Assembly: GCA_049323975.1 (NCBI GenBank)
Contig: JBMOMY010000036.1
Location: 1-34,321, forward strand
DNA from: Pseudomonadota bacterium
GTDB lineage: Bacteria; Pseudomonadota; Alphaproteobacteria; UBA11222
Reading direction: 5' to 3'
DNA length: 34,321 bases
The translations under genes were made by a program, and so were the position numbers. Of this stretch, positions 1 to 34,321 are shown in pieces. Position 1 is the stretch's first letter. Each line of letters opens with the position of its first letter. The notes below the pieces were generated by a model, which saw only the letters and a program-made list of their open reading frames with translations, made no database searches and was not told where the DNA came from.

Positions 1-714
1 CATCTGAACGGTACCCTGAGTAAGCTAGATCGTGAACTGAACAGCGGGAAGCCCGCCAGTTCTTTCCGAATAGCAGAACTGTCTTACAATAGTCCCGTTC
101 GAGTAGTTATCGCAGCCACGCCACGACCAAATCACCCCCATATTGCAGGACAGGTGTTGAAAACCTTTGGTCGCATTGCAGAAGCGATCAAGAGCGGCAG
201 TCCCCTTGAGACAATAGATGCAGACTTATTGGAAGACATACAAGCGCTCGCGCGGCCTGTGGGGAAGCAATTAAAGGCAGCGGCGATTTTGTTTGATGAT
301 CACCAACTGGACCTCAATGAAGCGGTATCTCGACGTATGGTCGAGGCGCTTGCCATAGCAGAAGAATGCTCCGGAATTATTGAGGGCAATCTTGAGCAGA
401 TCAACGTGCACAACCAAGCAAACAAGTTTTACATTTACCCGACCGTTGGCCCAAAGAAGGTAACCTGTCACTTTTCCAATAAGCTCTATGAAGACGCAGT
501 CGCTGCTGTTGGGAAACGAGTCGAAGTGTACGGAATTTTGCGCTTCCGGCCAGGTGCGAGCTTTCCTCATCAAATAGAGGTAACTGATATTGAAATATTC
601 CCACCTGATTCTGAGTTGCCAGATTGGGATGACCTCCGGGGACGCGCTCCTAATGCTACGGGCGGCCTGAGTAGCGAAGCCTTCGTCAGGGAGCTTCGCG
701 ATGGCTGGCGATAG
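1..714 (+). CDS. Hypothetical protein, 5' truncated by the window; putative large antitoxin-like partner of the downstream PIN toxin
   Basis: Frame is open from base 1 (HLNGTLSKLDREL...) into the listed ORF 154-714. Has a beta-rich region (IEGNLEQINVH...KVTCHF...GKRVEVYG) and a VapB-like tail (DWDDLRG...SSEAFVRELRDGW). Stop overlaps the PIN gene start. Confidence 0.7.
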   Translation, partial: HLNGTLSKLDRELNSGKPASSFRIAELSYNSPVRVVIAATPRPNHPHIAGQVLKTFGRIAEAIKSGSPLETIDADLLEDIQALARPVGKQLKAAAILFDDHQLDLNEAVSRRMVEALAIAEECSGIIEGNLEQINVHNQANKFYIYPTVGPKKVTCHFSNKLYEDAVAAVGKRVEVYGILRFRPGASFPHQIEVTDIEIFPPDSELPDWDDLRGRAPNATGGLSSEAFVRELRDGWR

Positions 715-1222
715 CCCGCTATATTATTGGGATACCTGCCTCTTCCTCGCCTGGCTCAAGGATGAGCAGAGAAAGCCTGGCGAAATGGACGGGGTTAGGG
801 AGATCGTTGAACGTCATAAGAGGCGCGAGGTTAGATTGATGACATCGGTCCTGACGATGACCGAAGTTCTTTCGGCAAAGATTCCCATTGGGATGGAAAC
901 TCTCTTTGGTGGGTTGATGAAACGTATCAGCAAGCAAGGAATCGATACCAGGATAGCGGCTCTCGCGCATGATCTGCGGAACCATTACGTGGTGAACACT
1001 GACCAATTTAGAGGAAAGACCTTATCCACACCCGATGCCCTTCATTTGGCTACAGCAATATTATATCGCGCTGATGAATTTCATACGTTTGACGACAGCA
1101 ACAATCGCAATTCCATTGGATTGATCAAATTATCCGGCAACGTGGGCGGGAACGATCTGAAGATATGCAAACCAAACGCAAAAAACCCTCAGCTCGATCT
1201 CAGAAAGCCTGGAACCAATTGA
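701..1222 (+). CDS. PIN-domain (VapC-like) ribonuclease toxin
   Basis: PIN acidic motifs: YYWDTCLFLAWL, TSVLTMTEV, STPDALHLATA, FHTFD. Confidence 0.85.
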   Translation: MAGDSPLYYWDTCLFLAWLKDEQRKPGEMDGVREIVERHKRREVRLMTSVLTMTEVLSAKIPIGMETLFGGLMKRISKQGIDTRIAALAHDLRNHYVVNTDQFRGKTLSTPDALHLATAILYRADEFHTFDDSNNRNSIGLIKLSGNVGGNDLKICKPNAKNPQLDLRKPGTN

Positions 1223-1299
1223 AAGCCCAGAATTCGCACGATTCATCCGAGGCCATCGCCCGCCGTATAGAATGCGACGAAAATACGACGCCCTGGTAA

Positions 1300-1338
1300 G
1301 ATCGCAGAGAGCGAAGCCGTCATGAGCAGGAAACTTAA
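1300..1338 (+). pseudogene. Possible 3' remnant of a BrnT-type toxin gene
   Basis: Reads DRRERSRHEQET* and overlaps the antitoxin ATG (cATGag), like BrnT C-termini (R-K-E-R-x-x-Y-E). An in-frame stop lies at 1297-1299 and no toxin body is present upstream. Confidence 0.4.
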
Positions 1339-1588
1339 ACTCATCCCGAAATTCCGCAGCAAGTCGCGAGAGCGTCAGTTCTGGGAAACCCGTGACAGTT
1401 CCGGATATCTGGACTGGCGTCAGGCGGAGGCCGTACGCCTGCACAACCTGAAGCCAACGACAACCTCCATATCGCTGCGCCTGCCGCTGGCGATGCTGGA
1501 GCGGATTAAAATCGCCGCCAACCAGCGCGACATGCCTTATCAATCGCTGATCAAGGCGCGGCTGGCGGAGAAAACCGGGACGAAATGA
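1322..1588 (+). CDS. BrnA/CopG-family antitoxin (orphan)
   Basis: IPKF...ERQFWET.DS..YLDW...NLKPTTTSISLRLP..MLERIKIAANQRDMPYQSLIK is a typical CopG-antitoxin/BrnA ribbon-helix-helix sequence. Confidence 0.85.
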   Translation: MSRKLKLIPKFRSKSRERQFWETRDSSGYLDWRQAEAVRLHNLKPTTTSISLRLPLAMLERIKIAANQRDMPYQSLIKARLAEKTGTK

Positions 1589-1620
1589 CCCTGAGGAACA
1601 GGGAAAGCGAAACCACCCCC

Positions 1621-2376
1621 TCACATCGTGGTGTAGCCGCCATCGACGACGATTTCCGCGCCGGTGACATAACTCGCCTCATCAGAGGCCAGGAACAGCA
1701 CCGGATAGGAAACCTCGCGCGGCTCCGCCGGACGGCGCAAGAGCGTGGTGCCGAGAAACGCCTTTTCCGTTCTCTCATTCACCAGGAAATCGCTGGTCAT
1801 CGGGGTGCGGATGACGCCCGGATGAATGGAGTTGCAGCGGATGTTGTATTGCGCATATTCCACCGCAACCGATTTCGTCAGCAGGCGGACGGCGCCTTTC
1901 GCCGCCTGATAGGCGGCCGCGCCGCGCATGCCGATGATCCCGGCGATGGAGGAGATGTTGACGATCGACCCGCCGCCCGCCTTGCGCATCGCCGGCAGGA
2001 TATGCTTGCAGCCATAGAACACGCCCTTGACATTGATGTCGAGCATGCGGTCAAGCTCCGGCCCGGTGGTTTCCTCCGTGGTCTTCATGATCAGGATGCC
2101 CGCATTGTTCACCAGAATATCCACCTTTCCGAAGGTGGATACGGCCTGGTTGACGGCGGCCTGCCACTCCGCTTCCTTGACGACATCGAATTTGATGAAC
2201 AGGCCCTGACCACCCTTTCCGTTGATCAGGGAAATGGTTTCACGCCCGCCCGCCTCGTTCACATCGGAAACGACGACCGTCGCCCCTTCCTCCGCCATCA
2301 GCAGCGCATGTTCGCGCCCCATGCCCGATCCGCCGCCGGTGATGAAGGCGATCTTTCCTGCAAGCCGTCCCGCCAT
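1621..2376 (-). CDS. SDR family NAD(P)-dependent oxidoreductase (copy 2)
   Basis: TGGGSGMG, NNAG, YxxxK (YQAAK), VDGG; 251 aa. Confidence 0.95.
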   Translation of the reverse strand: MAGRLAGKIAFITGGGSGMGREHALLMAEEGATVVVSDVNEAGGRETISLINGKGGQGLFIKFDVVKEAEWQAAVNQAVSTFGKVDILVNNAGILIMKTTEETTGPELDRMLDINVKGVFYGCKHILPAMRKAGGGSIVNISSIAGIIGMRGAAAYQAAKGAVRLLTKSVAVEYAQYNIRCNSIHPGVIRTPMTSDFLVNERTEKAFLGTTLLRRPAEPREVSYPVLFLASDEASYVTGAEIVVDGGYTTM

Positions 2377-2415
2377 GTCCCTTATCCTCTTTGATTGCTG
2401 TTTCGGTGATTGGGT

Positions 2416-3171
2416 TCAGACCGTCGTATAGCCGCCATCGACGACGATCTCCGCGCCGGTGACATAGCTGGCCTCGTCGGAAGCAAGGAAAAGCACCGGA
2501 TAGGAAACCTCCCGCGGCTCGGCCGCGCGGCGCAAAATGGTTCCCGCCAGCAGCGCTTTGGTGGCCTCCTCGCTGGTCATCAGATCCTTGGTCATCGCCG
2601 TGCGGATCGCGCCGGGATGAATGGAGTTGCAGCGGATATTGTATTGCGCATATTCCACCGCGACCGATTTCGTCAGGAGGCGCACGGCGCCTTTCGCCGC
2701 CTGATAGGCGGAAGCCGCTGGCGCCCCGATAAGCCCGTAGATCGATGAAATGTTGATGATCGAGCCGCCAGACGCCTTGCGCATGGCGGGCAGGATATGT
2801 TTGCAGCCGTAGAACACGCCCTTGACGTTCACATCCATCATGCGGTCAAGCTCCGGCCCGGTGGTGTCCTCGATCATCTTCATGATCAGGATGCCGGCAT
2901 TGTTCACCAGAATGTCGACCCGCCCAAAGGTCGCCACGGCCTGCTCGACGGCGGCCTGCCAGGCGGCCTCGCTTGCGACGTCGAAATGAATGAACACGGC
3001 CTGGCCGCCCTTGCCGTTGATCATGGAAACGGTTTCACGCCCGCCCGCCTCGTTCACATCGGAAACGATGATGCTGGCGCCTTCCTCGGCCATCAGCAGC
3101 GCATGTTCGCGCCCCATGCCCGAGCCCCCGCCGGTGATGAAAGCAATCTTTCCCGCAACCCGTCCAGCCAT
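2416..3171 (-). CDS. SDR family oxidoreductase (copy 1), cyclic secondary-alcohol dehydrogenase-like
   Basis: Same SDR motifs; SSIYGLIGAPAASAYQAAKGAVRLLTK resembles CpnA/3alpha,20beta-HSD-type SDRs; 251 aa. Confidence 0.95.
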   Translation of the reverse strand: MAGRVAGKIAFITGGGSGMGREHALLMAEEGASIIVSDVNEAGGRETVSMINGKGGQAVFIHFDVASEAAWQAAVEQAVATFGRVDILVNNAGILIMKMIEDTTGPELDRMMDVNVKGVFYGCKHILPAMRKASGGSIINISSIYGLIGAPAASAYQAAKGAVRLLTKSVAVEYAQYNIRCNSIHPGAIRTAMTKDLMTSEEATKALLAGTILRRAAEPREVSYPVLFLASDEASYVTGAEIVVDGGYTTV

Positions 3172-3339
3172 TCCTGTCTCCCTGATTTTGATTTGTTTTA
3201 TAGCAGCTTATGCGCGGCTGGCCAGCATGTCCATGCTGTTGACGGCCTGATCAATAAAGGCCCGTTCACGCGCTTAGACCCATGGCGTTTCCAAGCCAAC
3301 TCGTATAATAGTTATGGGGTACGCAGCAGGAGGAAAAAC

Positions 3340-4143
3340 ATGCACGCATTATTTGAAAAACAGGGTCATGTCGGCATCATCACCATGAACCGGCCGGACG
3401 CCCTCAACGCCCTCAGCCCGGAAATGATCTGTCAGCTGGCGGATTACTGGAAAGAGGTGCGCGACAATCCCGATATTCGCGTCGCGGTGGTGACCGGGGC
3501 CGGACCGAAATCATTTTGCTCGGGGGCCGATCTGGGCCAGCTGATCCCGCTGTTCACCGGCGCCCGCACCCCGCAAAATGATTACGAAAAGCGGGTGGTG
3601 GCGGATCGCGGCCTTACCGGCATCGGCATTTTGCGGGATTTCGACACGGTGAAACCCGTCGTGGCGGCGGTCAACGGCTTCGCGGTGGCGGGCGGAACGG
3701 AAATGCTGCAGGGCACGGATATCCGGGTGGCTTCCGAAAAGGCCCGTTTCGGCCTGCAGGAGGTGAAATGGGCGATTTTCCCCGGCGGCGGCTCGACCGT
3801 GCGCCTGCCGCGCCAGATCCCCTATTGCCGCGCGATGGAGATTCTCATCACCGGCGATCTGATCAGCGCCCAGGAAGCCTATATGATCGGCCTGGTCAAC
3901 AAGGTGGTGCCCCAGGAAAAGGTTATGGACGCGGCCATGGAATACGCCGCGAAACTGGCCAAGAACGGACCTGTCGCCGTGCAGGCGATCCGCCGTTCGG
4001 CGCGGGAATGCATCGGCTATCCCGAAAAGGAGGCGCTGGAAATGGAAAGCAAGTTCGCCGCCCCCGTGCTGAAAACCGAGGATGCGGTGGAAGGCCCGCG
4101 CGCCTTCATGGAAAAGCGCGAGCCGGTGTTCAAGGGCCGTTAA
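3340..4143 (+). CDS. Enoyl-CoA hydratase/isomerase (crotonase family)
   Basis: True start is the ATG at 3340 after the RBS GGAGGA. Motifs: ITMNRPDALNAL, FCSGADL, AVNGFAVAGGTE, FGLQE, RAFMEKREPVFKG. Confidence 0.93.
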   Translation: MHALFEKQGHVGIITMNRPDALNALSPEMICQLADYWKEVRDNPDIRVAVVTGAGPKSFCSGADLGQLIPLFTGARTPQNDYEKRVVADRGLTGIGILRDFDTVKPVVAAVNGFAVAGGTEMLQGTDIRVASEKARFGLQEVKWAIFPGGGSTVRLPRQIPYCRAMEILITGDLISAQEAYMIGLVNKVVPQEKVMDAAMEYAAKLAKNGPVAVQAIRRSARECIGYPEKEALEMESKFAAPVLKTEDAVEGPRAFMEKREPVFKGR

Positions 4144-4184
4144 GCGGACCTCGCATTCTGGCCAAAGCCGCCAATCTGCGGCAT

Positions 4185-4214
4185 AATGGCGGGAGCCCGC
4201 CTCCCGCCATTTTT
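4185..4214 (+). terminator. Stem-loop followed by a T run (possible intrinsic terminator or attenuator)
   Basis: aatggcgggag-cccgc-ctcccgccatt followed by ttt, between the hydratase and SDR genes. Confidence 0.55.
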
Positions 4215-4231
4215 ATTGAGAGCAGCCATCC

Positions 4232-5113
4232 ATGAACAAACGTTACAGCAAGGCCGACGCGCCGCCCGGAAAATTCGGCGTCAGCGATGAAGCGCTGGCG
4301 AACCACCCCACGGTTTTCCGCAATGATCTTTTCAAGGGCAAGCGCGTGCTGGTGTCGGGCGCCGGCAGCGGCATCGGCAAGGCGACGGCCTATCTTTTCG
4401 CTCGGCTCGGCGCGGATCTCGTCATCTGCGGCCGTAACGAGGAAAGGCTGGCGGTCGCGGAAGACTGGCTGAAGAAATTCGGCGCGAAGGTGGAAACCCA
4501 CGCCCTTTCCATCCGCGACCATGACGCGGTGGCGAAAATGATCGATAGCGCCTTCGCCAATGGCGGCGTCGACATTCAGGTGAACAATGCGGGCGGGCAG
4601 TTTTCGCAAAAGGCGATCGATTATTCGGTAAAGGGCTGGAACGCCGTCATCGACACCAATCTGAACGGCACCTGGTACATGATGCAGAATCTCGCCCGCC
4701 ATCTGCGCGATGCGGGCCGGCCCGGCCATATCATCAATATCGTGGCGGATATCTGGCGCGGCATGCCGGATGCGGCGCATACCTGCGCGGCGCGCGCGGG
4801 CGTCGTCTATCTTTCGAAAACCGTCGCCGTCGAATGGGCCGAACACCAGATTCAGGTCAACTGCGTCGCGCCCGGCGCGGTGGAGACCGAAGGCTTCGGC
4901 AATTATCCGCCCGAGGCCTCGGCCACCTTCGCCCAGGCGAACCCCATGCTGCATGTGGGGGAATCTTTCGACATCGCCGAGGCCTGCGCCTATCTCGCCG
5001 CGCCGTCCGGCAAGTTCATCACCGGCGAGGTGCTGACGGTGGATGGCGGCCAGCAATTGTGGAGCGATCTGTGGCTCTACGGCAAGCCCGACTATTTCAA
5101 GCAGGGCGGATAG
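4232..5113 (+). CDS. SDR, 2,4-dienoyl-CoA/trans-2-enoyl-CoA reductase-like (AtuB/PECR group)
   Basis: SGAGSGIG, NNAGGQF, GWNAVIDTNLNGTW, AHTCAARAGV, VDGG. Confidence 0.88.
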   Translation: MNKRYSKADAPPGKFGVSDEALANHPTVFRNDLFKGKRVLVSGAGSGIGKATAYLFARLGADLVICGRNEERLAVAEDWLKKFGAKVETHALSIRDHDAVAKMIDSAFANGGVDIQVNNAGGQFSQKAIDYSVKGWNAVIDTNLNGTWYMMQNLARHLRDAGRPGHIINIVADIWRGMPDAAHTCAARAGVVYLSKTVAVEWAEHQIQVNCVAPGAVETEGFGNYPPEASATFAQANPMLHVGESFDIAEACAYLAAPSGKFITGEVLTVDGGQQLWSDLWLYGKPDYFKQGG

Positions 5114-5143
5114 GGGCGGATTCTACTGCGGGCGGGGCGCGGC

Positions 5144-5566
5144 CTACGGATGCAGCACGACCTGCGTCTGGGTGATCTGGGCCACATGCTTGCCATCCTC
5201 GCGCCGGATATTCGTCTGCCAGACCTGGGTGCGGCGGCCCAGATGCAGGGGCGCGCATTCGCCAATGATCCGGGTTCCCTCCAGCGCGGCGGCGAAAAAA
5301 TTGGTCTTCGATTCAAGCGTGGTCGTGCCCGCCCCCTGCGGCAGGTTCAACGACGTGCCATAGGCCCCCAGCGTATCGGCAAAGGCCATCAGGGCGCCCC
5401 CATGCATGATGCCCGGCATGGTGCACAGCTCCCGCGTGACGGTCAGTTCCGCCCGGATCAGGGAAGGAGAGGCCGCCAGAAACACCATCCCAAGCGTTGC
5501 GGGAAACAGCCCCTCGGTGCTGGCCTGCAATTCGGCAAGGGAAGGCTGGGGCGCAGGCGTGGTCAT
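5144..5566 (-). CDS. PaaI family hotdog thioesterase
   Basis: Start MTTPAP at 5566 with RBS AAGGAGG; motifs MHGGALMAFADTLG, TTLESKTNF, HLGRRTQVW. Confidence 0.9.
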   Translation of the reverse strand: MTTPAPQPSLAELQASTEGLFPATLGMVFLAASPSLIRAELTVTRELCTMPGIMHGGALMAFADTLGAYGTSLNLPQGAGTTTLESKTNFFAAALEGTRIIGECAPLHLGRRTQVWQTNIRREDGKHVAQITQTQVVLHP

Positions 5567-5648
5567 GAAGTGCCTCCTTAATCTGGCGTGCGATTCCGCC
5601 CCGATTATGGCAGAAACCCGATGCGCGGCACAGCGGCCTTGCGGACAA

Positions 5649-6224
5649 TCACCCCGCCTTTCCGGACAGTCTGATTTTACGGGTCTTACCAACGGTATCG
5701 GTAATTTCCGGTAATCGTTCCGGCGTTTCAATACGGCAGAGCTTTAGATAAAGCTTCTTCGCCCCTTCAAGACGGTTTTCGCCCGCCTTGACAGGTTTCC
5801 GCCTGGCGGTTTCTTTCCACGGATTCGGGATTCCTTCCCTGGCGAGAAATGCGGCCGTGGCCGCAAGTTCCAGTTCTATAGGGTCCGCACCCGCCGCTGT
5901 ATCCGTAAACTCCTGCTTCTCTGAACAGCCTTCAACAGTGAAGATGGAATAGAACCCCCCCCAGTCTGTTGGAAGCTCCTTTTCTTCGAGTAAATCAAGC
6001 AAGCCAGCATTACGCGCCGCATCCGCCAGATCCTCACTATATGGCCCATAATGATGATAATCGAATTTGAATCCACTGCCCAGACCGGCCAATTCACGCA
6101 AATAAGCGACTTTTTGAAGACGAGTCCGCCCGACAATCCTGCCGCCCGCCGCGCGTATGATCTCAACAACCCTATCCACGTCCCGCTTTGCTACGTTTCG
6201 CTTTCTTTTTACCCCCTGCGACAT
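5649..6224 (-). CDS. YwgA-like / SocA(Panacea)-fold-like protein
   Basis: GRTRLQKVAYL...FDYHHYGPYSEDL...ELELAATAAFL. The LQKxxY / YGPYS signature is shared by YwgA, SocA/DUF4065 and the DarG C-terminal region. GGAG RBS present; overlaps the HD gene end by 53 bp. Confidence 0.75.
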   Translation of the reverse strand: MSQGVKRKRNVAKRDVDRVVEIIRAAGGRIVGRTRLQKVAYLRELAGLGSGFKFDYHHYGPYSEDLADAARNAGLLDLLEEKELPTDWGGFYSIFTVEGCSEKQEFTDTAAGADPIELELAATAAFLAREGIPNPWKETARRKPVKAGENRLEGAKKLYLKLCRIETPERLPEITDTVGKTRKIRLSGKAG

Positions 6225-7665
6225 TACTTATCTCCTTTTCTACCTCCTGCTCGATGAAGCTTTTCGCCTCTGTATCGCTCTCTGAATAGTAAATCCTAAA
6301 CAGCTTGAAGGGCTCAATCGCCGCGACCACCTTTGACCTTTCGCCAAGGTCAACGAGATCGCCATTTGTGGTTTTGATTCTTATCTGATTCAATGGCCCT
6401 TTTGATTCCTCAAATCGTTTATACGGTACACGATTCGCCTGATCAACGAAGATGCGGGGAACCCTGTCATTCTTGTCATGATTCCACTGCTTAACCCTCT
6501 CGTTGACTCTTGCACAGGCCTTATCGACGGCGCTGTCTTTTCCCTTTTCCTTTTCTTTTTCCTTTTCTTTTTCCTTTTCTTTTTCTTCGTCTTTTTCTTC
6601 GTCTTTGCCTTGGCCGCGAATGAACTGGTCCCTGATATCAATGCATTTGAGTAATTTTCTGTCCCGCAGACGAATGGCAAAATCTGTAATCAGGGGATCG
6701 CTGGATTCCGCCATCATGGGCAAGCTGCCCCAGATGACGGCGTCGTCCAGTTGAAGGAAGTATTCAATGTTATCTGGTTCTTGGGCAAATTTAATTAAAG
6801 GATGCCGGGGATCAAGTCCCGTTACGACAGAGCTTGAATCTTGTGTCTTAGATATGATTTGGACAAGCAGTTCGGTTAGAATGATTTCGGCACTTCGTGT
6901 AGCCTTGTGAAAATAAACGGTCGGATATAACTGAAAGAGGCCCAATACATAGGCTTCGGCAGCGTAAATCGCCTTTGGGCCAAGCACGAGGGTTTCAATC
7001 TGTCCCGCAGATACATTGTCAACGCTATAAGGAATGCTTCCGACTTCAAGGTTGGCGATCAGCCATTCGAAATCGATGGCGCTGTGCTGAGTGCCGGTCA
7101 TCAATCGATCCCGCTGCATATAATCGAGCCGGTCGGCGTCGAATTGACTGGAGACGACCGCATTATAAATATTACTGGGCACATCGCTGCTAATGACATC
7201 CGCCACATCATTGGCAAAACCACTGCCTAAATTTTTTTTCAAATCATTACTGACCTCACTATCGCGAATTAAAAGATCACTGACATGCTCATGCCTGGCC
7301 ATTTTCAGATCGAGACGCCGGCCCACTTCTTCAAAGGCATGGCTGAATGGGCCATGACCAATATCGTGAACCAGGGCCGCTGCAAGTGCGGTACGCGATT
7401 TAGTCACCTTAAATTTTTTATCAAGGTGTCTTTCAATAACGGTCATCAGTTTCCGGGCGGTGTGAAACACGCCAATACTGTGCGCGAACCGGGAGTGAGC
7501 AGCCCCTGGGTAAACTAATTCTGAAAGCCCAAGCTGTTTAATCCGCCGCAGACGCTGAAACGGCCGTGTCTGGATGACGCGCCATAACTCATCCTCAAAG
7601 TCATCGGCCTTGAATTCGATAAGGTTATGAATCGGATCACGTATGCGTGGCGGTTTATATTCCAT
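6172..7665 (-). CDS. HD-domain phosphohydrolase, dNTP triphosphohydrolase-like (YwfO/EF1143/SAMHD1 group)
   Basis: IRDPIH, FQRLRRIKQLG, HSRFAHSIGV, AALVHDIGHGPFSHAFE, SSQFDADRLDYMQRD, VYFHK. Confidence 0.9.
   Translation of the reverse strand: MEYKPPRIRDPIHNLIEFKADDFEDELWRVIQTRPFQRLRRIKQLGLSELVYPGAAHSRFAHSIGVFHTARKLMTVIERHLDKKFKVTKSRTALAAALVHDIGHGPFSHAFEEVGRRLDLKMARHEHVSDLLIRDSEVSNDLKKNLGSGFANDVADVISSDVPSNIYNAVVSSQFDADRLDYMQRDRLMTGTQHSAIDFEWLIANLEVGSIPYSVDNVSAGQIETLVLGPKAIYAAEAYVLGLFQLYPTVYFHKATRSAEIILTELLVQIISKTQDSSSVVTGLDPRHPLIKFAQEPDNIEYFLQLDDAVIWGSLPMMAESSDPLITDFAIRLRDRKLLKCIDIRDQFIRGQGKDEEKDEEKEKEKEKEKEKEKGKDSAVDKACARVNERVKQWNHDKNDRVPRIFVDQANRVPYKRFEESKGPLNQIRIKTTNGDLVDLGERSKVVAAIEPFKLFRIYYSESDTEAKSFIEQEVEKEISNVAGGKKKAKRSKAGRG
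6535..6606. repeat. In-frame microsatellite inside the HD gene, encoding KDEEKDEEKEKEKEKEKEKEKGKD
   Basis: On the + strand: (ttttccttttct)x3 at 6545-6580, then (ttttcttcgtct)x2. Confidence 0.9.
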
Positions 7666-7728
7666 ATAAAGTTCATATTTTGTTCTTTTTGGCTTGTCAA
7701 ACGATTATTTGCCTTGCGTTATAACCCC

Positions 7729-9732
7729 TCACGCCGCCTTGTCGCAGCCCTCGTCCACCAGTTGCACGATGTCCGCCATGATGGCGTTGAGCTGATAGTC
7801 CTTCGGCGTATAGACGCGGGCGACGCCGGCATGGCGCAGGCGGTCCGCGTCCTCGGGCGGGATGATGCCGCCGATGACCACCGGAATATCGCCGATGCCC
7901 GCCGCCCGCATGCGCGCCAGCACATCGAGGGCGAGCGGCACATGGCTGCCGGAAAGGATGGAGAGGCCCACCACATGCACGCCTTCCTCCAGCGCGGCGT
8001 TGACGATCTGCGCCGTGGTCAGGCGGATGCCTTCATAGACCACTTCCATGCCCGCGTCGCGGGCGCGCACGGCGATCTGTTCCGCGCCGTTGGAATGGCC
8101 GTCCAGCCCTGGCTTGCCCACCAGGATTTTCAGCCGCCGCCCGAGCTTTGCGGAGACATGGCCGACAGCGCGGCGCACCTCATCCAGATTGCCGCCGCCC
8201 CCGGGCGCCGCACGGCCGACGCCGGTGGGCGCGCGGTATTCGCCGAAGATTTCGCGCAGCGCCGCCCCCCATTCGCCGGTGGTGACGCCCGCCTTTGCGG
8301 CCGCGATCGAGGGCGGCATGATATTGACCCCGGATTTCGCCGCCTGACGCAGGTTTTCCAGCGCCGCCGCCGCAGCCTTTTCATCGCGCGCGGCGCGCCA
8401 GGCCTTGAGGCGTTCGACCGCCTCGGCCTCCACGGCTTCGTCCACCGTCATGATGCCCCCATCCCCGCCTTGGGCAAGTGGCGAGGGTTCGGTCTCGGTG
8501 AATTTGTTCACCCCCACCACGATATGCGCCCCCGCCTCGATGGCGGCGAGGCGCGCAGTGTTGGATTCCACCAGTTTCTGTTTCATGTAACTGGATTCCA
8601 CCGCCGCCACGCCGCCGCCCATGGCGTCGATGCGGGCCAGTTCCGCCAGCGCCTCGGCTTTCAGTTCCGCAACTTTCGCCGCGATCACATGGCTGCCGTC
8701 GAAAATATCGCCATATTCCAGCAGGTCGGTCTCATAGGCGACGATCTGCTGCAGGCGCAGGGACCATTGCTGATCCCAGGGGCGGGGAAGGCCCAGCGCC
8801 TCGTTCCACGCAGGCAACTGCACAGCGCGGGCGCGGGCGTCCTTGGAGAGCACCACCCCGAGCATTTCCAGCAATATTCTGTAGACGTTGTTTTCCGGCT
8901 GCGGCTCCGTCAGGCCGAGAGAGTTGACCTGCACCCCATAGCGGAAGCGGCGCAGTTTCGCATCCTGCACGCCGTAACGGGTGCGGGTGATCTCATCCCA
9001 TAATTCGCCGAAGGCGCGCATCTTGCACATTTCGGTGATGAAGCGCACCCCGGCGTTGACGAAGAAGCTGATGCGCCCGACGACATCGGGAAAATCCTGT
9101 TCCGGCACCTGGCCGCCCGCCTTCACCGCGTCCAGAATGGCGATGGCGTTGGCCAGCGCGAAGGCAAGCTCCTGTACGGGGGTCGCGCCCGCTTCCTGCA
9201 GATGATAGGAACACACATTGACAGGGTTCCATTTCGGAAGCTCGCGATAGGTATAGGCGATCATGTCCGAGGTCAGGCGCAGGCTGACGTCGGGCGGGAA
9301 GATATAGGTGCCGCGCGACAGATATTCCTTGATCAGATCGTTCTGCGTGGTGCCGGCAAGGGAGGCGCGCGCCGCCCCCTGTTCCTCCGCCGCGGCGATG
9401 TAAAGCGCCAGCAGCCAGGGGGCGGTTGCGTTGATCGTCATGGACGTATTCATACGCGCAAGCGGAATGCCGTCGAACAGGGTGCGCATGTCGCCCAGAT
9501 GCGCCACCGGCACTCCCACTTTGCCCACTTCGCCCCGGGAAAGCGGATGGTCCGCGTCATAGCCGGTCTGGGTCGGCAGGTCGAACGCCACCGACAGGCC
9601 GGTCTGGCCCTTGGCCAGATTGCTGCGGTAAAGCGCATTGGAGGCTTGGGCGGTGGAGTGGCCCGCATACGTGCGTAAAATCCAAGGAGCGTCTCTTTCC
9701 GGCGCGACGCCCGGCTGCCTGGTTTGGGTCAT
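7729..9732 (-). CDS. ecm: Ethylmalonyl-CoA mutase (MeaA), B12-dependent
   Basis: PWILRTYAGHSTA, SVAFDLPTQTGY, B12-binding KPGLDGHSNGAEQIA; divergent from ccr. Confidence 0.95.
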   Translation of the reverse strand: MTQTRQPGVAPERDAPWILRTYAGHSTAQASNALYRSNLAKGQTGLSVAFDLPTQTGYDADHPLSRGEVGKVGVPVAHLGDMRTLFDGIPLARMNTSMTINATAPWLLALYIAAAEEQGAARASLAGTTQNDLIKEYLSRGTYIFPPDVSLRLTSDMIAYTYRELPKWNPVNVCSYHLQEAGATPVQELAFALANAIAILDAVKAGGQVPEQDFPDVVGRISFFVNAGVRFITEMCKMRAFGELWDEITRTRYGVQDAKLRRFRYGVQVNSLGLTEPQPENNVYRILLEMLGVVLSKDARARAVQLPAWNEALGLPRPWDQQWSLRLQQIVAYETDLLEYGDIFDGSHVIAAKVAELKAEALAELARIDAMGGGVAAVESSYMKQKLVESNTARLAAIEAGAHIVVGVNKFTETEPSPLAQGGDGGIMTVDEAVEAEAVERLKAWRAARDEKAAAAALENLRQAAKSGVNIMPPSIAAAKAGVTTGEWGAALREIFGEYRAPTGVGRAAPGGGGNLDEVRRAVGHVSAKLGRRLKILVGKPGLDGHSNGAEQIAVRARDAGMEVVYEGIRLTTAQIVNAALEEGVHVVGLSILSGSHVPLALDVLARMRAAGIGDIPVVIGGIIPPEDADRLRHAGVARVYTPKDYQLNAIMADIVQLVDEGCDKAA

Positions 9733-9783
9733 GGGTTATTCCATTGCGGGAAAACAGGTATTTTCATATAGGTAGCATATTCA

Positions 9784-9799
9784 TTGTTGCGGTGCAAAA
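9784..9799. promoter_or_regulatory. Candidate PhaR/AniA-type operator in the ecm-ccr intergenic region
   Basis: ttgttgcggtgcaaaa contains the TGC-N3-GCA core of alphaproteobacterial PhaR sites. Confidence 0.4.
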
Positions 9800-9877
9800 T
9801 CCGCTTGAATTAACCGCAACGAAAGCGTTTTATCGCAGTCTATGACTTAAATTTAGGCAAACAACCGGAGCCCTTAC

Positions 9878-11152
9878 ATGTCCGCCAGCCAGGCAAAGAT
9901 ACAGGAACTCAAGGATCTCTATGAAATTGGCGAGATCCCCCCGATCGGCCATGTGCCAAAGAACATGTATGCCTGGGCGATCCGGCGCGACCGGCAGGGC
10001 CCGCCGGAACAGGCGATGCAGCTCGAAGTCGTCGAGACGCCCAAGCTCGACAGCAATGAAGTGCTGGTGCTGGTGATGGCGGCTGGCGTCAACTATAATG
10101 GCGTCTGGGCCGCGCTGGGCACCCCGGTCTCGGTCTTCGACGTACATGATCAGCCCTATCACATCGCCGGTTCCGACGCTTCCGGCATCGTTTACGCCGT
10201 GGGATCGAAAGTCACCCGCTGCAAGGTCGGGGACGAGGTTGTTGTGCACTGCAACCAGACCGATGGCGACGACGAGGAATGCAATGGCGGCGACCCCATG
10301 TTCTCCAACAGCCAGCGCATCTGGGGCTATGAGACGCCGGACGGCTCCTTCGCCCAGTTCTGCCGGGTGCAGGCGCAGCAGATCATGCCGCGCCCCAGGC
10401 ATCTGACCTGGGAGGAAAGCGCCTGCTACACCCTGACGCTGGCCACCACCTACCGCATGCTGTTCGGCCACAAGCCGCATATTCTCAGCCCCGGCGACAA
10501 TGTTCTGGTATGGGGGGCGAGCGGCGGACTCGGTTCTTTCGCGGTGCAGCTCTGCGCCACTTCCGGCGCGAACGCCATTGGCGTCGTCTCCGATGAAAGC
10601 AAGCGCGATTTCGTGATGTCCCTGGGCGCCAAGGGCGTGATCATCCGCAACGATTTCAACTGCTGGGGCCAGTTGCCCCAGGTCAACGGGCCGGGTTTTG
10701 CCGAATACATGACCGAGGTGCGTAAATTCGGCAAGGCCATCTGGGATATCACCGGCAAGGGAGTGGATGTGGACTTCGTGTTCGAGCATCCGGGAGAGGC
10801 GACCTTCCCCGTTTCCTGCATGGTCTGCAAGCGCGGCGGCATGGTGGTGTTCTGCGCGGGCACGACCGGCTATAACCTGACCTTCGACGCCCGCTTCGTG
10901 TGGATGCGGCAGAAGCGCATCCAGGGCAGCCATTTCGCCAATCTCATGCAGGCCAGCCAGGCCAACCGGCTGGTGATCGACCGCCGCATCGACCCCTGCA
11001 TGTCGGAGGTGTTCCCCTTCCATGACATCCCAAGGGCGCATACCAAGATGTGGAAGAACGAACACGCGCCTGGCAATATGGCGGTGATGGTCTGCGCCAA
11101 GCGGCCCGGCCTGCGCACTGTCGAAGACACCATAGAGGCAGGACTGGAATAG
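9878..11152 (+). CDS. ccr: Crotonyl-CoA carboxylase/reductase
   Basis: KDLYEIGEIPPIGHVPK, VMAAGVNYNGVWA, IWGYETPDGSFAQF, WMRQKRIQGSHFAN. Confidence 0.97.
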   Translation: MSASQAKIQELKDLYEIGEIPPIGHVPKNMYAWAIRRDRQGPPEQAMQLEVVETPKLDSNEVLVLVMAAGVNYNGVWAALGTPVSVFDVHDQPYHIAGSDASGIVYAVGSKVTRCKVGDEVVVHCNQTDGDDEECNGGDPMFSNSQRIWGYETPDGSFAQFCRVQAQQIMPRPRHLTWEESACYTLTLATTYRMLFGHKPHILSPGDNVLVWGASGGLGSFAVQLCATSGANAIGVVSDESKRDFVMSLGAKGVIIRNDFNCWGQLPQVNGPGFAEYMTEVRKFGKAIWDITGKGVDVDFVFEHPGEATFPVSCMVCKRGGMVVFCAGTTGYNLTFDARFVWMRQKRIQGSHFANLMQASQANRLVIDRRIDPCMSEVFPFHDIPRAHTKMWKNEHAPGNMAVMVCAKRPGLRTVEDTIEAGLE

Positions 11153-11260
11153 GCTGTTTACGGATCGGACGCCCCGCTAACCCGGCGGTATGGAATTGCC
11201 CGCTGCTGCATGAGTGTGTAAAAGGTGATACACGCGCCGTCACTTTGAGGAGTGAAGGCT

Positions 11261-11482
11261 ATGGCGGCCGATAATCCAAGAATCCAGGTAATGCTCGACG
11301 AGGAGACCAACGCGTTGCTGTCCGATCTTGCAGGACGGCAGCAGCGCTCTATCTCCTCAACCGCCGCCAGTTTGATCCGCGAGGCGCTGGAACTGCATGA
11401 AGATATTCTGCTTTCTAAACACGCCGATGCGCGATACAGCGCCGCCCAAAAGTGGGTGAAGCACGAAGACGCATGGAAGTAG
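11261..11482 (+). CDS. Ribbon-helix-helix antitoxin (RelB-like partner)
   Basis: NPRIQVML...SISSTAASLIREALELHED...VKHEDAWK; GAGGAG RBS; directly upstream of a RelE-like gene. Confidence 0.8.
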   Translation: MAADNPRIQVMLDEETNALLSDLAGRQQRSISSTAASLIREALELHEDILLSKHADARYSAAQKWVKHEDAWK

Positions 11483-11485
11483 CGC

Positions 11486-11748
11486 GTGTGGAAGCTGCGT
11501 TACGCGGACAGCGTTGTCCTCGAAGATATGCCGCGGCTGGACCAGGCAATCAAACAGCGCATCCGCAAAGCGATTGAAACAAAACTGACGCTGGACCCTA
11601 TACGATTTGGTAAACCCTTGCGGCACAGCCTGCATCCTTTGCGCAGTTTGCGCGTGGGCGATTACCCTGTGCTTTACCACATCGGGCATGAAGTACAGCT
11701 TGTATCTATCGTATCGATTGGCCTCGCCGGGATGTATATGACGAATAA
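11486..11748 (+). pseudogene. RelE/ParE family toxin, apparently frameshifted near the C-terminus
   Basis: DPIRFGKPLRHSL...SLRVGDYPVLY. The canonical tail IGHRRDVY(DE*) is recovered only by adding one base at 11723-11724 (ggc c-t cgc cgg gat gta tat gac gaa taa). The uncorrected ORF runs to 11785. Confidence 0.75.
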
Positions 11749-11889
11749 ATATGGTTTACAGTCATCCGCCGCCTCACTAGCATGATCCAGTCTCTACTGA
11801 CCCAAATCTGAGGTTCGTCACATTAATCCGCCAGCGCTGAACGAACTTCAGCTTCTTCCTTAGGGTCACTAGCGAATGTGTGATTCTAT

Positions 11890-11959
11890 TGTGGTTTTGG
11901 ATTTGAAGTTGCTGTAAGCATCCGCCGCAATTAATAGCAGCAGCTTCAAATCCACCACA
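11890..11959. repeat. Long imperfect inverted repeat immediately upstream of the TauD-family RBS
   Basis: tgtggt(ttt)ggatttgaagttgctg (11890-11914) pairs with cagcagcttcaaatccaccaca (11938-11959); 23 nt loop. Confidence 0.75.
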
Positions 11960-11978
11960 CTGGCAAGGAGGGTTTGTG

Positions 11979-12923
11979 ATGGCTCTTCACGTTCAACCGC
12001 TGGAAGCCCCTTTGGGGGCGCTAGTTTATGGCTGGAACCCTGCTGCGGATTTGCCGGCCGCTGATGAAGCGATCATCCGCCAGGCCCTGCAAGAACGGCA
12101 GGTGCTGGTGTTTCGCGGACATGCCTCGCCGACAGACAGGGAACTGGTCCGTTTCGCCTACCGGTTCGGCAATCTGATCAAGGGATCGGAATGGTTTGGC
12201 GACATCGATCCGGTGGCGGAAATCCTGCGCGTCAACAATCTGGTGGGCGATGACGGCGTGGCGCAGGGGACGGGCGCCTCTTCCTCGCTGGAATGGCATG
12301 CGGATTATTCCTATGTCCCCACGGTGGGCAAGGAAAGCTTTCTGGAGGCGGTGGAAGTTCCCACCCGAAAGCCGCCGCAAACCTGTTTCTCCAATCAGTA
12401 TGCGGCGTTCGCCTCCCTGCCCAAAGCCTTGGCCGACCGGCTGCGCCCCCTCTATGCGCTGCACAGCATCACCGGTTACGGCAAGGACGGCGATCAGGAA
12501 TTGCAGATCACCGGCGCCCCCGAAGGAGAGGAGAATTTCCGCGAGAGTTTCAAGGCCAAGAAGGAGCGCAACGCGCGCCTGGGCATTTCACGCCCGCCCA
12601 TTCCGAAGGCGATCCACCCGCTGGTGATGCGCCATCCCGATACGGGCCGCGAAATCCTCTATGTCAGCAAGGGCATCACCCGCAACATCATCGGCATGCC
12701 CAGGGATGAAAGCGGCGCCCTGCTGAAGGAGTTGCACCAGCACTCCACGCGGCCCGAAAACGTCTACGCCCATGACTGGCGGGTGGGGGATATGGTGATG
12801 TTCGACACCCTCGGCACCCTGCACCGGCGCGACGCCTGGGACCCGGCCGAACGCCGGGTGATGCGCCAGCTCAGCACCCTGTGGACGCCGCCCGCCCATG
12901 CGCACAGCATCGCAGCGGAGTGA
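11979..12923 (+). CDS. TauD/TfdA family Fe(II)/2-oxoglutarate dioxygenase
   Basis: WHADYSY (HxD), HPLVMRHPDTGR, WRVGDMVMFD...LHRR; AAGGAGG RBS. Confidence 0.9.
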   Translation: MALHVQPLEAPLGALVYGWNPAADLPAADEAIIRQALQERQVLVFRGHASPTDRELVRFAYRFGNLIKGSEWFGDIDPVAEILRVNNLVGDDGVAQGTGASSSLEWHADYSYVPTVGKESFLEAVEVPTRKPPQTCFSNQYAAFASLPKALADRLRPLYALHSITGYGKDGDQELQITGAPEGEENFRESFKAKKERNARLGISRPPIPKAIHPLVMRHPDTGREILYVSKGITRNIIGMPRDESGALLKELHQHSTRPENVYAHDWRVGDMVMFDTLGTLHRRDAWDPAERRVMRQLSTLWTPPAHAHSIAAE

Positions 12924-13177
12924 AGCAATTCATTCACTCTCCCGCCGCCCATAACGCGTCGCGCCGAATAAATTCCCTGTCCTGATCCCGCGCGCGCCTG
13001 CGCCGCGCGACCCCTTCCGGCAAGGGCGCCGCTTAGAGCCGAGAGCCCGCCTTGCAAAAAGGCGGCTCCACCCCCCCCGCTTGCGGGGAGGCGCGGAATG
13101 CGCCTATGATGCGGAGCGAAGTCTGTACGGCGGAATAAACCCGCCTGACCGGTCAACCACAAGAACAGGGCGGACAG

Positions 13178-13957
13178 ATGGGGGAAAACTACCGGACGGA
13201 ACAGCTCGAGGTCAGGGGATACCGGGTTCCGGTGCAGATCGGCGGCAAGGGGGAGCCGTTACTGCTGCTGCATGGGGCCGGAGGGGCTGGCCTGTGGACG
13301 CCATTTCACGCGGCGCTGGCGGAACGCTTCACCGTCTACGCCCCGGTGCATCCGGGTTTTGCGGGCACGCCGCTTCCCGACTGGGTCAAGAGCGTGGCGG
13401 ACCTGGTTTATCATTACATGGATGTGCTGAACGCCCTGGGGCTTCGCCGCATCACCCTGGCGGGCATCTCCCTGGGGGGCTGGATCGCCACGGAGTTTGC
13501 GGTGACGCGGCCCGATCTCGTGCAGCGTCTGGTGCTGATGGCCCCCATAGGCGTGCGGCCCGATTCGCCGATGCCCGATCTCTTCATCCTCGATCCGCAG
13601 GAAGCGCCGCGCTATCTGTTCGCCGATCCGAAAATGGCGGCGGCGCTCCGGCCGGCGGCGCCGCCCAGCGCGGAGATGATCACCGCCATGTGGTCGGAAC
13701 AGGCGGCGGTGGCGCGGCTGATCTGGAAGCGCCCCTATAATCCGCAGCTTGAGCGCAGGCTGCACCACATCACCGCTCCGGTCCTGCTGCTGTGGGGCGC
13801 GGAGGACCGCCTGGTTCCCGCCGCCCATGGCCGCAAGCTCCAGAAGCTGATCGCCAACGCGCAGCTCGTAGTGATCGAGGGGGCGGGCCATGTCGCGCCG
13901 CTGGAAAAACCCGGGGAAATGGCGCAGGCGATCCTTCGCTTCGCCAGCGCCGGCTAG
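13178..13957 (+). CDS. Alpha/beta fold hydrolase
   Basis: LLLLHGAGG, nucleophile elbow GISLGG, WGAEDRLVP, GAGH. Confidence 0.9.
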   Translation: MGENYRTEQLEVRGYRVPVQIGGKGEPLLLLHGAGGAGLWTPFHAALAERFTVYAPVHPGFAGTPLPDWVKSVADLVYHYMDVLNALGLRRITLAGISLGGWIATEFAVTRPDLVQRLVLMAPIGVRPDSPMPDLFILDPQEAPRYLFADPKMAAALRPAAPPSAEMITAMWSEQAAVARLIWKRPYNPQLERRLHHITAPVLLLWGAEDRLVPAAHGRKLQKLIANAQLVVIEGAGHVAPLEKPGEMAQAILRFASAG

Positions 13958-14006
13958 CCTGACCCGCCATGATGGCCATGCAGGACAGAAACTAGGGAGT
14001 TGAAAA

Positions 14007-15203
14007 ATGAGCGCCCCGATGGAAATTTTCTTCTTTCACCTCATGCCCTGGCCGCAGATCCCGGAAAACGTCACACAGAAATACGGCTCTTCCTGGGTCG
14101 TGCTGCCCAACAGTTATTACGAGCCGCAACTCGGCCATGAACTGTACAACCAGTATCTGGACCAGCTCGAATATGCGGACCAGCTTGGATTCGACGCGCT
14201 CTGCGTGAACGAGCACCATCAGAACGGCTATGGGCTGATGCCTTCGCCGAACATCATGGCGGCCACGCTGGCGCGCCGCACCAAAAACGCCAAGATCGCC
14301 ATTCTCGGCAATGGCGTCAATCTGCGGGAAAATCCCCTGCGGGTGGCCGAGGAGGTGGCCATGCTGGACGTGATTTCAGGCGGGCGGATCCTGTCCGGCT
14401 TCGTGCGCGGCATCGGCGCTGAATATTATTCGCTCAATCTCGATCCGTCCCAGTCCCGCAGCCGTTTCCACGAGGCCCATGACCTGATCATCAAGGCGTG
14501 GACGGAACCTGGCCCTTTCGAATGGGATGGAGAGCATTTCCGCTTCCGCTATGTGAATGTCTGGCCGCGGGTGTTTCAGAAGCCCCATCCGCCGATCTTT
14601 TCGCCTTCTCAGGGATCGTCTGAAACCATCCGCTGGGCGGCGCAGCATGGCTATCCCTATATCTGCACCTATGCGCCCATCGACCAGCTTGTGCATTACT
14701 ACACCCTGTACCGCCAGATCGCTGCGGAGGAATACGGCTACGCCGCCGGGCCGGAAAAATTCGGATGGACCTCTATGGTTTACGTGGCGAAGGATGAAAA
14801 GACCGCCGTCGAGGAGGCGCGCGCCCATATCGAATATTTCAACAAGCGCTGTTTCGCCCTGCCTCCGCAAATGCTGGTGCCGCCGGGATATACCAGCCCC
14901 GATTCCTTCCGGAACATGGTGCAGGCGCGGATGGCGCGCCCCACACAGTTCGATTATGACGAGATGATCGCCACGGGCCAGGCGCTGATCGGCACGCCGG
15001 AACAGGTGGGAGAACGGCTGCTGCGCAATATGGAGCGCGCCGGCACGGGCATCTTCATGGGGGCGTTCCAGGTGGGCGACATGCCCCATGCCAAGGTGAT
15101 GAAGAATCTGGAGCTGTTCGCCAAGGAAGTTCTGCCGCACCTGCCGCGCACCAAACATGATTACCGGGCGAAACCCCCGCTTCCAGCCAGGGCGGCGGGC
15201 TGA
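14007..15203 (+). CDS. LLM-class (luciferase-like) flavin-dependent monooxygenase
   Basis: ADQLGFD...NEHHQ...PSP, PLRVAEEVAMLDVISGGR, QKPHPPI, ELFAKEVLP. Confidence 0.92.
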   Translation: MSAPMEIFFFHLMPWPQIPENVTQKYGSSWVVLPNSYYEPQLGHELYNQYLDQLEYADQLGFDALCVNEHHQNGYGLMPSPNIMAATLARRTKNAKIAILGNGVNLRENPLRVAEEVAMLDVISGGRILSGFVRGIGAEYYSLNLDPSQSRSRFHEAHDLIIKAWTEPGPFEWDGEHFRFRYVNVWPRVFQKPHPPIFSPSQGSSETIRWAAQHGYPYICTYAPIDQLVHYYTLYRQIAAEEYGYAAGPEKFGWTSMVYVAKDEKTAVEEARAHIEYFNKRCFALPPQMLVPPGYTSPDSFRNMVQARMARPTQFDYDEMIATGQALIGTPEQVGERLLRNMERAGTGIFMGAFQVGDMPHAKVMKNLELFAKEVLPHLPRTKHDYRAKPPLPARAAG

Positions 15204-15212
15204 GCAGGACCC

Positions 15213-15248
15213 TCTTCCGGCTAGCCGCTGCTGTTCAAGGGTGAAGAC
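15213..15248 (+). repeat. 36 bp direct repeat, left copy (degenerate vapC fragment)
   Basis: tcttccggctagccgctgctgttcaagggtgaagac; 34/36 identical to 19407-19442. Confidence 0.85.
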
Positions 15249-15306
15249 GCGGGGCCGGGCCTGTTACCGCCGGAGCGGGCGTGGGAGCGCCGAGATTCCG
15301 CGTTCA

Positions 15307-17376
15307 TCATGCCAGATCCCGGATATTTGGTTCACGATCAAAGAAACGCATTGCAGCGGCCTCCACAAACGCGCCGTCAAGGCCAGTCACCCCCGCGTCC
15401 GGTACGACGTTCGCCCGTTCCAGCAATGGTTGCGCCTCGGCATTATGCCCGATAGCCTTGAGATGCGCGAAGGCGTTCGCCACCCATTCGACAGCAGCCG
15501 ACTCTTTGATCAGCATCCCCACGGCTTTTGACGACAGCAATACCGCTACCGCATCAAAAAGTTGCGACGGGGCGCCCGCGAGCTGCCCATGCGCCTTCAT
15601 CACGTTTCCATCCGAAAGCCTGGCTCCACCGATTTTAGGCGCAACCAATTTGACTGTTGCGCCTGATTTCTGGATGGCTTTTTTTAACCTGGAAAGCATG
15701 ACGGCGTCGCTGCCATCTGCGATTAGAATGCCCACGCACCGGCCTTTGAGGATTGCTTTCATGTTTTTCTGAATCGAAAGCGCGGGAGAAGGGTCAAGCT
15801 GCTGCAAGCTTGCTGCGGCAGGAGCTTTTTTCGGTAAAGCGATATTAAGTCCGCCAGCCACCCGTTTGGCGAGCTCTTCACTGACATTGCGCAAATTGGC
15901 CACAACACGGGGCGGCACATGCTCCAGCATGACCTTGGAAAGTTCAAAAACCAGCGCCGAGGCGATATGAGCCTGCTCGTTCTCAGTCTGTGATTCGAAA
16001 AACATGCGCGCCTGGCTGTAATGATCCGCAAAAGATTCAGGACGTAAGCGTAACTTTTCGCCCTGTTCCTCATTTTCAGCCCGGCCGGGAAAACTGGAAA
16101 AACCGCTGACGGGACATTCACGTGGTCCGGGCTCCTCATCCGCCTCGCCGAGACTGTTTGGTTCATAATTCGCACGTCCCGCCGGCACGAGGGTTTGCAT
16201 CATCCCGTCGCGCTGAAAATTGGCGAACGGGCACTTGGGCGCGTTGATCGGGATCTGGTGAAAATTGGCGGTACCCAGGCGGGATTTCTGCGTGTCGAGA
16301 TAACTGAACAGCCGGCCTTGCAATAGCGGATCATTCGTGAAATCGATACCGGGGACAATATTGCCCGGGCAATAGGCCACCTGTTCTGTCTCCGCAAAAA
16401 AATTATCCGGATTGCGGTTAAGGACCATGCGTCCCACCATTCGCAGCGGCACTTTCTCCTCTGGGATCAGTTTCGTCGGGTCGAGCACATCATAGGGCAG
16501 GGAATCAGCCAGCTTCTGGTCAAAAAGCTGCAGTCCCAGCTCCCATTCCGGGAAATCTCCCTGCTCAATCGATTCAAAGAGGTCACGACGATGGTAATCA
16601 TTGTCTGCCGCCTGAAGTTTCACAGCCTCGTCCCATACGGTGGATTGCAGGCCGAGTTTGGGTTTCCAGTGGAACTTCACAAAAGTGGATTTACCCTTGG
16701 CGTTGATAAAACGAAAAGTATGAACTCCAAAACCTTCCATCATGCGCAGAGAACGCGGAATGGCGCGGTCAGACATCGCCCACATGATCATATGGGTGGA
16801 TTCGGGCATGAGCGAAATAAAGTCCCAAAACGTATCATGCGCGCTGGCGGCTTGCGGGTAACCGCAATCGGCCTCCATCTTTACGGCGTGGATCAGGTCT
16901 GGAAACTTGATTGCATCCTGAATGAAAAAAACCGGTATGTTGTTACCGACAAGATCCCAATTTCCTTTTTGAGTGTAGAACTTTACGGCGAAACCGCGTA
17001 CGTCGCGCGGCGTATCAACAGATCCGGCGCCGCCGGCGACTGTTGAAAAGCGGGTAAATACAGGCGTCCTCTCGCCTGCGCGCTGGAAAAGATCCGCAGT
17101 GGTGACGTCGGAAAGCGATTCATACAATTCAAAAAACCCGTGCGCCGCAGAACCCCGCGCATGCACGATGCGTTCTGGAATACGCTCATGATCGAAATGA
17201 AAGATTTTCTCACGGAGGAGGAAATCTTCAAGCAGCACCGGTCCGCGCGCGCCTGACGTCAAACTGTTCTGGTTATCGGAAACCGGCGCGCCGAGATTGC
17301 TCGTAAGGGCGGATTGGCCCATTTTAGCCGTTTGATGAGTTTCCCCGCCCTTAGGGTAATGATTTTTTTTGCTCAT
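15307..17376 (-). CDS. katE: Large-subunit monofunctional catalase (HPII/KatE type)
   Basis: [25 protein letters not shown] heme ligand motif, C-terminal DJ-1/GATase-like domain; 689 aa. Confidence 0.96.
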
Positions 17377-17430
17377 CCGTTCCTCCTGTCTTCCTCATCC
17401 AGAAAAGACGTATAATTTCAGCATAATTAT

Positions 17431-17691
17431 TCAAACCTGCTTGCCGCGCAGCATCCTCGCCAACCCGATCAGGAGGCAGGCGCCCACGACGCCGGCGATC
17501 AAATAGCCGATCCAGCCTATTGTCAGGATTCCCAATGCCGAAAAAATCACATTCGCGACAAACGCCCCTGTAATGCCGAGAATGATATTCATCAGTAATC
17601 CGTGATCGGACTTCATGAGCTTTTCGGCGATAAACCCTGCAAGGCCGCCGATGATGATGGCGGCCAGCCAGCCAATTGATTGTTCCGGCAT
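17431..17691 (-). CDS. GlsB/YeaQ/YmgE family stress-response membrane protein
   Basis: IGWLAAIIIGGLAGFIAEKLM...NIILGITGA...GVVGACLLI; three hydrophobic helices; AGGAG RBS before MPEQ. Confidence 0.88.
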   Translation of the reverse strand: MPEQSIGWLAAIIIGGLAGFIAEKLMKSDHGLLMNIILGITGAFVANVIFSALGILTIGWIGYLIAGVVGACLLIGLARMLRGKQV

Positions 17692-17893
17692 ATTGCTCCT
17701 CATGAAATATTGAATAATGAAGTCTAAGAAACGCTTCGCTCACCCAAGAATGGGCGTGATTACCGAAATCAATTCCCAACAGTTTTGCGGCTGCTGAAAT
17801 AAGTATTCCATTCGGAAAGACCCTTGTCCGCTTAATGGTCGATTTTAGTGTCCGGATTTATGAGGGCGAGCGCAGACGCATCTCGCGATGATT

Positions 17894-18505
17894 TCAATCA
17901 ATACGATAGGCAATGGGTTTAAAGCGGCCATTGTTGGAAAGCTCCGCCGAGCAGGCGGTGAGGCCCACCACCAAATCCATATGGGCCTGGATGGTCAACG
18001 TATTACCGGCCGCGCTTTTCGGCGGCAAAACGGAGATCCTTCCGGTTTCGCCGTCTAGCGCGACATTCATGAAAACGTTAAACGTTGTGGGAATATTATC
18101 GCTTTCAACGCCATATGGCTTAAGCGCCTGGCGCAGATTGCCGAGACAGCCGTGATGCGGGTCGGTGTGGCCGTATATAATGCGAAACGTATCTTTGCTG
18201 CAGGGAGTCAGCAGAAAATCATGCCTTCCCACATCATCGTGTATGATGCTGAACATGACATTGCTGCGATTGGAAAAAAAACGGTTGCCTGTTGTCAGAA
18301 ATAGCGTCTCCTCATAATCGAACGTGCGGCCTGACGAAAGGTATTCGGCAATATCCCTGGCGTTATAGCAAACCAGATCGGCGACCTGCTCACCCTTAAC
18401 ATCCATAATGGTCAGCCGTTGTCCTTTGGAGAGACAAAAGGCGGCGCCGCTACGGGGTGGTATTAAAGCATAGTCGTTTTCTGATTTCTGGGTCGAAAAG
18501 GGCAT
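17894..18505 (-). CDS. DUF1989 / urea carboxylase-associated family protein
   Basis: IPPRSGAAF, GEQVADL, LSSGRTFDY, GRHDFLLTPCS, HHGCLGNL, FNVFMNV, LTACSA. Confidence 0.88.
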   Translation of the reverse strand: MPFSTQKSENDYALIPPRSGAAFCLSKGQRLTIMDVKGEQVADLVCYNARDIAEYLSSGRTFDYEETLFLTTGNRFFSNRSNVMFSIIHDDVGRHDFLLTPCSKDTFRIIYGHTDPHHGCLGNLRQALKPYGVESDNIPTTFNVFMNVALDGETGRISVLPPKSAAGNTLTIQAHMDLVVGLTACSAELSNNGRFKPIAYRID

Positions 18506-19158
18506 CGCCAACTTTCCTTATCCACCTGTCTGCCGCTATACTGAAGGGCTTCTGACGTGTTGCCGAAATCATCGGCCATCGGGTTGCGCGTTCCTGAATA
18601 GGCTATGTCCAGGCGGCGAATTTTATCGCGCACTTTCTCATAATTGCCGGTAGCCCGGATTTTTTCGAACTGTTCATGCGGATTTAGCACCAGCATCGGC
18701 TTAGGCGACTGGCGCGCTCTCCGGCTGCTTTTGGGATGCATGCCGATGATATAAAACGCCTTCCCCATCAGGCTGAAACTGAATTGGACGGAGCCGGGGT
18801 CCGACTCTACTTTTTCATTCCAGGCAAAGGATTTACTGTCTTCATCATGCAGCGCCTGTAACAAGTTCCAGAGCAGCGTCTCGAATTGATGTTCGCAGTG
18901 AATGAAAGGCTCATCAAATTCCAGCAGGATGCTATGATATCCCTTATCCCCCTGAAAGAATTCGATCGCGTCATAGATTTGCCCCAGCACATGTTTGACA
19001 GTTTCAGACCTTAAATCCGTCATGTCGGGAGAAGAAATAACCCGCACATGGTTCTGACTGAATACTGTATGGGCCATAACGCATGGATAATGCCCGGACA
19101 AAACTCTATCAGCCATACTTGAGTGTTTCACGTTATGCATGGCCGGAATTTGGAGCAA
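18463..19158 (-). CDS. YqcI/YcgG (GntA/DcsA-like) heme-dependent guanidino N-hydroxylase family protein
   Basis: YPCVMA, FETLLWNLLQALHDED, SDP...FSFS, IIGMHPKSSRRAR, SEALQYSGR, WRCPF. Start is uncertain (TTG 19158 or ATG 19140). Confidence 0.8.
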   Translation of the reverse strand: MLQIPAMHNVKHSSMADRVLSGHYPCVMAHTVFSQNHVRVISSPDMTDLRSETVKHVLGQIYDAIEFFQGDKGYHSILLEFDEPFIHCEHQFETLLWNLLQALHDEDSKSFAWNEKVESDPGSVQFSFSLMGKAFYIIGMHPKSSRRARQSPKPMLVLNPHEQFEKIRATGNYEKVRDKIRRLDIAYSGTRNPMADDFGNTSEALQYSGRQVDKESWRCPFRPRNQKTTML

Positions 19159-19278
19159 ACTTGATAATTACTCCATACGTGTTGAGAGAATCACCATTAA
19201 GAAATTATAAAAGGGCTGACAGATATCCTTCGAAATTCAGGGAGGTGAAGTCGCAGACTTGATCAGTAGAAGGATCGT

Positions 19279-19368
19279 TTAATCCAGTCTGCCGCGCCTG
19301 GATGATAAGTCTGCATATCCTCTCGCAAGGATGTTCTGACCCTGCCGGCGTTTCTGGATATTGCTCAT
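19279..19368 (-). CDS. Putative 29 aa Arg-rich small protein MSNIQKRRQGQNILARGYADLSSRRGRLD
   Basis: ATG preceded by GGAGGAG at 7 nt spacing; co-oriented upstream of the YqcI/GntA-like gene; below the ORF-track cutoff. Confidence 0.45.
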   Translation of the reverse strand: MSNIQKRRQGQNILARGYADLSSRRGRLD

Positions 19369-19406
19369 GGTTCGTCTCCTCCATAAGATCATGAAGAGAC
19401 TGCTAA

Positions 19407-19475
19407 TCTTCCGGCGAGCCGCTGCTGTTCAAGGGTGAGGACTTCGCCAGAACCGATATTCCGTCCGTGCGGTGA
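19407..19475 (+). pseudogene. 3' remnant of a vapC PIN toxin gene; contains the right copy of the 36 bp direct repeat (19407-19442)
   Basis: Reads SGEPLLFKGEDFARTDIPSVR*, matching the GEPLLFKGxDFxxTDI C-terminal motif of a common VapC subfamily. Confidence 0.75.
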
Positions 19476-19668
19476 ACTTTCCCTTCATCACCTGCGAAGC
19501 AGATAGCCGAACTTGAAACATTACCCGCCGTGCTTGCCGCGTATCAAAGCTTCGAGAGATAAAGCCACTCGGCGCTTGGCGTACGACGCCTTTTTGGGGT
19601 TTTTCAATGGCACGACCACGCTTCTTGACTGGAGAGATGCTGAGCAACAGATGTAAATGTCATATAAT

Positions 19669-19700
19669 AAAAAAGCCCGCTGTAGACAGCGGGCTTTTTT
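19669..19700. terminator. Bidirectional intrinsic terminator downstream of tRNA-Thr
   Basis: aaaaaagcccgctg-taga-cagcgggctttttt. Confidence 0.85.
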
Positions 19701-19709
19701 AGGTAAAAA

Positions 19710-19785
19710 TGGTGCCGCCTGCGTGACTCGAACACGCGACCCCCGCATTACGAATGCGATGCTCTACCGGCTGAGCTAAGGCGGC
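19710..19785 (-). tRNA. tRNA-Thr (anticodon CGT)
   Basis: GCCGCCTTAGCTCAGCCGGTAGAGCA TCGCA TTCGTAA TGCGG GGGTC GCGTGTTCGAGTCACGC AGGCGGC ACCA; 76 nt cloverleaf with encoded CCA. Confidence 0.97.
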
Positions 19786-19824
19786 GAAGGCTGCTGGAAG
19801 CCTGATGACTGCCCCAATCCTCTA

Positions 19825-21141
19825 TCAAAGTGGCGCGCCCTGCGCAAGCAGTCCCGCCCCGGCCGTCACCCGGGGGATGGTCTCACCCCATTGCAGGGTG
19901 TCGAATTCCCCGCAGGCGGGGCAGTGCAGCGCCCAGTCTTCCGTGGGCCTGCCGCAGGCCTGGCAATGCCAGGCGGCGTCGCGCGGGGCTTGGCGCGCGC
20001 GCGCCAGCCATTCCTGCGCCTCCCGCGCGGGGGCGCCCTGGGCCTCGGATATCCGCGCCATCAGCCGGCACACCCGCGCGCAGGCCGCGCCCTGCGTCAG
20101 CGGCTGCAGCAATTCCCGCGCACGGGCGCTTTCCCCCGCCGCAAGCGAGGCTTCCGCCAGCAGCAGGCGGCTTTCCTTATGGCCCGGATTGGCGGCGGTC
20201 AGGCGCCTTATGCGCAGCAATTGTTGCGAGGGCCGCTCCCCGGGGACAAGATTCGCGAACACCGCCGCCAGATCCGGATGCGGCGCGCGCGCCCAGGCCT
20301 TTTCCAGAACCCGTTCCGCCTTGGCGGTTTTACCCGCTTTTCCCAGCAACCGCCCCAGCAGACAGGCCGCCGGAATCAGATCCGGCGCCTGTTTCAGCGC
20401 CCTGCCCGCCGCCGCCAGCGCAGGCTCATGCGCGCCGCGCGCCTCCGCCTCTCGGGCCTCGGCGAATGTCAGCAGGCCAAGCTTGCGGCTCTGTTCCGCC
20501 TTGCCCAGAAGTTTGGCCTGAACCGCCAGACTCAGGGTTTCCTGCGCCGCCAGCCATTCGCCCGCGGCGCATTCGATATCGAATTTGTTCCGGATCAGCC
20601 AGGGACTTTTCGGCTGAAGGCGCAGGCCCTCTTCCGCGAGCGTTCTGGCCTGCGCCAGATCCCCCGCCCGCATCGCCTGCCCCAGAAGGCCGCGCAACCC
20701 CAGAAAGGCGCTATCGGGCGACGCCAGCATGGCCTGGAAATACTCCCGCGCGGCGGGCTCGTCCTGTCCCAGCTGGGCGGCCTGGGCGCGCATCAGCAGG
20801 CTCAGGGGCGCCGGTCCCATCAGGCGTTCCGCCCGCGCCGCCTGGCGCGTCGCCTCGCGCGCATCGCCCGCCGCAATAGCCGTCATGCCGCTGGTAAGGG
20901 CGCTAAGGGCGCGGTTCCGCCTTCCGGCGCCGGCGGTCGCGCCGCGCAGACGGCCATAAATCCATAACGGCAGGCGGATGAGGAAATAAAGCGCCGCCAT
21001 CAGCGCCAGCAGCATGACGAAACTGCTCTCGAACCGGTAACCGCGCCAGTTCACCACCAGGCTTCCCGGATTGCCGGCCAGCCAGGCGGCCAGCGCGGCG
21101 ATTCCCGCCGCCAGCCCAAAGCAGATGAGCAGCCGCCGCAT
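19825..21141 (-). CDS. HemY-like TPR membrane protein (HemY_N family, alphaproteobacterial)
   Basis: WLAGNPGSLVVNWRGYRFE, two TM helices, TPR-like body, PHPDLA, C-terminal CxxC...CxxC; last gene of the hemC-hemD cluster. Confidence 0.88.
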   Translation of the reverse strand: MRRLLICFGLAAGIAALAAWLAGNPGSLVVNWRGYRFESSFVMLLALMAALYFLIRLPLWIYGRLRGATAGAGRRNRALSALTSGMTAIAAGDAREATRQAARAERLMGPAPLSLLMRAQAAQLGQDEPAAREYFQAMLASPDSAFLGLRGLLGQAMRAGDLAQARTLAEEGLRLQPKSPWLIRNKFDIECAAGEWLAAQETLSLAVQAKLLGKAEQSRKLGLLTFAEAREAEARGAHEPALAAAGRALKQAPDLIPAACLLGRLLGKAGKTAKAERVLEKAWARAPHPDLAAVFANLVPGERPSQQLLRIRRLTAANPGHKESRLLLAEASLAAGESARARELLQPLTQGAACARVCRLMARISEAQGAPAREAQEWLARARQAPRDAAWHCQACGRPTEDWALHCPACGEFDTLQWGETIPRVTAGAGLLAQGAPL

Positions 21142-21147
21142 GCCGCC

Positions 21148-22206
21148 CTATTCTCCCGCCCTGGGAGGATGCGGCGCGTGTTGCGTATCATCCAATTGGG
21201 TTGTCAGCCGCAGGGTAAGCTGCGCCAGCCCCTGTTCCGCCTGCAGACGGTTTTCCGCATCCATCACCCAGCCAGCCCCTTCCGGCGCCATGTTTTCGAT
21301 CTGCTTCACTTCCGCCACGGCGGCGTAGAGATCGCCTTCTTCCAGCCGGGTTTGCGCGCGCGCGGCGCGTTCCGGCACGCCGTCGCCGTCGCGCTCCCCC
21401 AGGGGGCGGACCAGGACCAGGGACTGAAGAAAAGCATAGGCCTTTCCGGCCCATCCGGTTGCGGCCTGGGCCGCATCGGCGCGCACCAGCGCCGCCGCCA
21501 CCCCATCGAATCGCGCCGTCAGTTCCGCGCGGCTGGGAACGCCCATGCTGGCCAAGGGACGCAGTTCCGCGATCACCGGATCGTCCGGCGCCAGCAGTTT
21601 GGCGAGGCTTTCCAGCTGCATCCGGAAGGGCCTGGAGTGGATGAGGGCGCGGTCCAGCTCCCGCAAGGCCAGCGCATAGGCCACACGCCTTTCCGCCTCC
21701 GAATTTCTTTCGGATTGCGCCGTTTCCAGCGCGGTCAGCCGGTCCGATAGCGCGCGGATCTCGCCATTGATCCTATCCATACTGGCGAAAATATCCAGCA
21801 GATGCTGATCCGGCTGACCGGGGGAGGCTTCCTGCGCTTCTGTGGGCGGCGGGGCTGCTTCCGGGGCTGCCGGCTTTTCGCTTAGCGCCGTTTTCAGCCG
21901 GGCGATTTCCTCCTGCATGGCCGCCATCTGGGCGCCGGACTCCGCCAGATCCTTCCGCAGCGCGTCGAGCGCCGTATCGGAGGGCGGCTGGATCGCAAGT
22001 GTAGATGCCGCCCGCGGCTGGGGAGGTTGCGGGAGAGGCGCAAGCGGGCGCAGATCGCGGAGCGCAAAAAAGGCCGCCCCGGCCCCCAGCAGGGCGGCGC
22101 CCAAAACCACCCAGCGCAGCCGCGGCCACAGCAGGGCCAGACGCTCCCGGATCGTCGCGCCGCCTTTTTCCGGCGGCGTCTGTTCAATCACTTCTGGCAA
22201 ATGCAC
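21148..22206 (-). CDS. COG4223 / mitofilin (Mic60)-like membrane protein
   Basis: N-terminal TM, coiled coil, then RPFRMQL...GVPSRAELTARF...SLVLVRP...AARAQTRLEEGDLYAAVAE...W; lies between hemD and hemY. Start is probably GTG 22206 or TTG 22200. Confidence 0.8.
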   Translation of the reverse strand: MHLPEVIEQTPPEKGGATIRERLALLWPRLRWVVLGAALLGAGAAFFALRDLRPLAPLPQPPQPRAASTLAIQPPSDTALDALRKDLAESGAQMAAMQEEIARLKTALSEKPAAPEAAPPPTEAQEASPGQPDQHLLDIFASMDRINGEIRALSDRLTALETAQSERNSEAERRVAYALALRELDRALIHSRPFRMQLESLAKLLAPDDPVIAELRPLASMGVPSRAELTARFDGVAAALVRADAAQAATGWAGKAYAFLQSLVLVRPLGERDGDGVPERAARAQTRLEEGDLYAAVAEVKQIENMAPEGAGWVMDAENRLQAEQGLAQLTLRLTTQLDDTQHAPHPPRAGE

Positions 22207-22214
22207 CCCACCTC

Positions 22215-22919
22215 TCAGGACGTCAGCAATTCGAGCATCGCCATCTGCGACGGCGCAGCGGCGACCTTGATGTGTTTCCAGGGCAGCCGGTCCGCCACCT
22301 CCGCCACCGCCTCGCTGAGGCATAGCGCCCTGATCTGGCGGCAGGCTTCCGTCAAGGCGTTTTCGATGACCAGATCGGAGAAAATCTGCGCTGAGCGGGG
22401 AGAATAGAACAGCGCCCCCTCGATGTCATGATTACGCATATGGGCGATGGTCTGCGGATCGAGACCCGTGGCGGGTTCGGATTCGTAAAGGCGCACGCGG
22501 AACACGCTGAAGCCGTCATCCTGCAGCAGATCCTTCAGCTCCCGCGCCACTACCGTGCCCGATATATGCATGAGGATTCCCTCCGCCGGCTTGAGAGCGC
22601 CCGCCACCAGTTTTGCAAGGGAGCCGACATCGCCCCCCGCCGCATGCACGCGGCGGAAACCGAGATCCCGCGCGACCGCCGCGCTCGCTTCGCCGACCGT
22701 ATAGACCGGGGTGCGGCGGTTCAGGGAAACATCCGCGAAGGCGCGCACCCCATTGGCGCTGCTGAACAGCAGGGCCTGCACCCCTTCCGTATCCAGTTGC
22801 ACATTGTCGAACGGCCGGATGCGCAGCATGGAGTCGATAGCGACGTCATGACCAAGGGCGCGCATCGTCTGCGCCAGGGTTTCGGCGTCCTCTTCCGGCC
22901 GGGTGATCAAATAGCGCAT
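22215..22919 (-). CDS. hemD: Uroporphyrinogen-III synthase
   Basis: LITRPEED, FSSANGVRA, VGEASA, FYSPRSA; follows hemC. Confidence 0.93.
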   Translation of the reverse strand: MRYLITRPEEDAETLAQTMRALGHDVAIDSMLRIRPFDNVQLDTEGVQALLFSSANGVRAFADVSLNRRTPVYTVGEASAAVARDLGFRRVHAAGGDVGSLAKLVAGALKPAEGILMHISGTVVARELKDLLQDDGFSVFRVRLYESEPATGLDPQTIAHMRNHDIEGALFYSPRSAQIFSDLVIENALTEACRQIRALCLSEAVAEVADRLPWKHIKVAAAPSQMAMLELLTS

Positions 22920-22934
22920 GGCGCCCTCCTTCCG

Positions 22935-23879
22935 TCAGACCGGTTGCGTGAAAAAACCATCCCCGCCCCGCTTTCGCAACTCCATTCCCGCATCAAAACC
23001 CATTCGCGCGGCGTCTGCAACCGCGCCGAGCCGTTCCGTCTCCAGTATCTGCGAACCATCGTGACGCAGAATTTGCCCGCGCAGGCGCATTCGCCCCTCT
23101 GGCCGCATTTCCGCAAGAGCCGCGATGGGGGTGCGGCAGGATCCGTCCAGCGCCGCCAGAAACGCGCGCTCCGCCTGCACCATATGTTCCGTCGCCGGAT
23201 GATTGAGCGGGCGCAGAAGACCGGCGGCGAAGGCGTCATTTTCCCGCATCTCCACGCCGATCGCCCCCTGGGCCGCCGCGGGCAGCATCTGCTCGTGGCC
23301 GATCACGGCGGTGGCGGCCGTCTCCCGCCCCAGACGGCGCAGCCCCGCAAGGGCCAGAATGGTTGCGTCCATTTCACCCGACGCGAGCTTGGCCAGCCGG
23401 GTCTGCACATTGCCGCGCAAGGGCACAATGACGAGATCCGGACGGTAATACTTCAGCTGGGCCTGGCGGCGAAGGGAGGAGGTTCCCACCCGCGCCCCTG
23501 GGGCGAGGCCGGCAAGGGTGGCCGCGCGATGGCTGATGAAGGCGTCGCGCGGGTCCTCGCGCGGCAACAGGCACGGAATGGATAGACCCTCCGGCAGAAG
23601 CGTGGGCATATCCTTCATGGAATGCACCGCCAGATCGATACGCCCGTCCAGCAGCGCCTCTTCGATTTCCTTGGTGAAAAGACCCTTGCCGCCGATTTCG
23701 GACAAAGGGCGGTCCAGAACCTGGTCGCCCGTGGTGCGGATGATCCTGATTTCGACAGCATCTGGAGAAAGATCCGCATGCGCCGCCAGCAGCCGGGCGC
23801 GGAATTCTTCCGTCTGCGCCAGCGCCAGTGGACTGCCCCGCGTTCCGATCCGGATGGGTTTTCGCCCCGATTCAGGCAT
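22935..23879 (-). CDS. hemC: Hydroxymethylbilane synthase (porphobilinogen deaminase)
   Basis: IGTRGSPLALAQ, GGKGLFTKE, VHSMKD, GTSSLRR, RGNV, LDGSCRTP. Confidence 0.98.
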   Translation of the reverse strand: MPESGRKPIRIGTRGSPLALAQTEEFRARLLAAHADLSPDAVEIRIIRTTGDQVLDRPLSEIGGKGLFTKEIEEALLDGRIDLAVHSMKDMPTLLPEGLSIPCLLPREDPRDAFISHRAATLAGLAPGARVGTSSLRRQAQLKYYRPDLVIVPLRGNVQTRLAKLASGEMDATILALAGLRRLGRETAATAVIGHEQMLPAAAQGAIGVEMRENDAFAAGLLRPLNHPATEHMVQAERAFLAALDGSCRTPIAALAEMRPEGRMRLRGQILRHDGSQILETERLGAVADAARMGFDAGMELRKRGGDGFFTQPV

Positions 23880-23957
23880 TTATACATGGCTCCATGAGTG
23901 AACATGGCATAATAGCCTAAACCGGCATGGCTGATACAGACTTGAAAACCCGCGAAG

Positions 23958-25055
23958 ATGATGACGCCTGAACCCCTGACCGTATTGGGAATTGAGACCA
24001 GCTGCGATGAAACCGCCGCCGCCGTCGTGCGCGCCCATGCAGATGGAAGACGCGAGGTGCTGAGCAATCTGGTGCTGAGCCAGATCGCCGAACATGCGCC
24101 CTATGGCGGCGTGGTGCCGGAAATCGCCGCCCGCGCCCATATTCTCGGTCTGGACCGGCTGATCGCCGCCGCGATCGCGGAAGCCGGCTGCGGCTGGGAG
24201 GGCGTCTCCGGGGTCGCCGCCACGGCCGGCCCCGGGCTTATCGGCGGGGTGATGGTGGGGCTGGTGACCGGCAAGGCGGTGGCCGCCGCGCGGCAAATCC
24301 CCCTTGTCGCGGTCAATCATCTCGAAGGTCATGCGCTTTCGGTACGGCTGACCGAGAAGACGGAATTTCCCTATCTGCTGCTTCTGGCTTCTGGCGGGCA
24401 TTGCCAGATTCTTGAGGTGCAGGGGGTGGGACGCTATCTTCGTCTGGGAGGGACCCTCGACGACGCGCTGGGGGAAGCGTTTGACAAGACGGCCAAACTT
24501 CTGGGGCTTGGCTATCCAGGCGGACCGGCGGTGGAACAGGCGGCGAAGGGCGGGGATGCGGCGCGTTTTCCCCTGCCCCGGCCGATGCTGGGGCGGGAGG
24601 GATGCGATTTCTCGTTTTCGGGGCTGAAAACGGCGGTGCGCCACGCCATCGCAAGGCATGGACCGATGGATGCGCAAGCGTGCGCCGACATGGCGGCGGG
24701 CTTTCAGGCCGCCTGTCTGGACATCGTGAGGGACCGCGCCGGTAACGCTCTTGCGCTGTTCACGCAACGGCATGCAACAGGCCCGCACCGCGTATTGGCG
24801 GCTGCGGGCGGGGTCGCCGCCAACCGGGCGCTGCGCGCGGCCCTGGGCCTTCTATGCGAGGAATGGAATTTCCGTCTGGTCACACCGCCTGCGCCGCTGT
24901 GCACCGACAATGCGGCGATGATCGCCTGGGCCGGGATCGAACGGCTGAGGCTGGGCCAGAGCGACCCGCTGGATACCCCCGCCCGCGCGCGCTGGCCTTT
25001 GGCTGCTGGCTCAGGGGGGATTAAGGCTATCGCCCTGAAGGACCTCTATATCTGA
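23958..25055 (+). CDS. tsaD: tRNA threonylcarbamoyltransferase subunit TsaD
   Basis: [59 protein letters not shown]. Confidence 0.98.
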
Positions 25056-25204
25056 TGGTTCCTGCCTGCTCCGCCGGTTAAGAAAGGCCTGAGGCGCCGG
25101 CGCACCGCGCCGCGCCCCCTGATTTCGCAAGCAACCTATTGTTGTATATATATTTTTTTCCATAAAATTCGGGATTTCTTTTTATGAGTTTATTAATATT
25201 TCCT

Positions 25205-25232
25205 TTGCAACCCCTGTACAATCTGCTAGCAT
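25205..25232 (+). promoter_or_regulatory. Candidate sigma70 promoter for the first PEP-CTERM gene
   Basis: TTGCAA-N16-TAGCAT in an AT-rich region; shares aatctgctagc with the region upstream of the second PEP-CTERM gene (26502-26512). Confidence 0.4.
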
Positions 25233-25431
25233 AGGCTCAGCGTGAAGTATGCACTTTTCAAATGAGGCTTTTCGTCTGGGGCCTGCGGGGGGTTTTAATC
25301 CCGCAAACAGGCGACGGATACTGGCGGAAGGATTTGACCTGCTCCGCCGGAAACACCCGATGAAAAACAGGTAAAACAAAAAGCGGCAAAACAAAAAGCG
25401 TAAGATCACACAAACCAAAAGGAAATGAATC

Positions 25432-26184
25432 ATGTTTAAAAATCTTATGATGGGAACCGCCACTTTGGCGTTCTCCCTGGGGATGGCAGGGGCGGCAAAC
25501 GCGCTGATTATCGATACGTTCAATGATGCGCCGCAGGCGATCAGGATGGTCGGTCCGGAAGCCCATCCGGGCGGCTCGGATCCCAGCGTCACGCTTCTGG
25601 ACAATGCTGGCGGCCTCGTGGCTGGTTCTCCTGGACCGCATGCCTCGATCATCGGCGGCTATCGCGATATCAAGACCACTCTGATCGGGTCGTCTGACGC
25701 ATTGGCTGGCACAAGTTCGAACGCCACATTTGGCGGCGGTTTGTTCCGCCACAATCAGGACTCTGGCGTCAGGTCTAATTCCTATATCACCTGGGATGGA
25801 CTGGGCGGCGCTGGCCTGGGCGGGGCGGACCTGACCGATGGCGGCAGTTCCAACAAATTCCGCCTGATCGTCGCACAGGCGGATGATGGCGTCGTCTGGA
25901 GCCTGGAATTATTTGACGGTTCGGGCGGCAACGATATTTTCACTTTCGCCAATGCCGGGGTGATCAGCTCTCCCGTCAACCTGTTTCTTTCCTTCAGCAA
26001 CTGGGCGGTTGATTTCACGGACATCACGAAGATCGTCTTTGGCGCGAATATCAACAGTACGGTTGACTTCGATACATCGGTCGATCTGATTGAAACCGTT
26101 GGCATCCCTGAACCCGCCAGCATGACCCTTCTGGGCGCCGGAATTATGGGTCTGGGCTACATGGCCCGCCGCCGCAAGGCCTGA
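25432..26184 (+). CDS. PEP-CTERM sorting domain-containing exported protein
   Basis: Signal peptide (MFKNLMMGTATLAFSLGMAGAANA), Gly/Ser/Asp-rich body, C-terminal IPEPASMTLLGAGIMGLGYMARRRKA. Confidence 0.92.
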   Translation: MFKNLMMGTATLAFSLGMAGAANALIIDTFNDAPQAIRMVGPEAHPGGSDPSVTLLDNAGGLVAGSPGPHASIIGGYRDIKTTLIGSSDALAGTSSNATFGGGLFRHNQDSGVRSNSYITWDGLGGAGLGGADLTDGGSSNKFRLIVAQADDGVVWSLELFDGSGGNDIFTFANAGVISSPVNLFLSFSNWAVDFTDITKIVFGANINSTVDFDTSVDLIETVGIPEPASMTLLGAGIMGLGYMARRRKA

Positions 26185-26243
26185 GCCCTGATCCATCACA
26201 GGCTATGAAAATGGCGGCTTTCGGGCCGCCATTTTTTATGCGC
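26107..26243 (+). repeat. 137 bp direct repeat, copy 1 (PEP-CTERM tail plus terminator)
   Basis: 134/137 identical to 27281-27417 by manual alignment. Confidence 0.92.
26208..26237 (+). terminator. Intrinsic terminator
   Basis: aaaatggcggc-tttcgg-gccgccatttt followed by tt. Confidence 0.88.
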
Positions 26244-26480
26244 TCCTTCCCGCGCTCTTGCTGCGGCCCGCCCGTTGGCGAGGATCAGGGCATCCCCATC
26301 CGTCACCGTGCAGACGCCGCCCTCCTCTGCAGGGGCGGCGCCCCTGAATAAACTCCCCGTGGAATAGGAGCTTTCTGCGCATTATGTGACAGGCGTCACA
26401 CTCACACTCCGGCCCGGCAGACTGACCTTTTTCCAAGTAGTTGAACTCGATGATTTTTATCCCTGCCCCCCAGATTAATT

Positions 26481-26496
26481 TTAACTTTTCTTTAAC
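26481..26496 (+). promoter_or_regulatory. Candidate CtrA box upstream of the CHRD/PEP-CTERM gene
   Basis: TTAA-cttttct-TTAAC matches TTAA-N7-TTAAC; followed by gctagcct, a plausible -10 element. Confidence 0.5.
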
Positions 26497-26716
26497 GATA
26501 TAATCTGCTAGCCTAAAAAACATCTGACCTGGGCGTTTCGCTTAGGGCTTATTATCAGAGTGAACGGGGGAAAACCTTCGTTAAAGATAGGATTGAGGCG
26601 ATAGGCGATGGTCAGCTTCTTGGATGTGGGAAGCGGCAATCGGGTAACAGAGTTAATACGCATTCCAGAAATACACCGTTGTTCGAAATAAACTGATTGA
26701 ACAAAAGGAGTTGGAC

Positions 26717-27358
26717 ATGATTAAAAATTTAATGATTGGGGCCGCCGCACTGACTTTTTCCCTGGGTTTTTCGGGAACAGGTACGACAGGCGCCGCGCAT
26801 GCAAGCCTTCTGGTCGCCAATGGCGTTCTGGATCCCTGCGCGGAGGTGCTTTCACCTCCGGGCGGAGCGGGTTCTGGACCGGCATGCGGCGTATCGACGG
26901 AGTCGGGGACCTTCAATATCTCCTACGATACGATCACGAAACTGCTGACGATCGCCTTTGAATATACCGGGTTGTCCGATGCTTTTACGACCTGGCACAT
27001 TCACGGACCTGCCGATGCAGACAGTGTGGCTGGCGCCATGCTTGAAGGGCCGGTCGTTTTCCCGTTGGCGGATGAAGACGGCACGCCCTCTGCGGCGGAT
27101 GAAAATCCGTTTCATGCAAGCATCACCATGAGCGATGTACTGCTTGGCGCTTTCGGCGAAACGCTTGCCTCTTTCGAAGCGGCGCTGAAGGCCGATCTGC
27201 TTTATCTGAACATCCATTCAGCGCTGCCGGACGGGTTCCCCCTGGGTGAATTGCGCGGCCAGCTGCTGTTCGTCGACGTGCCCGAACCCGCCAGCATGAC
27301 CCTTCTGGGCGCCGGAATTATGGGTCTGGGCTATATGGCCCGCCGCCGCAAGGCCTGA
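26717..27358 (+). CDS. CHRD-domain PEP-CTERM exported protein
   Basis: Signal peptide; CHRD motifs YTGLS...WHIHGPA and LYLNIHS...FPLGELRGQL; VPEPASMTLLGAGIMGLGYMARRRKA; AAGGAG RBS. Confidence 0.92.
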   Translation: MIKNLMIGAAALTFSLGFSGTGTTGAAHASLLVANGVLDPCAEVLSPPGGAGSGPACGVSTESGTFNISYDTITKLLTIAFEYTGLSDAFTTWHIHGPADADSVAGAMLEGPVVFPLADEDGTPSAADENPFHASITMSDVLLGAFGETLASFEAALKADLLYLNIHSALPDGFPLGELRGQLLFVDVPEPASMTLLGAGIMGLGYMARRRKA

Positions 27359-27417
27359 GCCCTGATCCATCACAGGCTATGAAAATGGCGGCTTTCGGGC
27401 CGCCATTTTTTGTGCGC
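27281..27417 (+). repeat. 137 bp direct repeat, copy 2 (includes the terminator at 27382-27411)
   Basis: Copy of 26107-26243 at an offset of 1174 bp. Confidence 0.92.
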
Positions 27418-27492
27418 CTTATGACGCGCCGCCTGTTAGCTCTCCCGTGTCATACCGATCGTAAGGCTCGCATCCAGAATGACGCCAACACC

Positions 27493-29793
27493 CTATTCTT
27501 TCGCCATCTGCAGCGCGCGCCACATGGCGAAAGGGGTAAGAGGCATGTCGAGATGGGTGATGCCCAGATGCGCCACCGCATCCAGCACCGCGTTCATCAG
27601 CGCGGGCGGCGCGCCGGTCGCCCCGGCTTCGCCGCAGCCCTTGACCCCCATCTCGTTGGTGGCGCAGGGGGAATTGCAGGTCTCGACGGCAAAGCCCGGC
27701 ATATCGGCGGCGCGCGGCATCCAGTAATCGAGGAAGGAGCCGCTCAGCAATTGCCCGCTGTGCGGATCATAGACCGCGTGCTCCCCCAGCGCCTGACCCA
27801 GCCCCTGCACGATGCCGCCATGCACCTGCCCCTCGACGATCATCGGGTTCAGCACACGGCCGAAATCATCCACCGCCGTATAGTTCAGCACCCGGATGAC
27901 TCCGGTTTCCGGATCGATCTCCACCTCGCAGATATGGCAGCCATTGGGAAATTGAAATGGCGTATTGTGATATTCCGCATTGGCTGTAAGCCCTTCCGGG
28001 CCAGCCGCCTTTGCCGCATCCCCAAGGGTGATGGTCCGGTCCGTGCCCACGATCCGGAATATGCCGCCCTCATATTCGATGTCGGCGCTGGCGGCCTCCA
28101 GCTCGTTTGCGGCGGCAAGTTTGGCCCTGGCGATCACTTCCACCGCAGCGGCGCGCGCCGCGCTGCTCCCCATCAGTCCTGAGCCCGAGCCCCCGGAAAG
28201 TCCGCCCGCCGGCAATTCATTGCTGTCGCCGCTGCTGACGCGGATTCGCTCGAACGGCACGCCAAGGGCGTCGGCGGCGATCTGGGCGTAAACCGTTTCA
28301 TGCCCCATGCCGTTGGACTGATTGCCCATGAACACCGATACCGCGCCGTCAGGCAAAAGGGTGACTTTCGCGGTCTCCATGGGCGGACCGCCAGATTTCT
28401 CCACATAAAAGGCCATGCCGATTCCAGAGAGCTTGCCTGCCGCCCTGCGGCCTTTCTGGCGCGCCGTGAACCCGTCCCAATCGGCCAGACGCTGCGCCTC
28501 GCGCATGACGCGGTGGAAATCGCCGCTGTCATAGACATAACCGCCAGCGGTGGCATAGGGCATCTGATCCGGACGGATGAAATTGCGCGCGCGCAACTCG
28601 TCAGGCGCGATGCCCATTTCGCGGGCCGCCGCATCCACCAGCCGCTCGATCAGATAGGCGGCTTCGGGCCGCCCCGCGCCCCGATAGGCGTCGGTTGGCA
28701 CCGTATTGGTGAAGACGGGTTTCGCATTCAGATACATGGCGGGAATGGCGTAGACCCCCACCTGCAGACCGCCCGCGCCGGTGGTGAACATGCCCGGCCC
28801 CATGATCGAGGCATAGGCCCCCACATTGCCCGTGATCTGCGCCCGAAGCGCCAGCATCCGACCGTCCCCGTCCAGCGCCAGCTCCGCATCGCAGATCTGG
28901 TCGCGGCCCTGATGATCGCTGAGGAAACTCTCACTGCGTCCCGCCGTCCATTTCACCGGCCGGCCGATCTTCTTCGCGGCCCAGATGGCGGTGACCTGTT
29001 CAGGGTAGATGAACGCCTTCATGCCGAAACTGCCGCCCACATCATAGGTCCGCACCCGCATGGATTCGGGCGGAAGATGAAACACCGCCCCGGCCACGAG
29101 ACCACGCCAGCGGAACACCCCCTGTGTCGCGGTATGCACCGTATAATGATCCGTCCCGGGATCATATTCGGCGATCACCATGCGCGGCTCCATGGAGTTG
29201 GCGACCACACGGTTGTTGATGAGATGCAGCCGGGTCACATGGCGCGCGCGGGCAAAGCCTGCATCCGTGGCCTTCCTGTCACCCAGTTCCCAGTCCACCA
29301 CCAGATTGCCGGGGGCTTCCGGCCAGATTTGCGGCGCATCCGGCAGCAGGGCCAAAGCGGCGTCCGTGACGCAGGGCAATTCTTCATATTCGACCGCCAC
29401 CAGATCCGCCGCGTCACTGGCCTCCCGCCAGCTTTCCGCCAGCACCACCGCCAGAGGATCGCCTACATGGCGCACGATTTCCGGGCACAGCGCCAGGCGG
29501 AACGGGGTGATATTCCCCCGGCCGTCACGCCCCGTCAGACTGGCGATGCAGGGCATGCCGCCCAGACCGCTCTCCGCCATATCCCTGCCGGTAAGGATCG
29601 CCACCACGCCGGGCGCGGCCTTTGCTTCGTCCAGATCCAGGGCCGCGATGCGCGCATGGGCATAAGGCGAACGGACAAAGGCCGCATAGACCTGTCCCGG
29701 CGCATTCACATCATCGCCATAACGCCCCTGTCCAGTGATGAAACGCGCGTCTTCCTTGCGGCGGTAGGCCTGTCCGGTTGCAAATACTCCCAT
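27493..29793 (-). CDS. Xanthine dehydrogenase family molybdopterin-binding subunit (form II CoxL-like)
   Basis: RRKEDARFITGQGRY, VRSPYAHA, VGGSFGMK, active-site AYRGAGR, EGQVHGG, KGCGEAG. Confidence 0.93.
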   Translation of the reverse strand: MGVFATGQAYRRKEDARFITGQGRYGDDVNAPGQVYAAFVRSPYAHARIAALDLDEAKAAPGVVAILTGRDMAESGLGGMPCIASLTGRDGRGNITPFRLALCPEIVRHVGDPLAVVLAESWREASDAADLVAVEYEELPCVTDAALALLPDAPQIWPEAPGNLVVDWELGDRKATDAGFARARHVTRLHLINNRVVANSMEPRMVIAEYDPGTDHYTVHTATQGVFRWRGLVAGAVFHLPPESMRVRTYDVGGSFGMKAFIYPEQVTAIWAAKKIGRPVKWTAGRSESFLSDHQGRDQICDAELALDGDGRMLALRAQITGNVGAYASIMGPGMFTTGAGGLQVGVYAIPAMYLNAKPVFTNTVPTDAYRGAGRPEAAYLIERLVDAAAREMGIAPDELRARNFIRPDQMPYATAGGYVYDSGDFHRVMREAQRLADWDGFTARQKGRRAAGKLSGIGMAFYVEKSGGPPMETAKVTLLPDGAVSVFMGNQSNGMGHETVYAQIAADALGVPFERIRVSSGDSNELPAGGLSGGSGSGLMGSSAARAAAVEVIARAKLAAANELEAASADIEYEGGIFRIVGTDRTITLGDAAKAAGPEGLTANAEYHNTPFQFPNGCHICEVEIDPETGVIRVLNYTAVDDFGRVLNPMIVEGQVHGGIVQGLGQALGEHAVYDPHSGQLLSGSFLDYWMPRAADMPGFAVETCNSPCATNEMGVKGCGEAGATGAPPALMNAVLDAVAHLGITHLDMPLTPFAMWRALQMAKE

Positions 29794-29812
29794 GGCGCTC
29801 TTTCCTGCTGGT

Positions 29813-30739
29813 CTATCCGTTCATTGCATCGATTTCTGGCAGCACTTCATCGATCAGCAGTTTCGTCTGCGCCAGCATTTCATCGCCATTGGCGGCAACC
29901 GGCCGCAGGATGAATTTATGGGCGCCTGCTGCGATGAATTCACGCAATCGCGCGAGAATGTCTTCCGCGCCGCCCACTGCATAATAACCGCGGGGGTCGT
30001 CCTTGACCCGTTTCGACAGGGCTTCGAGATTACGCGCCACCGGCGCATCATCCCAGCGGCCAAAACGGAACGCAAAGCCCGCCCCGTAATGATCGGCGTC
30101 TATGGTTCTTCCGGATTCAAGCAGCGCCTGTTTGACGCCTTCGATCACCGGCGCGATCTGCGCAGGGGTCTCGATCCCCGCCTGCCAGCCCGTGCCATAC
30201 AGCGCCGTACGGCGGATCGCGCCTTCAGCCGATCCTCCAACCCACAGGGGAATGTCGCTCTGCACCGGGCGCGGGGAAATGGAGACATCTTTATACTGAA
30301 AGAACTCCCCTTCAAAACTGACGCTTTCCTCACGCCAGAGCCGGGAGATCAGCAACAGGCACTCATCGGTGCGCACGCCGCGCCGCCGGGTGGGGCGGCC
30401 CGTCGCCGCCCATTCCGGCCCAAAGGCGCTGCCGACGCCGAACGCCGGAAGAAGCCGGCCATTGCTCAGCACATCGATGGTGGCGCATTGCTTGGCCAGC
30501 AGAAGCGGGTCGCGCAGACCGGCGGAAGCGACATTCATGCCGAATTTGAGGCGCCGGGTCGCACCGGCCAGGGCCGCCATCACGCTCATGCATTCCAGAT
30601 GCGGGTCTTTGGAGACGATGCGGTCGGACTGCCAGATGGAATCGACGCCGCTGTCCTCGCATAGATCCACCCAGCGCCAGAACGCCTCCGCATCACGAAA
30701 TGGAAAATTTGCAATGCCCAATCCCACGCCATAGGTCAT
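29813..30739 (-). CDS. LLM-class flavin (possibly F420)-dependent oxidoreductase
   Basis: GVDSIWQSDR, LECMSVMAALAGATRRLKFG, LAKQCATIDVLSNGR, PLWVGG. Confidence 0.9.
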   Translation of the reverse strand: MTYGVGLGIANFPFRDAEAFWRWVDLCEDSGVDSIWQSDRIVSKDPHLECMSVMAALAGATRRLKFGMNVASAGLRDPLLLAKQCATIDVLSNGRLLPAFGVGSAFGPEWAATGRPTRRRGVRTDECLLLISRLWREESVSFEGEFFQYKDVSISPRPVQSDIPLWVGGSAEGAIRRTALYGTGWQAGIETPAQIAPVIEGVKQALLESGRTIDADHYGAGFAFRFGRWDDAPVARNLEALSKRVKDDPRGYYAVGGAEDILARLREFIAAGAHKFILRPVAANGDEMLAQTKLLIDEVLPEIDAMNG

Positions 30740-30823
30740 ACGGTCTGTTCCCTGACTCTTCTCTCAAAGCCCTTTTTCAGCCTACCACATTCCGCGGCAA
30801 GCTCCAGGCCTGAAGAAGAAACG

Positions 30824-31441
30824 TTACGCCGTAAGACTGGTGGCGGGAATTTTCAGTACGCTTTCAATGAGATGTCGCAGAAAACCGTCCATATCCCGGG
30901 CGGCCTGATGGGCGAAATGCATCAGCACCACCATATGCGCATCCCCAACAATGATGCGCGCCGCATCGCGCGGATCGACATCCGCGGGGATCTGGCCCTG
31001 CCTTTGGCCGCGAACGATCAGATCCTGCAGACGGTTCACCACCTTTTCCTGAAAGACAAGGTATTTCGGCCAGATGTCGTCACGCACGGATGTGCTCCAC
31101 TCCAGCCAGACCCGCACCATATCCGTATGGGTTTCGGTGGCGTCGGCAAAAGCGCGCATGAGATTATAGAGCGCCTGGGGCGCCGTCACATTCTTCTGGT
31201 CGAGATTCTCCAGAAGGGCGGTCAGATTTTTGGCCACTTCCTCCAGTATCTGCAGGACCAGGATTTCACGGGTAGGGAAATAGTTGAACACGGTGGCCAC
31301 GGAAACCCCGGCTTCCCGGGCAATTTCCGCATGGCTGGCGCGGCCTATCCCGAGGCGCGCAAAAACCTGAATGCCATAATCCATTAATTGCGCCCGACGG
31401 TCTTCTGGCTGCATCCGCCTGCGGGGTGATGCGATATTCAT
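30824..31441 (-). CDS. TetR-family regulator of the Vibrio LuxR/HapR/SmcR type
   Basis: VFARLGIGRASHAEIA..AGVSVATVFNYFPTRE and VWLEWSTSVRDDIWP; 205 aa from MNIAS (alternative start at 31486). Confidence 0.85.
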   Translation of the reverse strand: MNIASPRRRMQPEDRRAQLMDYGIQVFARLGIGRASHAEIAREAGVSVATVFNYFPTREILVLQILEEVAKNLTALLENLDQKNVTAPQALYNLMRAFADATETHTDMVRVWLEWSTSVRDDIWPKYLVFQEKVVNRLQDLIVRGQRQGQIPADVDPRDAARIIVGDAHMVVLMHFAHQAARDMDGFLRHLIESVLKIPATSLTA

Positions 31442-31513
31442 GGACAGGTCATTAATGCATTTAACCGGCTTTGTCCAATCTATCATAAGAAATTCGCGCG
31501 CGTCTCTGACGCC

Positions 31514-31561
31514 TGCCTCAAGAATGTGCGGGAGAAAGGCAAACTGCCCCCAAAACCAGCA
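31514..31561. promoter_or_regulatory. Tandem NtrC-like enhancer sites
   Basis: tgcctcaagaatgtgcg (31514-31530) and tgcccccaaaaccagca (31545-31561) resemble TGC-N11-GCA; 31 bp apart, upstream of the sigma54 site. Confidence 0.55.
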
Positions 31562-31622
31562 CCGTGTCGATCCCCCTGTAAACTAACCCGCGTTAAAATC
31601 AGCCTTTTCCTGAATTTAAGGA

Positions 31623-31638
31623 TTGGCCTGATTGTTGC
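31623..31638 (+). promoter_or_regulatory. Sigma54 (-24/-12) promoter of nirBD
   Basis: TTGGCctgattgTTGC, GG-N10-GC. Confidence 0.8.
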
Positions 31639-31695
31639 GTTCCCTTCTCAGAGCAGACGTTGTTTCAGGAAATAAGGGATAAAGGGTAAACGGCA

Positions 31696-34131
31696 ATGAA
31701 GCCAAAACTGGTGGTTATCGGCAACGGAATGGCCGGTATGCGAGCGGTCGAGGAACTTCTTGAACGCGCGCCGGACGCCTATGACATTACCGTATTCGGC
31801 GCCGAGCCGAATGTGAATTACAACCGCATCATGCTCTCGCCGCTTCTGGCGGGGGAAAAGAGCTTTGCGGACATCATCATCAACGATCTTTCCTGGTATG
31901 CGGATAACCATATCACGCTGCATCTCGGCGAGAAGATCGAGGCCATCGACTGCGCCGGCAAGAAGGTGGTCACGGCTGGCGGCGCCAAACTTCCCTATGA
32001 CCGGTTGCTGATCGCCACCGGCTCCGACCCGTTCATTCTGCCTATCCCGGGGGCCGGTCTGCCCGGCGTGGTGACCTTCCGTGACAGGGGCGATGTTGAA
32101 CAGATGCTGGAGGCAAGCCGCCGGCATAAACGCGCCGTGGTCATTGGCGGCGGGCTGCTGGGGCTGGAAGCCGCGAACGGGCTTCTGGCGAACGGCATGC
32201 AGGTCACTGTCCTGCATCTGATGCCCAATCTGATGGAGCGTCAGCTCGATGAAGCCGCGGGCTATCTGCTGCAACGCGAACTGGAGGTTCGCGGGATGGA
32301 GATCATCACCCGCGCCAACAGCCGGGAAATCTATGGCGCCGATAAGGCCGAAGGCGTCCTGCTGGATGACGGAAGGCGCATCGACGCCGATCTCGTGGTG
32401 ATGGCGGTAGGCATCAAGCCGAATATCGCCCTGGCGAAGGCTGCGGGGCTGACCTGTGAACGCGGCGTCGTCGTGGATGACCACATGGTTACGTCGGATC
32501 CTTCGATCCTGGCCGTGGGCGAATGCGTGCAGCACAGGGGCGCGGTCTATGGCCTGGTCGCGCCGCTGTTCGATATGGCGAAAGTGGTCGCCGCCCAGCT
32601 TGCCGACGACGCGGCGGCGGCCTATGAGGGTTCGGTCACCAATACGCGGCTGAAAGTAACAGGTATCGATCTGTTTTCCGCAGGCGATTTTTCCGAAGGC
32701 GAAGGCTGCGAGGACATCATCCTGCGCGACGCCAGCCGCGGGGTCTATAAACGCCTGGTGCTGAAAGACAACCGCATCCGCGGCGCCGTGCTGTATGGCG
32801 ATACTGGAGATGGCGGCTGGTATTTCCAGATGCTGCGCGACGGCGTGGATGTTTCCGGCATGCGCGACAGCCTGATCTTCGGACAGGCCTTCGCCGGAGG
32901 TGGCCGGGAAAACCCTAAATCCGCCGTTGCGGCGCTGGCGGATTCTGCGGAAATCTGCGGCTGTAACGGCGTGTGCAAAGGCAGGATCGTAACCGCGATT
33001 TCGGAACACGGTCTTACCAGCGTCGATGAGGTGCGGGCCAAGACCAAGGCGTCGGCTTCTTGCGGCTCCTGCACCGGACTTGTGGAGCAGCTGCTGCAAA
33101 TCACCCTGGGTGACGGTTATCTGGGCGGGCCGGCGGTCAAGTCCGTGTGCAAATGCACGGATCTCTCCCATGACGAAATACGCCGCCTGATCCTGGTCAG
33201 GGAGCTGAAAACCATTCCCGCCGTCATGCAGGAACTGCAATGGAAATCCGCTGATGGTTGCGCCACCTGCCGTCCGGCCCTGAATTATTATCTGCTGTGC
33301 GAATGGCCTGGCGAGTATTGCGATGATTATCAGTCGCGTTTCATCAATGAGCGCGCCCACGCCAATATCCAGAAGGACGGCACCTATTCCGTGGTGCCCC
33401 GCATGTGGGGCGGCCTTACCAACGCCAGGGAACTGCGGGCGATCGCGGATGTGGTGGAGAAATTCGCCATCCCCACGGTGAAGGTGACCGGCGGCCAGAG
33501 ACTGGATCTGCTGGGCGTCCAAAAAGACCAGTTGCCGGAAGTCTGGAAAGACCTGAACGCTGCGGGCCTTGTTTCCGGCCATGCCTATGGCAAGGCGCTG
33601 CGCACGGTGAAAACCTGTGTCGGTTCCGAATGGTGCCGTTTCGGCACCCAGGCTTCCATGGGCATGGGCGTGGAGATCGAAAAAATGACCTGGGGAAGCT
33701 GGACCCCCCACAAGGTGAAAATGGCGGTGTCCGGCTGCCCGCGCAACTGCGCCGAGGCGACGATCAAGGATTTCGGCGTCGTGGCCGTGGATTCCGGCTG
33801 GGAACTCCATGTAGGCGGTAATGGCGGCATCAAGGTCCGCGCCACCGATCTTCTCTGCAAGGTGGAAACCGCGGAGGAGGTGCTGGAATATTGCGGCGCC
33901 TTCATGCAGCTTTACCGCCAGGAAGCCCATTATCTTGAGCGCACCGCGCCCTGGCTGGAGCGCGTGGGTCTTGACCATATCCGGGAAAAAATCGTCGAGG
34001 ACAAGGAGAACCGCGCCAGGCTTCACGCCAGATTTCTGCATTCCCAGAAGTTTGTGCAGAAGGACCCGTGGGCCGAACGCGCCAGCGAAGGCGTGCACGC
34101 CCATGAATATCGCCAGCTTGAAATGGCGTGA
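31696..34131 (+). CDS. nirB: Assimilatory NADH-dependent nitrite reductase, large subunit
   Basis: VIGNGMAG FAD motif, GGGLLGLEAA, BFD-like CGCNGV...CGSC, siroheme/4Fe-4S motifs KTCVGSEWCRFG and VSGCPRNCAE. Confidence 0.97.
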   Translation: MKPKLVVIGNGMAGMRAVEELLERAPDAYDITVFGAEPNVNYNRIMLSPLLAGEKSFADIIINDLSWYADNHITLHLGEKIEAIDCAGKKVVTAGGAKLPYDRLLIATGSDPFILPIPGAGLPGVVTFRDRGDVEQMLEASRRHKRAVVIGGGLLGLEAANGLLANGMQVTVLHLMPNLMERQLDEAAGYLLQRELEVRGMEIITRANSREIYGADKAEGVLLDDGRRIDADLVVMAVGIKPNIALAKAAGLTCERGVVVDDHMVTSDPSILAVGECVQHRGAVYGLVAPLFDMAKVVAAQLADDAAAAYEGSVTNTRLKVTGIDLFSAGDFSEGEGCEDIILRDASRGVYKRLVLKDNRIRGAVLYGDTGDGGWYFQMLRDGVDVSGMRDSLIFGQAFAGGGRENPKSAVAALADSAEICGCNGVCKGRIVTAISEHGLTSVDEVRAKTKASASCGSCTGLVEQLLQITLGDGYLGGPAVKSVCKCTDLSHDEIRRLILVRELKTIPAVMQELQWKSADGCATCRPALNYYLLCEWPGEYCDDYQSRFINERAHANIQKDGTYSVVPRMWGGLTNARELRAIADVVEKFAIPTVKVTGGQRLDLLGVQKDQLPEVWKDLNAAGLVSGHAYGKALRTVKTCVGSEWCRFGTQASMGMGVEIEKMTWGSWTPHKVKMAVSGCPRNCAEATIKDFGVVAVDSGWELHVGGNGGIKVRATDLLCKVETAEEVLEYCGAFMQLYRQEAHYLERTAPWLERVGLDHIREKIVEDKENRARLHARFLHSQKFVQKDPWAERASEGVHAHEYRQLEMA

Positions 34132-34145
34132 CGGGAGATTGTGAG

Positions 34146-34321
34146 ATGGCCGAATGGATTGAAACCGGAAAAGTGACGGATATTCCAAGGCTAGGCGCCC
34201 GGACCGTCCAGGCGGGCGGCCTGCGGATCGCCATTTTTCGCACCGCTAATGACGAAATTTTCGCGCTGGAAGACCGCTGTCCGCACAAGGACGGCCCGCT
34301 TTCCCAGGGCATTGTGCATGG
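34146..34321 (+). CDS. nirD: Nitrite reductase small subunit (Rieske-like), 3' truncated by the window
   Basis: MAEWIETGKVTDIPRLGARTV...IAIFRTANDEIFALEDRCPHKDGPLSQGIVH. Confidence 0.93.
   Translation, partial: MAEWIETGKVTDIPRLGARTVQAGGLRIAIFRTANDEIFALEDRCPHKDGPLSQGIVH

Follow-up and report, generated by a model that had tools for sequence, protein, structure and literature searches.

What is the function of two overlapping genes, markedly poorer in GC than their surroundings, that lie between an ecm-like and a thioesterase gene in an alphaproteobacterial contig, and does the smaller gene product restrain the putative nucleotide hydrolase encoded by the larger one? Nucleotide depletion is an antiviral strategy common to humans (SAMHD1) and bacteria, and self-protection from nucleotide-depleting enzymes is a central open problem. 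To our knowledge, the bacterial solutions described so far are solitary dGTPases and the Clover system, which relies on an inhibitory nucleotide. The locus studied here is contained in a window (the whole stretch of DNA analyzed) of 34,321 nucleotides, for which a sequence-only reading had proposed a foreign cassette coding for an HD dNTPase-like enzyme and a small antitoxin-like partner.

Organization and composition of the locus

According to the open reading frames, both genes are encoded on the reverse strand: the HD gene (positions 6172..7665) codes for a protein of 497 aa, and the partner gene (5649..6224) for one of 191 aa. The two share 53 nt (6172..6224, reverse strand) in different frames, an overlap that would imply translational coupling, and an AAGGAG motif is found 7 nt ahead of the partner ATG at position 6224. 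A second possible start for the partner is the GTG at position 6179, which would yield a protein of 176 aa and an 8-nt overlap with the HD stop codon; the copy of the partner in the ESM Atlas starts from this residue. Altogether, the pair has a size of 2 kb.

Upstream, a spacer of 63 nt (7666..7728, reverse strand) separates the HD start codon from the stop codon of the ecm-like gene (7729..9732, reverse strand), which contains MM_CoA_mutase and B12-binding domains and adjoins a divergent ccr-like gene. Downstream, a thioesterase gene (4HBT domain) was read at 5144..5731 on the reverse strand; its true start is probably the ATG near position 5566, preceded by AAGGAGG, and a second spacer (5567..5648, reverse strand) leads from the partner stop codon to that probable start. 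These two spacers represent the upstream edge of the low-GC insert, where GC content jumps, and its downstream edge, respectively. In windows of 500 nt, GC content is 0.456-0.49 over positions 6001-7750 versus 0.61-0.70 on either side, and the gene pair as a whole has 48.8% GC compared to 60.5% in the ±5 kb flanks. Moreover, the pair is the GC minimum for windows of its size across the 34-kb window, as none of the 142 others is equally low. The AT-richer, overlapping gene pair between ecm and thioesterase genes proposed in the sequence-only reading is therefore borne out by coordinates, GC content and the domains of the flanking genes.

The consensus promoter scan found no site in the 7666..7728 spacer, and the promoter and terminator scan of positions 5400-7900 gave counts that were not above those of shuffled sequences. 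By eye, a putative promoter-like pair, TTGACA-17 nt-TATGAA, was spotted in the same spacer. Direct or inverted repeats, or att-like sites, flanking the insert were searched for and none was convincing, while the sole tRNA gene is located 12 kb from the insert.

The HD protein resembles EF1143 and SAMHD1 over its whole length

The product of the HD gene (6172..7665) is a homologue of the EF1143/SAMHD1-type dNTP triphosphohydrolases (COG1078/YdhJ) and the presumed effector, or "toxin", of the pair. It matched the Pfam families HD (3.8e-10) and HD_assoc_2 (4.4e-8) and, by sequence comparison with the PDB, EF1143 (2o6i, 1.7e-40; 2q14, 3.3e-34) and SAMHD1 (about 1e-15 to 1e-20). Its AF2 model (pLDDT 86.4) was aligned by Foldseek to EF1143 over ~480 columns (E about 1e-19, TM 0.67-0.79, ~25% identity), and to human SAMHD1 with TM values of 0.60-0.68 and ~20% identity. 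As judged from Foldseek and HD_assoc_2, the fold match to dNTPases covers the whole protein, C-terminal lobe included. The H...HD...D motif previously claimed corresponds to H62...H100 D101...D176 and is invariant in 42 homologues, as are R59, H104, H109, H125, D178 and D181, while E126, which makes up an HE dyad with H125, is at least 90% conserved in the same set. Residues R59, H104, H109, H125 and E126 were aligned to EF1143, and their counterparts in SAMHD1 we take to be R164, H210, H215 and H233/E234. Both sequence and fold thus agree with the earlier description of a SAMHD1-like HD enzyme: by homology, the protein is a full-length SAMHD1/EF1143-type relative with intact catalytic residues and, on the basis of its family membership, it would hydrolyze dNTPs.

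This HD copy has one feature of its own, namely a Lys/Glu-rich insertion at about residues 354-377, encoded by a 6/12-nt tandem repeat (TRF; 6536..6606, reverse strand) and modelled with low pLDDT; close homologues have ~455-485 aa and lack it. Among PHROGs, the HD protein matched only families of unknown function. Assignment to the Dgt/defensive-dGTPase branch was rejected, given that TIGR01353 scored 45.9 bits versus 152 and NF041026 (antiphage_dGTPase) 23.3 versus 400, and the dGTPase models of PADLOC and NCBIfam align only to the N-terminus, at about residues 19-117.

SAMHD1-family enzymes need oligomerization and allosteric activation, and dNTP triphosphohydrolases release deoxynucleoside and triphosphate. 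We know of no toxicity of EF1143-type enzymes, which are usually read as dNTP-pool housekeeping proteins. EF1143 is described as hydrolyzing all canonical dNTPs and as a regulator of the dNTP pool, and it was crystallized as an activator-substrate complex (PMC3190883), while the active form of SAMHD1 is described as a tetramer (PMC3624423).

The partner is related to the C-terminal domain of DarG

The partner gene (5649..6224, reverse strand) encodes a protein with a predicted DarG-C-terminal-domain/Panacea-like fold, presumably a neutralizing or regulatory subunit. The LQKxxY...YGPYS signature claimed for it was found as LQKVAY (residues 36-41) and YGPYS (59-63), and positions Q37, G60, P61 and S63 show at least 90% conservation across 81 homologues. 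Searches against Pfam at E≤10 returned no family, only noise (MctB, 0.2), and none of the 81 family members reached SocA_Panacea (PF13274, DUF4065) at E≤0.1. The PADLOC DarG model, on the other hand, matched the partner at 7.9e-7 (residues 17-71 on model positions 166-220), and the NCBIfam model antitoxin_DarG (NF048014) aligned through its positions 173-227 with 20.9 bits, below the cut-off of 250. In the PDB, a profile built from the 81 homologues reached the DarG chain 7yk3_B (1.4e-4), whereas phmmer with the single partner sequence found nothing at E≤1. The AF2 model of the partner (pLDDT 93) also had 7yk3_B/D as its best Foldseek matches (E 7.8e-4, probability 1.0, TM 0.46-0.48). As a lead only, 13% of the members carry SocA_Panacea in the nearest named Atlas cluster (score 0.92), and many homologues of the partner were named "YwgA" by the JGI annotators. 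The SocA/Panacea/DarG fold suggested earlier thus holds as kinship with the DarG C-terminal domain, indicated by PADLOC, profile-to-PDB and Foldseek comparisons, with none of the 81 members reaching the Pfam family itself.

The partner had no match in PHROGs and nothing at E≤0.001 in the BFVD viral fold library. Nucleic-acid mimicry by charge was discarded, the pI of the protein core being an unremarkable 5.6. Regarding its relatives, the C-terminal domain of DarG is reported to bind and inhibit DarT, and DUF4065 proteins to be homologous to that domain (PMC13621843); Panacea antitoxins are likewise reported to inhibit their partner proteins (PMC8832971).

The two genes form an obligate pair

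Related loci (80) were gathered through the partner using an alignment of closer homologues, which biases the set to the close family (47-59% identity). In 75 of the 80, the gene immediately upstream of the partner, in the same orientation, is the HD gene. Three of the five loci without it have at most 90 nt of upstream DNA, and L012 is the only one with ample upstream DNA but no HD gene; its two upstream ORFs of 261 aa match neither the HD profile nor Pfam, and may encode a different "toxin", or the partner there may be an orphan. Where the HD frame continues to the partner and a candidate start is present (52 loci), that start overlaps the end of the HD ORF in 50, nine of which show the 4-nt type. 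Moreover, pairwise identities of HD and partner proteins co-vary (Spearman 0.62, 990 pairs) across 45 sequence pairs, i.e., 44 loci and the window. On these observations, the HD protein and its partner are an obligate pair.

Concerning physical interaction, complex prediction of the HD protein with its partner gave a median ipSAE of 0.56 (runs 0.56, 0.51 and 0.80), versus 0.00 for the best of three controls; the runs share at least 50% of contacts and the pLDDT of the partner is at least 77. The predicted complex reached the mark, as do 116 of 157 solved complexes and 2 of 215 mismatched pairs, but values of 0.60 or under include only 18 of the 157 solved complexes and both passing mismatches, so that by the calibration of the tool the support is weak. 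In addition, the one relative of the partner found among proteins longer than 348 aa is a natural HD-partner fusion (P0389). Together, the complex prediction and this fusion lend weak support to binding of the partner to the HD protein.

The HD gene looks broken, next to a whole partner gene, in 13 of the 75 loci. Such broken genes would fit toxin decay, but little weight is given to them, since it was the partner that served to select the loci and many of these derive from metagenome bins, where an apparent frameshift may stem from the assembly.

Distribution and mobility

Relatives are few, with 232 found in 185,579 species genomes and a best identity of 59%. The family comprises 687 clusters at 50% identity, mostly from Alphaproteobacteria, and is absent from PADLOC and Pfam. 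GC content of the pair is below that of the flanks in 72 of 73 loci, by a median of 10.2 points, and in 53 of 64 no other window of that size is as poor in GC as the pair. Shared synteny is nearly nil: out of 421 proteins encoded nearby, 361 are singletons, and no third gene is conserved beside the pair. On the HD tree, 18 changes of order label were counted (minimum 10, shuffled mean 21.4), and sequences from Acidobacteriota, Myxococcota and Burkholderiales fall among those from Alphaproteobacteria. Based on its low GC content, scant synteny and a tree in which orders and phyla are intermingled, the cassette is horizontally acquired and mobile. The foreign origin postulated from the window alone hence stands, both here and in the related loci; vertical, syntenic inheritance, which had been named as the observation that would speak against it, was looked for and not seen. 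Since tblastn of the partner gave no match in 72,556 plasmid and 50,697 phage records, no transfer vector could be identified.

Association with defence genes

In a raw tally, 9 of the 80 loci adjoin strong matches to defence genes. The pair lies inside DISARM loci in L006 and L031 (DrmA and methylase), next to Mokosh MkoC in L033 and to type I RM genes in L051 and L068, whereas L012, L053, L066 and L080 have PDC candidates as neighbours. Toxin-antitoxin or transposase genes adjoin five further loci. Nevertheless, about 66 of the 80, as well as the window, have ordinary metabolic or housekeeping neighbours. The association with recognized defence genes is thus modest.

A candidate nucleotide-depletion module and its alternatives

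The explanation that we favour, and to which we would give an even chance, is that the cassette is a mobile, toxin-antitoxin-like nucleotide-depletion module in which the partner restrains the dNTPase. The HD enzyme would hydrolyze dNTPs to deoxynucleosides and triphosphate, and both proteins would be made together because the partner is translated from an overlapping frame. The partner would bind the dNTPase directly and silence it in the manner of type II toxin-antitoxin systems, although in such systems the enzyme less often comes first in the gene order. If the partner were lost, titrated or degraded, for instance upon phage infection, the freed enzyme could drain the dNTP pool, and DNA replication of phage and cell would halt. 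In this scheme we infer not only the enzyme activity and the binding but also which way the partner regulates the enzyme, what triggers its release and that the pair serves in defence against phages. More doubtful is the stronger version, in which the partner is at once off-switch and infection sensor of a SAMHD1-branch dNTPase, with a phage product or phage-induced turnover removing the subunit and releasing a pan-dNTP-depleting enzyme; the cassette would then belong to an unrecognized abortive-infection family, and its enzyme would be the first bacterial one of the SAMHD1 branch proper to be gated by a protein. Such a system would closely parallel SAMHD1 restriction, with a regulatory logic unlike that of Clover or of the solitary dGTPases.

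If true, a SAMHD1-branch dNTPase restrained by a dedicated antitoxin-fold protein would represent a third solution to self-protection. The "universal antitoxin" idea of Panacea/DarG C-terminal domains would then reach a nucleotide-pool enzyme, and a sizeable family, unannotated in Pfam and PADLOC, would gain a name and a function open to testing.

The pairing of the genes and the predicted binding are silent on the direction of regulation, and would also fit a partner that assembles, targets or switches on the dNTPase, e.g., by recognizing a phage product, which would make the cassette a sensor-effector defence and not a toxin-antitoxin system. A stable natural fusion such as P0389 suits a regulatory subunit better than a labile antitoxin, and the requirement of SAMHD1-family enzymes for oligomerization and allosteric activation (PMC3624423, PMC3190883) would leave room for an activator. 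However, a function is known for no relatives of the partner other than the DarG C-terminal domain and the Panacea antitoxins, both described as inhibitors (PMC13621843, PMC8832971), and the partner outlasts a deleted or broken HD gene in L029, L008, L021 and L012, as orphan antitoxins do. An activating or sensing partner seems unlikely to us. Still less probable is a plain housekeeping function, in which the enzyme would serve the dNTP pool together with an accessory subunit, like Bacillus ywfO-ywgA, and have no role in conflict. The small number of relatives (just 232 in 185,579 species genomes), the GC content of the pair under that of the flanks in 72 of 73 loci, the near lack of synteny, a tree in disagreement with taxonomy, the copies within DISARM and RM loci and the decay of certain copies all argue against such a role, even though EF1143-type enzymes are described as dNTP-pool regulators (PMC3190883), the majority of neighbours are housekeeping genes and the JGI name for relatives of the partner is "YwgA". 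Should it hold instead, long-uncharacterized YwgA-type proteins would be explained as dNTPase subunits.

The substrate itself may be questioned, as the HD superfamily catalyzes many reactions (PMC8177086), the fold alignment with EF1143 shows no more than ~25% identity, and YwfO has speculatively been considered a pyrophosphohydrolase whose targets would be modified nucleotides or the 5' triphosphate of mRNA (PMC4993169). An enzyme acting on NTPs, on an alarmone or signalling nucleotide, or on nucleic-acid ends would cause no dNTP depletion; nevertheless, we find this very unlikely in view of the complete SAMHD1-type catalytic set, which extends beyond the bare HD motif with an invariant H125 and an E126 conserved to at least 90%, and of the dNTPase fold match over the whole length, C-terminal lobe included. 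Least probable of all, in our opinion, is that the partner acts chiefly as a winged-helix, DNA-binding autoregulator of the operon without direct inhibition of the enzyme. Winged-helix topology is present in the N-terminal half of its model, Foldseek gave weak PadR/VanR matches (E 0.016-0.06, TM 0.27-0.30), and one Atlas cluster combines SocA_Panacea (21%) with PadR (15%). Yet those matches are much weaker than the one to DarG, the complex prediction places the partner, with weak support, on the HD protein, and a natural fusion joins it to the enzyme. Autoregulation and inhibition would, in any case, be roles compatible with each other.

Comparison with known systems

The reading of the cassette as a dNTPase restrained by its partner can be placed next to several described systems. 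EF1143 from Enterococcus faecalis and eukaryotic SAMHD1 are the closest solved relatives, having in common with the HD protein the whole-length fold and the catalytic residues; as far as we know, both work alone, without a protein partner of their own, and are controlled by nucleotides that bind to allosteric sites. In Bacillus subtilis, ywfO-ywgA presumably represents a COG1078 HD gene adjacent to a small YwgA gene; searching the literature, we found speculation only on YwfO and no work on the function of YwgA. Defensive dGTPases, reportedly described as single-gene systems by Tal et al. (PADLOC dGTPase, NCBIfam antiphage_dGTPase, Shewanella 9P8W), and E. coli Dgt are likewise HD-superfamily triphosphohydrolases. 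These enzymes protect through depleting a dNTP, but they act alone and belong to another branch (Dgt/COG0232), 9p8w matching the HD protein only at E 0.0029. The authors who described the defensive dGTPases state that these are not directly alignable to SAMHD1; the HD protein, in contrast, aligns to it directly.

With DarTG, the likeness concerns the partner, which shares with the DarG C-terminal domain (PDB 7YK3) a predicted fold and detectable sequence similarity. The cassette differs in that an HD hydrolase takes the place of the DarT ADP-ribosyltransferase, and in having neither a macrodomain nor DNA ADP-ribosylation. Clover, as described in a preprint (Yamaguchi et al. 2025, PMC12265719), is a two-gene anti-phage system composed of the dNTPase CloA and the nucleotidyltransferase CloB, in which the product of the adjacent gene restrains the dNTPase effector and limits self-toxicity. 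A dNTPase effector and an adjacent gene are common to both systems, and restraint by the partner would be a further likeness; however, CloB is described as making the inhibitory nucleotide p3diT, whereas the partner resembles a protein-binding antitoxin domain. CloA was not among the PDB matches of the HD protein at E≤0.01, although CloA entries are possibly absent from the PDB copy searched. The partner was also considered as a CloB-type Pol-beta nucleotidyltransferase, a candidate rejected for want of any such match in Pfam, NCBIfam or PADLOC and for its DarG C-terminal-domain fold.

The nearest precedent is found in Dataset S1 of Kurata et al. (2022, PNAS), where an HD protein (CDD YdhJ) and a Panacea/DUF4065 protein form the predicted toxin|antitoxin cluster T34 (pT33), listed there in five rows, all from thermophilic Clostridia, and marked "notest". 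As in the cassette, the T34 entries consist of two genes, with HD/YdhJ (COG1078) first and a small Panacea-type gene second, and their gaps or overlaps range from -17 to +23 nt. The T34 partners listed pass the Pfam DUF4065 gathering score, whereas the partner family described here is mainly alphaproteobacterial and fell outside that survey because the DUF4065 model misses all 81 of its members. The HD(YdhJ)-Panacea pairing was therefore predicted earlier, as T34, and the cassette is an unannotated variant of such a pairing.

The Gene Pair and Its Insertion Site

The two minus-strand open reading frames (ORFs) described in the sequence-only reading were borne out at 6172..7665 (-), encoding the 497-aa HD protein, and at 5649..6224 (-), encoding its 191-aa partner; the two are read in different frames and share 53 nt. 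The partner ATG at 6224 is preceded at 7 nt by a good Shine-Dalgarno sequence, AAGGAG, better than that at GTG 6179, an alternative start that would share 8 nt with the HD stop codon region (GTGGATAG) and at whose residue the ESM Atlas record of the partner begins. The gene upstream of the pair, also on the minus strand, encodes MM_CoA_mutase and B12-binding domains and is divergent from an adjoining ccr-like reductase gene; it is therefore plausibly ecm. With a 4HBT hotdog-domain thioesterase gene downstream, these domain matches confirm the neighbours named earlier. At its borders, the insertion is marked by neither flanking repeats nor an integrase or tRNA gene. GC content is 0.456-0.49 over 6001-7750 and 0.61-0.70 on both sides; the pair itself has 48.8% GC against 60.5% in the ±5 kb flanks, and none of the 142 other same-size windows of the 34-kb window is equally low.

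Elsewhere, a further low-GC patch (0.48-0.52) within window positions 1-1500 holds two plus-strand ORFs, 154-714 and 701-1222, with a 14-nt overlap; the PIN-domain ORF (Pfam, 2.8e-7) overlaps a preceding ORF without family, and the two may be a VapBC-like toxin-antitoxin pair. In addition, GC is lower (0.50-0.54) over a 4-kb stretch at 16000-20000, where a DUF1989 and a YqcI/YcgG gene accompany a large catalase gene's 3' part. This stretch ends at tRNA-Thr(CGT) (19710-19785) and may represent a small tRNA-associated genomic island. An 846-aa minus-strand ORF at 31648-34188, with no Pfam match at 1e-5, is mirrored on the plus strand by an 811-aa ORF, and either of the two may be the real gene.

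The HD Protein

The HD protein matched the Pfam families HD (3.8e-10) and HD_assoc_2 (4.4e-8) and, among PDB sequences, Enterococcus faecalis EF1143 (2o6i, 3irh, 4lrl; 1.7e-40), 2q14 (3.3e-34), 2hek (1.2e-31), fungal SAMHD1 (9mr6; 5e-25) and vertebrate SAMHD1 (1e-15 to 1e-20). The match to 9p8w, the Shewanella defensive dGTPase (PMC12265719), reached only 0.0029, and the PADLOC and NCBIfam dGTPase models cover only the first ~115 residues, with scores far under their cut-offs. Strong EF1143/SAMHD1 matches, set against weak and partial dGTPase ones, place the protein at the sequence level in the EF1143/SAMHD1 branch (COG1078, CDD 'YdhJ') and rule out the Dgt branch, home of the published defensive dGTPases. 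Positions R59, H62, H100, D101, H104, H109 and H125, as well as D176, D178, R179, D181, Y182, R185 and D186, are invariant in an alignment with 42 homologues, and in the PDB sequence alignment they fall on EF1143 catalytic and substrate-binding residues; their SAMHD1 counterparts include R164, H167, H206, D207, H210, H215, H233 and D311. Moreover, the AF2 model (pLDDT 86.4, pTM 0.86) superposes on EF1143 at TM 0.67-0.79 over ~480 columns and on human SAMHD1 at TM 0.60-0.68. The earlier identification of a dNTPase-like HD enzyme is thus supported by sequence and fold matches as well as by the invariant catalytic residues. As described in PMC3190883, EF1143 hydrolyses all canonical dNTPs, and we infer that the HD protein would likewise have dNTPase activity.

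In the window's HD protein, a 6/12-nt tandem repeat (window positions 6536-6606) gives rise to a Lys/Glu-rich insertion (KDEEKDEEKEKEKEKEKEKEKGKD) that close HD homologues, ~455-485 aa long, lack. Here, replication slippage has probably expanded a surface loop or helix.

The Partner and Its Relation to DarG

No Pfam family matched the partner, even at E ≤ 10, and none of 81 diverse members of its family convincingly reached SocA_Panacea or any other Pfam family. Nevertheless, three independent routes relate it to an antitoxin, DarG, and specifically to its C-terminal domain: partner residues 17-71 matched positions 166-220 of the PADLOC DarG model (7.9e-7); an 81-homologue profile found DarG (7yk3_B) among PDB sequences at 1.4e-4, in an alignment that takes in the LQK...YGPYSE and LELAATA segments; and Foldseek, run with the confident AF2 model (pLDDT 93, pTM 0.86), returned 7yk3_B/D as its sole matches at E ≤ 0.001 (probability 1.0; TM 0.46-0.48, 18-19% identity, ~190 columns). 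PMC13621843 describes the DarG C-terminal domain as a binder and inhibitor of the toxin DarT and gives DUF4065 (Panacea) proteins as homologues of this domain; Deep et al. 2023, as cited there, describe the inhibition as ssDNA mimicry. As further leads, 13% of the proteins in the nearest named Atlas cluster (score 0.92) carry SocA_Panacea, many homologues bear the JGI name 'uncharacterized protein YwgA', and one UniRef name among them is 'Antitoxin SocA-like Panacea domain-containing'; together with the DarG matches, these uphold the SocA/YwgA-like identity first proposed for the partner. The family is moderately large, with 1002 clusters at 90% identity having E ≤ 0.001 among 2301 candidates, and with 687, 259 and 36 of the 50%-identity representatives at E ≤ 0.001, E ≤ 1e-10 and E ≤ 1e-30, respectively.

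When the HD protein and partner of the window were modelled as a complex, an alignment being supplied for either protein, the outcome was graded 'weak support': ipSAE had a median of 0.56 (single runs 0.56, 0.51 and 0.80), against 0.00 for the highest-scoring of three controls. Of 157 solved complexes, 116 reach the mark, as do 2 of 215 mismatched pairs; with ipSAE ≤ 0.60, only 18 of the 157 solved complexes do so, together with both passing mismatches. At least 50% of contacts agreed between runs, and partner pLDDT was at least 77; the output listed no interface. A pass through memory of the solved DarT-DarG complex seems unlikely, because the toxin in that complex is unrelated to the HD protein.

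Conservation of the Pairing

Scanning one genome each of 185,579 species with two partner peptide patterns gave 313 matching stretches and 232 confirmed partner relatives, the best 80 of which underlie the locus counts reported here. The closest is 59% identical, and therefore a close relative of the window cassette is absent from this collection. Hosts of the 80 loci comprise 61 Alphaproteobacteria, 5 Terriglobia, 4 Myxococcota, 3 unclassified Pseudomonadota and 2 unplaced bacteria, with one locus each in Fidelibacterota, Binatota, Gammaproteobacteria, Betaproteobacteria and Flavobacteriia. An HD homologue lies directly upstream of the partner, on the same strand, in 75 of the 80 loci; three of the others (L028, L040, L069) have at most 90 nt of upstream sequence, and no HD gene was found in the 362 nt upstream in L057 or in the 5.7 kb upstream in L012. 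This last locus (Polyangiaceae, 4145-7292), where a partner homologue 54% identical is followed by a PADLOC PDC-S34 gene (9e-105) and preceded by two overlapping 261-aa ORFs matching neither Pfam nor the HD profile, may hold a different 'toxin' or an orphan partner.

In 52 loci the HD frame reaches the partner and a candidate partner start is present; the HD ORF extends past this start in 50 of them, nine having the 4-nt type of overlap. Pairwise identities of the two proteins co-vary (Spearman 0.62; 990 pairs from 45 sequence pairs, the window and 44 loci). Searched against proteins 348-2000 aa long, the profile of the partner picked out a single relative, P0389 (653 aa; HD at residues 5-468, partner at 491-652; 48-49% identity to the window proteins), whose sequence may reflect either a frameshift artefact or a natural HD-partner fusion. 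In 13 of 75 loci, a whole partner accompanies an HD frame that is broken, truncated or interrupted: residues 82-281 are missing in L029 and the first 122 in L008, while in L021 (6761-10062) an ~850-nt insertion splits the gene between residues 158 and 163. These copies fit toxin decay, though selection of the loci by their partner gene and errors in metagenome assembly confound this reading. In L021, the split gene has a HigB-like toxin gene immediately upstream.

Foreign Origin and Genomic Neighbourhoods

Vertical, syntenic inheritance, named in the sequence-only reading as evidence that would tell against its proposal, was looked for in composition, gene order and phylogeny. Relative to the ±5 kb flanks, GC of the pair is reduced in 72 of 73 loci (median -10.2 points); in 53 of 64 the pair is the lowest-GC window of its own size, and in 55 of 64 at most 5% of other windows are as low. 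With three neighbours per side, called by a crude purpose-made gene finder, 361 of 421 neighbour proteins had no relative adjoining any other copy of the pair, no conserved third gene was found among the 421, and shared synteny was confined to L051/L068 and L006/L031. A quick maximum-likelihood tree was built from 45 HD proteins, and on it the host-order label must change 18 times (minimum 10, shuffled mean 21.4), a number as low being reached in just one of 200 shuffles. Its starred branches impose no fewer than 5 changes on Hyphomicrobiales and no fewer than 4 on Rhodospirillales, with Acidobacteriota and single bins of Burkholderiaceae and Haliangium nested inside the Alphaproteobacteria. 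Altogether, low GC, scarce synteny and the mixed-order tree speak against vertical inheritance and support a foreign origin. A tblastn search with the partner matched none of 72,556 plasmid and 50,697 phage records, and thus a vector for transfer was not found.

Pfam and PADLOC scans of 141 of the 144 immediate neighbours, with the three remaining long proteins scanned separately by Pfam only, revealed by Pfam mostly unrelated housekeeping or metabolic genes (e.g., SmpB, RNase PH, EF-Tu, LepA, UvrA, UvrB, CTP synthase, DnaE, GrpE, Lon, RuvX and aminoacyl-tRNA synthetases). Strong, specific defence matches (PADLOC E ≤ 1e-10 on the 141 neighbours, plus the extra Pfam scan) occurred in 9 of 80 loci; PADLOC matches to UvrA, ABC transporters, Lon and sigma-70 were discounted as generic. 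The pair lies between a DISARM-type methylase and DrmA in L006 (Roseospira goensis, 4415-14074), and between such a methylase and an HTH+IrrE RmrA/CapP-like gene in L031 (gammaproteobacterial bin, 4554-11741); the methylase is of Eco57I/MmeI type (1300-1370 aa), and by predicted gene content both pairs are inserted inside DISARM-like loci. The other defence neighbours are MkoC (L033), a type I methylase (L051, L068), PDC-S34 (L012), PDC-M57B (L053), PDC-S08 (L080; 5'-nucleotidase, 6057-7070, 4e-114) and, as a weaker match, PDC-M30A (L066). Toxin-antitoxin or transposase genes adjoin the pair in five more loci (L004, L005, L021, L067, L079), and the window's own pair has no defence-gene neighbour. 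As raw counts, these figures are only suggestive of enrichment. Overall, as a lone small cassette between core genes, the pair behaves more like a toxin-antitoxin module than a classical defence island. Nucleotide-metabolism genes lie beside it in two loci, L080 and L024, the latter with a 159-aa cytidine/dCMP-type deaminase (635-1114).

Comparison with Known Systems

The Panacea survey (PMC8832971) relied on the gathering cut-off of the Pfam DUF4065 model to collect its proteins, and for this reason the partner family was invisible to it. Dataset S1 of that survey lists a cluster, pT33/T34, as 'HD domain-containing protein' (CDD YdhJ, order T|A; spacings -4, 0, -17, -17 and +23), its five rows all being Clostridia (Ammonifex, Desulfofundulus and three Caldicellulosiruptor) and marked 'notest'; the HD+Panacea architecture is thus catalogued but unvalidated, and the pair is a new, unannotated version of it. 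Full-text literature searches found no experimental study of an HD + YwgA/Panacea-type pair, and where PMC4993169 mentions YwfO, it figures in speculation only. That the partner keeps the hydrolase neutralised and lets it go upon infection, as first proposed, is the best-supported reading; it draws on homology, genomic behaviour and a weak complex prediction, and we would give it about an even chance of being correct. The nearest validated logic is that of Clover, in which, as described in PMC12265719, a dNTPase is restrained by the product of a neighbouring gene; it differs in that the restraining product there is a nucleotide.

Follow-up and report, generated by a model that had tools for sequence, protein, structure and literature searches.

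Gene content of the locus

The window (the whole stretch of alphaproteobacterial DNA analyzed here, 34,321 nt) carries towards one end a gene for a TetR-type regulator, which is followed in the same orientation by two enzyme genes and faced on its other side by nirB:

27493..29793, minus strand: molybdopterin-binding large subunit of the xanthine/CO/aldehyde dehydrogenase type (Pfam and NCBIfam matches, below equivalog cutoffs)
29813..30739, minus strand: luciferase-like (LLM) oxidoreductase (Pfam Bac_luciferase, E 2.8e-43)
30824..31441, minus strand: HapR-like TetR regulator, probable CDS, 205 aa plus stop
31696..34131, plus strand: nirB, divergent neighbor (NCBIfam TIGR02374, 973 bits)

The open frame of the regulator extends upstream to 31486, giving an ORF of 220 aa (30824..31486, minus strand). 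Its start is likely the ATG at 31441 (M16): in an alignment of 25 rows that comprises the closest relatives, the first 15 residues have no counterpart in 22 of the 24 other rows, and the conservation of the upstream DNA among nine related loci reaches as far as the equivalent ATG. The 205 aa obtained in this way equal the length of the Vibrio representative (P0217); an earlier note on this DNA had given a length similar to that of Vibrio LuxR and SmcR. The gene is intact and has all the residues that are invariant in the 25-row alignment.

The same note had described a co-oriented unit of LLM and molybdoenzyme genes headed by the regulator. The order holds (TetR, 84-nt gap, LLM, 19-nt gap, molybdoenzyme), and no terminator was found between the regulator and LLM genes. 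The LLM gene lies directly downstream of the regulator in eight of the nine related loci with downstream DNA, L005 being the exception, and is the conserved partner of the regulator gene. Identities between loci reach 83–91% for LLM and 80–85% for NirB, and 59–68% for the regulator. Two of the loci (L004 and L013) belong to the same MAG, possibly as a single locus, and L008 ends inside the regulator gene. The molybdoenzyme was discarded as a conserved partner, since its gene follows the LLM gene only in the window and in L007 (two of the nine loci that extend downstream, counting the window). It has no gene for a FeS or FAD subunit beside it.

In the relatives, nirB and the regulator gene are 0.65–2.5 kb apart, with a 2.4-kb oxygenase operon between them. 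This divergent diiron-oxygenase operon is complete in six of nine relatives, where a spacer carrying LuxR-type boxes (see below) separates it from the regulator gene, and its products are a diiron protein of 419 aa that carries ExxH motifs, a 168-aa protein without a known family and a 4Fe-4S ferredoxin. Only fragments of it remain in L005 and L008, and in L007 it is cut by the contig end. The diiron protein matches no Pfam family; a weak R2-like match, a VlmB homologue at E 0.024 and AurF-carrying clusters retrieved by a feature search could make it an AurF/VlmB-like enzyme, which we treat as a lead only. A tblastn search found the relatives' oxygenase operon nowhere in the window, and it is because of this absence that the regulator gene there faces nirB across just 254 nt. 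Judged by the comparison with these loci, the window has lost the divergent operon together with its two boxes. A related state is seen in L005, where the boxes remain and both enzyme partners are missing, and where the regulator has therefore outlived its presumed targets.

More distant HapR-like genes have other neighborhoods. Linkage to hpt defines the LuxR/HapR master regulator family, and a divergent phosphoribosyltransferase gene adjoins the HapR-like genes of Photobacterium, Enterovibrio, and Aeromonadaceae. The window gene, in contrast to those of LuxR/HapR, is neither hpt-linked nor stand-alone, its neighbors being nirB and LLM and its setting a presumed enzyme operon. In Oceanospirillaceae the gene is found on its own, flanked by carAB and dapB, whereas those of the window's clade sit beside oxidoreductase genes. 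In the clades of L011 and L018, the HapR-like gene is accompanied by LLM, flavin monooxygenase (FMO), and desaturase genes, so that an LLM gene is found near a HapR-like gene in three separate clades.

Affiliation of the regulator

The helix-turn-helix (HTH) of the protein matches Pfam TetR_N (PF00440) with 35.3 bits against a cutoff of 24, which places it among the TetR regulators; the only other Pfam match is a borderline one to TetR_C_24. Much more specific is the NCBIfam model for LuxR/HapR/OpaR (NF040929), matched with 123.5 bits (E 9.1e-36) over profile positions 6–193 of 200, ahead of ScbR and BetI (49 bits each) and of the FadR (41 bits) and FasR (36 bits) models. However, the equivalog cutoff of NF040929 is 350 bits, well above the score of the window protein. 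Among 83 matches to PDB sequences, the top 18 are all OpaR, HapR, SmcR, or LuxR (E 1.4e-40 to 1.2e-28), and the next one is a RamR variant at E 4.1e-8.

The earlier note had seen similarity to LuxR/HapR/SmcR beyond the HTH, and this was borne out when the C-domain was searched alone (145 aa, HTH removed). All 18 PDB matches at E≤0.01 belong to the LuxR/HapR family (E 1.1e-14 to 4.4e-5), and the HapR model is the sole NCBIfam match, significant at E 3.9e-10. The HTH string and the C-domain motif that had been quoted are both present in the sequence, and the SmcR motif given for comparison agrees with the PDB SmcR alignment. The segments of the regulator referred to here and below are the following:

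31412..31426, minus strand: N-terminal arm PRRRM, with the equivalents of LuxR Arg9 and Arg11 (alignment, codons read)
31250..31381, minus strand: TetR_N/HTH segment (Pfam TetR_N, E 9.7e-9)
31067..31111, minus strand: C-domain signature VWLEWSTSVRDDIWP, in SmcR VWFEWSASTRDEVWP (codons read, PDB alignments, C-domain-only searches)
31022..31033, minus strand: R152-L-Q-D155, at the positions of LuxR L139 and N142 (alignment)

An AlphaFold2 model built on 60 homologues (pLDDT 94.1, pTM 0.87) leads to the same family. In a Foldseek search, all 24 of the matches listed at ranks 1–41 are LuxR/HapR proteins (TMq 0.74–0.87), the best being 8zf3 (TMq 0.87, rmsd 1.5); the Photobacterium profundum and P. 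marinum regulators come first (TMq 0.87 and 0.86), followed by LuxR, SmcR, and HapR. The first folds outside the family are FadR of Bacillus and FasR of Mycobacterium (TMq 0.71–0.76), acyl-CoA sensors that act as ligand-gated local repressors of the TetR type, although their sequence similarity to the window protein is weak and they do not have the LuxR-type Arg arm.

Overall, the window protein shares with LuxR/HapR/SmcR/OpaR (NF040929; PDB 8zf3, 3kz9, 2pbx, 7amn) the TetR fold, an equal length, its best sequence and structure matches and the C-domain signature VW.EWS.S.RD..WP, but it is only 30–39% identical to them. By sequence and predicted structure, its kinship with the master regulators of Vibrio quorum sensing is real, though distant. 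The LuxR/HapR assignment is right in the broad sense, but the protein is not an equivalog.

Extent of the HapR-like family and phylogeny

A search of 1.84 billion cluster representatives (clusters at 50% identity) matched 7002 of them at E≤0.001, 291 at ≤1e-10, and 59 at ≤1e-30, with scores that fall off smoothly from a best match of 46% identity. Among the 150 best representatives, the HapR model is the sole NCBIfam match at E≤1e-18 in 122, the other 28 having none at that threshold, and a single one passes the NF040929 cutoff. This is P0217 (398.6 bits), which comes about 99th in the list at 35% identity. The closest proteins elsewhere are 87 and 84% identical to the window regulator. Among the members with a name are proteins of Thalassolituus, Bacterioplanes, Venatoribacter, Oleispira, Panacagrimonas, Aliagarivorans, an Aeromonadaceae MAG, and alphaproteobacterial MAGs; the HapR-like TetRs of Oceanospirillaceae (Thalassolituus, Bacterioplanes, Oleispira), Aliagarivorans, and Panacagrimonas are the nearest named proteins (38–47% identity). 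These searches place the window protein in a large subfamily of HapR-like TetRs, of which the regulators of Vibrionaceae form just one branch. The earlier note had given such regulators as characteristic of Vibrionaceae quorum sensing; in the databases the family extends beyond Vibrionaceae, with 59 clusters at E≤1e-30 and members in Oceanospirillaceae, Aliagarivorans, Panacagrimonas, and Aeromonadaceae. The name "hemagglutinin/protease transcriptional regulator" is already given to many of the HapR-like members by one source. A literature search judged by titles and the first part of abstracts, outside subscription journals, found nothing on HapR-like regulators beyond Vibrionaceae.

A quick IQ-TREE phylogeny was built from 104 rows (99 ingroup and five outgroup), comprising the window protein, 19 close relatives, 12 ingroup and five outgroup proteins translated from loci and 67 representatives, the latter drawn from 148 new ones (the first 58 of the 115 sized 185–245 aa, supplemented manually with nine more). 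A branch with support 97 sets the 99 ingroup rows apart from the five outgroup rows, actinobacterial TetRs that have only the recognition helix in common with them, and the window protein does not branch with these generic TetRs. It falls in a clade of eight alphaproteobacterial rows (support 99). All Vibrionaceae rows fall into an 11-row clade (support 100), which is embedded in rows from Aeromonadaceae, Aliagarivorans, and Oceanospirillaceae (supports 88–94). The free tree places the window's clade apart from that of the Vibrionaceae with weak support (80–82), and forcing both together, a group named after the tree had been seen, lowers lnL by only 2.06 and is not rejected by the AU test (p-AU 0.468). 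The "non-Vibrio branch" of the earlier note thus stands as membership of a broad family and falls as an equivalog (123.5 against 350 bits), and the alphaproteobacterial clade may be sister to the Vibrionaceae clade or may branch elsewhere.

Conserved and changed residues

Residues were mapped on an alignment of the window protein with P0217 and 16 others. The DNA contacts given for LuxR are R9 and R11 of the arm, which reach into the minor groove, together with R17, R32, R36, S49, T52, Y56, P58, T59, and R60 (PMC8034623); A51 and N55 are added from the HTH residues described in PMC3705450. Twelve of these 13 positions are identical between the window protein and P0217, both arm arginines among them, and the sole change is R32 to L.

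A very different picture emerges from the ligand pocket. Fourteen SmcR residues are described as contacting the inhibitor QStatin (PMC5790914), and only three are identical in the window protein (L79, W114, and A163); the polar or aromatic residues N133, Q137, H167, and C170 are replaced by Q, V, V, and A. The same pattern (Y, Q, F, A) recurs in the non-Vibrio members, the window protein and its Thalassolituus homologue (L012) having the same residue at eight of the 14 positions. A 2026 paper (PMC12977469) states that LuxR/HapR proteins have no known native ligand, in agreement with the earlier note.

Changes are also found at positions linked to activation. The L139/N142 region of LuxR is proposed in PMC3705450 to touch RNA polymerase, and the V. 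harveyi mutants L139R and N142D are reported there as partially defective in activation. The window protein natively has R152 and D155 at these positions, i.e., the very same changes. Because R and D are activation-defective substitutions there, these two residues suggest that the window protein represses without LuxR-like activation.

Operators in relatives and candidate sites in the window

The LuxR motif reported for Vibrio alginolyticus is TTATTGATAAATTTATCAATAA (PMC8034623), the core of which is TATTGA-N8-TCAATA; the 22-bp operator bound by the LuxR/HapR master regulators is TTATTGATA-N4-TATCAATAA. All nine alphaproteobacterial loci with upstream DNA (L001–L009) have a site with at most two mismatches to this core. 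The first box lies about 100–135 nt before the regulator ATG and is perfect in four of the nine loci, and in six a second box starts 23 bp further on. In total, 17 core sites were counted in the 99,191 bases of the relatives' loci against 2.14 expected (maximum of six in 100 shuffles), and 16 of them are located in the spacer upstream of the regulator gene. Core and spacing equal those of the published LuxR motif. A perfect box was also found in an independent clade (L018), between the FMO gene and the HapR-like gene, and, by sequence, the operator specificity appears to be common to the HapR-like family.

These two strong boxes are absent from the window, where the sites and elements of interest are the following:

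31435..31454, no strand assigned: LuxR-box-core-like site with two mismatches, candidate autoregulatory operator, overlapping the probable start codon
31469..31488, minus strand: conserved promoter-proximal element (10-row alignment), the "dyad" of the earlier note
3237..3256, no strand assigned: best core match in the window (one mismatch), predicted as a candidate distant operator, 27 kb away

Four sites with at most two mismatches to the core occur in the window against 0.52 expected, a number reached by none of 200 shuffles. The site at 3237..3256 is in the divergent spacer between an SDR gene (2416–3171, minus strand) and an enoyl-CoA hydratase gene (3340–4143, plus strand), and it is the only one at one mismatch or fewer (0.025 expected, reached by five of 200 shuffles). 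The remaining two core sites are inside the HD-domain and catalase genes. This excess could point to a wider regulon.

The earlier note had seen a weak LuxR-like dyad at 31469–31488. As a LuxR box it was ruled out, since only eight of its 20 positions are self-complementary and the TetR-nirB spacer agrees with the LuxR 22-mer from the literature at no more than 12 of 22 positions, which is at chance level (reached by 276 of 500 shuffles). The stretch is nonetheless conserved in nine related loci, where it reads ...GATAGATCGACA, with a −35-like TCGACA; the complement of the latter, TGTCGAT, is similar to the second box of the relatives in its left arm. Compared with the relatives, the copy in the window is more degenerate. 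The element may combine a −35-like sequence with a half-site. A search of 29700–31750 for a sigma-70-like promoter gave none. The LuxR/HapR master regulators are controlled by LuxO/Qrr small RNAs and govern hundreds of genes; an Rfam scan of the 34-kb window returned no Qrr, only a tRNA, so that no sign of such sRNA control was seen within it.

Function of the regulator

The window regulator is, in our judgment, probably a local, ligand-gated repressor of the HapR-like subfamily with a LuxR-type DNA-reading head. We infer a dimeric TetR-fold protein that would bind LuxR-box-type palindromes with the core TATTGA-N8-TCAATA, because this head is retained, and that a small molecule would release from DNA. 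In the relatives, two such boxes are found upstream of the regulator-LLM unit, presumably co-transcribed, at the place where the divergent operon of diiron oxygenase, 168-aa protein, and ferredoxin also starts, and the regulator would shut off both. What is left of this arrangement in the window is the regulator gene, the promoter-proximal element, the weak box at the start codon, LLM and, here, the molybdoenzyme downstream. Divergent operon, palindromic operators, and co-oriented enzyme gene make the relatives similar to classical TetR local repressors, and the local role that the earlier note had proposed fits the gene context.

Several observations weigh against this reading of a local repressor. 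The window itself lacks the divergent operon and both strong boxes, and near the gene there are only the two-mismatch box and the degenerate conserved element, with no sigma-70-like promoter found in 29700–31750. The regulator (59–68% identity) is far less conserved than LLM and NirB (80–91%), and L005 keeps its boxes without the enzyme partners. The excess box-like sites include two inside unrelated genes and one 27 kb away.

Part of this evidence would also be accounted for by an orphaned regulator, one that has lost its main operators and target operon and is now drifting or has been rewired, e.g., to the acyl-CoA-type genes around 3237–3256. The missing operon and boxes, the similar erosion in L005 and L008 and the faster evolution of the regulator compared to its neighbors are all in line with such a fate; the rewired version gains from the best box of the window lying between the SDR and enoyl-CoA hydratase genes and from the acyl-CoA sensors being the nearest folds outside the family. 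However, the gene is intact with all its family-invariant residues, the proteins 87 and 84% identical elsewhere argue for purifying selection in the sub-clade, and the LLM partner has been retained, while a single one-mismatch site also turns up in five of 200 shuffles and the similarity of the spacer to a relative's box may be a coincidence. On balance we hold this explanation to be rather unlikely. It is very unlikely, in our opinion, that the protein does the work of the Vibrio master regulators in an alphaproteobacterium, activating and repressing genes globally under the control of cell density. The DNA head and Arg arm are the same, the HapR model outscores every other family by far (123.5 bits, the runner-up having 49), the score is on par with the 121 bits of both the hpt-linked Aeromonadaceae homologue and the Thalassolituus homologue, and box-like sites are in excess across the window, with one in a distant divergent promoter region. 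Nevertheless, the score is below the equivalog cutoff of 350, the gene is not hpt-adjacent as those of Vibrionaceae and Aeromonadaceae are, the activation-linked residues are natively the mutant forms R and D, three of 14 pocket residues are kept, no Qrr was detected by Rfam within the 34-kb window, and the paired palindromes in the divergent spacer of the relatives are the layout of a local repressor.

The 254-nt spacer that the regulator gene shares with nirB in the window could also make the nitrite-reductase genes nirBD its target, an option to which we give hardly any weight. In the relatives the two genes are 0.65–2.5 kb apart, with the three-gene operon between them in six loci and its remnants in L005 and L008, and their adjacency in the window is therefore best seen as a by-product of the deletion; besides, no site with at most two mismatches is nearer to nirB than 31435–31454.

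Implications for the origin of the Vibrio master regulators

The earlier note had hoped that the neighboring enzymes could point to the ancestral ligand of the family. This expectation is weakened by the three of 14 SmcR inhibitor-pocket residues kept, which make it a long step to carry a ligand over from the alphaproteobacterial clade to Vibrio LuxR/HapR. The full version of the idea would be that LuxR and HapR descend from ligand-gated repressors of oxygenase operons, and that the effector of the alphaproteobacterial clade is a substrate or product of the AurF-like diiron oxygenase and LLM enzymes and reveals the class of the native ligand; we deem it quite improbable. If this descent were true, the operator specificity and the Arg arm would predate the Vibrionaceae, and an identified effector would reveal the chemical class of the native LuxR/HapR ligand. 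A ligand found for the window's clade may not transfer to Vibrio, because only three of the 14 pocket residues are common with SmcR.

The locus and its relatives indicate that the HapR-like family is much wider than the Vibrionaceae, with the LuxR-type DNA head and the operator core apparently common to it. They also add, beyond the stand-alone genes of Gammaproteobacteria, what looks like the classic layout of a ligand-gated repressor beside oxygenase and oxidoreductase genes. The window locus thus hints at how the Vibrio regulators arose, and would offer a testable route to the origin of these master regulators and to the kind of molecule bound by the ancestral pocket.

Gene surroundings of the HapR-like regulators

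In six related alphaproteobacterial loci that carry a homologue of the regulator gene, we found a conserved operon running divergently from it.

L001 5833-7931: divergent operon opposite the regulator gene, conserved also in L002, L003, L004, L006, and L009

Its products in all six are a 419-aa diiron protein, a 168-aa protein, and a 4Fe-4S ferredoxin. The 419-aa protein contains ExxH motifs and matched no Pfam family, and no family was assigned to the 168-aa protein either; an AurF/VlmB-like N-oxygenase is suggested for the former as a lead only. This operon is missing from the window and is eroded in two further relatives (L005 and L008).

LuxR-box-like palindromes (core TATTGA-N8-TCAATA) were found both in the window and in a locus from another HapR-like clade (L018).

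Window 3237-3256: 20-bp palindrome with one mismatch to the LuxR-box core, in the spacer of divergent SDR and enoyl-CoA hydratase genes
L018 6097-6116: LuxR-box core without mismatches, TATTGATAATAATGTCAATA, with an FMO gene on one side and a HapR-like TetR gene on the other

By manual count, the window palindrome and the second box of the related locus L002 are identical at 16 of 20 positions. The L018 cluster further contains two additional TetR genes, a luciferase-like oxidoreductase/monooxygenase (LLM), a fatty-acid desaturase, and a hydroxylase. The L011 protein belongs to the clade sister to that of the window, on a contig labelled by binning as uncultured Mycobacterium sp., and its gene adjoins BVMO, LLM, and MMPL genes.

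Other genes of the window

Neither a 2Fe-2S nor a FAD subunit gene lies beside the molybdopterin large-subunit gene (27493-29793), which is followed by a convergent gene for a CHRD/PEP-CTERM protein (26711-27358). In the related locus L007, the same molybdoenzyme gene precedes fdhD and a formate-dehydrogenase-type gene on the opposite strand. Four more regions deserve mention.

154-1222: PIN-domain gene (701-1222) overlapping the end of a 186-aa ORF
7729-11152: fused methylmalonyl-CoA-mutase-type gene with B12 domain, and divergent 424-aa zinc-ADH-type gene
14007-15203: second luciferase-like monooxygenase gene (398 aa), adjoining alpha/beta hydrolase and TauD-type dioxygenase genes
21148-22323: gene matching the Mitofilin domain, flanked by hemY-like and hemD/hemC genes

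The PIN-domain gene and the 186-aa ORF, which had no family match, may form a toxin-antitoxin pair. By size and domains, the mutase-type and ADH-type pair resembles, and may encode, ethylmalonyl-CoA mutase and crotonyl-CoA carboxylase/reductase. A Mitofilin-domain gene between hemY-like and hemD/hemC genes is an arrangement typical of Alphaproteobacteria, in keeping with how the nearest MAGs are labelled.
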